Shown here in pieces: positions 1 to 64,000 of a stretch of 64,000 nt of DNA. The notes beneath the pieces were generated by a model, which was given only the letters and a program-made list of their open reading frames with translations, did not search any database and was not told the origin of the DNA. The translations under genes and the position numbers were made by a program. The DNA comes from Haliotis rubra (lineage: Eukaryota): the NCBI RefSeq assembly GCF_003918875.1, contig NW_025767173.1:62001-126000 (forward strand), written 5' to 3'. Position 1 is the first letter of the stretch. Each line of letters opens with the position of its first letter.

Positions 1-2163
1 GTTTCTGTGGGAACTGAAACACAAATGCGAACATTTATTTCAGTGAGTAGTCATCAGCGAGCTGCATTTTGACTTTGAAGAAGGCAACATGCAAATGATA
101 ATATTTTAGCTATAAACTCACAACACTGAAATGAAAAAGGCATCAGCCAATAATTTAGAATACGCGTTATGATACAATTGTTTTCACAGGTATGACATAA
201 TCTGTGATACTAACCTTCATCGCGTTCGTAGATCCTCCATATCGGAGTAGGAATTGCCTTCAGCTTGTCCTCAATTGCCTCCAGTTTGTGAGCTGTGGCG
301 GATACCATGATGTGCCTAAACTGTGTCAAGTCCTGACGAGACTGGCGGAAAGATTCTATAGTCTCGATTGTCACTTCATCGTGAGCATGGCTGAAAATAG
401 GCATATTCACACTCCTTATCTCTGACCATCCCATCACACAGAGATTGCGTGTTAGAATGTTCGTTAGCTATAAGACCCAACACTAGGCTAAGCCACTAAA
501 CCTATTGAATATACAAAGTACCTAGCATGTATGATCGCTTAGCCCCAGTCAACCCATTCTTGAAGAACGAAGCTATATGTAAAACAACCAGCTCAATATG
601 TCATGCCCATTACAATAATTCACTTTTTCTCTGATGGAGCAAATTACCTCTAGTATACAAACCTACTTTCTTTTAGTGTTTTCCTCCATGCTGTCACAGA
701 TAAGTAGTGTTTTTCCGCTGCGTTCCAGTCGGTGGGCAGCTTCGAACATGAACACAGTTTTCCCAGGTTGTGATTCAGACACGTCTGATGGTTGGTGCAG
801 ATCAATATTGTCAAGTAACATTGACAACTGTTCTTTCTCCAAAACCCAGAACGCTCCTACTTCACTTTCTTTAGATGACATTGGGATCCTTGTTCTTGCA
901 ACTGCGGCTGTTAAAGCAGTCTTCAGTCTTTCAAATTTCGAATCGTTCATGTACTTTTGATTAGGAAAGCACGATTCAATTACCATAGACTTTCTCTTAT
1001 GAACGGTATTGTGAAAGTTTTTCTTTTTGAGATATAGTTTTTCCTCGGTGGCCAAAAAGATAAGATTGAACTTTTCTGCTGTGTATTTTCCAAGAATTAC
1101 CCTCATGCGGCGAGCCAATTCAGCATTATACTGATCAATGCTATACTGTTTTGACAGTTTCCATACAGAGTCTTTAAATTTGTCGATATGGATTAGACTA
1201 TCAACACTCCATCATCTATAACTCCAGCACGATCATTCTATAAACTACCCTAGTGTAGGTATTCCAACACGTTTGTCCTGGGGTTATAGAGCATGACAAC
1301 AATTATAACGCGAACTAAAGGTGGCATTAGGGGTTGTTCATAATTTATGGCCTGGGTGTGGAGTGTGGGAGAGGATGATGATGATGATGATTATGGTGAG
1401 GCATGTACAATGTGAGTGACCCCACCACCCCCACCACCCTAAATTTTATGAACAAAAAAGTCTCCCTGCATGTCATGTACAAAAATGATGACACCCCACC
1501 ACACACCCCTCCCTAGAACAATACCCGTGACGGTTCGGGTTAAAATTAACCTTCAGTAACCCATGCTTGTCGTAAAAAGGCGACTAACAGGATCGGGTGG
1601 TCAGGCTCCTTGACACATGTAATCGGTCCCATTTGCGCAGTGCGATGCTCATGCTGTTGATCACTGGATTGTCTGGTCCAGACTCGATTATATATAGACC
1701 GCCTCTCCTTACAATCATCATGAACAAGGATGTGGCTGTGCACGGCGCGATAAAGAACTTTTAGACTGTTGAATTCTTAGACTTCTGGACTGTGACGATT
1801 TCGGTACATTATGTAGACATGTACAACATTACGTCATCCAAAGCGATAGCCTTTGTCATCAGGGGTCCCTTGTTAGCCTGAATTGTCATGTGTCAGTTTC
1901 TCTGCGACTTTTAACTGGTTAAACCTAAACTATCCCTTCTAAATCTTGGAATTACTGATTATGCATGCATGAATCATTGAAGTGTATTATTTTTTTATTA
2001 GAGATAGAGCATCGGTGAATATGCGTAAGGAGTCGGTTATTCTATACCTTGTGGAAAATATGCATGAGCAGCATCGAAACTGTCACCATAGTAGTAAGTA
2101 GTTGGCGGAAATGGATCACTGCATGGTAATGTCAGCTGGTGTATGTCTCTGTCTGTATCTGAC
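1..2163 (-). pseudogene. Second copy (copy 1) of the Schlafen-GIMAP gene, internally deleted; the GTPase exon continues off the window start
   Basis: ORFs 210..437 and 663..1118 are near-identical to 54440..54667 and 54883..55338. About 313 bp corresponding to 55361..55673 (splice acceptor and SWADL-like part) are missing at 1140/1141. Confidence 0.7.
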
Positions 2164-3115
2164 CCTGAAATTGACATGAACATGCTTACAAAACGAAGTT
2201 GCGAGGCTTGAGGTAAACGTGTTATACAAAAATTTGTCTTCTTTCTGATGGGGAGTTTTGGGTCCAGGGAAACGGAGGAACCAAATATCCTATGTTTGAC
2301 TCAATTGAAGAGTAGCAGTTCTTTAGGGTTTTGACAAACTGACAAACCGATAAAGCAAGATACGTACAACTCTCCGAAAGCACTCGGTATCATCGTAATT
2401 TCTGCAATGATTCATAAACACATGCTCATGATGCGCGTGGGTATTTGACGTTGATTTTATGAACGATAATTTGTGACCTTGGAAGTGTTTTCAGTAACCT
2501 TTTTCATGTGCATAAAGAAACAGTTTTGCAAGAACTGGAGTTCAACTGGTGCCAAATGGGGTGGCTTCTTGTCTAAATGGCTTACCCCATAATGTAACCT
2601 AGACGTCATAAATGAAGAATAACATGTAACAACTTTACTCTAACTCTTCACTTTATTTAATGTAGCCGGAAAGAAGAAATATTCACGCTCTCGACGTGTG
2701 TTTTATTCAATCTATTAACTTTACTTCGTAATTCTGGCCACATGACCCATGGTACAGTTGTAAGATATAACATATGGGTCACGTGTCAGAGTGTTACATA
2801 TTTGTCAATCTCATTCTAAATAATGTACATAGATATAAAGCTATCAGCGCAGTACATTAACATCACAGGAGATAAATACATTTGCTAACTCTACCAATAA
2901 TGTTTCTATAATAAGGCAAGAAAACTATTTTGAATATATTTCTTATATACAAAAAAGATCTGGTATTCCATATGGTATTCCATTCTGAATTCATAAGTTG
3001 CTCTAACTAACCGTTTGTCCATGAGTACATAATTCGGGCTGCAGACGACATGTTATGTCAAAATAATGCACTAAAATGCAGACAACTCCAAACAGTGGCA
3101 ACACTTTGGGAAATA

Positions 3116-4030
3116 TACTGAACCACAAAAGAAATGTCGCACCGATGGCGGTTCCTTAAAACACACACTTTCATTCAGTCTAATTAACAATCAAAACGGA
3201 GGATTGAGTTCAAACGTGACAAATTACGGGTTAACACACTTTCGGGAATGACATTTAGAGTTCACAAAAACAAAATCACCAAAAATGGTACCATTAAGAT
3301 ACCCCAAAGTCAGTATTATGTGTGGCCGGTATGGGCAACGATGAAAGGGTAGTGAATTAGCTGATTGATGAAAGCAATAGGCATTTGGGTCCATACTCTG
3401 GGAAATGCCTGCTCGAATCCAGCAGCAGTTGTCGGCCTTGGGTGGAGGTCATTCAGTCTTCTTTGAATCTCGTCCCAATGGAGTTCTAATGGGCTCAAAT
3501 CCGGAGTGAGTGCAGGCTATTGTAGGGTTTGGATGCCATGTTGTCTTGGCAAGTCCAATGTTACTCTGGCAGTGTGGGCACGAGCGTTGTCTTGCTGGAA
3601 CGTCCAAAATGTGGTACAAAGTGGGGTCTTATAGCGAGCAGCTGTCACGTCACTTCATCATCCTGGACCGAGATTCTGGAACAACTCGGTGCCAGTTATC
3701 GGGTTCAGACCGACTGCACCCCACACTATGATGCTTGGTCTACACCAAGAGTCTCTTTCAACAATACACTCATTGGAAAACGGTTTCCCACGCCGTCATC
3801 ATACTCTCACTCTGTCATCGACAGTCGAAACACAATACCGGCTTTCATGAGAGAAAAGCAAAGTTCTCCATTGTCGATAACGCCAATTTCGATGTTGAGT
3901 TGCCCATTGAAGTCGGTTTTGACGGTGTGAGTGATGAGGACACGACAACGATATGATATGTGATAAACGTCTACGCACTGTATCGGCACTGATGGGTCTG
4001 TTGTGAGCCCCGTCCCAAGACTTGGTTCCT
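3116..4030 (-). mobile_element. Truncated Tc1-like transposon relic (paralog of 58077..59571)
   Basis: TIR tactgaaccacaaaagaaatgtcgc after TA at 3114. Degenerate transposase fragments (LSPLELHWDEIQRRL; FSHESRYCVSTVDD). Confidence 0.8.
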
Positions 4031-5682
4031 CTGGCTCAAGATGTGTGTACCTACAGTTGGCTCAAGAACTGTGAACAGTTGACGTATGATCTGTGCATGA
4101 AGTCTGCCTAAAGATCCATGTACGTCCAGTTTCGCTCGAGATCTAGGTCGTAGTATATCATATTCAATAAGACCAGACTATATACATGTATATGAGGTGG
4201 AGTCTCTACATACTCTCGTCTTATTGAATTTACTACGTCCCGGACAAGACCCGATTCTCGCGGAAGCAGCGGTGGCTGCGTTGGACGACAGACTTTGTAT
4301 GCTGGCGATTAGGTGCCTGGCACTGAGGGTGTGGGTTCGAATCCCGCATGGGATTCAACCCAACAAAAGTACTACAATGTGTACTTTACTGCGAAAGTGC
4401 AATCCCAAATATAACATATGTTATGAGACCCGATTCGTTCGTATTTCGTTTTACATTTCTGACATAAGTTATACCGAGGAATCACTTACAGAAAATCAAC
4501 ACTTTCATGTGATGTAGAATAAGATAAATATAAGGATACTGTAATGCGTCTAATAAATCTAAATTCATAAGATTTCTTATTTATTCATCATGGTGGTGGT
4601 GGTTATATCAGATAACATTATGTCGTATAATATCTACGCATACAGCGGTTACCAAATGATACACCCCAGGACACATCTGCCAAGTATCCAACCTCAACAG
4701 CCTCTAGGACTTTATAGATTTAATTAAATTAACGAGTGTATATATTTGATATCAGAATACACGTGAGTGAAATTCTGTTAATCATCCCAAATCTTTTTCA
4801 TCAGTTATCAGTAAAAGAATGAATTTATCTGAACACAAAACTGCCATTCGGCTTTTTGAGCAGTGATCTCAGTGAGGTCATATTATTGTGACGTCATCAG
4901 CTTTATTACATCACAGCATTGATCTCACACAAGCGATATCTAAGTACTGTGGGAGCCAGTTTTGGATGATAAATACTATTCTGTGTTCAAACTGATTGCT
5001 GCGGATTGATGATATTTCGGATTGTGGTAGTGTAACCCGATGATGTTGATCATAGCATCTACCGTTGGATTCTCTGTGTTGACTCAAGTCTGATAGATGA
5101 TTAGATAAAGCACCGAGGATAGATTACAATGAAACAGCTGATGATGCATGTGTTAACAGTATCATATACCTGAACACATTCGTGGCAATCAAGTGATGTG
5201 CACAGATAATATATACCAAACTAGACGCCAAAACCTGAATATAATAGAGGTGATTTCTGTCTGTTCCTACTCATCATTAATCTTCACTCCGCTTAGCAAA
5301 TTTACACAGGAGAAAAGCTCAGACGAGATGACTGGGAAAACCCAGTTCTCAGTTTCAACTACAATGCTTCAAATGTGAATGACCCTTAAGACCTGTGTTC
5401 TGTGAACGGATGTGGGATGTCATCTGATGTATCCTCTAATAGGAGTCACATTACGATAAGTCTCCAGCAGATGCAGTGCTCTCGCTATCCTAACGACACA
5501 TGAGTATGCCCGCTGTTGACTAGGTGTAAAAACGCTGCAGGTGAGAATGTATTTTGAATTCCTCAATTTGAATTGTTTATTCTACATGACAAACTCAAAC
5601 GAGCCATTGGCGCAGTTGTATTGATGAATCCATATATTTCTATTAAGAAATCATTTATTTTGTGTGAATATGAGTGTTAATA

Positions 5683-6111
5683 TACTACCCATCAAAAGTT
5701 TAGACTCACTAGTGTAAATGTAGCCACTTATTTAAGTCAACTCTTCTAAAATAGATTTTGCAAAAAATTCCATACCGTTTAAAGGTACTGTTTACACGTG
5801 AACTGATGTATTGTAAAACAGATTCGTAACGTTGAACATAGATTATTGTCATGGGTTAAAAAAATGATGAAACTGAGTGAAAATTGGCGATTTAAAAAAC
5901 AAAAATTATACCACAACACAGCTGTTCACATGCACGATAATTGCACATGCTTTTTAGCAATTTGATGCATGATCCTCGTGCAATTCATCTGCATAAAGTT
6001 TGCAGTTGGTTCCACAAAGTTAGTGGAGAAATTCATCTTCGATGTAACCACACATATATGCATAGCATATAGTGAGTGCTTTAAGTGAGTCTTAACTTTT
6101 GATGGGTAGTA
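5683..6111. mobile_element. Tc1/mariner-type MITE, about 430 bp
   Basis: TIRs tactacccatcaaaagtttagactcact / agtgagtcttaacttttgatgggtagta flanked by TA; no ORF. Confidence 0.85.
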
Positions 6112-6117
6112 TATTTA

Positions 6118-6267
6118 TGAGTGGGTGAGTGAGTATGGTTTTACGCCGCTTTTAGCAATATTCCAGCAATATCACGGCGGGGGACACCACAAATGAGCTT
6201 CACTTGTGGGGAATCGAACCCGGGTATTAGGCGTGACGAGGGAACGCTTTAACCACTAGCCCGCCCC
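6118..6267 (-). mobile_element. tRNA-derived SINE, family A
   Basis: Reverse complement of the element at 20656: B box ggttcgattccc, tail gatattgctggaatattgctaaaagcggcgtaaaaccatactcactca. Confidence 0.85.
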
Positions 6268-6590
6268 AATATGTTTATGATGAACTGACAAAAATATTAA
6301 CAAATTCACCACCTACAACAAAGTTGATCATTGAACAAAATGGTAACTTCATGCAGATGACATTTTCATCTATTTTGACAAAACTCTAAGGGCTGTTTGA
6401 AGACGACATGTCAGTTACAGGTGTTCCGCTTTAGACTTCGTTCCCATCAGCCTGTGCTTGTCACACGAATCGACTGATTTGATTGCATGTATTGCTTGAT
6501 GACTTAGTTGAAACGGTCATGGAACGGCAGTGTCGGTTCTGGACTATTTGTCTATTTGGTCGATGTTGGTTGGTTGTTGTGTTTTCTTAA

Positions 6591-9500
6591 CCCCCTGGCT
6601 GCCGAGTTTTTTTTCAGGCGCACATTTTCATACGCTTTGAAAAGTGAACGTTGTGCGAGAATTGCTCTCGCGTGGTCCTGGATCTACGTAAGGCTATAAA
6701 ATTACACAGAAATGTAGAATATTAAATTTCCTATCCGTTGGTATAAATATAAGTGCAGCTACCTTGGCGGTTTGAGAAATAGACCTGCTAAATGTTGTCC
6801 AAATTTTTGTTATGCGTTAAAAAACAGTAAATTTCTCCGCTTTTTATCGCGCACCGATAAAAGCACTGTGCTACGAATTTTTTAATGGGGCATGTTTACG
6901 GAAAGTGTGAGCGAAGAAAATACAGCCTGATATCTGAACGACATAAGTGTATATGAATTGGGTTTATCTGCTTGTGCATAACGTTATACGCTCAACACTA
7001 AAAATGACCCGCAGTAAATGTCAAAAATGTATTTTCTTCTATGACGTCAAACGGCGACAGAGAGGTCATACACGTATAATTATAAGGGGGCATAACTCCG
7101 TTATGCGTAACACTAGGTCAATGTAACTCAGATCACTTGGCGAAAATGTGGTGCTGATACGGACGCTATATTTTCGTTATTTTATATTCATGGTGAACCT
7201 CACTATTCCAATTCAAAGTTCCCCAATGTGAACGGATGCGCTTTGGTAGTTTCACAATTTATAAGAAAAGATGACAACGTATTACATGTGAAAGCACGTA
7301 ATAGCGATTTGAATGGCCCTATCCGATATATAAGTTAGTTCTTAGATTCAAATATTCTCCTGTTTGTGTAGATGTAATTTGACTAATTTTGCATCGTTAT
7401 TACCAGAATACTAGCCATATCTTCAAATGTAACGAAATTGTTGAAAATAATACAACATTTTAGTTGACGTCATCGCTTGTTTTGTGCATTTTGCGACGTT
7501 GGAAAACGACGACATTGGTATTCAGATTAGTATATATCTCACTTAATTTCCATTAATTGTATAAAAGGTCTAGACTTCTATGTCAGAATTTAACACCCTT
7601 TAGACAAAACATAAAATGAATGATTTTCTTTTAAATAGAGTCCTGAATATATCAACAATTAGACAGTTTGACAGCGTATCTTATTGTGACCAACACGCGC
7701 ACCTGTTTGGCATCAATTTAACGTAAATAAAAATAATATTTCACAACACCCGAAAATTTTGTTTGGGATAAGATTTTTGTTTGTTTATGATTATGAAGCT
7801 ATTTCTCTTCATACGTATGCAATGACAGATGCATAAAGATAGCTTTTTATATATGGAACTATATATTAGAATATGGATATAAGATTTGTGCGAATTAACA
7901 CATGAGATGGTATATATATTTTTCAACAATTTTCCTATAAGTAGTTAGAGTTTGATATCCTGTCATCACAATATTATTTAATCGAATATGAATTGAATAT
8001 ATTATCGAAAACAATGATAGAGAATCATAAAACGTTGCCAAGAAACGCGCACCTTGCCGATCTATATGCATCATTCTTTTGTCTATAAAACGACACACAA
8101 TTATGTAATGAACAAGACAATTCCTTTAAATATGTGTGCATGTACATTTCATACCATATATAAATCATTGTCATTAATATTATCAGTTTTGCATATAAGG
8201 TTGAATTATATCACCGTTCATTAACCTGTTCATATGAAATTGCAATATTAGTCCAAATAAATTGAATATTGTACATCATAAGAACTAAAGTAATTGCAGT
8301 TATGGCTACGTTTGATCTTCTAACACTTGTGTAAAGGTTTATAAATATGTCAATTTCTTATGTAAATATGATTCAAACAATCAAAAACTTTCAAAGAATA
8401 AAACACCGTAAGCCCTATATGCCTGTATGATATGATATTGAACAAGGCTAAATGTAGATACTGAAGTCAGTTTCATGAAAAAGTATCCGAAATATCCGCA
8501 AAATATACATCATAATAATGACAGTGTAATCGGAAGGATATGGCGATTGTGTTCACTCTTGTTCAACCGACCTTCACCTCAAAGAAATTGCCTAATATGT
8601 ACAACAATGTTGACGTATGACATCACTACCGCTGACCGATTTCTTACAAAATGGCGGCTTTGCTTACAAGGGTACACAGGATTTTGTGAGGACCCTTCCA
8701 CTGATTTAGGGATCGTTTGTACATAAATATGAGATGTAAGTAATCAGAATGATTCTGACTATCTGTGTATTGTTATATGTTTTTATCGTTTTCACTATAA
8801 GTAAGAGAAAAGGACAGAAATGCAGATAATTACCGTTGTCGTTCGGCGTGATTTGGCGTCAGTCATGGCGTCACGCTGCACGGAAACTTTGACAATTTTT
8901 TATGAATTATCAAATCATTGCATTGTATCTATTTATAATTTCCTATTTCTTGCTACGATACTCTTTCCATGTATATTCTAAAGGTATTGAGCCATTGCAA
9001 GTAATGAATAGACGGATGAATGTTGAAAAATTTCAGAAAATGCTACGCAGTGTAAAATAGGAATTTGTCTTTGTCTACATTTCAGACTAACGCAGTCTTT
9101 CAAGCACAGCGTTCGTTTTCACACCCAATATGTTTCGTCTCATTTTATCTAGACAGTTATTATTGGTGAAACAGACCATTTGCAATTTGATTCTAAAATG
9201 TATGGGGAATTCAGTGATGCATTTTTCGAAGCTGATTATGAAATATACGTGATGTAATAGGCGTCTCAATACCGGCCTTCGCGAAACGTGATTGCGGAAA
9301 GCGCTCTACGGGGTTCGTGTAAGTGCATTTTCGAAAACATCCCAACCGATTCTAGATTCATCGGCAACGTTTCAGAATTATAATTAGCGAAATCATGTAA
9401 AACTGATATCAGTGATCATAAATATGTTATTTTTGAAATTCAATACTAACAGTAATTATCCGATTTTCACATTTCAAAACATACAGCAAATAACGCTGTG

Positions 9501-9742
9501 AATCGCGATTTCATACTGTGTCAAAAATGTCGCCATTTTCGATGAAGCCTATTTTGTAAGGTCATTTTCAGCACTTGAGCTTTGTCTAAAATAATAGTGG
9601 ATGGTATCAAGAAACAGGAAATTTCCCGCAGAATTCGAAACTGTGAAGTGTATTTGTGTGCGTGGGATATTTTGATTTTTATTGGACTTCAAATTGAGGG
9701 TTGAAGGGAAAGGACATATATGTCCCTGTGGCATCCAGGGGG
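6591..9742. mobile_element. Non-autonomous piggyBac-like DNA transposon, about 3.15 kb
   Basis: TTAA|CCCCCTGGCTGCC ... GGCATCCAGGGGG|TTAA: 13-bp TIR with one mismatch, CCC ends, TTAA target duplication. AT-rich interior with no transposase ORF. It splits a family-B SINE tail. Confidence 0.8.
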
Positions 9743-9750
9743 TTAACCCC

Positions 9751-9963
9751 TTAACGCCGCAATAACAGCAATAATCCAGCTTCATTGCAGATGTTTGTAA
9801 ATAATCGTGCCTGGACCAGACAGTCCAGTGATCAACAGCATGAGCACTGATCTACGCATTTGGGATACCATGACATGTGTCAACTAAGTCAGTGAGCCTG
9901 ACCACCCGATCCCGTTAATCGCCTCTTACGAAAAGCATCAATTCTAGCCCGAATCTTCACGGA
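9751..9963 (-). mobile_element. SINE family B
   Basis: Reverse complement of the shared core gtcgtaagaggcgactaacgggatcgggtggtcagg...gatcactggattgtctggtccag. Confidence 0.85.
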
Positions 9964-11259
9964 TCTATTTGGTAGAGGTTCATTGAGGCATTCAGTAAAG
10001 GGCTTTCATGAGTGGGAACAGTTTAGTTTATAAATGAATTACTTCAACAGCGTACAATTAGTTGCATGTATCTTTCTCGGAAAAGCTTTCAAAAAGTTGT
10101 ATGTGCATATGTAGGGAACGTTTCCACGTTCGACGCAAGAGCGTCATGTAAGATATCCGATGGAAACGATTATTTTGACATGCACCATATGTTAATTTCA
10201 ATGATAATATTCTTCAGATATGTATTCCATGTTTCTGGTAGGAGTCAACTGTGCAACAGGAAATGCCGGATGTCATTACTTGATAATTCACAAACACATA
10301 CTCAACATGTAGTGGGAATCGACTCCACTCTTGTTTTACGATAACAGAACGAATTGTGTCGCTGTAACGTGACAAGAGCAACGCTTCAGACACTACAACA
10401 CTTCATGCGACACTTGAAGTTGTTCGAGAGATAATTCCCGGTTTATCTATATTTAGGGCTAACCGGACAAGCAAAGCTGGCTTGAGGAGGAAGGTCAACT
10501 GTTAAATGTCACGAGTCAGTCAGCGTTGGAAGTCTTCCTTGTGTACTTATGAAACATACTGCTAACAGCGGCGTAAGACTAAACTCACTCACTCCTTCTG
10601 CTTGTAAATCAATGCATTAAGGGGCAATCAGTGCTTCTCAAACACATGTATTCTTGTATATCTTTACAAAGAAGATTCTACTATTTATCTGGTTTCTAAG
10701 ACAGTAAGTATAGGTCACAGTCCGTTCTCAAAGGAGTATCTAGTATACTAGATGATATCCTAGTTTCACAAAACGTGAAGTGGTGGATTTAACGTTCACT
10801 CATTTAGAAGACCTCAAAGACCCATGAAGATATATTGGGTGAAGCCAGTTTTCTGTTACCTCACCGAACAGGCGTGACAGTATTTCAAAACGCAGCATAA
10901 TCTTGCAATGAATCAATGTTTACAAAGTATGTAACATGTGGAATAGTAAGATAATGATACATTTCGATATTTCTCTTTTTCTGTTCAATCAAATAAGTTT
11001 ACAAGTATATTAAATAGTTTTAAACAGTGGGAATGCTTTAATTTCGTGAAATTGAAAGTTCACGCGCAAACCTTGACTTTGTCGTCTATGAAGATGAAAA
11101 ACACGGACTGCACATGTGAAAAAGCAAATTCTTGAGGTCACCTGGTGCATATTTGCTTCAGCTGAACAGGCACATTGAATGTCAGCTGGAAAACAAATTA
11201 AACGTTTTATTTTAATCTTTCTTCGGAAATTGCACGCCTTTCAAATCAAGAAAGTCAAC

Positions 11260-11350
11260 ATGTTATGGGGAGGCTTGACACTGGCCAGTCTGTGGTCGCT
11301 GTTGCAAGAGCCTTTAATGGCTCACGACAAACAATTTTAAGTCTTAGGGT
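11260..11350 (+). mobile_element. Tc1 transposase N-terminal HTH fragment
   Basis: Translates MGRLDTGQSVVAVARAFNGSRQTILSLR, similar to the start of the 18691 transposase. Confidence 0.55.
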
Positions 11351-12022
11351 GAGGATGACGTACTTACGGCGGCTTCAAAAAGTGCGTCTGTTTCCCGCTA
11401 TTTTCGTTACCAGTGCAGATTCTATAGCATGAACATCAACCTTTTGTCATCATGGCCCGCCCAAGCCATAATATTTATACCAAATGTCGAGTATACCATG
11501 GATGTTCGACAAGTACGCTATCTGTGCGTTTGTCATACTTTATAAATAAGTACAATGCGCTGCCCGATCGCAGGACAAACGGTACTGATTCGTTGTATCC
11601 GCGCTGCAAGTACGCATGTGTACGTCCAACATACGCGGTTCATAGCTCGTGCCTGGAGATCAGCGTATTGCCGTGTATGGAATGAACAAACTTACACAAA
11701 ACGATTGAGGTGAATATGAGGTGGTTATTGTGCGTAAGACTGCGTATGAAAGAAATGTTAATGCGCAAGTCATAAGGAATTAGGATACGCAGAAGTGTGA
11801 CAGAGTCCTAAGATCCATGAGGAGACGTTGCGTGGCTGTAAGATACGCTACAGGAGGTCACAACCCTTACTGAAGACCTTAGTCGAAATGTTCTCCACGC
11901 TGTGAACTTCAGTCTGGAGGGTACCTTGATAAATGACATATAAGTATACACCCTCAATAAAGCTTCGCAGGTTACAAACGAAACAATCATAGGACTATTT
12001 TGGTAATTTCAGCATTTGTTTC

Positions 12023-14670
12023 ATGCTTTCAGATAAGATGTTGCTGTGCGTCCTGTGCCTGCTCCTTGCCTGCCTTTCTCTGACTCTAGGGAAACAATTG
12101 GACATCTCCTGTAAGCCTTGTGTATGTAGGGTCACACCCAATGGAAAGTTGATCGCCAATTGTAAGGACAAACATCTATCTAACATCCCCAAACAGATTC
12201 CAAATTCAGTATCATACCTGTGTTTGTCTCACAACAGTATTAAGCATCTGCCAGGTGGCTCGTTTCAATGGTTCTCTGCTTTGGAACATCTTGATCTGTC
12301 TTTCAATCAACTGAAAAGATTGCATGTGCACACTTTTGCAGGAGCTACAAATCTGCTACATTTGAACCTCAATGGAAACCATCTCCAACTTAACGAATCA
12401 GCATATCCAGAGGGCATATTTAGAGAGCAGAAAAAATTGCTTACGCTGAACATTGCAAACAACAACAAGATCGCAGATTCAGTATACCCGGATAAACCGC
12501 TTGGTGATCTTACTGCTCTTCAGAGACTTTTCATTGACGGTGTTCGGAATGCCTCGTTTGGGACTGGATTTTCGAAACTGAAGAATCTTACTACGCTGTC
12601 GTTATCAGGCAAAAGGGGCCACTGCTCAGTTCAAACCCTGTTGAATACATCATTTCTCTACACCCCATCTGTCAGGAACCTGGACATAAGCAAATGTAGA
12701 ATCAACTTTATTGAAGCAAGTGCATTCTGGCCATTAAGGCATATTGATACACTCGATATATCTGACAATCAGTATCTAGGGTTTGATCGCATGGGTGAAG
12801 CTATATATGGACTTCGAAATTCTTCTCTAAGCGTTTTAAAGGTCAACAGAATAGTGACAACATTTGCCATAGGGGTTCACCTAAAGAAACACAATACGAG
12901 ATACTTCACTGATCTTAATTTAAAAGAGATTCATATTGATGCAAATAGATTGGAACTCATAGACCAGGAATGCATCGGTCACATGAAAACAGTGGAAATA
13001 ATATCCATGAATCACAATAGAGTGACATTTGGAACCTATCTCCTGAGTCTCGATAGACTGACAAATCTGCGGAAAATTTCTGTTATAACCAGTATTCATC
13101 TAATATCCCCTTCAATCAAGTTGATGCAGTTAGAGGCACATTCCTCTCCCCCAAGCCGCTGCCCTCATTTGATCCCCAGCCAGTGGTTCAATATTCATAT
13201 AACAGCATCCATGCCTGTGAACAATTTGAGGCACATTGCAGCCATAGCCTTTCGTACCGTAACCATCATAATAGTCCCTATTTTGATGTAAAATATAACC
13301 AAACCAGTATCTTACGTCCTCCTTATAAGATACCACTACCTCCAAATGCAACCTATGGAAATATTAGCAACAGCAAATTGAACTATGACATTGTTGAGCT
13401 CAACTTTCAAGCAAACCAATTTAAAACTGTTGACATTTCACACAATATCTTTACAAACTGGATAGGCCCAATACATGAAATTCAAACAATTGAATATTTA
13501 GATCTGTCAGACAATTACTGTAAATATGTATCTCACAGTTTTTTTATGTATGCTGATGGACTAAAAGTCTTAAATATAAGTCGAAATTACCTATCAGTGT
13601 CCCTTCTAGCGGACACAAATGGGCAGATATTTGGCAACCAAACTAACTTGGAAGTCATACGAATCTCACACAATCTTATTCGGGAACTGCCGTCATTGAT
13701 ATTTAGAAGACTTACCAGACTTGAGGTTATTGATTTAAGCTGGAACATGATGTCCTCCTGGAACATTGAAATTAGGCACATGCCGCACCTCCATACCTTA
13801 GACATCTCCGGAAACAGGTATGAAGGCCTTCCAACACACCTGACAAATCAAATTGACTATATCATGAGTAATAGAAACGACACTTTTCATCTGAGCATCA
13901 AGGGTAACATCTTGAAATGTGATTGTTCGACACTGGAGTCATTGGAATGGATTACAAGGCCGTTTATTTCCATTGAAGATCCTGGCAACACAAAATGCAC
14001 CTTATCAGACAGGGAAACAATTTCATTTGTAGATATAGAAAATGTTAAAGCGAAGCTCCAAGTACGTTGCAAAATAGTTATTCCCCTTCTGTCTACAGCA
14101 GTAGTAGGAATACTGCTTTCCATGTTGATATTTGGAGCTGGTATGGTGTACCGATATCGATGGAAGCTACGCTATCTGTACTACACCACAAGACGGAAGT
14201 ACAGGGGGTATCAAAGACTTGGACAAGAAGAAGACCATTTTACTTATGATGCCTTTGTTTCCTATGCTGAGGCAGACAGAGGTTTCGTCATTGAAGAAAT
14301 GCGGGCTGTTCTAGAGAGAACCTACGGCTTGAGGTTATGCATCCATGACCGTGACTTCATGGTTGGTGAAGCCATCACCGCCAACATCATTAATGCTATA
14401 CAGTCAAGCAGGAAGACCATTGCTGTTTTGTCACCTAGCTTTGCAAAGAGCTCCTGGTGTGACTATGAAGTTCACATGGCCAAGTTGGAGAGCATCCACA
14501 CTGGAAGAGATGTCCTATGTGTGTTGTGGTATACCGATATACCGGACAATAGAATCCTCAGTAGAGATATACGGGACATGATTGAGTATGATACGTATAT
14601 TAAGTATCCTACACAAGAAAATGACAAAGAAGAGTTTTGGACGAAAATCAAAGCTGCAATCAGCTTTTAA
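12023..14670 (+). CDS. TLR: Toll-like receptor (signal peptide, LRR-NT, LRRs, LRR-CT, TM, TIR), single coding exon, interrupted by one frameshift near 13085
   Basis: ORF 12023..13291 has a signal peptide, CKPCVC cap and LxxLxLxxN repeats. The second frame is open from 13057 to 14670 with LRRs, NILKCDC..W..C..C, a hydrophobic TM, and TIR boxes YDAFVSY, LCIHDRDF.VG, SRKTIAVLSPSF..S.WC.YE, FW. Confidence 0.93.
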
Positions 14671-15934
14671 GACTGATGTATCTGACGTTAGATGCTTTTG
14701 TATAATGAGATTAAGTGTGATCAGTCCAGCTGACATCAGTTTCTTGGATATTAAAAGCAAGAGACTTGATCGGATTGTCAGCAATACAGGCAAACATGTG
14801 CAGCTCACATGACATATATACCGTTCTATTCATTGAACTTGAACATGATTCACTCATACTTCCCACGAATGGTGATCGGAAGTGTAGGAGACATCGAGGA
14901 TCAAAATGCGTAACATGCTAAATTCGCAAAGTGGAAACACTTATTACGAGACACAACTTGTCTGTGGGGAATGGGAACCTGTTTTAAACTATGCATAATA
15001 ATCGAAGGTTGTTAAAGAATTATCAACAAAGTTACATCCATACTCAAGTGTCCTCCAAGGAGGGGAAGTCCGTATGAATACAAATTTGAAATTCTCGTCA
15101 CGATTGCATACAGCTTGGCGAGCTGCTTGGTGAGGGTCAGGTTGTGATTGTGTTGATGCAGAGTGCTTGCTTATGATAGCAGGAATGACATGTTGGGCCA
15201 AACAGGATTATCGCCGGCTTCAGCCGTCTACAAATGACTAATTTCATCTCCGTGGATTAACAAGCGGCGACGTTTAATCAGCACACGTGACACTGTAACA
15301 TAAGAAAGTTTGAGACTCAAATGTTTAGTTAGCTAGTTCAGTCCATCTACCTGACTGGATTTCTTACAAAACTGACAAAATTGTTCCATAGGTATTTCAA
15401 CTGTCAATCTAGCTCACCTTTGTACATATATGCTTTTCACGAATGAAAATATATCCCAGATCCTCTTTAGATAATCTCTTTTCATGCTCGTTGTTTTCAG
15501 TGAATGAGTGAGTGAGTGAGTTAAAATATAAAGTCACTTTGGCAATATTTCAGCCACATCGTGACTTCAGTGAATGAACAGGGATAGGGTAGCAAGTCCT
15601 TACAGTTCATGTCAACACCTATCCCATGTAACATGTTATATAGTTCGAATTGTAATGTCACTGCATGCTTTATATTATTGTGTTAGTTAACAAGTGTATG
15701 TAAAACAGAAACAGTCATGCATTGTGTATTTGTATTTTAGTTAAATCTATCAAATGAACACATATGTAAGTAACTGGTCAGCTACAATTTTTTATTTCGG
15801 ACTAGTTCATGGCACTGAGGATAATGTGCAAATTCAAGTTACTTAAGTATTTGAAGATTTATAAAGTTGTGATAATATTTGTGAATTATCCTTTTTCATT
15901 CATAATGCTTTCCATATTATAGCAAGAGGAATAA

Positions 15935-16810
15935 CATTCAGTTGCGATAGCTTCTCCGAACAGTATCCGTCTAAATTGATTTGTATATATGGGTTTTCTA
16001 ACGAATGATTTATATCCATTATATGGCCATCCCTTTGCACAAGATGCCGACAAAATTTTGTGTAAATCTATCTACAACAAGGACATTCAATATTATGAGA
16101 AACTGGTAACTGATTATGTATTGCTTGTACTATGTGAATAATTTTGTGTCAATGAATGTAACTAAGTCATAAAATAATCTTGATTAATTTTGTAAATAAA
16201 CGTAGGAATCAATGAAAGGAAGCATTCGAAAGTAATACCAGGAAGGACAACGGCTGCATATCAGTCAAGTGTTAGACACTCGTGTTTCGTGACTTTTTGT
16301 TATGTTTCCTGTTTATGTGGTATCACCTGATTAACCCTACAACGTGACTGATGGCGGGGAAGTATTTGGTTCCTTTTAGTATCACTAATAGGTAGTACCA
16401 TTTTGGTTTGTCGAAAACTTGCATTGAAAGATTATAAAAGCTGTTGGTAATATTGTCATAGTTTTAGCTGCAGTGAAATACCCATGCCCCCATTTATCAC
16501 TGATAAGAGTTTCCAGATCATCACCATGGGAATATACATACAGTTACGATAAGCTTCTACGAACAGTATTCGGTTACATTGATTGTGTACATATGGGTTT
16601 TGACGAATGATTTATATCCTTTATTTGGCCATCATTTGCAGAAGATGAAACAAAATGCTCAAAATCTATCTATTACAAGGACATACAATATTATGTGAAA
16701 CCTGTAACTAATTATGTGTGGCTTGTATTATGTGAGCAAAATGCATCGTTCTCGATTACCTTTGTAAACAAACGTATGAATCAATGGACGAAAACAGTCG
16801 GAGTTAATAC
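15935..16810 (+). repeat. Diverged direct repeat of about 300 bp (15935..16240 vs 16538..16810)
   Basis: Shared blocks such as gaacagtat, acgaatgatttatatcc, aaatctatcta, acaaggacat.caatattatg, aaacgta.gaatcaatg. Confidence 0.75.
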
Positions 16811-18394
16811 AAAAAGCAATTCCTTTGCAAACTTGCCTATTATTTTGTTGGATTAGTTTTTATGAATTTCCGATGATCAATGATGCTGAATCATGTCTCT
16901 TACTTCTATCACTACGTTGATATTGTTGGCTGGTTGTATTCACGCCAGCTAAACAACCCCGGAAATGAGTACGGCGAAACCATACTACGCTTGGTTTATT
17001 GGCCAAGCGGACTTCCTGCTCAGTCCAAATTATATAGCAATGTTTTTACGTGTAACTACCTTATCGGGCCGACACTTTGGTCCGAAATCCGACATAATGA
17101 GAGTCCGAGATACAAAACATTTTTATTATGACAACAAAGAAGGATTACGTCGGGACCGTGAGTTTAGTCCTGTTTATACAGCAATCCGAGAAAGACAGGG
17201 TCCGAGTTTGACAGACTGCACTGTAGATAATAAGCAAGAAGTGGTTATCCTTGAACAGTGAACCTCTTTAAACTTTAGGCCTTTTCGTACATATTACCTA
17301 ATGCTGCATAGTAACATTCAAATTCACATTTCGCTTCATGATGCAAGTCATTGTTACTGTTTCAACATGTCTGTTTCAAAATTTGATCTTTTGTATATTA
17401 CACTTTGACACTCTATGAACCTTTTTTCTCATAACCATCTCCCCTTCTTCCATCAACTCTTCCAAAAGGAAAGAAATGTCCACTTCTTAAAACATCACCT
17501 CCATCACTATTGCTCACCCAGTCTCCTGTGTTCATGCATTTAGAATGATAATATCACTAACTGCAAACATTCTGATAATACTGCCACAGTTATAACCACT
17601 TTATGCCAAGATTTAGTTTTGTAGTTTCATAATACCTTCCATATATTTCTGTAGCTTACTGTTATCATCAACAGTGCATAGTATGCTCTTATACTGTCAC
17701 TATTCAGTGTTTGACTCTTTCTTCTGTAGTTCACCGTATATACGGTTTATACGGGCGTTTTTATTTAATAAACTTTTCAACTCATGGTTGCATTGCTTTG
17801 CTTGACAATTATGTATATGAGATTTACTGGGCAAGGAACTTTTGATACGTTGCATCAATGTACACTTCCATTGTCTGACTCAGGGAGTAGACTCTCAAAG
17901 TAGGTGACAATATATTGTGATGTATTTATAGTAACCGGACTGACCTCGATAATCAACGTTCATGTTTTTATTTATATGGGCAACCCCTAAGAACCAAATA
18001 CCTAATAATATCTACATCATGTAAGTAAATAATTTGATCAACAAAAATATGCATCATGTTAAAAGGACACCAATTGTTATAATAGATACAGGTGGTACTT
18101 GTTGCTATTCTTCCAGGTGCTCGGCTATAAGAAAAATAGAAACATTTACTGATCGAGCACGCACGCACTCACGCGGGCACACGCACGCACGCACGCACGC
18201 ACGCACACAATCAAACATGCTAACTTATGGAGACGACGTTAAACCAAGTTGTACTTCAGCTGCAAACTAGAATGTGTGCGGTTCCGTTCCTCGCCACACC
18301 ACATCAATGACGCTCACAAATGTTACTTGTTGCTTCCCCTCGCCTACCATTCGGCATGACGGGATGAGGACCTGTTGGCTGGGAGACCATACTA

Positions 18395-19909
18395 TACTGA
18401 GTCAAAAAAGAAACTTCACAAAATGTAATTTGAAAAATAATGAATCATTTATTTCTGATGATACATCTATGTATCAGAAATGGGATCCCTATCTTTCGAC
18501 TCTAGAAAAACGTTAGCAAACCTCAATCAAACCCATCCATTCGTCGTGCTATGATGTTAGTGCCAAATCAGGTTTTGCACGTGCAGTCGATCACGTGATC
18601 TTCGCATCGAAGTTTTCGTCATTTCGTGTTTGCATTGGCCTCAAGAACTGAAAAAAACACTTTTAAACCACAGTTCTAACGGTACTTGAAATGCCACGAT
18701 TGTCAAATGTGCAACGTGAACGTGCCGTTGGCATGTGGCAAGCGGGAAGATCAGTTATTGACGTCGCCAGAGCAATGGGATGCAGCCGTCGTACTGTGAA
18801 TGACTTGCAAGGTCGTCTACAACAAACTGGCATCACTTCTGATCGCCCAAGGTCGGGTCGTCCACGTGTGACGTCTCGAGCAGAAGACCGTCAAATCGTC
18901 CTACGCCACCTACGTGATAGATTTCTGCCGGCTACACGAACCAGGGCTGAGATGTTTAGAGGTCGACTGTCCTCACAGACCATTCGAAATCGGTTGCGGA
19001 CTCCCAATCTCCATTCTCGACGTCCATATCGTGGGCCAATATTGACGACATTTCATCAACGTCAACGTCTGCTGTGGGCCCAACGTCACCTCCGATGGAC
19101 CCAGAGAGACTGGAATCGAGTCTTCTGTAGCGATGAATCCTGGTTTACCCTCAGCTTCGCGGACGGAGACGACGTCGTGAACGGTATGCCCAATTTTGTG
19201 TACAGGAAGTCGACAGATTCGGGGGCGGAAGTTGCATGGTGTGGGGTGCTTTCTGTGGGAACAACCGTTCCCGACTTCTGGTCATCCGTGGAAACCTCAC
19301 AGCTGCTGCTTACCGCGACCAGGTGCTCACCCCTGAACTCGTTCCTTTCATGGCGGCTCATGGCCCAGGTCTACATTTCCAGCATGATAATGCTTGGCCG
19401 CATACCGCGATGTTGACACGAAATTTCCTTCAAAACGCTGGAATCAACGTCATGGATTGGCCATCGAGGTCCCCTGACCTTAATCCAATAGAGCACGTTT
19501 GGGATGCACTTGGGAGAAGGCTTCGTGGTCTTAGGAACCAACCTCAGAATTTGCAGGAACTTGGCGCTGCCTTGCAAGAGCAATGGTGCAGAATCCCAAA
19601 CCACCTGTTCACAAGCATCAGGCAGTCGATGAGGAGACGGTGTTTGGCAGAGGTGAATGCGCGGGGCGGCCATACACGATATTGAACTGATAAATTTCGC
19701 GTTTTTATTCTTATGACTTGACATTCTGCACACCCATGTTTTGGAACGGCGGTGTAGCCTAATGGAACTGATTATGGCACTGTCAGTGTATCGAGTACAT
19801 CACACAGATCTCAGCAATTTAATAATAACAATTTAACCATCTTACCATCTCTTGTTTTCTTTTATAGTGCCCTGAAGAAAGAATGTGAAGTTTCTTTTTT
19901 GACTCAGTA
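18395..19909 (+). mobile_element. Full-length Tc1 (DD34E) transposon with frameshifted transposase
   Basis: Perfect 26-bp TIRs tactgagtcaaaaaagaaacttcaca with TA TSD, enclosing the transposase at 18691..19685. Confidence 0.95.
18691..19685 (+). pseudogene. Tc1 transposase with one frameshift near 19165
   Basis: HTH, GRPR, FCSDESWF, MVWGAF, QHDNA-34aa-E (SPDLNPIEHVW), GGHTRY. Confidence 0.92.
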
Positions 19910-20343
19910 TATATCTGAGTGGAGTATTCACGTTAAACTGCGACCTGGTATCTGGCTGGGCTGTTATCATCAAACCGACGTTAGTAAGGGGGAGGGCAAG
20001 CACAATACAAAAACAAACAATCAATTCCGAGTGTCATGTTAGTGTGCGGCCACCAGACGTATCTTAATAAATACGGATCCCACAGCCTGAGACGTAAAAT
20101 CAGTTCGACAATGACATGAAACAGCAATGTCCATAACGTTTGATACTGTTCACCCAGGAAACACTCTAATCATTACTCTTCCTGAAGATCTAACCATCAT
20201 TACTTGTACAAACCCTCTGGGTGACTTGCTTGTGGGAACTTCATATCAAGGATGAGTAACAAGACTAAGTCCCAAAACACAAACGTTAAAGAGCCTTTGT
20301 AAATAATTTATTTAAACGTAATAGGGAAATAATGCTGGTTCAG

Positions 20344-23300
20344 TTATCCGATAATGGTACCGTGGCCTTGTGATTGGCATGCCGCGATGTTGGCGTCAGG
20401 GATGACGATGAAGCCGAAGGAGTTTCCGGGTACTTTCATCGTCCCACTTCCCAAAGATCTTGGCATCATGTGTGGTATTTGGTTATTGACAAGTTCCAGT
20501 GTTTTGCCATTGAGTTGGACTTTTCTGGAAAGAAAATGAAAACTGGCAAATGTCTCTCAAAGTTATCCTCATAATTTGAACCAATTATTTATGAACCGAC
20601 TTACGACACAGTGATAACTGAAACACGGACACAGTCCTTAAGCTCAAGAGTTGACGGGGCAGTGGGGTAGCCTAGTGGTTAAGGCGTCCGCTCGTCACGC
20701 CGAAGACCCGGGTTCGAATCCCCACATGGACACGATGTGTGAAGCCCATTTCTGGTGTACCCCGCAGTGGTATTGCTGGAATATTGCTAAATGCGGCGTT
20801 AAACCATACTCACTCACTCACTCACTAAAGAGTTGACAGAAAACATATCATGTTATACAAACGTTGACGTAAGGTCTCCTCCCTCCGGAGTCAGCCAGAA
20901 TCTGTCCATGCTATTGATGTTCAGATCCGATATAGTCAGGAGTACGGGGTCTTTATTCAAGTTGAGGGCATACACTGTGATGCTTCCAGGCTTGTAGTTA
21001 TATACGCTGAAACATCAAAAGTGATGTCATAACATATGTCAATATGTAGGATTATTACTAAACCTACTAGAGTCATTTCATTTTTTTTAAATATCATACA
21101 ATTGACTTGTGAGGACATGATGTCAAGTGATATCATTTGTTTTTAGTAAAACAAACCAAAATGAACCAGTTATGTCAAAACAGATGTCGTGAAAATTTAT
21201 TGTTTGTGAAAATATCCTCGAATTGCTTTGACCGACCTGTGAGGACACAATGGCGTCATAATGTTGGATTAATGTCACGTGTGTATAGCTACTATGCTTA
21301 TTCAGATGGCAGCCACGAGACTGCTACATGAAACATTACATTGTAATTCATCTTTGTGACCCTTTGAACCGCGATGATATATTCATGACATATGCCAATA
21401 CGGCAGCTACAGAAGATTAGTGCAGAAGGAAAAACTAATCAACATTTTCATGTGTAAATGGAAAGACAGCTGTGAAAATAATAGGAATGGATCAATGAAA
21501 AAACAGTAGGGACACCGGGTGTTCGCCTGAAAATGGAAGTATACTGGACAAAATAAGTTAGGGATATTGGTATTTTTATGATTGATATTTTATCGGTGTG
21601 TCAATAAATAAACGGATCATATTTTATAATTTCAAAATTTAAATATATCCCTAACTATTTTTGTCTAATATATATATGTTCTGCCTGACGCGGCACAACA
21701 GTACTCCAGCCATGCAACAGAGGCATGTAAACAGACCAGATAATCAAGTTGTTGATGAAACGCAAAATACAGTTAGATAAGTTTGAATTGCGACTCCTAT
21801 GTAGAAGTACAGAGATTCGAATGAATGTCAGTAAAGAAAAGTGTTTCGGAACAGATTTGCTTTGCAACACATTAAGGGGGCACGTTTAATGTTTTGTAGT
21901 TGACTCTGCATACTAAAATATGCTATTTATCCCCAATATTCTCGGGAACTTCAGTTGAATTAAATATAGGACGTCAGTGCGAAAGAAAAATGCAGTCTTA
22001 ACTATCCTCGGCAACAAATTCCGTTTGGTGTAAAGGGAAAAACCGCTGTGAAACGTACAGAGCAAAGCATTCGGCTCAGAAAACACCCTGCACCCTGAGA
22101 TGATGTTCTTTACTTCGGCTACAGTATTGGGTTTAATTATGGCAAACATTATTTTTCAAATTCAGTGTGTGCATATTATGACTTTGATATAATGTTCTTA
22201 CAATGTTGGTAATTCATATATGTATAGCATATGCAACATTCACACAATTAGATGAAATGTCTAGATGACCAGAACTCTACCTGCAATATTTTGGAATGTT
22301 GGGTGTCTTCGTTCGAAACATGTATGGATACGATAGAGAATGATAATCCTATTTATTGTTTCATCGTTTCTTGCTGGAAAACCGAATTGTATTTGGATTT
22401 AAATTAAATGTTTTGTGAGTTGAGTTTTTTTCGAGAAGCCAAACAACGTTCCATTCATGCCCATTGTGGACGTCGTTCTTTTCATTCTAAAAGATATGTT
22501 TAAGTATGATAAAGGTGAATGTTTTCGAGTATACGCTTTACAAGTTTTGTAAAAGTATATGGTTTAACAACTCACTTGTTAAGCTTCGTACAGTGGGCAT
22601 ACAGTCGGATGCTGGTAGATGAAGATGGAACATCAAATACTTTGTTGCCAACAAGTCTCTTGTAAAGAAGCGTCAACCAATAGTCCTGTGAGAAGAAATT
22701 ATTGTGTTCCTCTATAAGAAAAACAGGATTGACTTCTGTGTTGTTCTGTGCCAATTCAAGCTGTTCTAACAGGACATTGAAAATAGCTGTTAAAGTAGTG
22801 ATTGTCGAAATATTCCATAATAATAAGTTTTTTAAAGGTCTTCAACGATCCTTGTCAAGAGACTTTGCAGTCGGCCAAAACTACATTGTTAATCGTTAAT
22901 ATGACATAGTACATTTTGACATTACTTAAGAATACATACAGGAGTAGGGTCGTTGTTGCTGTCAGTAAGCGAGTAATGCCCTCCGAAGAGTGACTGGCGG
23001 AGGACCCTTTTAAAACCATATTTTGCTGATACACCTAGTTTATCAAGCCACCTAAAAATAAGAATCATCATCATATATCCGTACATGTACACATCCTTTC
23101 TTAAGACACATAGGAAACTGGAATATTATTTTGCTGCACAGATACTAAGACATCAGCAATGGTACACCATAAACATGTATGCTTGAACATACAAGTGATT
23201 CCAGTTTTCCCAAATGTACCCCCTATTATCATCTAGCAAGCATGTTTTGTCAATTGTCATCAACATCAACGTATACTGGCGCTCCCTCGGAAGTGCTCTG

Positions 23301-25846
23301 GTTGACGTTATTCTGCTGTATTCAATGTTTCTCACTGACCCTTCTTATAGAAAACTTCAAACCAAAATCCTTTGGATAACTATAATACTCACAGATTGCC
23401 TGCCACATATCTATCGTCTATACCAGGAGTGCCGCCCCCATAGCCAGAAGAAGTCTCCCCTAGCCACGCCACCAGACCATGATAGCTTCGGACTGTATTC
23501 ATCACTGACTGTAGTTCAGGTATAATACGGTCCATTATTGTATAGTCAGAAAAATCTTGGAGTTTGGCGGTGTGTCCATCAAAGTAGTAACTGAAACAGG
23601 AATTTTTAACTGTGTTACTGTATACACAACAATCACTTAAACAAATGGAGAACCGGGTTCAAGTCACCACACGGATACGATGTTTAAAACCTATTTCTGG
23701 TGTTCCCCTCCGTGATATTACTGGAGTATTGCTACTGACATACTCATTGTAGGCCCTGATACTTCCCCACCCTGAAGGAAGGTACTCACTGATGGATGGT
23801 CAAGACGTCTATGACACTGGCTCCACCCAAGGACAGGAAGCTGGAAGGAACGGTCACTTTTCACAGGTAGTAGGGACGAAACGTTTGTGGAAATGGATTC
23901 TCTTGTGTATGAAACTTTTACGCTTTTAAGTGGTTTTAATATGATTTTGTACTTTTCACACTTTTGATGTGAATTGATGCAATTTCTATTTTGTACATAC
24001 TTTTTAATGAACTTGTCTTTATAACCGGCTATGTCAGGTCCAAGGATGAGACTAGACTTATAGGCCGTTCTTTGGAGGACTTGTTTTAGGTCCTTGAAGT
24101 CACTTGCCACCTGAGCATCACTGATTGTAATGTTCCGATGTCGGAAATACAAGTTTGGTTCTTCATGAAAAATAGGTACAATTAAAATAAATTCAGCAAG
24201 CACGATATAAATATCTGGTAACGGTATCAATTTATCATGGAATAAATAACAATGCGAAGTTCAAAATGTAATATTAGTGATGAAAATCTGCTCTCGTTCT
24301 TCACGATAATGTGAAAAGATCACCCTGTGTGCATGCGGGATGAAAGTATTCACAATCTCCAGGCGGTTGGATTCCAGTGGTCCTTTAAAAACGGAAAATT
24401 AACCAACCTGACTACCGATCCATTCAGTCACCTCATACAAGTTAAGGTTGTTCGGGACCTCCTCCTCAGGACATCCCCAGCAAGAATAACTTTTTATGTG
24501 TTGTAAATGCCCCTGAAACCTACCATTTCCCAGTTCAATCCCTGCAAAAGGATATCCTTTGTCAGAGGAATATTTGAGCAGCAGCTTTGCATTTGATGGA
24601 TTCCACCTCGTTACGTTGCGGAGTACCAGGTTGAGACCAATCACCAGTTTGAAGCCAATCTTGTGAACAAACATGTTAAGATCATCCCAGGTGTTTGCTG
24701 AAAATAAGTGTTTCTAGATCAGGCATCAGATAATACATTCTTTCAGTTGTATATCTTGAATGTAGAGACAAATCACACTTGGATTTCGTGAACTCAGAAA
24801 TATGGAAATTCATCATTCAAAACGTACATGTAGATTCAAGGTCTTTCTGGGGAAGGTTTGTTCTAGAAAGATGCAACAATGTTATTTTGCTGTCACGATC
24901 TGACATCAAATAATACATTCTTACAGTTGTATATCTTGAATATAAAACACTTTAAACAAGATTATGTGAACACAGAAACATGAAATCTGTCTTTCAAAAG
25001 GGGACTCATTGGTGAAGGTGTTTGCTAGAAGGATGGAACAATGTTTTATAGCTTTCACCTGGGAGCTGGAACTGGTCTCCAGTAGCAATGTTGTGGGTCG
25101 GGTCAAACACCATGTAGTCCAGTGACGAGCCACCGATTCTCAGATGCCCTGGAGCTACAGCTTTTCCCAGAGTCAGCAGTTTGGGAGAACTGTTAAAACA
25201 AACACGTTTTGTGTGCTTCTTGAACCATGGTAATAATCAAGCTATATTCCCTGGATGAATGTAGTCCCTACAGGCTATTCTTACCAAGATTACAAAGAAC
25301 GTCACAAGACGTTTTATTCACAATGTGTTTTGTCCAGGTTAAAAGGCCCCGGTAAAGCTGTCTAAACGTCTTATGGTATTCCCTATTTATACTTGCACCA
25401 TATGTTCACAGACGAATAACTGACTTTACTTCGCACCGTTTTTTGACAAGTGCCGCTGATGGACCAGAATGCACCCGACCTGGTATCATCTCTATTTCAT
25501 AATGTTCATGATACAATCCAGACTTCTACTGTGGAAAGTGTTCATGGCATTTATTTGTGGATATAAATGTATATTTTCATCCGGAACCTCGATTTGCAAA
25601 CAAATCCGTCAACCAAGTAACAAACCAATCAGACATATTTGCCCCGATGTTTTATTACCTGACATTGTGATACTTCAGATTAGACCTCAGTTGACTGCCG
25701 GCGATGGTGACGCCAACAAACATGTCATCTATCACCTGCAACACGTGGTTAGTTTTCACCCTGATATGTTCGGTGTGTAGGGACACAGTAAACGGCTGTA
25801 TCAAAGCCAGTCCAAATAAACACAAGATCATGATATCCGCGAACAT
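20344..25846 (-). CDS. HPSE: Heparanase-like glycoside hydrolase family 79, copy A (10 exons, 482 aa)
   Basis: GT-AG exons 25846-25659, 25189-25059, 24697-24524, 24160-24001, 23840-23790, 23590-23393, 23051-22940, 22685-22576, 21006-20863, 20524-20344 total 1449 nt in frame. Motifs: [26 protein letters not shown] (acid/base), [19 protein letters not shown] (nucleophile), WLDKLG, RQ, PDYW, RLYAHC, VQLNG. Confidence 0.93.
20656..20827 (+). mobile_element. tRNA-derived SINE family A in the last intron of heparanase copy A
   Basis: A box tagcctagtgg, B box ggttcgaatccc, (actc)n tail, 10-bp TSD aagagttgac. Absent at the homologous site in copy B. Confidence 0.9.
24724..25053 (+). repeat. Diverged tandem duplication (about 180 bp) inside intron 2 of heparanase copy A
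   Basis: catca.ataatacattctt.cagttgtatatcttgaat...gaaggt.t..tctagaa.gatg.aacaatgtt occurs twice. Confidence 0.7.
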
Positions 25847-26775
25847 TTTCACCGTTACTTCATTTTGAGATATATACCTCCTATGTTCACTTCGGTTTGG
25901 GCAAACAGCAGGTGCCACCAAGACCTGACAATTGATAAGAAGATGGAGCCACATGTATGATTGAGATGATTAAGATTATGCCTAGACTTTTGGTCAAGAA
26001 CTGGGCTTGTGTGTATCTGTTTTGGTATCTTATCTTAGTTTTATTACGTAAATGTGAAACTGAGAAAAATCAAGTCCCGATAACATTTGGAAATATGTAG
26101 ACACACGACCTATCCTTAATATGACAAAGATACACTTTACATTTATGTTGTAGGTGAGTTTAAACACTTTGAAAAGTGATGACGCTGAGTCTAACAGTGC
26201 AAAATCTGCAAATAAAACTTTCCTGGACGATCGAAAATATTCTCCCATGCAAGCTTGTGTCGAGTCGACAAAGCCCATTGTCGAATATACAGAACACATG
26301 AACTCAGCTTGCACTGGGTCACAATCGACCACTAGTGGATTCTCCTTTAGCACTATTTAAACGCCTACCAAATATTTCGTCACAGCTTTTAACCAGTTAG
26401 TTTGCACATTCCTTTTGCGTGTTTGTGTTCTGTTGTCTCACTTAATTTTGTAAAAGTAACATTAATAAGCTTGTGTGTTCTAGATGCAAGTCCTTGCTAC
26501 AACAGTAGACTGTAAATGCTGTAAGAACCATATTGCTCCCTCTTCCATAGCTACATGCTGTTTGCAGGCTAGTTTGTAATTAATTTGACTACATACTGAC
26601 GACACATGCAAACGCCAGACAAGTATTATTCGTAAATCGTTATGCAGTAAATCGTACTTCTACTTTTAGTCAAAGTAACCCTACATGACACCAAAGGGGA
26701 TGTATCGGATGTATGGGATGTATCGTCAATATTGTACACACTGTAGTACCAAATTCTCATTCTGCGAGTGCAGTA

Positions 26776-27951
26776 AGCATGCAACTTATCCAAGCATTTC
26801 AAACTGATTTGTTATTGTGTGTGCTGTTTCTCAGGACGGGATTGATGTATTAAGATTTGTTCATTGTACATCAATAAATAACACACATTTCCAAAGATGT
26901 TTGGAGAAGCGGCAATTCACTAATGATATGTATAACCGTCTCCTGTCTTCATGTCAGTCTAGCTGGCCTAAATTGATGATTACAACATGCAAAGTCTCGA
27001 TTATTCTCCGAAACAAGTATGCCTATAATGCAAAATCAAGGTGAACATATAGGAACGGATCACTGAAAATCCGTAATGACACCAGGTGTTCGCCCCAAAA
27101 AGGAAGCATGTAGTTTCTGTCCCTCACTCAGACCATCTGCGTCGAATGAAAGTCTTTCTTGCCTGACCCATCCCAGCAGTACCGTCATGAGATGGCAGTC
27201 TGTAACAAATCTGGAGATCTAAATATGTTCGTGTTGCAACGCTGTCCATCAGTCAGGGTTCTTTTTGTGTTTTTTATTGTTGTTGTTTTTTTGTCCAACT
27301 GAATGATCTACAAATGTTACCTGAAGATCACTTAATCACCACACTTTAGCCATGTATTCAATGAGCATGCAACTTATCCAAGCATTTCAAACTGATTTGT
27401 TATTGTGTGTGCTGTTTCTCAGGACGGGATTGATGTATTAAGATTTGTTCATTGTACATCAATAAATAACACACATTTCCAAAGATGTTTGGAGAAGCGG
27501 CAATTCACTAATGATATGTATAACCGTCTCCTGTCTTCATGTCAGTCTAGCTGGCCTAAATTGATGATTACAACATGCAAAGTCTCGATTATTCTCCGAA
27601 ACAAGTATGCCTATAATGCAAAATCAAGGTGAACATATAGGAACGGATCACTGAAAATCCGTAATGACACCAGGTGTTCGCCCCAAAAAGGAAGCATGTA
27701 GTTTCTGTCCCTCACTCAGACCATCTGCGTCGAATGAAAGTCTTTCTTGCCTGACCCATCCCAGCAGTACCGTCATGAGATGGCAGTCTGTAACAAATCT
27801 GGAGATCTAAATATGTTCGTGTTGCAACGCTGTCCATCAGTCAGGGTTCTTTTTGTGTTTTTTATTGTTGTTGTTTTTTTGTCCAACTGAATGATCTACA
27901 AATGTTACCTGAAGATCACTTAATCACCACACTTTAGCCATGTATTCAATG
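26776..27951 (+). repeat. 588-bp tandem duplication, apparently identical units
   Basis: 26776..27363 equals 27364..27951 by eye; identical ORF translations 588 bp apart; AGCA microhomology at the junctions. Confidence 0.95.
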
Positions 27952-28628
27952 AGCACCGAACACACGGTAGCGAAGTAAAAGTACGTGGTAATATACTTTC
28001 AAACGTCAGCCCTTGCCTTCGTTGGGAGTGAATTCGAACAAGGCGTTCAATGTATAAACAAATGTTAAATATGTGTTGACGATGTGGAGCTTTACTGGTG
28101 ATAAGACGCGTTGGTGCAGGGGGTTGAGTTGAAGAATCATTTAGGCAACAGCTTAACTGTCGCATAGCCATGATCTTCCTGGTCTAAGGATGCAAAAGTA
28201 ACTCTATTCCACATATCTTGTAAAGAGGTGATTTTAAACTTAAAACGTGTAACCCTAAGATCGGTTCGTACCATGCTACAGTGTGAGAGCATAAGAAAGC
28301 CTCCTTTTGGAGCAGTTTATTCCATATTATATGAACTTAAGAACCTTCTAAACCTTCCAACCATTTATTCAAACACATACTGTTGTATTTGCACAGTGTG
28401 AAGTCGTTTCAGGGATGAATATAACTGTATAATTAAATAACCCTGTGTTGTGTTTCCTGTCTAATTCCACTCGGGGAAACATGTAGATTAACTGAAACTT
28501 GTAAATAGAAGTTAGTAATAGAGGATGTTATCAAAATTAAGATATTTCAAAGGCCACCTAACGCGTCTACATTCCAAAAGACAACCATCATGGCAGTTTG
28601 TAAACATTTTATTACAATTTTCAGATGG

Positions 28629-31600
28629 CTATCCGACAATGGTACCGTGGCCTTGTGATTGACATGCCGCGATGTTGGCGTCAGGGATGACGATGAAGCC
28701 GAATGAGTTTCCGGGTACTTTCATTGTCCCACTTCCAACAGATCTTGGCATCATGTGTGGTATTTGGTTATTGACAAGTTCCAGAGTGTTGCCATTGAGT
28801 TGGACTTTTCTGGAAAGAATATAAAACCTGGTTGGTCTGCTTATTCTTCTTGATCATCTGTGGATCCAACAGATGTCCTGCAACTATAGCATGTGTGAAC
28901 AAGTTTGTCGTAGAATGATGACAATTGTTATGGATATACAACTTCTTTTATTCTGTGAAAGGCGTTGTCGTTGTCATCACTTGCTTGACAACGGCATCTA
29001 TGTCGAAACTTCACCCTTCACAGAATAAAAAAGTTGTATATCTATAACAATTGTCATCATTCTTTATCAACTCAACTTCTAAAATGTCCATCAAAGAAGA
29101 AAGTTTGTCGTAGGTCATTTTACAGATTCTTGCGTCAAGAGTTGCTTTTGAGGCAAATGCCTCTCAACTTTATCCTCATTATTTAAACCGGTTGTTGATG
29201 GCTTTGCAACACGGACACAGTCCATAAGCTCTAGAGTTGAAAGAAAACATATGATATACAAACGTTGACGTAAGGTTTCCTCCCTCCGGAGTCAGCCAGA
29301 ATCTGTCCATGCTATTGATGTTCAGATCCGATATAGTCAGGAGTACGGGGTCTTTATTCAAGTTGAGGGCATACACTGTGATGCTTCCAGGCTTGTAGTT
29401 ATATACGCTGAAACATGAAAAGTGATGTCAATATGTAGGATTATTAGTATTACTTTCCTTGAAACCTAGTCAATTCATTCATTTTTGAAAATATCATATG
29501 AATGACTTGTAAGGGCATGATGTCATAATGATTTAAGTGACGTCATTTGTTTTGATGACGTCACATAGTTGCTAGCTATGCAAAGATCCAGATGCCACCC
29601 ACGGGAATCTCACATATAGGCATTACATCTCTGTAACGTCTTAAGTCGAATTCGATATTTATGATACGTACCAATCAGACCAAAACATTCCTTCCTGAAA
29701 ATCACGGACACTCAGCTGTTGTTCTGCCAGTACCTGGCATAGCTCTAAAATGATTCAAATTGCAATGACTGTGTGTATATTTGGACTTTGATAAAATGCT
29801 TTCTCAAGGTGATTAATGGTAATCTATGACCAAACTGTTGTGCAGTGTGCATTGTTGGGAAATGTTGACCAGGTTGTGAATACAGTTTATATTGTGAACT
29901 CACTTGTTAAGCTTCGTACAATGGGCATATAGTCGGATGTTGTCCGATGAGGATGGAACATCAAATACTTTGTTGCCAACAAGTCTCTTGTAAAGAAGCG
30001 TCAACCAATAGTCCTGGTAAATGAAATCATGGTGTCATTACACGATATTGTTTAGTGCAACCCATGCTTGTCGTAAGAGGCAAATCATTAGATCGGGTGG
30101 TCAGCCTCGCTGACATGGCTGACACATGTTATCGTAGTCCAATAGTGCTGATCGATGTTCATCATGTCAGTCACTGGATAGTCTGGTCCAGATTCGGTAA
30201 TTTACTACATTTCATACAGCTGGTATATCGCTGGGTGTAGCAACAACATACAGCACAAACAAACAAAACGAATGTAGTTGATGTCGCGATGGTCGAAACA
30301 GGATGATCCATGAGAGACTACCTCGAAGGCCTTGGTCACTACATACGGCCTATAAGCACAAGGTACTGTTCACCTATCATGATATGGAATTCCGTCATAA
30401 TGAGTAAGTGAGTGAGTGAATATGGTTTTACGCCGCTTTTAGCAATATTCCAGCAATATCACGGTGGGGAAGACCAGAAATGGGATTCACACATTGTATG
30501 TATGTGGGGAATCGAACCCGAGTCTTCGGCGTGACGAGCGAACGCTTTAACCACTAGGCTACCTAAACGCCCCTCCGACATAATGACATTTTGTAGCTGT
30601 TAATATGACATGATAATATATTAACGTAACATGCGTTCACGCACGGGAGTAGGGTCGCTGTTGTCATCAAGAAGTGAGTGATGCCCTCCGAAGAATGACT
30701 GACGCATGACCCTTTTTATACCATATTTTGCTGACACTCCCAGTTTATCAAGCCACCTAAGAATTTGAACAAATTCACAGTATTAGATTAATAATCCTTT
30801 CTTAACAAACCATGTATAGAAAAGAAGAAAACAGTTGGACGATAATTGTGGCACAGACACCGAAGACGTCATCATCAATGGTATATCCTACCCGCGTAAA
30901 CTTTTACAGAACAATGTCTTAAAGTTGAATCCCAATATTTTCAAAATAGTCCTGGTGTTTCTGCAGAACTGAACGCATCAGTAATCACCATCTAAGAAAT
31001 ATTTATTAGCAATCGAATTCTAAATCAACATATGCTGGCCCTTCATTCAAGGCGTTCTACTTGACGTTCCCACGTTGCTTTCTACTTCTGATTACAGGCT
31101 CTTCTTATAAACAAATCTACTCTGAGCATGAAACTGTTTGAAAAGAAAACGTTAAACAAACACCCTTTGAATAGCTAAAATACTCACAGATTGCCTGCCA
31201 CATATCTATTGCCAATGCCAGGAGTGCCGCCTCCATAGCCAGAAGAAGTTTCCCCTAGCCACGCCACCAGGCCATGATAGCTTCGCACCATACCCACCAC
31301 TGTTTGAACTTCGGATATAAGACGGTCCATTATAGAGTGGTCAGAAAAGTCTTCGAGTTTCGCTGTGTTTCCATTAAAGTAGTAACTGAAAAGAATAAAA
31401 TCTAACACAAAACGTCCTAACCGTATTAAGGTACACGCAACAACCAGCCAAACAATCGTTCCTTTCTATTTTTGTTCCTCTTATTATTTTGTATATATTC
31501 CTGTTATTGAAGTGTGTTACACAAAGTGATTGGTGATCTACTCATTTCTGTTCGGCGTCCACTATAAGCATCAGTTACCATCCCGCTGCTACTATATATC

Positions 31601-34600
31601 CATTATTCGGCAAATATGTCTTCGCTGTAATCCACGGTTGCTGCTGGAGTGAGTATGGTTTTGCGCCGCTTTTAGCAATATTCCAGCAATATCGCAGAGA
31701 GGGACACTAGAAATGGGCTTCACACATTATACCAAGTAGGGAATCAAACCCGGGTCTTCAGCGGGACGAACGGATGCTTTAATTTGGCTACCCCAAGACC
31801 CGATGCTACTGGATCATCCATAATGACATGAATGATTCATTGACGTCCACGTCCCTGATACCCTGCCACCCAAGGACGATACTCACTGATGGACGGTCAG
31901 GACGTCTACGGCACTGGCTCCGCCATCGGTCAGGAAGCTGGAATTGCATGATCACATTTGACAAGAGGGTATCGAGGAAGGTATCACTTGCATTTACCAC
32001 ATTCGTGTTTGTGGAAACCGTTTATCTGATGTGTGAAAAGATAAAAGCTACCGAATGGTTTAACGCCGCTTGGAATAATGAGGAACGACAGATGGGACAC
32101 AGGTTTCAGGCGTTTAAGCTGGGGCAAGGTAAATCCAAACCTCAAGGATGCAACTCAAGGGATTGACACACTCGTGCTCCCATGTCAGTTATTGAATGAA
32201 TGCTTTAGATTTGACACAAAGGGTGAGACTAACATACCATAGTAAGCACAGAGGTGGTTCAGTTTGTAAAACAACATTCTAGCACTGGGGCTATCAGCAC
32301 CATACTCCCAAGTGTAGCGTATGAAATGTGTATTTAATGCATACTTGTTTAAAAACTTGTCTTCATAACTGGCCACGTCAGGTCCGAGGATTAGACTAGA
32401 CTTATAGGCCGTTCCTTGGAGGACTTGTTTTAACTCTTTGAAGTCACTGGCCAGTTGCGCTTCACTGACAGTTGTATTCCATTGTCGGTAATAAAAGTTT
32501 GGTGCTTCATGGACAAAACATACGACGGTAATTATGCATTACGAATAACAAGGGATCCTGTCTACACACAGAGTATGGTACATCAAGGAGAAGGGAACTA
32601 ATATACAAATTATATTCATATCATTCTTAATGTTTTAAGGGTGTTGCATTCAATGTTAGTGTGAAAAGACGCAGATAATTCAGTAATAATACGATGTGAC
32701 CGTCTATTGTTTAACGCCCAAATAGGATACGTGGCACGTATGAACGAAATTATCCAGCCTGATTACGTATCTTTTTCTTGTTGTGGACCTGTTCTGTGCG
32801 GATTCCAAACAACTATATTTCAATTTTTTTAAATTATCTGTGATAGATGTGACATATATATGGCTTCAAACCTACCATTTCCCAGTTCAATCCCGGCAAA
32901 AGGATACCCTTTGTCAGAGGAATATTTGAGCAACAGCTTAGCATTTGATGGGTTCCACTTTGTTCCGTCACGGAGCATTAGGTTAAGACCAATCACCAGT
33001 TTGAGTCCAATCTTTTGAACAAACATGTTGAGATCATCCCAGGTCGTTGCTGAAAATATATGTTTCGGATTTGCATCTGTCTAAAACTATATGGTTTCAT
33101 ATATGTTAAAACAATGAGGCCAACCAAACAATGCATTTTGAAGCGTGGCGGATTTGAATCAAGAAATCCGTCGACAAATGTCAGGATTGTTGAATTTTGG
33201 GAACGTAGTCATGTTCCTATCTAGACATATGACAGTCCTCACTAGTAATGGTCGGAAGACGGGGTTTCCAGACGTTGGCCCAGTTTTATGGAATGATGCT
33301 ACATGTATTCCAAACTATTGTCCGATCTGGACTTGTTTGTATCAGCACAGTAGTCGGTAGTGGATTGAATTAAAGTTGTATATATTTGTTTATTGTTGTT
33401 CATTTTGGAAGATATAACTATCCTATCCAGCTATCACCTCGGAGCTGGAACTGCTGTCCAGTAGCAATGTCGTGAGTCGGGTCGAACACCATGTAGTCCC
33501 CTGATGTGCCCCCGACTCTCAGATACCCGGGTGCTAAAGCTTTTCCAAGGGCCAGCAGTTTGGGAGAGCTGTTGATAAAAACATATTTTTAGGCTCAACA
33601 AAATGCACTGGTAGTCAAATTACTGTCCTCAAGTGATTTGGAGTTTACACCCACATAGCAATTACTTGCAGCGTTTTGGAGCAACGAGGGGGTGAAACTT
33701 GCTATTTGATCATTGAGCGGTCAATGATAAAGCTGGACAGAAAGGCAATCAATGAGAAAAAGCATGACTTCACTTAAATATTGTGTACATTTCATTTGTT
33801 TTAGCTATTCAGGAAACCTAGACCCAAAAATGAAAGCAAACGTCATGAATTAAAACCCAATATTTGAAATGACTGGTTCCCTTGTTCATAATATCTATAT
33901 TGAATTTGGAAGTGGAATTCGTTAGTAAGCAGTGTACTTAGTGTTTTTCCCTTGTGGCTGATCTGTTTCATTATACACATGAATCGAAATTCTCCTCGTA
34001 ATTTACCACGTAATTTACCACGTAAATCAACCGCCTAACCCGCTCAGCTAACGCGACTTCCACAAAAATGGAAGTTGGACAACTGGTAGTCTAGGCTGCG
34101 GCCTTTGTGTACCCCTCTGATAAGTGTTAATTGGCACGGCTCCCACGGATTTACCACTGATTTACCAAAGTGAACTAGAAATCGAGGAGACCAGTTGGAC
34201 ATCCTCATCTCTATCACTTTTAGATCTTTGCATAAGATTCATTGTGACAAAACACTCTAAAGAAAACTCAAGCTATGTAAAGAAAGTGATTCTTGTGTAT
34301 TTGTGTTGTTGTGGATATGTAACCGATCTATTTGGATCTATAACCTAATTATCTGGATCTATAACCTATCTATGTGATTCATAACCTATCTATTTGGACC
34401 TATAAGCTATTTATCTGGATCCATAACCTATCTATGTGGATTCATAACCTAGCTATGTGGATCCATAACGTATCTATATGGATCCATAACCTATCTATGT
34501 GGATCCATAACCTAATCCATAACCTATCTATGTGATCCATAACCTATCTATGTGGATCCATAACCTATCTATGTTGATCTATAACCTATCTATGTGGATA

Positions 34601-37433
34601 AATAAACTATCTATATGGATCTATAACCTATCTATATGGATCCATAACCTATCTATGTAGATCCATAACCTATTTATGTGGATCCATAACCTATCTATGT
34701 GGATCCATAACCTATCTATGTGATCCATAACCTATCTATGTGGATCCATAACCTATCTATGTTGATCTATAACCTATCTATGTGGATCAATAACTTATCT
34801 ATATGGATCTATAACGTATGTATGTGGATCCATAATCTATCTATGTGATCCATAATCTATCTATGTGGATCTATAACCTATCTATGTGGATCCATAACCT
34901 ATTTATATGGATCCATAACCTATCTATGTGGACCATAACCTATCTATGTGGATCCATAACCTATCTATATGGATCCATAACCTTATGTGATCCATAACGT
35001 ATCTCTATGGATCCATAGCCTATCAATATAGATCTGTAACCTATCTATGTGGATCTATAACCTATGTATGTAGATCCATAAACTATCTATATGGATCCAT
35101 AACTTATCCATGTGGATCCATAACCTATCGATGTAGATCCATAATCTATCTATTTGGACCTATAAGCTATTTATCTGGATCCATAACCTATCTATGTGGA
35201 TCCATAACCTAGCTATGTGGATCCATAACCTATCTATGTGGATCCATAACCTATCTATGTGGATCCATAACCTATCTATGTGGATCCATAACCTGTCTAT
35301 GTGATCCATAACCTATCTATGTGGATCCATAACCTATCTATGTTGATCTATAACCTATCTGTATGGATAAATAACTTATCTATATGGATCTATAACCTAT
35401 GTATGTGGATCCATAATCTATCTATGTGATCCATAACCTATCTATATGGATCTATAACCTATCTATATGGATCCATAACCTATCTATGTGGATCCATAAC
35501 CTATCTATGTGGATCCATAACCTATCTATGTAATCCATAACCTATCTATGTGGATCCATAACCTATCTATGTTGATCTATAACCTATCTATATGGATCAA
35601 TAACTTATCTATATGGATCTATAACCTATGTATGTGGATCCATAATCTATCTGTGTGATCCATAATCTATGTGGATCCATAACCTATCTATGTGGATCCA
35701 TAACCTATCTATATGGATCCATAACTTATCTATGTGGACCCATAACCTATCTATATGGATCCATAACCTTATGCGATCCATAACGTATCTCTATGGATCC
35801 ATAGCCTATCAATATAGATCTATAACCTATCTATGTGGATCTATAACCTATGTGTGTGGGTCCATAACCTATCTATATGGATCCATAACCTATCCATTTG
35901 GATCCATAACCTATCTATGTAGATCCATAACCTATCTATGTGGATCTATAACCTATCTATGTGGATCCATAATCTATCTATGTGGATCTATAACCTATGT
36001 ATGTGGGTCCATAACCTATCTATATGGATCCATAACCTATCCATGTGGATCCATAACCTATCGATGTAGATCCATAACCTATCTATGAGGATCTATAACC
36101 TATCTATGTGGATCTATAACCTATGTATGTGGGTCCATAACCTATCTATATGGATCCATAACCTATCCATGTGGATCCATAACCTATCTATGTAGATCCA
36201 TAACCTATCTATGTGGATCTATAACCTATCTATGTGGATCCATAATCTATCTATGTGGATCTATAACCTATGTATGTGGGTCCATAACCTATCTATATGG
36301 ATCCATAACCTATCCATGTGGATCCATAACCTATCGATGTAGATCCATAACCTATCTATGTGGATCCATAACCTATCTATGTGGATCCATAACCTATCTA
36401 TGTGGATCCATAACCTATCTATGTGGATCCATAACCTATCAATGTGGATCCATAACCTATCGATGTGGATCCATAACCTATCTATGTTGATCTATAACCT
36501 ATCTATGTGGATAAATAAACTATCTATATGGATCTATAACCTATCTATATGGATCCATAACCTATCTATGTAGATCCATAACCTATTTATGTGGATCCAT
36601 AACCTATCTATGTAGATCCATAACCTATCTATGTGGATCTATAACCTATCTATGTGGATCCATAATCTATCTATGTGGATCTATAACCTATGTATGTGGG
36701 TCCATAACCTATCTATATGGATCCATAACCTATCCATGTGGATCCATAACCTATCGATGTAGATCCATAACCTATCTATGTGGATCTATAACCTATCTAT
36801 ATGGATCCATAACCTATCTATGTGGATCCATAACCTATCAATGTGGATCCATAACCTATCGATGTGGATCCATAACCTATTGATGTGGATCTATAACCAG
36901 AATGATGACTTCGGTTTTTCGCTTTTTGTCTAGCAACATTTTATCAGTTCTAACCTTTGGTGTCTAAATTTCACAACTTTAGTGTTCAGTAGAGCAGTCT
37001 CTTTCAAAGACCGCCAAAAGTTTTAGGGTAGGCGTGTAGAGAAGGTCACTAAAGTTCACATATAACTGACAAAAATTATGTTAGTCATCGCATTTTGTCG
37101 CATTTTGTTAATATGGATTCTATTGACCCTAAAATATATGTTCAATCATTTCCACCCATCAACAGGACCTGCCCACAACCCCATCTATCAAGTAACGTAA
37201 TCTATGTAACAGAATGAACAGACATGTTTGCACAGATGTTATGCCTACCTTACATTGTGAAACTTCAGATTGTACCTCAGCCGTCCGCTGTCAATGTTAA
37301 CCCCGACAAACATGTCATCTATCACATGCAACACGTGGTTAGTTTTTACTCTGATATGTTCGGTGTGCAGGGACACAGTAAACGGCTGTATCCAAGCCAG
37401 TCCAAATAAACACAAGAACATATCCATGGTCAT
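28629..37433 (-). CDS. HPSE: Heparanase-like GH79, copy B (10 exons, 481 aa), acid/base Glu replaced by Ala
   Basis: Exons 37433-37249, 33568-33438, 33049-32876, 32504-32345, 31937-31887, 31385-31188, 30756-30645, 30013-29904, 29407-29264, 28809-28629. Exons 2-10 have the same sizes and phases as copy A; no stops seen. The junction reads ELGN-A-PN. Confidence 0.92.
28914..29100. mobile_element. Short foldback insertion, possibly a Penelope-like element end with an inverted 5' fragment
   Basis: About 50-bp inverted arms (28912-28962 / 29014-29063), flanked by a 13-bp direct repeat aagtttgtcgtag. Related sequence at 47515..47650. Confidence 0.6.
30058..30250 (+). mobile_element. SINE family B (diverged)
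   Basis: cccatgcttgtcgtaagaggc...gatcgggtggtcag...cactggatagtctggtccaga. Confidence 0.75.
30408..30573 (-). mobile_element. SINE family A
   Basis: Reverse complement match to 20656..20827. Confidence 0.85.
31648..31795 (-). mobile_element. SINE family A
   Basis: Reverse complement match to 20656..20827. Confidence 0.8.
34155..34235 (+). mobile_element. Penelope-like reverse transcriptase fragment
   Basis: [25 protein letters not shown] resembles the IYPxELEIKxTT..SASYLDL motif of Penelope-type RTs. Confidence 0.45.
34310..36898. repeat. 21-bp minisatellite (gtggatccataacctatctat)n, about 120 units, in intron 1 of heparanase copy B
   Basis: Directly visible tandem array with recurring variant units. 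Confidence 0.97.
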
Positions 37434-39741
37434 GTTAACTGTTTCCCTGTTGTAGGAGGGTAAAGTGCCCTTCTTCTGTGGTGCCGAAAGATAGCAGGTG
37501 CTACCAAGCCTTGGCAATAGATAAGGCAGTCCAGATGCGTGTGTTTCACAACTTCCATGAATTCTAATGCATATATGTATTTCAATGCCTTCTAGTGTTT
37601 TATTTGCTATCTAACTACCACCTAGATATCATGTTTCTTAGTTTCAAGGATCGGCTTTATTAATGCTAAGTTTGACTTCCTGCTTGTATTACCATGTCAT
37701 CTTTAAAATGGAAACCTATTTTCTAAACACATGCCATGCACCTTTGGATTTTATTTCAAAATACAGCCTGATAGCATGTTGTATATTGGAATAAACAAGC
37801 ACTTTAAACAGATAACATCAAGACAAATTTGTGAATAATAGAAATGAAAGCTACAAGACCCTTTCAATTCCTATACAGGTAATAAGTTGGGAGGTAATAC
37901 AATGGTCGGTTAGTGAAAATGGCACTTGCAAAAATAACTGTCCTGGACATGGTCAGATCTGTCTTAAGGGTTGGCCATAAAGACACATGGAAAGATGGTA
38001 TGTTTCAAAAAGAGACAGTGTTCACGTAGATATGTTTCCTGTCCATGTCCCTGAAGTGACTGTTTTCCTCTGTGTAACATGACAAACTATTACACATGGA
38101 TCTGCAGAATAATATCATATGTGTTCCGCACCTTGACGATATATGGGATATGACAGTCTATTAGAAATGTACCTATCCAGACACTTTTGAGGTATCTGTG
38201 AATGAGTGCATGGTGTAATTTATTATGAGACCCTGTCCAGCTGTACATATTGTAACTATGTGTGAGATATCAATGTATATGTGTCTATAAAATAAAGGAC
38301 CATTAACCTACATGTGTGCAGACCATAAAGCGTACTCCACTATCCGTAGATGGTGGATTTAAAACCCAGTGCAAAAGCCAGTGACTGATGTAATGAAGAC
38401 TGATCCACGCCGTCCGATGACAATGCCATTGTTTGCATTTCATGCAATTTCAACAACATGTAATGTTCTTTAAGTTTCAGAGCAACTGAGAAATATGGAC
38501 GGCGTGTTGTTCGATATGAGGGGAACGCCATGATTGGAATAACTATGTCTATGCATAAATTAAATGAGGATTTGACACTTGATATGTTTTTCTTGTTGTT
38601 TCTCAGATGTCCAACCTGACGGATTAATCGAAGGGTTTTCTTAATATTGACATTGTTTATCAAAATAAATGAGGTCATATGGACATCTCAGTTTTTAACC
38701 TTTTGGCAACGTGTCTTTTCTTTGATTAACAAAACGGAGTAAACAATTTAATCATATTCATATGCGAAACAGGACACAAATAGTACCCATGGGGATACTG
38801 CCTACTTGTCTAGGTATTCTACTCCCAGCTTTGAACAAGACATCCAGCAATTACCCATGAAGGTATCGGAATATTGAGATATTAATGTTATCAACACACC
38901 CATTACATAACATGGTAAAATAAAACAAAGGTCCCACAGATTAGAGATTTACTTTCTGCTTTAACTTTTGCCTGGACATTGCTTTACTGTCATTTACATC
39001 CATGGAATTTGTCAATATCAGCATGTGTAATTCGAACTTGTGTTTTATGTTCCCCAAAAACTGATTAGACCTAGTATTTGTTTAAAGGTTTTGTTAGTAC
39101 ATTGCTGGAAACTGCAATGTAGGCGTATGTAAGTCCATGCTCATGAGCTGAGAAATCCATCATGCTAGTTCATGTGTAAATGAAATGTGTGATTTATTAT
39201 GCCAGAAAAATGTTCTTTTGCTGAAAGCTGTCTGTATTCCAAACTGCTCAATGAACGTCAACCTATTCTTAAAGGGCCTGTACTGTATGTAATGTTACAC
39301 ACAAGTTCAGCCCAGAATATACGCCCGAAGATTACTGTGACAGTATTAAGGTATCCTATCGTTCACTCACACATACAAACTCAGATGTCCCATAATCTCT
39401 ATTCAGATTGGTCAATGCATTACCCGGCGTTGTCGAACTTCCTGGTTTAATACTGACGCATATATCACAATGGCGTTATAAATAACATTCATAGAGATGA
39501 ATAGCAACCTTCCTGCCACTTAGCTATGTTGACGTAAAGATCCATGCAAACAGTTATGTATGCGTTCCGAACGAAGGAGTTATAATCACACGCCTTTTCG
39601 TCCTATATATGCTGTCAAGGCGACACATACACAGATGCATGTGTATACAAGTACTTTTGACATACGCAGATGTATGAAACTGGCACACGTTGACGTGTAG
39701 ACCCCGACACATATGGACACAACTGACTTTAACATATACAG

Positions 39742-40760
39742 ATTCAGACTCAGACTCGTTTATTCAATACTACAGGCCCTATGACCTAAGGTGCAATTAC
39801 ACCAGAACATATTATTTTGTCACGTGGATGTGATATATTAAACAAAACTTATAATTAAGAACGGCGTGCATTAAATAGATGCTTCAAATATAATGATAGT
39901 AATTTGATGTTGGAGATTTTGTGAAGAAATAAGTTTGATGAAGTTACAATTGTTTGGCACAACAGAAGTTAACCAAGGTAAATATTTCATTCGGAGTGCA
40001 GAATATTTTGGACAGGAAAATAATATGTGAACTTCATCTTCGATGTCGGGATCCATGCAATGTTCACAGCAGATGTTATAGTCGTACTGTTGTTTCTCCT
40101 TCCTGTATGCATTTACCTTCAGATTGTTCAATGCTATTCTGAATTCACAGAATGCACGTACCAAAGACTTGTCTTCGAGACAGGTAATATATGTTTCTGT
40201 GTTAAAATCAGTTTTAAATCCAGAGTATAATGACAGATAACTTGAGGTAGAAACAGACAAATGCAAATCCTGGATAATGATATCCTGTAACCTTTGTTTG
40301 AAAGTGCTGAGAAATAGCTTCTCGTCACCAACCTGTTGTGATAACCAAGTCCATGCGAAACCTGTTGAAAAGAGCAGAGATCTAACCTCCGACACCCAGT
40401 TATGTCTTCCATTATCGTCTAAAGATTTAAGAAGAAGATAGCTCTGCCTTGGTTATCTAAAGGAGTCCAGTCGTAGTAGTTTCAACCAGTATTTGACTAC
40501 TCTCATGCTGGTATACACAAACACACTGCAGCGACCTGTTTCACCCAATATTGCTTTGTTTGATGCAAATTTCCCAACAGATATGAATCGTTTAAGGAAT
40601 GCGGTATGGACCTTTTCAATTGCTTCATTGTATAGTCTTCCCCATATCTCGGAGCCATAAAGAAGGATTGGTAAAATTTTGCAGTGGAAGATAGGCATTG
40701 CTGTAGAGAACATCCTTGCTTGGTTACGTTTAAATAGCTGGTATAGTTAATGCTTAACAT
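39742..40760 (-). mobile_element. 5'-truncated LINE (RTE-X-like) 3' end
   Basis: KILPILLYGSEIWG, LGETGR, KYWLKLL, CEHC..EDEVHILFSC, then AATAAA and a (tctgag)n tail. Confidence 0.85.
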
Positions 40761-40774
40761 ATACAGTTGTAGAG

Positions 40775-40970
40775 TAAGGGGCGACTAACGGGATCGGGTG
40801 GTCAGACTCGCTGGCTTGGTTGACACATGTCATCGTATCCCAATTGCGTCGATCGATGCTCATGCTGTTGATCACTGGATTGTCTGGTCCAGACTCAATT
40901 ATTAACAGGCCGCCATCATATAGCTGGAATATTGCCTTGTGGCATAAAAGTAATTAACTCACTCACTCAC
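40775..40970 (+). mobile_element. SINE family B
   Basis: ggcgactaacgggatcgggtggtcaga...tagctggaatattgc...actcactcactcac. Confidence 0.85.
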
Positions 40971-42335
40971 TACAGATGTATAACGGTGGTACATGTGTAC
41001 ACACGTACAAATGTATACACAGCTACCTCGAACATACTTATCCGTATCGCATAGATATGCTGTAAACGTTTCCGGTTTGGAACAATATAGACTTGGTGTA
41101 TGATTCCTATAGATACGGCTTTACGCTCAGACACATATGAACACAACTACCTCTGACACACAGTTTATCTCTATGACGTGGAGGTGCATGGTATCCCCAG
41201 TGTGAGAGAAAGCGTGATATCAAAATAACCTGAGAGCCGGTTCATAAAAAAAGAGCTGAAGGAACATTTTACAAAATCAGTCTCTAGTCGTTAAAGACAT
41301 GAACAGTCTCGTTATATGAACGAACCAGCTTCGTTCCCTTTCTACTTCTACGTATGTCAAAACGCCCGTATTACTCACGGTCGAACAGCCGAATAATCCA
41401 CACCCAGTGGGGGACAAATTCAATATATTCAAAATTCATTGAGCACTGACAATACCCAGGTGTCTCTCGCCATCCGGCTTTTTGTGTAGCTGTATAGATT
41501 AAAACTCTCTGCTTTGGAAACTCTCAATGTATATTTACACATGTTTGCATGTCTGGTAATAAAAGTAGTACCCGACGTCGCTGAGGGCAGACTGATCGAA
41601 AACTTACCTTCAGTATGAATCCTGTCAACTGTGTGGTGATTCTGTGTTGCATTGCAGTGATCACATGTGTGGAGATTCCGTCACGTGCCAGGGGACGGCG
41701 TGCATTATATACAGCAGTAAAAGAAGTAAAAGGTAAGCGAAATTAATAACTACTTTCATTCATCTGTTCTAATAATTATGGTTAATCTTATAGACATTTA
41801 AAATATTTGGGATAAGCCTTATTGCAATATTTTATATACAGATCATAATATGTTTTGCTCAAGAATGATGTAGTTGTATATGCACGTACCTTGTGGGCTA
41901 TTACTACTAAGCACGGCATATAGCCGAAGAAACTGGCATAGGATGCAAGTGCTCATTGGTTTAATGAAACTTTAGAGCTCGTTTATTGCCACACCACCAA
42001 ATACAACAAGTATGGTGATTCGTAATTCTAATCCCTGATAAGCAAGTACACGCCTTCAAATGACACGATATTGGTTCTAGACCTACTGGCGACACATTAA
42101 CATTTAAGTCATTTCAGTCGAGTATCAGAACAGAAAATAGTCTCATCTAATGGATGTGTAAGTCGATCGATATCCTGGTAAAACGACAATGAATAAATCA
42201 CAACCAACTGTCCATTCCTTACATAATCATAGCACGTTTAAACAAAGACGTCACATATGCTTATTACTGTTACAATGTTCGGATGTGCCACATACAACAA
42301 CTAAGAAGGTTTACAACACGGTTGAAGCACTTCGG

Positions 42336-42498
42336 GAGGCCGTGGGGTAGCCTACCGGTTAAAGCGTTCGCTCGACACGCCGAAGGTCCTGGTTCCATTC
42401 CCCGCATGGGTACAATGTGTGAAGCCCATTACTGGTGTCCCCCTCGTGATATTGCTGAAACATTGCTAAAAGAGGTGTAAAACTAAACTCACTCACTC
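42336..42498 (+). mobile_element. SINE family A
   Basis: Matches 20656..20827. Confidence 0.85.
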
Positions 42499-42741
42499 AA
42501 GACCATCGAAAACCATCTTGTCATTTGCAACTTCAGCATATTTTTACTTAGCACGTGCATTCCTTTGTAATATTCTTTAGCATGTTATAATTAAGTTTAA
42601 CTACGCTTCGCTTGCTTGCAAATTATCAAGGCTGTACCTAAACCATTTTAAACAATTTTGAAACATTTCTTGTAAGGCAAGTTCTTTGCCATTCTTGGAA
42701 TTTTCCGCAATATATATATGTATACAGACACACGCATATGC

Positions 42742-42781
<40 letters not shown>

Positions 42782-42784
<3 letters not shown>

Positions 42785-44058
42785 CACAACCAGAAATTAT
42801 TGAGAATTTAAAGATTGTATTTTTTATCACTCATTACTCTCGTATTAAATGTGAATATTAGCAGAACATAACTCCAGATTCAAAGACAGGTGAACAGTTA
42901 GTATTTTGTCAAGTCACCATGGGCAGCAATGCAGGCTCAATGCGGCGGGGCATACTACTGATCAAAGAAGTTAGAAAGTCGTGGTCCTTGCTGTCCCAAT
43001 ATCGGACCACCTCTTCTTTCATTTCAGCAATATTTGTCAGATTTTTCTTATTGACATTTTCCTTCATAAGTCCCCAAACATTTTCTATTGGATTTAGGTC
43101 AGGGCTATAGCTTGTCCAATCTAATAATGTCATATTTTGGGTCCGAAACCAGGCCTGTGAATGCTTTGAACGATGGTTTGGATCGTTGTTCTGCTGGAAA
43201 ATCCAAAACTTTCCATAGAACACATGAGCAGATGGAAGTAAATTTTCCGCTCACTGTTCATATTCCCTTCAAATACACAGAGGGGCGTTGCCCCTAACAC
43301 AGATATGCCACCCCACACTTCAAATTTAGGACTGTACTTTGGGCGCTGACACAAAGGTTTCTCAGTTTGTTTGGTCCAGAATTTCAAGTGTATTAGGAAA
43401 CAGCCACACAGAACTTTCATCTGAGAAAATCACATTGTCCCAGTTAAAATTTCTATGCTGTAAGCACCAGTTCAACCTTCGCTCCTTTTGTTCAGGTTTC
43501 ATGATAGGTGATGGAATACCTCGACTTTTCGGCCAACCCATTACATGCAGCTCAGTTCTAATTGTCTCCTTACAGACAGCCACGGTTCCTCAATCAATCA
43601 TATCCAGCCTTAAGTTTTCTAAACTCCTTCGTTTGTTTTTAGAAACAAGAATACCAAGCCGCCTCCTGTCACCGACAGTCAATTTTCCCGGCCTACCTGC
43701 GCCTCCCTTGTGCCATATCCAATGCCATATCCATTTGCAATAGTTTTCAAAACACAATAAACAGTGGACACACGGATGCCTGTTCTACTTGAAATCACTT
43801 TAGCTGATCTGATGTCCTTGTTATAATACTCTAAAATCAACTTCCTCTTCTCTAAATCATCCATACTGAGGATCACTGAAAATGTCGTCTGCTAGCAAGT
43901 AAACAAAGGGGGAAAACGCTTCACAAACTAATGAAAAAGGATTAACGTAGTTGTCTCTCTTGAATGAAACCAAGCACTTGATAGCTGGTCAAGGTTGTTT
44001 ATACTAGAAATCCAATTAAACATATTCCTAAAATTCTCAATAATTTCTGGTCATACTA
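42782..44058 (-). mobile_element. Degenerate Tc1-like transposon, about 1.28 kb
   Basis: TIR core accagaaattattgagaattt at both ends, inserted in a TA run. Fragmented transposase: VIFSDESS, VWGGIS, FQQNNDPNH (second D changed to N), SPDLNPIENVW. Confidence 0.88.
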
Positions 44059-44109
44059 TATACACAAGTATGTATATATATATACACACAGAGAGAGAGA
44101 GAGAGAGAG

Positions 44110-46950
44110 AGTGGTGTGCGTATTCGTGCTTGCACATTCCTCCTGGTATCATATAGCAGTGTACGTATACATGCATGCACATTCATCCTGATTTCATACA
44201 GTGGTGTGCGTATACATGCATGCACGTTCACCCTGGTTTCATAAAGGAGACTGTGTATACGTGCATGCACATTCATCCTGGTTTAATACAGGAGTGTGTG
44301 TATGCGTGCATGCACATTCCTCCTGGTTTCACAAGCAGAGTGTATATGTGGACGCACGTTCATCCTGGTTTCATACAGCGGTATGGGGATACGTGCATGT
44401 ACATTCCTCCTAGTTTCATACAGGAGTGTGTGTATACGTGCATGCACATTCATCCTGGTTTCATAAAGCAATATGCGTATACGTGCATGCACATTCCTCC
44501 TGGTTTCATACAGTGGTGTGCGTGTACGTGCATGCACATTCATATTGGATTCATACAGAGGTGTAAGTGTACGTGCATCCACATTCATCCTGGTTTCATA
44601 CAGGATTATGTGTATACTTGCATGCACATTCATATTGGCTTCATACAGGACTGTGTGTACATGTGCATGCACATTCATCCTGGTTTCATACAGGAGTGTG
44701 TGTATACGTGCATGCACAGTCATCCTGGTTTCATACAGCTGTGTGTGTATACGTGCATGTACATTCCTCCTGGTTTCATACAGAGGTGCACGTATACGTT
44801 CATGCACATTCATCCTGGTTTCGGCCGCCTCCGTGGTGTAGTGGTAAGAGCCTCCGCCCGGAGACTGGAAGGTCGCGGGTTCGATCCCCGACCGCGTCAT
44901 ACCAAAAGACGTTAAAATATGGTACTTGTTGGTCCCTGCCTGGCGCTCGGCATTAATGGGTACAACAAGGACTGGTCGGCTCGGAGTCACTATAATGTGT
45001 CTAGTGGGGTATTCATGCTTCACTGCGGTATGGTATCTCAGTGGGCTAGCACTATAAAACCAGTTTAAGTCTGGACTAGTACAAGCAGCCTCACATACAC
45101 ATACACATGCATGCACATCGTCATATGAGCGGAATATTCTTAAGCACGACGTTAATCCCAATTTCACCTCACCTCACTTCATCCTAGTTTCAGACGGATG
45201 TGTGAGTATACGTGCATGCACATTCATCCTTGTTTCATACAGCAGTGTGTGTATACGTGCATGTACATTCATATTGGTTTCATGCAGGAGTGTGTGTATA
45301 CGTGCATGCACATTCATCCTTGTTTCATACAGTGGTGTGTGTATACGTACATGCACATTCATCCTGGTTTCATACAGGAGTGAGTATATGTGCATGCACA
45401 TTCATCCTGGTTTCGTACACCAGTATGTGTATGTGTATACGTGCATGCACATTCATCCTGGTTTCATACAGGAGTGTGTCTCTACAAGCATCCACATTCA
45501 TATTGGCTTCATACAGGAGCGTGTGTTTACGTGCATGCACATTCATATTGGTTTTATACAGGACTGTGTGTATACGTGAATGCACATTCATCCTGGTTTC
45601 ATACAGAGGTGTGTGTATAAGTGCATGCACATTCATACAGATTTCTTACAGCTGTGTGTGTATATGTGCATGCACATTCATCCTGGTTTCATACAGGAGT
45701 GTGTCTCTACAAGCATCCACATTCATATTGGCTTCATACAGGAGCGTGTGTTTACGTGCATGCACATTCATATTGGTTTTATACAGGACTGTGTGTATAC
45801 GTGAATGCACATTCATCCTGGTTTCATACAGAGGTGTGTGTATAAGTGCATGCACATTCATACAGATTTCTTACAGCTGTGTGTGTATATGTGCATGCAC
45901 ATTCATCCTGGTTTTTATACATGAGTGTGCGTATACCTGCATGCACATTCATATTTATGTCGTGGAGGGGTGTGTGTATACGTGCATGCACATTCATGCT
46001 GGTTCCATGCAGGAGTGTGCGTATACGTGCATTCACATTCGTATTGGTTTCATACATGAGTGTGTGAATACCTGCATGCACATTCATCCTGCTTTCATAC
46101 AGGGGTGTGTGTTTTCGTGCATGCACATTCATATTGGTTTCATACAGTAGTGTGTGTATATGTGCATGTACATTCATCCTGGTTTCATACAGGGGGGGCT
46201 GTATGCATGCATGCACATTTATATTGGATACGTACAAGATTGTGTGTATACGTGCATGCACATTCATCCTGGTTTCATGCAAGAGTGTGCGTATATGTGC
46301 ATGCACATTCATATCGGTTTCATACAGGAGTGTGTGTATATGTGTATACATATTCATCCTGGTTTTAAGCAGGAGTTTGTGTATGCGTGCATGCACATTC
46401 ATCCTGGTTCGTACAGGAGTTTGTGTATATGTGCATGCACATTCATTTTGGTTTCATACAGGAGTCTGTGTATATGTGAATGCACATTCATCCTGGTTCG
46501 TACAGGAGTCTGTGTATATGTGCATGCACATTCATTTTGGTTTCATACAGGAGTGTGTGTATACGTGAATGCACATTCATAATGGCTCATATAGTAGTGT
46601 GTGCATCCGTGCATGCACATTCATATTGGTTTCATACAGTAGTGTGTGTATACGTGCATGTATTTTTATATTGGTTTCATACAGAGGTGTGTGTATACTT
46701 GCATGCACATTCATTTTGATATCATACAGCGGTGAACGTACACACTCATGCACATTCTTCCGGGTTTCATACAGGAGTGTGTCTGTACGAGCATCCACAT
46801 TCATATCGGTTTCATACAGGAGCGTGTTCATACGTGCATTCACATTCATATTGGTTTCATACAGAGGTGTGTGTATACGTGTATGCACGTTCATCCTGAT
46901 TTCATACAGCGGTGTGCGTATACGTGTATGCACATTCTTCCCGGTTTCGT
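44110..46950. repeat. 45-bp minisatellite (cattcatcctggtttcatacaggagtgtgtgtatacgtgcatgca)n
   Basis: Directly visible tandem array that generates many spurious overlapping ORFs. Confidence 0.97.
44823..45177 (+). mobile_element. tRNA-derived SINE family C inserted in the 45-bp minisatellite
   Basis: A box tggtgtagtgg, B box ggttcgatccc, (cacct)n tail, flanked by ttcatcct.gtttc. Confidence 0.88.
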
Positions 46951-48433
46951 AGTTTTAGTGTTAGGTGCCATTCCTTACTGTAAGAATATTATCGTAATCA
47001 AAAACATCATACTAATTCTGTGTGAGCTGTTTTCATCCTAATGTCATAAATACGGGACATCAGACAGGGCATCAAATAATACCAACATTCTTTATATGAT
47101 CAATTAACACTCACTAAAATAATCATATTTACGGAAATGTGTTTGATGGCCTGTTCTTGTTTATATTTCAGAATTCCCTAACTTTGTTTTTGGATTTGGC
47201 CGATTGTTGAATTGGTTGTGTGAACTGTTGAGGAGAAGAGATTCCGGACGGATTTGTTTTCAAGGGAAGCTGCTTCCAGCCAGAGAACAAAGGCTTTAAG
47301 AAGCTGGAGCACTAACGAAGGACAACAATATATACGTCGTACATAGAGTGAGGGAGTCATGCTACAGCGGGAACTAGGGCTACAATAGCGTCGGGAAGCT
47401 AGTTAACTACATTATAATTAAGATCAGATTATAATCCGTGAAGCCTGTAGTATAGACAATGGATTGAGACTGAATGTTGATGAGTTGATGCTTAACACTT
47501 GTACATATGCCTTTCCATCCTTATTCTGATCATCACTTGCTTGATAACGGCGTTAGAACAGAAAAGTCGCTGTAATAAAGAAGTTGAACATCCATACATT
47601 GTTATCCTTCCTTAACCATACAACTGGTCGCCATTGGCTCCAAAGAGAAACTGAATGTACAGTATGTTTATTTCATTGTACTGCAGTAGGTGGTTGGCTT
47701 GAATGAAATGATTAATAATTAACGCTACGAACGCTTTGTAGATCGGAACCCAGAGCCCCATGCATTACACTATCTTAAGTGAAATGACAACGTAAGTTCA
47801 AAAGTTTGCATTATTACAGTTATGATCAATGTGAGCACAAATCTAATATGTGTTACAGGAAAATAACCCTTTGTGTATACCAGTGTACCGTTATATGTGT
47901 GCCAGTCTCTCCTACTCCTCATATTTGGTCTGTTTTCAGTGAATAATAGCTGCCATAATAGCTACGAATAAAACTTAATCGCCGTTCCCCATGTTAATTT
48001 ATACGTCGCTGTATGCTGATTTTGAAATACAAAGCTCATTTGAGGTCAGTGTTTGTATTAGTAATACAAATAATAATGACGTATGAGGACCGCCAAAACG
48101 ACTGTTTATCAGACTCATGTCTGCCTGTCTTTTATCTTTTAAAAACTTTAAAATATATTTCCAGTTGTATTACGCCGTGTCAGCTTGACGTGGGGGGAGA
48201 TAGCAGATAATGCAGGTCTTACAGTGAAACCCAAGGGTCAGGACAACCGGGACTCGAACCTACGATAATAGTTTTCTCGCACGCCTGATCATAACACCCT
48301 TGAACATCCTGGTTAGAATTGGTCTTTAGCCACTCATACATGTCGAGATTGATTGGTCAGACTCGCTGTCTTTCTTGACACGTCATCGTTTCCAAATATT
48401 TTTAGATCGATGCTCATGATGTCGATCACTGGA

Positions 48434-48668
48434 GTGAGTGAGTGAGTTTAGCTTTACGCTGCACTTAGCACTATTCCAGCGATATGGGGGTGGTCTGTAA
48501 ATAATCGAGTCTGGACGAGACAATCCGGTGATCAACAGCATGAGCACCGATCTGCGCAATTGGGAACCGATGACATGTGTTAACCAAGCCAGCGAGTCTG
48601 ACCACCCGATCCCGTTAGTCGCCTCTTACGACCAGCTGAAGGTTCATTCTAACCCGGACCTTCACGGG
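48434..48668 (-). mobile_element. SINE family B nested antisense inside an older family-B copy (48300..48700)
   Basis: 14-bp TSD tgtcgatcactgga at 48420 and 48669. Confidence 0.88.
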
Positions 48669-48889
48669 TGTCGATCACTGGAATGCCTGTTTACAGACTA
48701 GAGCCACATAGTTTGAATACCAAACATCATACATACAAACCTAAGGGCAACAACTCTGTACAGGAACTTGTAGTTCCTGAGAAACTACACTGTTGTGGCA
48801 ATTACAATTCACTAAATTTTCTGATAAATGAAGCATTCTATGTAGTATGTATTTCACTTCCTCGGTGCATCCTCGGTACACTGACGGTA

Positions 48890-49960
48890 ATGTGGTCAAT
48901 AAACTTCATTCTTCATACAGACAGTGTGGTAAAGGTGAGATATGCATACACCAGAAATGTGCAAATTACACACCGCATCGCATTTAACCCCTGGCCCTTC
49001 ACCACAAGCCCATGCACCCGACACGGACTAGCCATGTCAGACCCAGTGACCTACTTTCCAAACGTCAACATCAACGCTCTCTTGCTTCTCTCAGGGGACG
49101 TGGAAGTGAACCCAGGCCCACGAGCAACCTTAGACAGCATTGGTAATGACATTACACGTTTGATTCAAGAGATGAAGGATATGAAATGTGAATTTAAGAA
49201 AGACATTCAGGAAGTAAAAGATGAAGTTGTAAGTATCCGCAGTGAATGTCAATCTTTAAGCAAAACTGTAAATAATATTGGAAATGACGTCGAAGATCTG
49301 AAATGCAACCAGGAGGTGCTACGACTGGACGTTACTGCTCTAGACACCCATATTAATGACATCGAAGCAAATCTTGAAGCCAGAATAAACAAAAACAATG
49401 GCACTGTTAAAAATGAACTCGACAAGATGGATATATATACAAGAAAAAATAACGTTATTTTCTACGACATAGCAGAAAATGAAAATGAATCATACAGTGA
49501 TAGAAAAAGTCTTATTGTCGACACATTACGCAATACTGTACCCGACAGGGAATGGAACGTTCGTGATATAGATAAGTCATACAGACTTGGACGAAAATCC
49601 AGTGGACGTTGTAGGCCGCTGCTCTTACGTTTTCTACATGAGGTTGACAAACTAGCTATCATCAAAAACAGAAGTCAGTTTAAAAGTGTAGGCATCGGCG
49701 TGTCCAACGACCTGACAGTGAACCAGAGAAGTGCGCTGCAGGAGCTGAAGGCCGAAAACAAGAGAGGTTACTTCAAGAACGGTAAACTGTATGTGTCCAG
49801 CGTGCCGCCAGCCCGGCGCACTCGATCACGTGCTGCTCCCGTTACGTGTAACGGTAGACCGCACGTACAACAGGGAAGCGACGTACGCCCGATTGTCAGT
49901 CAAGAACAGACCAGTTACATACCGAGCGAGGCAGGCAACGGAGAGTCGCCTGTCTTATAG
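48890..49960 (+). CDS. LINE ORF1 with N-terminal 2A-like (StopGo) peptide
   Basis: Open frame with LLLLSGDVEVNPGP at 49079..49120, followed by a heptad coiled coil and RNA-binding domain. The start codon is uncertain (48890 or 49034). Confidence 0.8.
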   Translation: MWSINFILHTDSVVKVRYAYTRNVQITHRIAFNPWPFTTSPCTRHGLAMSDPVTYFPNVNINALLLLSGDVEVNPGPRATLDSIGNDITRLIQEMKDMKCEFKKDIQEVKDEVVSIRSECQSLSKTVNNIGNDVEDLKCNQEVLRLDVTALDTHINDIEANLEARINKNNGTVKNELDKMDIYTRKNNVIFYDIAENENESYSDRKSLIVDTLRNTVPDREWNVRDIDKSYRLGRKSSGRCRPLLLRFLHEVDKLAIIKNRSQFKSVGIGVSNDLTVNQRSALQELKAENKRGYFKNGKLYVSSVPPARRTRSRAAPVTCNGRPHVQQGSDVRPIVSQEQTSYIPSEAGNGESPVL

Positions 49961-52900
49961 CAAACAAGCCAGGCCCAATCAGAATGCCTATCTTTTGTGT
50001 TCTGGAATATAGACGGTATTCAAAATAAACTTCATGATGAGGACTTTATTAACTTTGTGAAAAGCCAGGACATTTTTGGTATGATAGAAACATGGTCAAC
50101 TATGAACACTGCTGATTTCCATCAGTATTTTCCAGATTTTGATGCTATGGTTTTGAAAGCCAAACGATCAGCAAGTGTTGGTCGTAACTCCGGTGGCATC
50201 CTTTTATTGATACGAAAATGCCTTAGTACTTATATTACCAGTGTATTTTACACGCAACTGGGTATACACATTTTGTTTAAAAGTGATCTTTTTGCATTTG
50301 ATAGAGATGTTTTATATTGCTGTGTTTATGTACCCCCAGCAGGTTCTACTTTCTACGCAAAATGTGATGACAAAAACGGAATAACCATATTAGAAAGTGA
50401 TATTCTGGACGTCCTACAGGACTGCACCTCCCAGCCAGTGGTCATACTTGGTGGCGATCTCAATGCTCGGACCGGAAATCTGCACGATTTTACTGATGAT
50501 GATATGACAGGAGAGAATGAAGATCCGTTTGATATACCACGTGTGTCAGAAGACCATACAGTTAATCCATTTGGAAGAAGTTTGATTAACTTATGTATAT
50601 CGCTGGACATCCACATGATGAACGGCAGGTGTGGCAGTGACTCCAGTACCGGTGTGTGTACATACCTGTGCCACAATGGATCTAGTCTGATATGTCTGAT
50701 ATCTACATACCTGTTCTCGATATACAAGTCCTTCGAAGTTGTGTCAAGAGTCGAGTCGCAACACCAAGCAATTAAAGTGACATTACCGTCTGGTTTGCCA
50801 ACGAACACTAACACAGCCAGCGCAGAGGATACACCCAGTTACAGATATGTGTGGAAGGAATGCTTACGTGAGCAATTTGAAGTAGCCCTTATGTCTCAAG
50901 ATTTTCTATTTGCTCTAGATAAAGCTACAGATCTAATTGACAAGAACATTAACCAATCTGTTGGTTTATTCACAGAAAATATACTTGAACATGCATCAAT
51001 GTTTAAGAAGAAAGTCAAACCTTTCTGTAAGAGGCTTAAGAACACTTGGTATGATAGAGAATGTCACCGTAACAAAGTTGAGGCCAGAAAAGCATTGCGA
51101 AAATACAGGACTACGAAGATCCAGTCTCATTTCGATACATACAGAGTTTTGCGTAACAGATATAAGACCACTGTCAGAACCAAGCACAGAACTTTCCAAC
51201 TTCAACAGACATCATTATTGGAAGAAACTCTATGCGATAGCAAAGCGTTTTGGAAGCAGGTCAAGAAAATGAATGGTACTGTGAGACCAGATTATCCCAT
51301 TCCACCTCAGGAATGGTTTGACCATTTCAAAGAACTTTTCTCAGCAGGTGATACCCAGGAAAGGACTACTGCAGGGATTCGTGATATAGACAGTAACCAT
51401 GTTGATACTGCTGATGTCCCCATTACAGCTAAAGAAATCATGGAATCTGTGAATAAATAAAAGAGTGGAAAGTCATCTGGTCCAGATTATATAATACCAG
51501 AATTACTAAAATCATCACTCAAGTATATATTGCCTTACTTAGTAAAACTCTTCAACAAAATCCTTGATATAGGTGTTTTCCCCAACGGCTGGGGAAGTGG
51601 CATTATTGTTCCTATACATAAAAGCGTCTGTCTCAAAGACCCGAATAACTACCGGGGAATTACCTTAAACAGTGTAATTGGAAGGGTTTTCATATCTATC
51701 CTTAACAAGCGCCTATCGACGTGGACTGAAATTAATCACAAGATGTGTGAAGAACAAGCAGGATTTCGTCAGGGCTACTCTACGACGGACAACATCTTCA
51801 CACTAACTGCCTGTGTACAGAAATATCTCAGTAAAAGAAAAGGTCGCTTATATGTTGCTCTAATTGACTTTAGGAAAGCATTTGATTCTATCAATAGAAC
51901 AAAACTGATGGGCGTACTTCGAAACATCAACCTGAGTGGGAAATTGCTGCGCATTATTTAATCTATGTATTCACGAGTGTCAGCTTCTGTTAGATGTAGT
52001 GGAGGATCGTACACGCAAGTCTTTGATTGTCCAGTTGGTCTCAAACAAGGATGTGTTCTTAGTCCGGTCCTTTTCTCTCTGTTCATAAATGGACTCGCTG
52101 ATATGATATTACAGGAGTGCAAAGGCGGAGTACAGCTATACCCAGATCTATACGAACTATTTCTACTGCTGTTTGCTGACGACGTAATCCTAATGTCTGG
52201 CAAGGTCAACGGTCTCCAGCAACAGCTCAACATCCTGTCTACATTCTGTGACACATGGGGCCTGTCAGTTAACCTACAGAAGACAAAGGTTGTCGTCTTT
52301 AGAAGAGGGGGAATCCTTAGACGTTGTGAAAAATGGTTTTACAACGGCAAAGAGATCGAGCCTGTGACAAGCTACAAATATCTAGGGATCATGCTAACAC
52401 CATCCTTGTCTCTGCGCCAATCCGCCCTTCACCTTGCAACTAACGGCAAACGTTCCTTAGTGAACATCTTACGTATAATGTGGGCATATGGAAAGTTACC
52501 ATTCAAGACCTATTTCAAAATATTCGACACCAAAATAAAGCCCATCCTGTTATACGGAAGTGAAATATGGGGACACACACGAGTAGAGGCAATTGAGAGA
52601 GTTCAATATCTTGCTTGTAAACGCTACATTGGAACCGGTACAAACACACCAAATGCTATGGCCCTTGGAGAGTGTGGACGTCATCCTCTGTATGTGGATA
52701 GTGCCGTCAAATGCATCAAGTACTGGATCAGACTCCTTCATCTCCCGTCCCATCGACTACCACGTAAGGCATATGACATGTTGTATAATCTGGACAATGT
52801 AGGTCGACATACATGGTGTTCCGACGTTAGAACCCTACTACAAAATGTTGGAATGTGATATGCTTGGGCTTCACAAGATGTTGGTGTTACGGAATATTTT

Positions 52901-53353
52901 GTTAAGGACTTTAAACAGCGTTTAAAAGATATCAGTTCTCAACAGTGGCATGACGTTTTAACCAGCAGCTCAAGATATGACACATTCTCAACATACAAAA
53001 CAACTCTTGATGCTGAAGAATATTTATTAGACTCTTCACTACGAACTTTTGCGCGCCAGTTTGCTCTTGCAAGAGTTGGACATACAAGTCTACAGATTGA
53101 CAGAGGCCGGATATCAAATATTCCCCGTGAGCAACGTATCTGCCCACACTGTGATCGATATGAAATCGAAGATCTTTATCATTTTACTTTGATATGCCCT
53201 TCCCTTGACACCATCAGAAAAGCTATTCTACCAAGTTATGTGATCAGGAACCCATCAGTACACATGTTCTCAAAACTTATGTCAACAACTTCACACTCTG
53301 TGCTTAGAAAATTAATGGCATTCATTCATGTTGCTTTTAAGAAGCGAAAATGA
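49961..53353 (+). pseudogene. LINE ORF2 (APE endonuclease and reverse transcriptase) with in-frame stops at 51458, 51959, 52856 and a distal frameshift
   Basis: ORFs 49997..51460, 51530..51961 and 51965..52858 share one frame and contiguous motifs. Confidence 0.9.
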
Positions 53354-53595
53354 TTGTTTATAATATCACCCATATTATTATTATTATTGTATTATGTATT
53401 TGGGCCTATGGCCACACATGCATTATGGAAATAAAAACTACGGAAAAAAACTACGACACTTCAAGTAGAAATCGTCGGATCGGGAGGTTTCCGGATATCC
53501 TGGGTCCGGAAAAGTGTGCGTCCCCTAAATGTGTGTAAAGTTTCATTTCCCGGAACTTGGTGTCTAACGACTGTATATTCACGCCCACAACGCGA

Positions 53596-54266
53596 TCAGA
53601 GGATTATTTGCATCTGTTGAATTTGCCGTGTCAAGTTGTCCCTGTAACGTTTCTCTAGTTCACGGATGGCTGCAGTCAGTTTGTGAGGTATTCTTCTCAT
53701 CTGTTGCTCTTGCACATGCGTACTTTGTATTTTGCCTATTGCCCTGAGCATGTCATGTATTTGATCATTCGCCATCTTTGATTGTGTCCCAATGTTGACA
53801 AGCACGGGAGGGTTGTAGCAGAACTGGAGAAATTCTTTCAGGAAACTGGGAATGTTCTTGAGATATCCCTTCAAAGTGATATCGTCATCTAGTGTTGTGA
53901 ACACAAGCACTATTTTGTGTGATATTGGCTTCCTAGCAATTGCGCTGGCATGTTTGAAGAGCAGTTCCTCTTCATATGTCATTGGCGATGCCTTTACAAC
54001 AAGCAAGACAGCATCAGTGGAACTTGCCCTGCTCACCAACTCCTCAACAGTAGTCTGAATATTCTGTCTGTTGTGCAAGGAGAAACCTGGTGTGTCCATT
54101 ATCTGAAATGTCCTGTTATCCACGCTTGCCCGTCTCTCTTGACATACTGTTGTAGGTTTGAGTAATCCAGCTTCGAACAGTTTCTCGCCTGCAATTGTAT
54201 TGGCAAGGAGACTTTTCCCTGTCTTAGCGTAGCCCAGGAGCACAACACGCACGGTTTCTGTGGGAA
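53596..54266 (-). CDS. AIG1/GIMAP-family GTPase domain plus C-terminal coiled coil; terminal exon of a putative Schlafen-GIMAP fusion gene (copy 2)
   Basis: ORF 53596..54252 has G1 VVLLGYAKTGKSLLANTI, G2 PTT, G3 IMDTPGF, box DAVLLVV, G4-like VLVFTT.DD and a Q/E/R-rich helical tail. A splice acceptor (tgtgtttcag) precedes 54266. Confidence 0.88.
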
Positions 54267-54444
54267 CTGAAACACAAATGCGAACATTTATTTCAGTGAG
54301 TAGTCATCAGCGAGCTGCATTTTGTCTTTGAAGAAGGCAACATGCAATTGATCATATTTTAGCTATAAACTCACAACACTGAAATGAAAAAGGCATAAGC
54401 CGATAATTTACAATACGCGTTATGACATAATCAGTGATACTAAC

Positions 54445-54651
54445 CTTCATCGCGTTCGTAGATCCTCCAAATCGGAGTAGGAATTGCCTTCAGCTTGTCC
54501 TGAATTGCCTCCAGTTTGTGAGGTGTTGCGGATACCATGATGTGTTTAAACTGTGTCAAGTCCTGACGAGACTGGCGGAAAGATTCTATAGTCTCGATTG
54601 TCACTTCATCTGGGGCATGGCTGAAAGTAGGCATATTCACACTCCTTATCT
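54445..54651 (-). CDS. Internal exon: degenerate Schlafen-type helicase Walker B region, spliced in phase to the GIMAP exon
   Basis: VTIETIESF..LTQFKHIMVSAT..PTPIWRIYE resembles SLFN11 CRAETRKTF..FEHIQHIVIDEA..PGILWIFLD. Donor G|gttagt at 54445 (phase 1) matches acceptor cag|TT at 54266. Conserved in copy 1 (215..421). The 5' boundary is uncertain. Confidence 0.65.
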
Positions 54652-54886
54652 CTGACCATGCCATCACACAGAGATTGCGTGTTAGAATGTTCGTTAGCCA
54701 TAAGACCCAACACTAGGCTAAGCCACTAAACCTGCTGAATATACAAAGTACCTATCATGTATGATCACTTAGCCCCAGTCAACCCATTCTTGAAGAATAT
54801 ATAAAACAACCAGCTCAATATTTCATGCCCTTTACAATAATTCATTTGCTCTGATGGACCAAATTACCTCTAGTATACAAACCTAC

Positions 54887-55604
54887 TTTCGTTTGGTCTT
54901 TTCCTCCATGCTGTCACAGATGAGTAGTGTTTTCCCCCTGCGTTCCAGTCGTTGGGCAGCTTCGAACATGAACACAGCTTTCCCAGGTTGTGAATCAGGC
55001 ACGTCTAATGGTTGGTGCAGATCAATATTGTCAAGTAACATTGACAACTGTTCTTTCTTCAAAACCCAGAACGCTCCGACTTCCTTTCCTTTAGGTGGCA
55101 TTGGGATCCTTGTTCTTGCAACTGTGGCTGTTAAAGCAGTCTTCAGTCTTTCAAATTTCGAATCGTTCATGTACTTTTGATTAGGAAAGCACGATTCAAT
55201 TACCATAGACTTTCTCTTATGAACGGTATTGTGAAAGTTTTTCTTTTTGAGATATAGTTTTTCCTCGGTGGCCAAAAAGATAAGATTGAACTTTTCTGCT
55301 GGGTATTTTCCAAGAATTACCCTCATGCGGCGAGCCAATTCAGCATTATACTGTTCAATGCAACCAAATGCCTCAGATGCGAAAGATATAAAAATAGGAA
55401 GGCACTTTCGTGTAATGATTATTACGTCACATTGCAACATATCAGGAGGTTTGCTACTTGGCAAATTTAAGGTTGTTGCAAGCGACCGACCAAATACAGC
55501 AAATCCCCCTCCATTGTGTGCTAACAGTTCAGCAACTCGTTTCACCACATGCGGATGTTCCTTCTTGAGAGTCCCAACAAAGTTCAGTGGTAACATTGCC
55601 TGAT
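54887..55604 (-). CDS. Schlafen-like exon: SWADL/linker domain plus start of SF1 helicase lobe with degenerate Walker A
   Basis: ORF 54883..55647 reads GFAVFGRSLATTLNL..QCDVIIITRKCLPIF..EQYNAELARRMRVILGKY..FPNQKY..VLKKEQLSML..QPGKAVF..KTLLICDS. This is colinear with SLFN GILIFSRSWAVDLNL..ICDALLIAQNSTPIL..QDYCTRTAFTLKQKL..YPASY..LLTAQQYEIF..PGSGKT..RILYVCEN. Acceptor at 55604, donor gtaggt at 54886. Confidence 0.72.
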
Positions 55605-56051
55605 CTGCGTTAGTAAAGAAGTATGCAGTTAAGAGTATTAGACACATACATGTCAGTCAAGTATTATCAGGTGCTATACTGCCTTGACAGTTTCCATACA
55701 GTCTTTAAATTTGTCGATATGGATTAGACTATCAACACTCCATCATCTATAACTCCAGCACGACCATTTTGCAAACTACCCTAGTGTAGGTATTTCAACA
55801 CATTGGCCCTGAGGTTATAGAGCATGACAACAATTATAACGCGAACTGAAGGTGGCATTAGGGGTCGTTCATAACTTATGGTTTAGGTGTGGAGTGTGGG
55901 GGTGTTGATGATGATGATTATTATGGAGAGGCATGTACAATGTGAGTGACCTCACCACTCCCACCACCCTAAAATTTATGAAAAAAGAGACCCCTGCATG
56001 CCATGTACAAAATTGATGACACCCCACCACACACCCCTCCCTAGAACAGTA

Positions 56052-56298
56052 CCCGTGAAGGTCCGGGTTAAAATGAACCTTCAGTAACCCATGCTTGTCG
56101 TAAGAGGCGACTAACGGGATCGGGTGGTCAGGCTCACTGGCTTGGTTGACACGTGAAATCGGTCCCATTTGCGCAGTGAGATGCTCATGCTATTGATCAC
56201 TGGATTGTCTGGTCCAGACTCGAGTATATATAGACCGCCGCCATATAGCTGGAATATTGCTGAGTGCGGCGTAAAACTAAACTCACTCACTCACTCAC
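56052..56298 (+). mobile_element. SINE family B (truncated paralog at 1523..1703)
   Basis: Complete body, (actc)n tail, TSD ctccctagaaca. Confidence 0.88.
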
Positions 56299-56635
56299 TC
56301 CCTAGAACAAAATGGGTGACCTCCCCTTACAATCATCATAAACAAGGGTGCGGTTGTTGAACTCTTAGACTTTTGTACTGTGACAATTTCGGTACATTAT
56401 GTAGATATGTACAACATTACGTCATCCAAAGCGATAGCCTTTGTCATCAGGGGTCCCTTTGTTAGCCTGAATTGTCATGTGTCAGTTTCTCTGGGACTTT
56501 CAACTGGTTAAACCTAACTGTCCCTTCTAAATCTTGGAATTACTGATTATGCATGCATGAATCATTTAAGTGTATTATTTTTTCATTAGATATAGAGCGT
56601 CGGTGAATATGCGTAAGGAGTCGGTTATTCTATAC

Positions 56636-56752
56636 CTTGTGAAAAATATGCATGAGCAGCATCGAAGCTGTCACCATAGTAGTAGGTAGTTGGCGGAAAT
56701 GGATCACTGCATGGTAATGTCAGCTGGCGTTTTTCTCTGTCTGTATCTGACC
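56636..56752 (-). CDS. Probable upstream exon of the Schlafen-GIMAP gene
   Basis: 117-bp phase1/phase1 exon (tttcag|...|gtatag) reading SDTDREKRQLTLPCSDPFPPTTYYYGDSFDAAHAYFSQ. It is open in both duplicated copies, with synonymous differences (ACT/ACC, AGT/AGC), and its phase matches the acceptor at 55604. Confidence 0.45.
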
Positions 56753-56784
56753 CTGAAATTGACATGAACATGCTTAGGAAACGA

Positions 56785-57208
56785 GGTGAGGTGAGGTGAA
56801 ATTGGGTTTAACGTCGTACTTGAGAATATATGGCTCATATGACGACGTGCATGCGTGTGTATGTGTATGTGCGGCTGCTTATACTAGCCCAGACTTAAGC
56901 TGGTTTTATAGTGCTAGCCCACTGAGATACCATGCCGCAGTGAAGCATGAATACCCCACTCAAAGGTGGTTTTATAGTACTAGCCCACTGAGATACCATG
57001 CCGCAGAGAAGCATGAATACCCCACTCAGACACATTATATTGACTCCGAGCCGACCAGTCCTTGTTCTACCCATTAATGCCGAGCGCCAGGCAGGGACCA
57101 ACAAGTACCATATTTTAATGTCTTTTGGTATGACGCGGTCGGGGATCGAACCCGCGACCTTCCGCTTTCCGGGCGGACGCTCTAACCACTACACCAGGGA
57201 CACGGTCC
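56785..57208 (-). mobile_element. SINE family C with internal duplication of about 65 bp
   Basis: Reverse complement of 44823..45177; 13-bp TSD gcttaggaaacga; empty site in the paralog at about 2184. Confidence 0.9.
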
Positions 57209-58076
57209 GCTTAGGAAACGAAGTTCCGAGGCTTGAGGTATACGTGTTATACAAAAATTTGTCTTTTTTCTAATGGGGAGTCGTGGGTCCAGGGAAACGT
57301 AGGAACCAAATATCCTGTTTGACTCAACTGAAGAGTAGCAGTTCTTTATGGTTTTGACAAACTGACAAACCGATAAAGCAAGAGACGGACAACTCTCCGC
57401 AAGCACTCGGTATCATCGTAATTTCTGCAATGATTCATAAACACATGCTCATGATGCGCGTGGGTAATCGACGTTGATTTTATTTTGTTCCCTTGGAAGT
57501 GTTTTCCGCCTCCACAAGTAACCTCTTCCTTGTGAATAAAGGAACAGTTTCGCAAAAACAGGAGTTCAACTGGTGCCAAATGGAGTGGCTTTTTGTCTAA
57601 ATGGCGTACATCTAGACGTCATAAATGAAGAATAACATGTAACAACTTTACTTTAACTCTTCACTTTACTTTACAAGTTTACTTTGTAATTCAGGCCACA
57701 TGGCCCATGGTACAGTTGTAAGATATAACATATGGGTCACGTGTCAGAGTGTTACATATTTGTCAATCTCATTCTAAATAATGTACAGAGATATAAAGCT
57801 ATCAAGCGCAGTACATTAATATCACAGGAGATAAATACATTTGCTAACTCTACCAATAATGTTTCTATAATAAGGTAAGAAAACTATTTTGAATATCTTT
57901 CTTATATACAAAAACAATCTGGTATTCCATATGGTATTCCATTCTGAATTCATAGGTTGCTCTAACTAACTGCTTGTCCATGAGTACATAATTCGGGCTG
58001 CAGACGACACATGTTATGTCAAAATAATGCACTAAAATGCAGACAACTCCAAACAGTGGCAACACTTTGGGAAATA

Positions 58077-59571
58077 TACTGAACCACAAAAGAAATGTCG
58101 CACCGATGGCGGTTCCTTAAAGCACACTTTAATTCAGTCTAATTGACAATCAAAACGGAGGATTGAGTTCAAATGTGACAAATTACGGGTTAACACACTT
58201 TCGGGAATCACATTTAGAGTTCACACAAACAAAATCACCAAAAATGGTACCATTAAGATACCCCAAAGTCAGTATTATGTGTGGCTGGTATGGGCAACGA
58301 TGAAAGGGTAGTGAATTAGCTGATTGATGAAAGCCATAGGCACTTGGGTCCATACTCTGTGAAATGCCTGCTCGAGTCCCGCAGCAGTTGTCGGCCTTGG
58401 GTGGAGGTCATTCAGTCTTCTTTGATTCTCGTCCCAATAGTGTTCTACTGGGCTCAAATCCGGACTTAGTGCAGGCTATTGTAGGGTTTGGATGCCATGT
58501 TGTCTTGGGAAGTCCAATGTTACTCTGGCAGTGTGGGCACGAGCGTTGTCTTGCTGGAACGTCCAAAATGTGGTACAACGTGGGGTCTTATGACTTGTTC
58601 AGCATAGCGAGCAGCTGTCACGTCACTTCCTCATCCTGGACCGAGATTCAGGAACAACTCGGTGCCAGTTATCTGGTTCAGACCGACTGCACCCCACACT
58701 ATGATGCTTGGACCACACCACGAGTCTATTTCAACAATACACTCATTGGAAAACAGTTCCCTACGCCTCCAACATACTCTCACTCCGTCATCGACAGTCG
58801 AAACACAATACCGGCTTTCATGAGAGAAAAGCACAGTTCTCCATTGTCGATAATGCCAATTTCGATGCTGAGTTGACCATTGAAGTCGGTTTTGCCGGTG
58901 TGAGCGGTGAGGACACGACTACGATATGATCTGTGACAACAGCAGTTTCCTCCGTGCAAACGTCTACACACTGTATCGGCACTGATGGGTCTGTTGTGAG
59001 CCCCAATTGTCTGGCGTGCTGTGTACCTCGCTCTAGGGAAGCGATCCTGCAGAGGGTGACGCACAATCTGTCGTTCTTGTTACTGATGTTACTGAAGGTC
59101 GCCCACTGCTTCGACGGTTTTGGATGCTGTTAGTCACCTGATACCACTCCTGCAGTCGGTAGATTGTCCTAACATGAACATTAAAATCATTGGCTACCCT
59201 CGATGCAGTCTGGCCAACTTGCAGTCCTCCCAAGACTTGGTTCCGCTGATCTCTCTTAAGTCGTGCCATGGCGATTTTGTCAAAACAAGAATGATTTCAG
59301 GCGAGTTTGGGACTCGCTTTCATTGGAAGGGTTCGTTGTCACGATATGCACGTACATTTTCATTTTCACGAATGTCATAGGGAAACTTTAACCACGTCTG
59401 CCTTTTAGGTGCGTTCGGTCGATATGTTTGTTTATCAACAAACACGCTGATGTTGGTAATAACTGTCAATTTGGAATGAAAAACATGTCAACAAAACGAT
59501 ACAGTCATAAATATAATCACCATTTTGTAAGAACTCGTTTTGAAAGGCGACGTTTCGTTAGTGGTTCAGTA
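58077..59571 (-). mobile_element. Degenerate Tc1-like transposon, about 1.5 kb
   Basis: TIRs tactgaaccacaaaagaaatgtcgc / gcgacgtttcgttagtggttcagta with TA flanks. Broken transposase MARLKRDQRNQVLG..SGRP..FSHESR..VWGAV..LSPVEHYWD. Confidence 0.88.
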
Positions 59572-60144
59572 TATATATCTTAAAATTATGTCTTCTAAAA
59601 GCCGACAAAACATGTTCTTATCACCAGGCTCTCGGTATTATCACACTTACACAACACCAGCATTAAGTAGCATGTGTCTCGCACAGACGATCAATTAATT
59701 ATCTTTACCATTTTCACCTAACACTTTAAGGATAACATGACCCTGGGAATGATATCGGCTTCACTGATTCATTGCTTTCGCAAACATTTAGTTCAGTACC
59801 TAATTACCCTTATTTGAGTATCTATACGCTGACGTCCAGAATTCAAACTAAGAACATGTTTCAAATTGCATGCTCGTACCTAATTTCATGTTGATATTTC
59901 ATACGCCATACTTCCGAACCATACATCAACTTTGGAGCACTTCCAACATATTCCACAGGCAATAAAGATCTCATTACTGCCTTGCATGGCAAGAGTTTCC
60001 GATTAAATCTTTTTTAACCGTGATTGGAATTGGATTGGAATTGAATTCCAATATAATGTTAAAGGGATTTTCCGTCTTTTCCCTCACATTACCCAGTGTA
60101 CGTGATTCGTACTGAGATCTTATCCACCCATTTCAAACTAGCTT

Positions 60145-61778
60145 ACTTCAATTCTTTATTCGTGTAAATGTAGGCCATCGGCCCATGGTACAACGTTATA
60201 CATTGGCAGCCTTCAAGCTGTAGCGACGACGATTGTTAGCATAAAAGATAAACATGGCAAGATTTCTTAAAACAAGAGGAGTAGCATTACTCATCAGTCG
60301 ATTAAATTTACACAAGGTTGGATGGGTGAAAACATCGACAGGGATAAAACGTTTACGTAGATCATCATAGACAGTACAAATCAGTAAAAAGTGGTACTCA
60401 TTTTCTACAAAATTACAGGAACACATTTCACACAATCTTGAGTTTTTTGGTTTCTTTATATATCTACCAGTTCCTATATTCAGTTGGTGTGAACTACACC
60501 TGAACCTCGCTAAGGCAATACGAAATTTCTTGATAGTTATGCAATGGAGATATGGCTCAACACCAAAAATATATTTAAATTGAGAATATCTCAAAATGTT
60601 TATGCCATGACAATGTTTGTGAAAATACTATTCCCAAATATCTATATGAAGAAACGCACTCAATTAATTTACCTCCTAGATACCATTTTTCGTGCTTAGT
60701 AAGGATGCTACCATTTCTAAACACAACAATTTTAGATTTATCTAAGTTGACATATAGCTTGTATTCCTTGCAATGCTGTTCAAGGACATAATACGTTTTT
60801 TGTAGCCCATAGATGGCGTCAGAGAATAGAGTGACATCATCAGCAAATAGAAGGAGAAACAACTGAGTTAATTCTGGATGTAACTGTATGCCCGGATAAC
60901 ACAACGATTCAATACGATCAGCTAAATCGTTTATAAAAAAGGAGAACAAGAAGGGACTCAAGACACATCTTTGACGAACTCCAATATTACAGTCGAACAA
61001 CTGTGAAAAAGAATTATTGACTTTAAGGCAAGATTTAACACAACTATAGATGGATTGATGCAAGTTAACATCTTGGGTGTTAATCCTTTCTGTTGCAAAA
61101 CTAACGATAATTTCGATCTATTTACCAAATCAAATGCTTTCGAAAAGTCGATGAAGAAAGCATACAACTTACCCTTTTTTTGATAGAATTCTCTGTGTAA
61201 TAGAATGAAGAATAAAGATGTTGTCGACGGTTGAGTATCCTGTTCTAAACCCTGCCTGTGCCTCGGATATTTTAGCATAAGCTTCACTCCAAAATTTTTC
61301 GTCTGTCGTTAATCACTGCAATATAAACTTTGCTAAATACAATGAGAATAGTAATTCCTCTATAATTTGAAACTGAATCTCGATCTCCCTTTTTATGAAT
61401 AGGAACAATAAGACCAACCGACCACTGAGCAGGAAACACACCATTATCAAAGATCATGTTGAATAGAACTGTTTAATACGGAACAAGAATATCAGAAGAA
61501 AACTTGAAAAATTCAGCAATTAACTTATCATCGCCCGCAGATTTAGAGTACTTGAGGGTATTTATTGCTTTGGTAACCTCCTCTACTGTAATGGGCGAGT
61601 CCAGAATTGTTGTAACATTAATATCCGTGTGCTGATATTCGCTATTGTAAGTTGCATTACCATCTATCGACCCAGCAGCGTTCATGTACATATTACAGAA
61701 ATAGTCAAACCACTCTTGTAAAGATATATTGGGATGAACTACGGTTGTCCCCGAAAACCTTTTGAATATGTTCCAAAA
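60145..61778 (-). mobile_element. Truncated, internally deleted RTE-X-like LINE ORF2
   Basis: ITVEEV..KSAGDD, FIDFSKAFD, GVRQRCVLSP, LLFADD, YRYLG, LARFRCSSH, CEMC..ENEYHFLLIC; AATAAA at the 3' end. Confidence 0.88.
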
Positions 61779-63562
61779 GGGAACTAGTCAAAAGGGCCGA
61801 AAGACAAAAGGGGCGAGAAGTGCCTAGTCAAAAGGGCCGATTTGAAAAGTCATAAGGGCCGAGGTGAAAGTCAAAAGGGCCATGACAAAAGTCAAATGGG
61901 CCGAGGTGAAAGTCAAATGGGCCGAACAGAAAAAAAGTTTGGAAAGGTTTTACATTATTTATTGACACATATAGCATAATATCAGCATAACATTAATAAA
62001 GCATGTAGCCAAGTTTTCATGTAATGACAATACATATATTTAATCAACACAAGTTCACATAATTAACAAAACTAACATTATGGCAATTTACACGAGTTCA
62101 TTCATTCATAATTTACACAAGTTCATTCATTCATAATTTACACAATGCGGACTGACTGGTTGAATACACACCAACTGACCACTGTGAAGATGGAGTGACT
62201 CATCCACTGCCGCTCCCATGTAGTCACAGAGATCAACCAGCTTCTGTGACGACGCTCTCAAGACAAGAATAGGATCAGAAGATGACTTTGAAAAATGTGG
62301 CTATATGAATATGATGCTTTTACGAATGAATGAATGTGTTCCTGGCAATGTCGCCAGATGGCTTGTGTAAGATGGAAAACACAGCCGCGTAGCTTGACAT
62401 CGGGGAGGAGTCGATCAAATACCTTCCATGTGGCAGCTTCGAAATCCAGCATCTTCGTATGACTTTCAACTTCCAATTCCAAATCTTTCGGATTCTTTGG
62501 CCGAAGTTTTTCTCTACACCTGTTGGCGATACGAGCTAAATATTCAGGGTTGTCTCTGCTCCCGGATGGCAGTATTGGATCTTCCATATCGCTGGTGACA
62601 TTAAACAGGTCTTGCGTTGCAGTCACTTCATCTATAACAACAAGGTTGATTGATCCAATAAAGAATCAATTCAATTCGTTAACATCTACCAATTAACAAT
62701 TAAGGATGTTCAATTGACAATTTAACTAATCCTAATTAGGAATCAATCAATAGAAAGTACTACTCACCTTAGCTCTTACTTGGACTGAAACAGTTTTGCC
62801 TGCCTCTGCTGTGTGGCTGTGGTTATGTTTGCCTGGCACTCTGTCTCCTGTTGAATTGGTCTCGGCAACAGTTGCCTTACAGGGACGTTTGCTACATCTG
62901 TAGTAAATCTTATTCTGAGTGACCTCCTGAAAGATGTAATAAAACAACGTTAATATAACGTCAAAAACAATAACATAAAATAAAGACATATCCAGGTATA
63001 GTATGGTTGATATAATAGGATTAAGATGTAGCAATACCTTTATTACGTAGGTGAATCCATTCCTGCCTACCAGCTTGGGTTTTGATTTCTGTGAGCCGTC
63101 CGATACCAACGTGTATGGAGGATCTTCCACCTCCCGCTCCTCCGCAAGAATATCCTCCTCCATTGATCTGTTATGTCAATAGAAACTTGTGTTAATAAAA
63201 TACATAAACTTGAAAATATATAATATATATAATTGTTTGATGGCATTAAGTTATATGTTATACATTATGACGTTAAATATACTTACACTTCCTAAACTTC
63301 AAGAATATCATCGAAAGCAACGGATGGAGCATCTATTGAAGAATCCAACTGGAGTGAGTGAGTGAGTGAGTTAGGAATAGATGTCTTGCATAAATGACAC
63401 AAGAAATTAAATTCTTCTCCACTTCTGCATAAGTCTAGGTAGCCGACACGAGTCATCCCTGTCCCACAAATCCTGTGTGTCCATGGCTGACATTGATCAC
63501 ACTCTTAGGCATGCTGATTTCTTCTTATAGTCTTAGAGCACTGCGCACAATGGACAGCCATG
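61779..63562 (-). mobile_element. MULE (Mutator-like) transposon relic with PHD-like and FLYWCH domains
   Basis: DFEAATW..VKLRGCVFHLTQAIWR (MULE core), YYRCSKRPCKAT..GKHNHSH (FLYWCH), CPLC..ECDQCQPWTHRIC (PHD-like). About 20-bp subterminal repeats gtcaaaagggccga at 61787..61925. Confidence 0.78.
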
Positions 63563-64000
63563 GTTAGTGTTGTGAATGTTGTGATGATGATGATTTGGGG
63601 TTTAACGTCGGCTTTTAGCTGTAGCCAATGTCGCCGACGGGGTAGGTGGGAGGTAAGATAATAATAAATAGGTTTAAAATAAGGAGTAAACCACCGTACC
63701 CAAAAAAATATAAATGATGGGGCATTAACCTAAGTGGGATTTTGAAGTGAAAAACTTTAAAAACATGAGAAAAAATAAATAAAAAGCCAATATTATGAAG
63801 GGAAAGGGAGAGAAAAAGAAAAAGCAATACACTTGAATTTATTAGTGCTAAGAGATAGAGTTATAACTAGATAGTAATGGTGAAAATGTTGGGCCTATGT
63901 TGGGGGTGGGGGTGGGGGTGGGGAAAAGGAGATTATAAGGAAGTATAGCATAGTGGGGCATGTATAGGAATGCAGGTAGGCTGCATAATTAGTATAAGGG

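What the first reader, a model, noticed from the sequence alone, without database searches (positions are those of the whole stretch)
32345..32880. Heparanase paralog B carries a natural acid/base Glu-to-Ala substitution hidden across a splice junction
Seen: exon 3 ends GGA AAT G in both genes. Exon 4 starts AA CCA in copy A (N-E-P) but CA CCA in copy B (N-A-P; base 32504), with no alternative AG nearby. The nucleophile motif WLGETSS and the whole 10-exon frame are intact. Established: NEP carries the acid/base (human HPSE Glu225) of clan GH-A enzymes. E-to-A mutants lose hydrolysis but can act as thioglycoligases or be rescued by anions, and HPSE2 is a non-catalytic heparan-sulfate binder. 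Inference: an independently evolved pseudo-enzyme/lectin, or an enzyme with altered chemistry, next to a paralog that keeps both glutamates.
Basis: partly seen in the sequence, partly recalled or inferred. Interest (0 to 1): 0.75.

Follow-up and report, generated by a model that had tools for sequence, protein, structure and literature searches.

The report
Abalone heparanase-like gene lacking its catalytic acid
A blacklip abalone gene for a heparanase-like sugar-cutting enzyme has an alanine where the essential acid/base glutamate should be, yet selection keeps it intact in several copies, so it is probably a working non-enzyme or an unusual enzyme and not a dead gene.

Summary
The window is Haliotis rubra scaffold QXJH01000484.1. 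It holds two tandem 10-exon GH79 genes on the minus strand, all introns GT-AG.

- **The substitution.** Copy B reads G|CA = Ala164 across the exon 3/4 junction. Copy A reads G|AA = Glu. Ala164 aligns to human heparanase Glu225, the acid/base. My copy-B model is identical to RefSeq XP_046584052.1.
- Two further B-type copies in the same assembly have the same junction and the same codon: B2 in a ~41-kb tandem segmental duplicate, and B3 on another contig.
- **Selection.** B versus B2 differ by 20 synonymous and 6 non-synonymous changes (dN/dS 0.12, p = 9e-9). The B stem branch (about 0.30) is no faster than the A stem (about 0.42).
- **Rarity.** Among 194 GH79 proteins sampled, only B-type proteins have Ala in this column.
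The -1 subsite tyrosine (human Tyr391) is His in B-type.
- **Origin.** A-type and B-type form an H. rubra-specific clade. The loss is independent of HPSE2, which lost its nucleophile instead.

Not shown: no RNA evidence was found, the base could not be read in other individuals, and function is inferred. This scan noted heparanase arrays on other DNA of this genome.

The parts
28629..37433 (-). Copy B, a heparanase-like GH79 gene of 481 aa (= XP_046584052.1). Exons: 37433-37249, 33568-33438, 33049-32876, 32504-32345, 31937-31887, 31385-31188, 30756-30645, 30013-29904, 29407-29264, 28809-28629.
   Evidence: Searches give the model and GT-AG at all introns. One search shows 100% identity to P0151. 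One search shows the same exon lengths in other Haliotis paralogues.
32503..32876 (-). Split codon 164: G (32876) + CA (32504-32503) = GCA Ala, at the position of the acid/base Glu (human Glu225). Intron 3 lies between the two parts.
   Evidence: Alignment to human heparanase.
31250..31252 (-). Codon GAA = Glu279, the catalytic nucleophile in WLGETSS (human Glu343). It is retained.
30678..30680 (-). Codon CAC = His326, at the position of human Tyr391 (-1 subsite, binds the glucuronate carboxylate). It is derived in B-type.
   Evidence: Conservation statement from PMC9500389.
32362..32370 (-). Ser209, Tyr210 and Glu211 in the loop after strand 5. Ser209 aligns to human Gln270 and Glu211 to Arg272. 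Both are B-derived (G209S, K211E).
20344..25846 (-). Copy A, a neighbouring GH79 paralogue of 482 aa that keeps Glu165 (G|AA, 24524 + 24160-24159), Glu280 and Tyr327. Exons: 25846-25659, 25189-25059, 24697-24524, 24160-24001, 23840-23790, 23590-23393, 23051-22940, 22685-22576, 21006-20863, 20524-20344.
17224..58939 (.). One unit of a tandem segmental duplication of about 41 kb (GIMAP/Schlafen gene, repeats, B, A). The second unit, about 94% identical, starts near window 3966 and runs beyond the window start. It carries B2 and A2.

Best explanation
Copy B is a real, intact, selectively maintained GH79 (heparanase-like) paralogue of Haliotis rubra. One A-to-C change at the first base of exon 4 turned the clan GH-A acid/base glutamate into alanine. 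A second change turned the -1 subsite tyrosine (human Tyr391) into histidine. The fold, the apparent signal peptide, the nucleophile Glu279, Asn163, His233 and Tyr235, and the Gly-Gly backbone site are all kept. Without a general acid, a retaining beta-glycosidase cannot efficiently protonate the leaving group of an ordinary glycoside. The protein is therefore most likely unable to hydrolyse polysaccharide at a useful rate. I infer that it works as a secreted non-catalytic glycan-binding or regulatory protein, a pseudo-glycosidase. This is analogous to vertebrate HPSE2 or the GH18 chi-lectins, but it arose independently and by a different lesion. Shown here: the sequence, its presence in three copies, purifying selection, the predicted fold, and the rarity of the substitution. 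Inferred: loss of hydrolysis, ligand binding, secretion and expression.
For: The junction and codon are established, and the model is identical to XP_046584052.1. The same GCA codon and junction occur in B2 and B3. Purifying selection: B vs B2 has 20 synonymous and 6 non-synonymous differences, dN/dS 0.117, binomial p 9e-9; B3 vs B is 0.18 and B3 vs B2 is 0.26. On the stems, B has 22 non-synonymous and 22 synonymous changes (about 0.30) and A has 24 and 17 (about 0.42). Exons of B and B2 are about 98% identical, against 94.6% for the whole gene. Ala164 = Glu225 and His326 = Tyr391 by alignment to 5LA4. Column counts: acid/base is Glu in 179 and Ala only in B-type; Tyr391 is Tyr in 181 of 194. 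PMC9500389 states that Asn224, Glu225, Glu343, Gly350 and Tyr391 are absolutely conserved in the -1 subsite. The AF2 model has pLDDT 92.3, with Ala164 just after strand 158-161 and Glu279 in strand 274-284. Foldseek gives TM 0.88 to proheparanase and 0.92 (target-normalised) to mature heparanase. The human E225A/E343A double mutant is used as catalytically dead heparanase (PMC4387558).
Against: No RNA evidence was found. No run on record as RNA held the stretch, and no short transcript-derived protein fragment matched residues 90-250. The base at 32504 was not read in other individuals or species, because the table was truncated. B3 carries two homopolymer indels; if real, one B-type copy is broken. 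The retained nucleophile and most of the pocket would also fit residual or altered catalysis. Binding of any glycan is untested, and the basic heparan-sulfate-binding loop of human heparanase is not conserved here.
Confidence: 0.55

Rival explanations
1. Copy B is still an enzyme but with altered chemistry. With the nucleophile intact and the acid/base removed, it could act on substrates with good leaving groups. It could use an external anion or cofactor, or a substrate sulfate or carboxylate, as the base, as plant myrosinase uses ascorbate. Or it could favour transglycosylation or thioglycoside formation.
For: Nucleophile Glu279, Asn163, His233, Tyr235 and Gly285-Gly286 are all kept. Purifying selection is strong. 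B-derived substitutions lie in the loops after strands 4 and 5 and at the Tyr391 position, which looks like remodelling and not random decay. There is a precedent: myrosinase lacks the acid/base and ascorbate substitutes for the catalytic base (Burmeister et al. 2000, cited in PMC4690043). Azide rescue and thioglycoligase behaviour of acid/base mutants are established knowledge and were not checked here.
Against: No candidate substrate or cofactor is known. Tyr391, which holds the glucuronate carboxylate, is also lost, which points away from the ancestral substrate. There are no biochemical data.
Confidence: 0.2
2. Copy B is a recently disabled gene on its way to becoming a pseudogene. The frame is intact only because too little time has passed.
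For: Two conserved active-site residues are lost. No RNA evidence was found. B3 has two frameshifting indels in the assembly. The gene sits in a large birth-and-death GH79 expansion (and earlier scan notes).
Against: After the Glu-to-Ala change the B copies diverged by dS 0.058 with dN/dS 0.12, against a neutral expectation of 77% non-synonymous differences (p 9e-9). B and B2 both keep all 10 exons, their splice sites and the frame. The B stem rate is not higher than the A stem rate. The B3 indels are both in A-runs, as expected of nanopore consensus errors.
Confidence: 0.1
3. Artefact: a base-call or assembly error, a rare allele of the sequenced animal, or a different splice acceptor that restores Glu in the mRNA.
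For: The base was not seen in reads here, because the table was truncated. All three copies come from a single assembly of one animal. No cDNA was available.
Against: Three copies that differ by about 4-5% all carry the same C at the same junction. The NCBI gene model uses the same acceptor. The junction is conserved in H. rufescens and H. asinina paralogues. No alternative acceptor gives Glu without deleting 23 residues. A contig from a run under another organism label spans 32324-32744 with only 4 differences in 421 bases.
Confidence: 0.05

Closest known systems
Vertebrate heparanase-2 (HPSE2), the known GH79 pseudo-enzyme
   Same: It is a GH79 fold protein without hydrolytic activity that is retained by selection alongside a catalytic paralogue (PMC12406646).
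   Different: HPSE2 has Gly at the nucleophile position, keeps the acid/base Glu, and keeps a helical lid over the cleft. Copy B keeps the nucleophile, loses the acid/base and the Tyr391 equivalent, and has no linker or lid. It arose by a duplication specific to the H. rubra lineage, so it is not an HPSE2 orthologue.
Human heparanase HPSE (PDB 5E8M, 5LA4) and its E225A mutant
   Same: Sequence identity is 36-42%, TM-score 0.88-0.92, with the same two-domain fold. Ala164 reproduces in nature the E225A half of the laboratory E225A/E343A double mutant that is used as catalytically dead enzyme (PMC4387558).
   Different: Copy B has no 6-kDa linker. The basic heparan-sulfate-binding loop (human Gln270-Lys280) is replaced by an acidic or neutral one. 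The substrate of the abalone family is unknown.
Plant myrosinase (GH1), a natural retaining glycosidase without an acid/base residue
   Same: It belongs to clan GH-A, keeps the nucleophile, has the acid/base replaced by a non-acidic residue, and is under selection.
   Different: It is a different family, with Gln instead of Ala, a thioglucoside substrate with a good leaving group, and ascorbate as base (reference). None of these features is known for copy B.
GH18 chitinase-like lectins (chi-lectins)
   Same: They are lineage-specific duplicates of an active glycosidase that lost the catalytic acid and act as glycan-binding proteins. This is established knowledge and was not checked here.
   Different: They belong to a different family and use a different mechanism (substrate-assisted). 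Their binding function is shown experimentally, whereas here it is only inferred.

Membership tests
Glycoside hydrolase family 79 (homology) | Match to Pfam Glyco_hydro_79n (PF03662) and significant similarity to solved GH79 structures | tested here: met
   PF03662 is precomputed for P0151. phmmer gives E = 3e-95 to human proheparanase 5LA4.
Glycoside hydrolase family 79 (homology) | A (beta/alpha)8 barrel plus a beta-sandwich domain | tested here: met
   AF2 model with pLDDT 92.3 and pTM 0.91. Foldseek TM 0.88 to 5LA4 and 0.86 to leech hyaluronoglucuronidase 7EYO.
Catalytically competent retaining GH79 hydrolase | Nucleophile Glu at the end of strand 7 (human Glu343) | tested here: met
   Glu279 in WLGETSS lies within strand 274-284.
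Catalytically competent retaining GH79 hydrolase | Acid/base Glu in the N-E-P motif after strand 4 (human Glu225) | tested here: not met
   Ala164 (GCA) in B, B2 and B3.
Catalytically competent retaining GH79 hydrolase | The -1 subsite Tyr that binds the glucuronate carboxylate (human Tyr391) | tested here: not met
   His326 in B and B2. The column is Tyr in 181 of 194 proteins. Conservation is stated in PMC9500389.
Catalytically competent retaining GH79 hydrolase | Measured hydrolysis of a glucuronide substrate | not testable with these tools
   This needs recombinant protein.
Heparanase-2 (HPSE2) type pseudo-enzyme | Nucleophile replaced (Gly381), acid/base kept, lid helix kept, orthology to the HPSE2 clade | tested here: not met
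   The nucleophile is kept and the acid/base is lost. The segment between the 8-kDa and 50-kDa equivalents is short. The gene sits in an H. rubra-specific clade with copy A. HPSE2 features are from PMC12406646.
Heparan-sulfate-specific heparanase (HPSE sensu stricto) | Basic heparan-sulfate-binding loops lining the cleft (human Lys158-Asp171 and Gln270-Lys280) | tested here: inconclusive
   The second loop aligns to [11 protein letters not shown] in B, with no basic cluster and Glu at the Arg272 position. The first loop falls in a poorly aligned region. Substrate specificity cannot be read from sequence.
Unitary or duplicated pseudogene | Frame disruptions, lost splice sites, or dN/dS near 1 | tested here: not met
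   B and B2 are intact. dN/dS is 0.12-0.26 among B copies. Only B3 has two homopolymer indels of uncertain reality.
Expressed protein-coding gene | Spliced transcript joining exon 3 to exon 4 at 32876|32504 | tested here: inconclusive
   No run on record as RNA held the stretch. No transcript-derived fragments were found. The only support is the NCBI gene model, whose evidence is not visible here.

The most novel reading that the evidence does not exclude
B-type proteins are naturally evolved acid/base-less GH79 catalysts, or obligate partners of the adjacent A-type enzyme. One possibility is that they turn over special substrates using an external or substrate-borne base, or carry out transglycosylation, as a myrosinase-like solution in an animal GH79. 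The other is that the B-A gene pair, which was duplicated as a unit, works as a regulator-enzyme pair in the way HPSE2 counteracts HPSE1.
Probability: 0.2. Interest if true: 0.8.

Novelty: new variant of a known kind. Interest (0 to 1): 0.48.

Why it matters
Pseudo-glycosidases are known, and GH79 already has one, HPSE2. This would be a second, independent and very young GH79 example, made by a different lesion: acid/base plus carboxylate-binding Tyr lost, nucleophile kept. Its still-catalytic-looking sister gene lies 3 kb away. That gives a natural matched pair for asking how a glycosidase becomes a binder or changes chemistry. It also provides a ready-made natural acid/base mutant of the kind engineered for thioglycoligases. 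It adds to signs that the large abalone glycosidase expansions include non-catalytic members. The practical weight is limited until expression and binding or activity are shown.

Tried and rejected
- **Reading the base in other animals.** Read laying on four runs laid only DNA contigs, and its difference table was cut off at 31170, so position 32504 could not be read.
- **RNA evidence.** The look-up of sequencing runs found no holder on record as RNA. A fragment search with residues 90-250 of P0151 found no transcript-derived pieces.
- **Use of the spliced protein.** It could not be pasted into tools. I reached it through an exon-6 search of the representative library and then a word search, which returned the RefSeq protein.
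- **Alternative acceptor restoring Glu.** Rejected.
- **RNA editing.** Rejected on chemistry: GCA to GAA needs C-to-A, which no known editing type makes. This is my own knowledge.
- **A general trend in the abalone GH79 expansion.** Rejected. All other Haliotis paralogues sampled keep Glu. The apparent exceptions were motif variants, or mis-spliced or partial models such as P0267 and P0014.
- **Relaxed constraint on the B stem.** Not seen.
- **A relocated acid/base, for example the new Glu211.** This could not be tested because model coordinates are not exposed.
- **Literature.** Searches for these accessions and for abalone heparanase-like genes found nothing specific.

Full report
**What is in the window.**
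An earlier scan note called this genome an abalone. Protein look-ups place the window on Haliotis rubra scaffold QXJH01000484.1 of assembly GCA_003918875.1, with window position w equal to record position w + 62000. Comparing the window with itself shows two tandem heparanase-like genes on the minus strand. I built both models by hand from conserved blocks and splice signals.

- Copy B runs 37433-28629, with 10 exons and 481 aa.
- Copy A runs 25846-20344, with 10 exons and 482 aa.
- All nine introns of each gene are GT-AG and both frames are open.
- The exon lengths (131, 174, 160, 51, 198, 112, 110, 144, 181 for exons 2-10) are the same as in three H. rufescens and H. asinina paralogues. I threaded the RefSeq proteins of those paralogues exactly onto their genomic loci.
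- My copy-B protein is identical over all 481 residues to XP_046584052.1, "heparanase-like [Haliotis rubra]".

**The observation.**
Exon 3 of both genes ends GGA AAT G followed by gtaggt. In copy A, exon 4 starts after catgaag with AA CCA, giving G|AA = Glu. In copy B it starts with CA CCA, giving G|CA = Ala164, whose bases are 32876 + 32504-32503. The phase-1 intron that splits this codon is conserved in the H. rufescens and H. asinina paralogues, all of which read G|AA. One A-to-C change at the first exonic base therefore accounts for the difference.

I scanned every AG from 150 nt upstream to 120 nt downstream of the acceptor. None upstream gives an open in-frame product. The only in-frame AG that would give Glu is at 32435 and would delete 23 residues.

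In phmmer alignments, exon 3 ends on ELGN of human heparanase. In the full-length alignment to proheparanase 5LA4, Ala164 pairs with Glu225 of ELGNEP. The nucleophile Glu279 in WLGETSS pairs with Glu343.

**Is it an error or a singleton?**
The reads tool did not settle this. All four runs laid were DNA contigs, and the table of differences was cut off at position 31170, before 32504. It does show one useful piece. A contig from a run under a second organism label spans 32324-32744 with 4 differences in 421 bases. Contigs from a third label match B introns and exons at about 91-94% identity. A B-type gene therefore exists beyond the assembled animal, but its codon state there is unknown.

The assembly itself gives better evidence, because it contains two more B-type genes.

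- **B2** lies about 55 kb further along the same scaffold, at L002 52711-63029, next to an A-type gene A2.
- **B3** lies on contig QXJH01001979.1, at L001 6001-13058, next to A3.

All three B-type genes read ...GGAAATG|gtaggttt ... tgttttgtccatgaag|CACCAAAC. Both A-type genes whose junction is within a fetched locus read ...|AACCAAAC.

B, B2 and B3 differ from each other by about 4-5% over the gene including introns. The B-A unit and the B2-A2 unit belong to a collinear tandem duplication of about 41 kb at about 94% identity. Three versions in one diploid animal mean at least two loci. The Glu-to-Ala change is therefore older than this duplication and is not a base-calling slip.

**Is the gene decaying?**
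B and B2 both keep every exon, splice site and the frame. Their coding sequences differ by 20 synonymous and 6 non-synonymous changes, with dN 0.0068, dS 0.058 and dN/dS 0.117. The neutral expectation is that 77% of differences are non-synonymous, so the binomial p is 9e-9. A versus A2 gives 0.28. B3 against B and B2 gives 0.18 and 0.26.

I polarised the fixed A-type versus B-type differences with three outgroup coding sequences. The B stem has 22 non-synonymous and 22 synonymous changes (about 0.30). The A stem has 24 and 17 (about 0.42). The two do not differ (Fisher p = 0.5), and both lie in the family's usual range of 0.22-0.28. B-type genes have therefore been under purifying selection after losing the glutamate.

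The one blemish is B3. The assembly shows a 1-base deletion in an AAAA run of exon 3 and a 1-base insertion in an A run of exon 8. These may be nanopore consensus errors or real frameshifts. The RefSeq model there (XP_046566480.1, 206 aa) skips around them.

**How unusual is it?**
I aligned 194 GH79 proteins of 300 aa or more, gathered by two searches. They came from molluscs, cnidarians, vertebrates and insects.

- The acid/base column is Glu in 179 and gapped in 8.
- It is Ala only in the B-type H. rubra proteins.
- The remaining three are a mis-spliced A3 model, a partial hagfish model and a partial cockroach model with Gln.

The residue aligned to human Tyr391 is His326 in B and B2. That column is Tyr in 181 of 194 proteins. 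A review of heparanase structures lists Asn224, Glu225, Glu343, Gly350 and Tyr391 as absolutely conserved residues of the -1 subsite that holds glucuronic acid (PMC9500389). Copy B has lost two of those five.

Other B-derived changes lie in the loops after strands 4 and 5:
- L167F and H171Q after strand 4.
- G209S at the human Gln270 position.
- K211E at the Arg272 position.

**Fold.**
An AlphaFold2 model of XP_046584052.1, built with a 60-sequence alignment, has mean pLDDT 92.3 and pTM 0.91. Ala164 sits three residues after strand 158-161, and Glu279 lies inside strand 274-284. This is the clan GH-A layout, with the acid/base after strand 4 and the nucleophile on strand 7. Foldseek gives TM 0.88 to human proheparanase, and 0.92 (target-normalised) with rmsd 1.5 Å to mature heparanase. 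The segment between the 8-kDa and 50-kDa equivalents is short, as earlier scan notes reported for other abalone GH79 genes.

**Origin.**
In a maximum-likelihood tree of the closest Haliotis proteins, A-type and B-type genes of H. rubra form one clade (support 92/93). Each type is monophyletic (100/99 for A-type, 100/100 for B-type). The stems are similar in length, 0.072 for A and 0.085 for B, and the tips are shorter for B.

No protein from H. rufescens, H. asinina or H. cracherodii in the databases falls inside the B group, and all of them carry Glu. dS between A and B is 0.27 overall and 0.37 in exons 1-7. Exons 8-10 are 94-99% identical between the two types, which suggests gene conversion at the 3' end. 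The change is therefore young, arose in this lineage, and has nothing to do with HPSE2.

**What it most likely does.**
In a retaining beta-glycosidase the acid/base protonates the departing sugar in the first step and activates water in the second. Replacing it with Ala cripples cleavage of ordinary glycosides. For human heparanase, the E225A/E343A double mutant is used as the catalytically dead control (PMC4387558). With Tyr391 also changed, the ancestral glucuronide site is altered as well.

Because the gene is nevertheless conserved, I read B-type proteins as secreted non-catalytic GH79 proteins that bind a glycan or modulate the neighbouring enzyme. I give this a confidence of about 0.55.

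The main rival, at about 0.2, is altered chemistry. The nucleophile and most of the pocket are kept, and myrosinase shows that a clan GH-A enzyme can dispense with the acid/base when the leaving group is good and a cofactor supplies the base (reference in PMC4690043). A decaying gene (about 0.1) and an artefact (about 0.05) are poorly supported.

**What is not shown.**
- Expression. No holder on record as RNA was found and no transcript-derived fragments.
- Frequency of the allele in populations.
- The codon state in related species.
- Any biochemical property.

**Comparison with known systems.**
The closest known case is HPSE2, the GH79 pseudo-enzyme. According to PMC12406646 it has Gly at the nucleophile position, keeps the acid/base Glu, and keeps a lid helix. 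Copy B is the reverse on all three points and is not its orthologue. My literature searches for GH79 pseudo-enzymes, for abalone heparanase-like genes and for the accessions found nothing on this gene. I class it as a new variant of a known kind.

Noticed in passing
window 25846-25659, joined to L002 58071-63029: RefSeq model XP_046584064.1 (P0266, 482 aa) spans 53 kb. It joins exon 1 of the window's copy A to exons 2-10 of the distant B2 gene. The window's copy A, intact by my model, is left with only a 229-aa product, and B2's own exon 1 (L002 52711-52898) is unused. This is probably an annotation error.
   Followed up: partly
window 58939-17224 versus L002 31881-72742: A collinear tandem segmental duplication of about 41 kb at about 94% identity. 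It carries a GIMAP/Schlafen-type gene, repeats and the B-A heparanase pair. The second unit starts near window 3966.
   Followed up: partly
L001 8605-8777 and 11652-11762 (contig QXJH01001979.1): The third B-type copy (B3) has a 1-base deletion in an AAAA run of exon 3 and a 1-base insertion in an A run of exon 8. Together they restore the frame after 230 garbled codons. They are either real frameshifts or homopolymer errors in the assembly.
   Followed up: partly
window 25700-25702 (copy A codon 49) and the same position in A2: A-type proteins have Ala where human heparanase has Asp62, a -1 subsite residue, and Ser where it has Thr97. The Asp62 column is variable across GH79 (D 135; G, S, E or A in about 30), so the meaning is unclear. 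Copy A is therefore not a pristine reference enzyme.
   Followed up: partly
window 34310-36898 (intron 1 of copy B): A minisatellite of about 2.6 kb fills intron 1, with short units that translate as WIHNLSM in open frames. The equivalent intron of B2 holds the same array (L002 53261-57358).
   Followed up: no
window 30375-30563 and 31647-31795 (introns of B); 20663-20855 (intron of A): A short interspersed repeat of about 150-190 bases occurs in inverted copies. In all four DNA runs its summed contig depth was thousands of times higher than in the flanks, so it is a very abundant element in abalone genomes.
   Followed up: no
window 26776-27000 and 27364-27588 (between A and B): A 225-base stretch is repeated exactly, 588 bases apart. 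ORFs in the two copies, such as 26817-27044 and 27405-27632, are identical.
   Followed up: no
P0199 (H. asinina XP_067659153.1) and P0269 (H. rubra XP_046553587.1): Another Haliotis GH79 paralogue also has His at the Tyr391 position, with an altered Tyr348-Gly349-Gly350 site (F-D-H), while keeping both glutamates. The carboxylate-binding site seems to be evolving repeatedly in the abalone expansion.
   Followed up: no
P0057 (Periplaneta americana KAJ4427949.1, partial): A cockroach GH79-like protein aligns Gln at the acid/base position and Leu at the His296 position. It may be another natural acid/base variant, or a poor gene model.
   Followed up: no

Follow-up and report, generated by a model that had tools for sequence, protein, structure and literature searches.

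According to a 2022 review, Schlafen proteins are confined to mammals, Xenopus and Callorhinchus (PMC8875196), and in a structural study of 2025 the SWADL fold is called unique to the group II and group III members of this family (PMC12135189). In complex structures of SLFN12, the partner protein PDE3A is accommodated by the C-terminal region of SWADL (PMC12135189), so that a scaffold role of SWADL in protein binding has a precedent. N-terminal domains of the death/CARD, kinase and ARM types are known from mollusc AIG genes, which have recruited them, and none of the 19 architectures listed for Biomphalaria has a Schlafen-type N-terminal domain (PMC7053062).

Here, we describe a gene of the blacklip abalone Haliotis rubra, located in a stretch of 64,000 nucleotides (the window), that codes, in this order, for a short basic tail, a SWADL domain, a dead helicase stub, an AIG1/GIMAP GTPase and a helical tail. 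We consider it very probable that this six-exon gene is real, intact and expressed. No description of this architecture was found in the papers searched on Schlafens together with GIMAP, AIG1, molluscs or abalone; an earlier note on this DNA did not recognize such a chimera as described.

RESULTS

Four minus-strand exons within the window (Table 1) form one open reading frame of 560 codons. The entire gene has six exons and a product of ~590 residues; coding exons 1 and 2 are short, encode a basic, NLS-like sequence and are located ~19 kb upstream of exon 3, beyond the window (in L002). The range assigned to the gene in the earlier note, 53596-56752, thus holds four coding exons and misses the two short 5' exons outside it. 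Exon 3 matches residues 30 to 69 of P0003, which carries the N-terminus of the H. rubra gene, and exon 4 is a single open exon of 718 nt. The consecutive exons and the 178-bp intron of matching phase, as read in the earlier note, were borne out by the sequence and by spliced RNA. Its start of the second exon at ~54651 was wrong, as the acceptor that fits the phase, and that the RNA uses, is at 54621/54620; with the phase resolved in this way, neither decay nor a hidden micro-exon needs to be invoked at this junction, and this suggestion can be rejected.

Table 1. Positions, in the window, of the fusion gene and its second copy
Feature	Position	Strand	Details and basis
Coding exon 3 of 6, GSDTD...YFSQ	56636-56752	-	AG acceptor 56754-56753; GT donor 56635-56634; phase 1
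Intron, 1031 bp	55605-56635	-	Skipped by RNA contigs
Exon 4, SWADL (Schlafen linker) domain and beginning of pseudo-helicase lobe	54887-55604	-	Donor GT 54886-54885, AA left over; profile, fold, RNA
GRSLATTLNL, counterpart of Schlafen SWA(V)DL motif	55462-55491	-	Profile alignment
Degenerate Walker A remnant, DSQPGKAV	54973-54996	-	Aligned with paralogue PGSGAT and SLFN5 GLPGSGKT
Intron, 266 bp, GT-AG, phase 2 (AA/C)	54621-54886	-	Sequence; skipped by RNA contigs of three runs
Exon 5, remainder of pseudo-helicase lobe	54445-54620	-	Acceptor AG 54622-54621; AA+C = Asn
Walker-B-equivalent strand, FKHIMVSAT (SA in place of DE)	54524-54550	-	Exon 5
Intron, 178 bp, GT-AG, phase 1 (G/TT)	54267-54444	-	Sequence; skipped by RNA contigs of three runs
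Exon 6, AIG1/GIMAP GTPase, C-terminal helical tail, stop codon	53596-54266	-	G+TT = Val at junction
G1, GYAKTGKS	54211-54234	-	Exon 6
G3, DTPG	54085-54096	-	Exon 6
Second, tandem gene copy, 5'-deleted, ~53 kb away	1-2168	-	tblastn, sequence
Copy 2 exon 3'	2168-2049	-	
Copy 2 exon 4' remnant	~1140-667	-	
Copy 2 exon 5'	390-215	-	
Copy 2 exon 6'	Begins at 13, continues past window edge	-	

Spliced RNA contigs from three runs (X3 record 12, 1949 nt; X1 record 3, 1178 nt; X2 record 8) connect the four window exons at exactly the GT-AG borders of Table 1, and the GTPase exon is therefore joined to the upstream exons, as had been proposed. The contigs span 56636-56755 spliced to 55604, and those of X1 and X3 cover exon 4 from end to end without gaps and run on into exons 5 and 6. 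RNA depth is zero in the introns, including positions 54687-54803 of the 266-bp intron; X5, a DNA-like run, does cover the introns. Since the contigs differ from the window sequence by 2 to 5%, they may represent the other allele or a near-identical paralogue rather than this exact copy. An origin from the second copy in the window was rejected, because the contigs include the 5' part of exon 4, which that copy lacks.

NCBI models divide the locus in two (XP_046584065.1 and XP_046584059.1), namely a 169-residue SWADL-only protein, which relies on a GC-AG splice within exon 4 that reaches a stop, and a 388-residue "GIMAP4-like" protein. The 1031-bp intron contains an interspersed repeat of very high copy number (~55974-56324), with word depths that range from the thousands into the millions in every run, and transposons surround the locus. 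No Rfam RNA family was found within 53000-57600.

In the second copy, a deletion of ~300 bp took the acceptor of exon 4' and the first ~80 codons of that exon, corresponding to the start of SWADL. A comparison with the first copy gave a dN/dS of 0.58 and 95.8% intron identity. NCBI annotates just a 241-residue GIMAP9-like protein (P0046) at this site.

The SWADL/linker family PF21026 matches the protein below threshold (1e-4; 22 to 25 bits against a gathering score of 27) and is the only Pfam family that recurs, in 6 of 28 members. A single-sequence phmmer search with exon 4 against PDB sequences gave nothing useful; the Schlafens were reached only with the family profile, which matches SLFN5 at an E value of 6.9e-8 and SLFN11 at 4.7e-4. 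In this profile alignment, the module consensus kSLAvtLNl is aligned with SQSWAVDLGL of SLFN5 and SRSWAVDLNL of SLFN11. The AlphaFold model of exon 4 (pLDDT 86, pTM 0.85) retrieved Schlafens (SLFN5/11/12/14) as its best 13 Foldseek matches, the next match having an E value of >0.1, and Schlafen clusters held ranks 1 and 2 in the ESM Atlas (0.96). Sequence identity to the SLFNs is 14 to 18%. The Pfam, profile and Foldseek matches together place the Schlafen likeness far beyond chance, and the assignment of the first exon in the earlier note to the Schlafen SWADL/linker and Walker A region was confirmed by profile and fold, the Walker A being a remnant.

The Schlafen core or RNase domain (AlbA_2, PF04326) gave no Pfam match in P0003 or in P0001, a full-length H. 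rufescens relative, and is absent from all 49 of the 49 family members; residues 1 to 56 are short, basic and predicted to be disordered. Because it is without the RNase core, the product has parts of a Schlafen but cannot be counted as one. The union of SWADL, stub and AIG1 in one transcript, as proposed for the Schlafen-GIMAP fusion, stands.

The Walker A remnant directly precedes a helix in the structure model, in the fashion of a P-loop, and retains the Lys but has lost the Gly and Ser/Thr of GxxxxGK[ST]. Walker A is dead across the family, with GSGATT in the paralogues, several of which retain DE at the Walker B position in an NIVDETN-type sequence. With exon 5, which also includes an IWRIYERDE strand, the match to SLFN5 grows from 249 to 337 columns (E 9e-12), and the VIA alignment reaches model residues 363-370, equivalent to SLFN5 684 and SLFN11 710. 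Fold alignment and RNA joints thus agree with the earlier reading of this exon as the Schlafen Walker B region, with DE replaced by SA. PF09848, the two-lobe SF1 helicase family, gave no Pfam match, and the structural match stops at about SLFN11 residue 710. The complete two-lobe SF1 helicase with Walker A and B that characterizes group III Schlafens is therefore absent. The GTPase did not, as had been supposed, replace the rest of the helicase in this gene, since the cassette ends at the identical point in dozens of abalone paralogues; because these have other C-termini, the helicase truncation predates the GTPase fusion.

The AIG1 family PF04548 matches with 88 bits (cutoff, 27; E 7.2e-25), and this score and the RNA contigs joining the exons place an AIG1 GTPase in the same gene. 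The AIG1 motifs G1 (GxxxxGKS) and G3 (DxPG) are present, as is the conserved box that lies between G3 and G4; exon 6 also encodes FTTLDD. There is no Pfam match in this gene to a central NACHT/NB-ARC/nSTAND NTPase domain, and nSTAND3 is found in some paralogues only. A full-length fold was made on H. rufescens P0001, 72% identical to the window protein, as a stand-in; in this model the AIG1 part is predicted with modest confidence (pLDDT 40 to 80).

H. rufescens, H. cracherodii and H. asinina have single-gene models, orthologous or paralogous, of 558, 559, 616 and 520 residues, the orthologues being of 520 to 559 residues. The exon structure is identical at locus L001 of H. rufescens, and the architecture is common to four Haliotis species. 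Although Walker A and B are degenerate, the dN/dS against H. rufescens is 0.31 for SWADL, 0.29 for the lobe and 0.28 for AIG1 (dS, ~0.5), and each part of the gene is under purifying selection. The SWADL-plus-stub cassette precedes varied C-termini, namely, the AIG1 GTPase, an nSTAND3 NTPase with ankyrin repeats, SPRY or a second cassette, and dozens of genes bear it. Word-indexed searches and exhaustive phmmer found Haliotis proteins only, apart from a single GIMAP of a fish that matched the GTPase part, a result that with these tools cannot establish absence of the module from other molluscs. Judged from these sequences, the SWADL-plus-stub is a mobile module, the cassette of a gene expansion that is abalone-only in the searches run. 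In the module tree, the AIG1-bearing P0015, flagged LOW QUALITY by NCBI, groups with P0016 (nSTAND3-ankyrin; 100/100) and far from the clade of this gene, which would support a second, independent AIG1 fusion.

DISCUSSION

The NCBI models imply two neighboring genes, with the joined form being a read-through or assembly artifact. We reject this reading as highly improbable: exon 4 is open and uninterrupted, and the RNA contigs pass through it into exons 5 and 6, the 388-residue model merely begins at a Met within exon 4, the single-gene models of other Haliotis species have 520 to 616 residues, and the predicted fold is unbroken over the supposed border. It is scarcely tenable that the Schlafen likeness is a generic P-loop or alpha/beta resemblance without homology, even though the single-sequence PDB search was empty, the Pfam match is sub-threshold and identity is low, given that the profile and fold searches both arrive at Schlafens. 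The lost SWADL start of the second copy, the dead ATPase motifs and the surrounding transposons could suggest a recent exon-shuffling accident, now functionless and decaying into a pseudogene; against this, the 560-codon frame is open, the gene is spliced and expressed, dN/dS is ~0.3 in each of the three parts, and four species share the architecture, so that we regard decay as very unlikely.

Adaptor, sensor and effector roles are indistinguishable from sequence. We regard as possible, if somewhat short of probable, a mechanism in which the cassette, no longer using ATP, would serve as a binding and assembly scaffold or adaptor, in a position similar to that of the death-fold or TIR domains of other immune NTPases, and in which the GIMAP domain would contribute GTP-dependent self-association, giving a nucleotide-switched, immune-type assembly. 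The cassette could instead be a direct nucleic-acid sensor that gates the GTPase in the style of the SLFN11/SLFN5 helicase region, as its homology to the Schlafen part adjoining the nucleic-acid-binding helicase and the basic N-terminal tail might suggest. SF1 helicases grip nucleic acid across both lobes, however, and here lobe 1 is present in part only. STAND NTPases carry an effector or adaptor at the N-terminus and usually sense through their repeats, and it is at the N-terminus that the cassette sits in the nSTAND3-ankyrin paralogues. A sensor role thus seems unlikely to us. It is conceivable, but doubtful, that the SWADL-plus-dead-helicase cassette is an independently mobile domain for signaling or adaptor functions in an innate immune network specific to abalone, in which like-with-like contacts would link nSTAND3-ankyrin receptors with GIMAP GTPases. 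In that case, the "middle" of Schlafens would be an old, separable module that is older than the vertebrate Schlafens and no vertebrate-only linker.

The SWADL fold with the first helicase strands is present in a mollusc, without the RNase core, in an expansion of dozens of genes and in combination with other NTPases of immune type, GIMAP included. This reopens the question of Schlafen origin and makes SWADL accessible to study as a stand-alone module. The mollusc GIMAP repertoire gains an architecture, in a farmed species that suffers from herpesvirus and Vibrio disease, and the reference annotation, which splits the gene, is corrected.

Compared with the group III Schlafens (human SLFN5, SLFN11 and SLFN14), the abalone gene comes from a mollusc host, lacks the N-terminal RNase (AlbA_2) core, ends its helicase after the first part of lobe 1 (about SLFN11 residue 710) with no lobe 2, has degenerate Walker A and B motifs and has a GTPase added C-terminally. 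SLFN12, of group II, likewise has SWADL without a working helicase, and its SWADL superposes on that of abalone with 2.5 Å over 151 residues; unlike the abalone gene, it has the RNase core and no GTPase. With GIMAP2, GIMAP7 and the mollusc AIG families, the gene shares an AIG1 domain with G1, G3 and the conserved box, followed by a helical tail, but it has Pro at the position of the "GRYT" Arg of GIMAP7. The module itself is shared with the abalone paralogues P0016, P0020 and P0025 (nSTAND3 and ankyrin), P0007 (SPRY) and P0004 to P0006 (two cassettes), at 20 to 30% identity over ~300 residues and with a common W-x-F strand end. Most paralogues have GSGATT at Walker A and some, unlike this gene, keep DE at Walker B; relative to them, the clade of this gene forms a long, separate branch.

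Gene structure and transcript evidence

The fusion gene lies on contig QXJH01000484.1 of the blacklip abalone Haliotis rubra (assembly GCA_003918875.1). Across its four exons in the window, joined from the one ending at 56636, a 560-codon frame is open, and a 30-residue basic stretch (MMSGRKRT...) is encoded by two short coding exons ~19 kb upstream, outside the window, on the contig copy that extends in that direction (L002). The earlier note had the second exon it described begin near 54651, where the phase does not fit, and allowed for a hidden micro-exon; an acceptor 31 bases further on gives the correct phase, so that no micro-exon is needed.

Coordinates of the fusion gene, its duplicate and neighboring features
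Feature	Position	Strand	Details
Upstream coding exons	L002 6001-6057 and 6447-6482		window end at L002 18239
Exon 3	56752-56636	minus	donor GT 56635-56634, carries over one base
Exon 4	55604-54887	minus	donor GT 54886-54885, carries over two bases (AA)
Exon 5	54620-54445	minus	acceptor AG 54622-54621, AA+C = Asn; donor GT 54444-54443, carries over G
Exon 6	54266-53596	minus	G+TT = Val at joint; stop codon at end
RNA contig, X3 record 12 (1949 nt)	53484-54266, 54445-54620, 54887-55604, 56636-56755
Copy 2 (tandem duplicate)	1-2168	minus	exon 3' 2168-2049; exon 5' 390-215; exon 6' (AIG1) from 13, runs off window start
LINE-type retrotransposon	48668-52858	plus	immediately past the gene's 3' end
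RT-like ORFs	60196-61700	minus
High-copy repeats	55974-56324 and 56676-56900		in the gene's introns and a short way upstream of them
Doubled 66-nt unit	56897-57028
Tandem array	44175-46950	both	repeated HIHPGFIQECVYTCM-like units, several frames
AIG1-like coding stretch	L002 4629-5150	opposite orientation	outside window, ~20 kb upstream

Contigs assembled from three RNA runs with the same species label (X1, X2 and X3) join all four exons, and their joints are identical to the exon borders read from the sequence. Record 12 of X3 carries 124 nt more upstream, which fits the two exons outside the window, and the same joints recur in record 3 of X1 (1178 nt) and record 8 of X2 (584 nt). RNA depth is zero in the intron stretches 54687-54803 and 55623-55856; run X5 has coverage across the introns, as DNA would. 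The listed contig differences include no insertion or deletion within an exon, and 2 to 5% of positions differ between RNA contigs and window. Since many of these differences are common to X5, the other allele is the probable source of the RNA contigs, with a near-identical paralogue as a possible alternative. Copy 2 is ruled out as their source because the 5' portion of exon 4 is missing from it: a deletion of ~300 bp, bounded by two short "cagtata" repeats, took away the acceptor of exon 4' together with about 80 codons at the exon's beginning, the start of SWADL. Its dN/dS against copy 1, the gene under study, is 0.58, with the intron 95.8% identical, and the sole NCBI annotation there is a GIMAP9-like protein of 241 residues (P0046).

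The fusion gene itself is divided between two NCBI models, XP_046584065.1 of 169 residues and XP_046584059.1 of 388 ("GTPase IMAP family member 4-like"), the latter beginning from a Met within exon 4. The former, at 55327-55604, has a GC-AG splice inside exon 4, from after ELAR to before KLSQYRS, that leads to an early stop; this splice is absent from the RNA contigs examined and could represent either a minor isoform or an artefact of prediction. Relatives in other Haliotis species are single genes with the parts in identical order: XP_046342684.2 (558 residues, 72% identity in exon 4) plus a paralogue of 616 residues in H. rufescens, a 559-residue relative in H. cracherodii and one of 520 residues in H. 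asinina (82% identity in exon 4). The exon pattern of the H. rufescens locus is the same as that of the H. rubra gene.

Transposon remains flank the gene on both sides. In ORF translations read by eye, the downstream LINE has an ORF1-like frame of 430 residues, another frame of 487 and pieces resembling reverse transcriptase, and the further RT-like ORFs show up as well; upstream of 56.8 kb there are SINE-like, mariner-like and additional LINE fragments. The two high-copy interspersed repeats, probably SINE-like, have contig word depths ranging from thousands into the millions, both in RNA runs and in DNA runs, with many loose contig ends at ~56295-56300, and an Rfam search of 53000-57600 gave no match. 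The long, imperfect tandem array has the look of a minisatellite and not of a gene. The AIG1-like stretch on L002 has 24% identity to the fusion gene's GTPase, which suggests a local GIMAP cluster.

Domain assignment

The last exon encodes an AIG1 GTPase, as had been proposed. It matches PF04548 with 88 bits (cut-off 27; E = 7.2e-25), aligns with human GIMAP7 (2e-11) and GIMAP4, and contains G1 (GYAKTGKS), G3 (DTPG) and the conserved box, with G4 and G5 less canonical. By every sequence test, the fusion protein groups with the GIMAP/AIG1 family.

Exon 4 alone gave a sub-threshold Pfam match to PF21026 ("Schlafen, GTPase-like domain"; 1e-4) and no match to PDB sequences. A protein language-model search placed two Schlafen clusters on top (0.96, 209-212 shared features), and exhaustive phmmer against 1.84 billion representatives returned 30 relatives, of which all 23 with a source looked up are from Haliotis. 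A profile built from 34 module sequences (A1) matched human SLFN5 at residues 427-619 (E = 6.9e-8) and, more weakly, SLFN11 (4.7e-4), SLFN12 (0.02) and SLFN14 (0.7), with nothing credible beyond these four. In this alignment, the SWADL motif of SLFN5 (SQSWAVDLGL) pairs with abalone kSLAvtLNl, and its Q-motif and Walker A (L-T-N-K-Q...GLPGSGKT) pair with L-T-K-E-Q...PGSGAT. PF21026 was the sole recurrent Pfam family among members (6 of 28, best 8.4e-6).

Structure prediction bears out the Schlafen likeness of exons 4 and 5 that the earlier note had seen by eye. An AlphaFold model of exon 4 with A1 was confident (pLDDT 86, pTM 0.85), and all 13 Foldseek matches in the PDB to E 1.1e-3 were Schlafens (12 below 1e-3), with SLFN5 best (1.1e-7, TM 0.71, 249 columns) and E > 0.1 for the match that followed. 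The full-length H. rufescens protein, modelled with alignment A2, reached pLDDT 71, with block means in residues 60-360 mostly 80-95 and 57-73 at five places, and weaker confidence in the AIG1 part; SLFN5 was again first (9.2e-12, 337 columns), followed by GIMAPs. VIA-align gave 22.8 for SLFN5 (297 / 3.1 A; model 39-363, chain up to 684), 17.6 for the SLFN11 monomer (310 / 3.9 A; chain up to 710), 18.1 for SLFN12 SWADL (151 / 2.5 A; model 68-232 on chain 387-540) and 16.5 for GIMAP2 (173 / 3.4 A; model 372-554). The longer SLFN5 match and these ranges indicate that, in the predicted fold, the match to Schlafens runs on through exon 5 into lobe 1 of the helicase. There, a P-loop remnant precedes a helix, and three more strand-helix units come after it, including strands FKYIVVAAT (FKHIMVSAT in the window) and IWRIYE; strand order in the model and the paralogues point to the former as the Walker B position.

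The fusion gene has DSQPGKAV at Walker A, where most paralogues have PGSGATT with Ala instead of Lys, and SA at the putative Walker B, where several paralogues keep DE (e.g., NIVDETN). With both motifs so altered, ATP use by the helicase stub is very unlikely; G1 and G3 of the GTPase, unlike the motifs of the stub, are intact. SWADL, stub and AIG1 core are under similar purifying selection (Nei-Gojobori dN/dS of 0.31, 0.29 and 0.28, respectively, window gene versus H. rufescens gene, dS ~0.5).

Origin and possible function of the fusion

The SWADL-plus-stub cassette, ~300 residues terminating at a conserved W-x-F strand, also begins, or nearly begins, many abalone proteins whose C-terminal parts differ: an nSTAND3 NTPase with ankyrin repeats (P0016, P0020 and P0025), SPRY (P0007, a weak sub-threshold Pfam match), or a second cassette in tandem (P0004-P0006). 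All 49 cassette proteins from a profile search belong to four Haliotis species. The earlier note held that the GTPase had replaced the rest of the helicase; since the cassette has the same end next to other C-termini, the helicase was reduced to a stub before joining the GTPase, and the fusion arose by domain shuffling, not by replacement within one gene. A second AIG1 fusion, P0015 (H. rubra XP_046568153.1, flagged LOW QUALITY by NCBI), pairs with the nSTAND3-ankyrin protein P0016 in the module tree (100/100), away from the fusion gene's clade, which is well supported (100/99) on a long branch, so at least two gains of the AIG1 partner are needed. P0015 and P0016 have nearly identical cassettes, which suggests recent exon shuffling.

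An RNase core is present in all Schlafens (PMC12135189). The fusion protein is without it and is therefore not a Schlafen in the family sense; what it has from Schlafens is their middle (SWADL) domain and a remnant of the helicase. As to function, the cassette has probably lost ATP use across the whole family and remains conserved. In STAND-type immune NTPases generally, adaptor or effector domains occupy the cassette's position. The SWADL region of SLFN12 binds a partner protein (PMC12135189). Together, these points tentatively favor, at somewhat less than even chance, a cassette that would serve as a scaffold for binding and assembly, coupled to a self-association of GIMAP that depends on GTP. 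That it is instead a direct nucleic-acid sensor seems unlikely.

The fusion was not described in any paper that our searches on Schlafens together with GIMAP, AIG1, mollusc or abalone brought up, and one review records Schlafens from mammals, Xenopus laevis and Callorhinchus alone (PMC8875196). In a survey of snail AIG genes, death/CARD, kinase, ARM and hint domains occur among the 19 architectures distinguished, and 0 of the 19 include Schlafen parts (PMC7053062).
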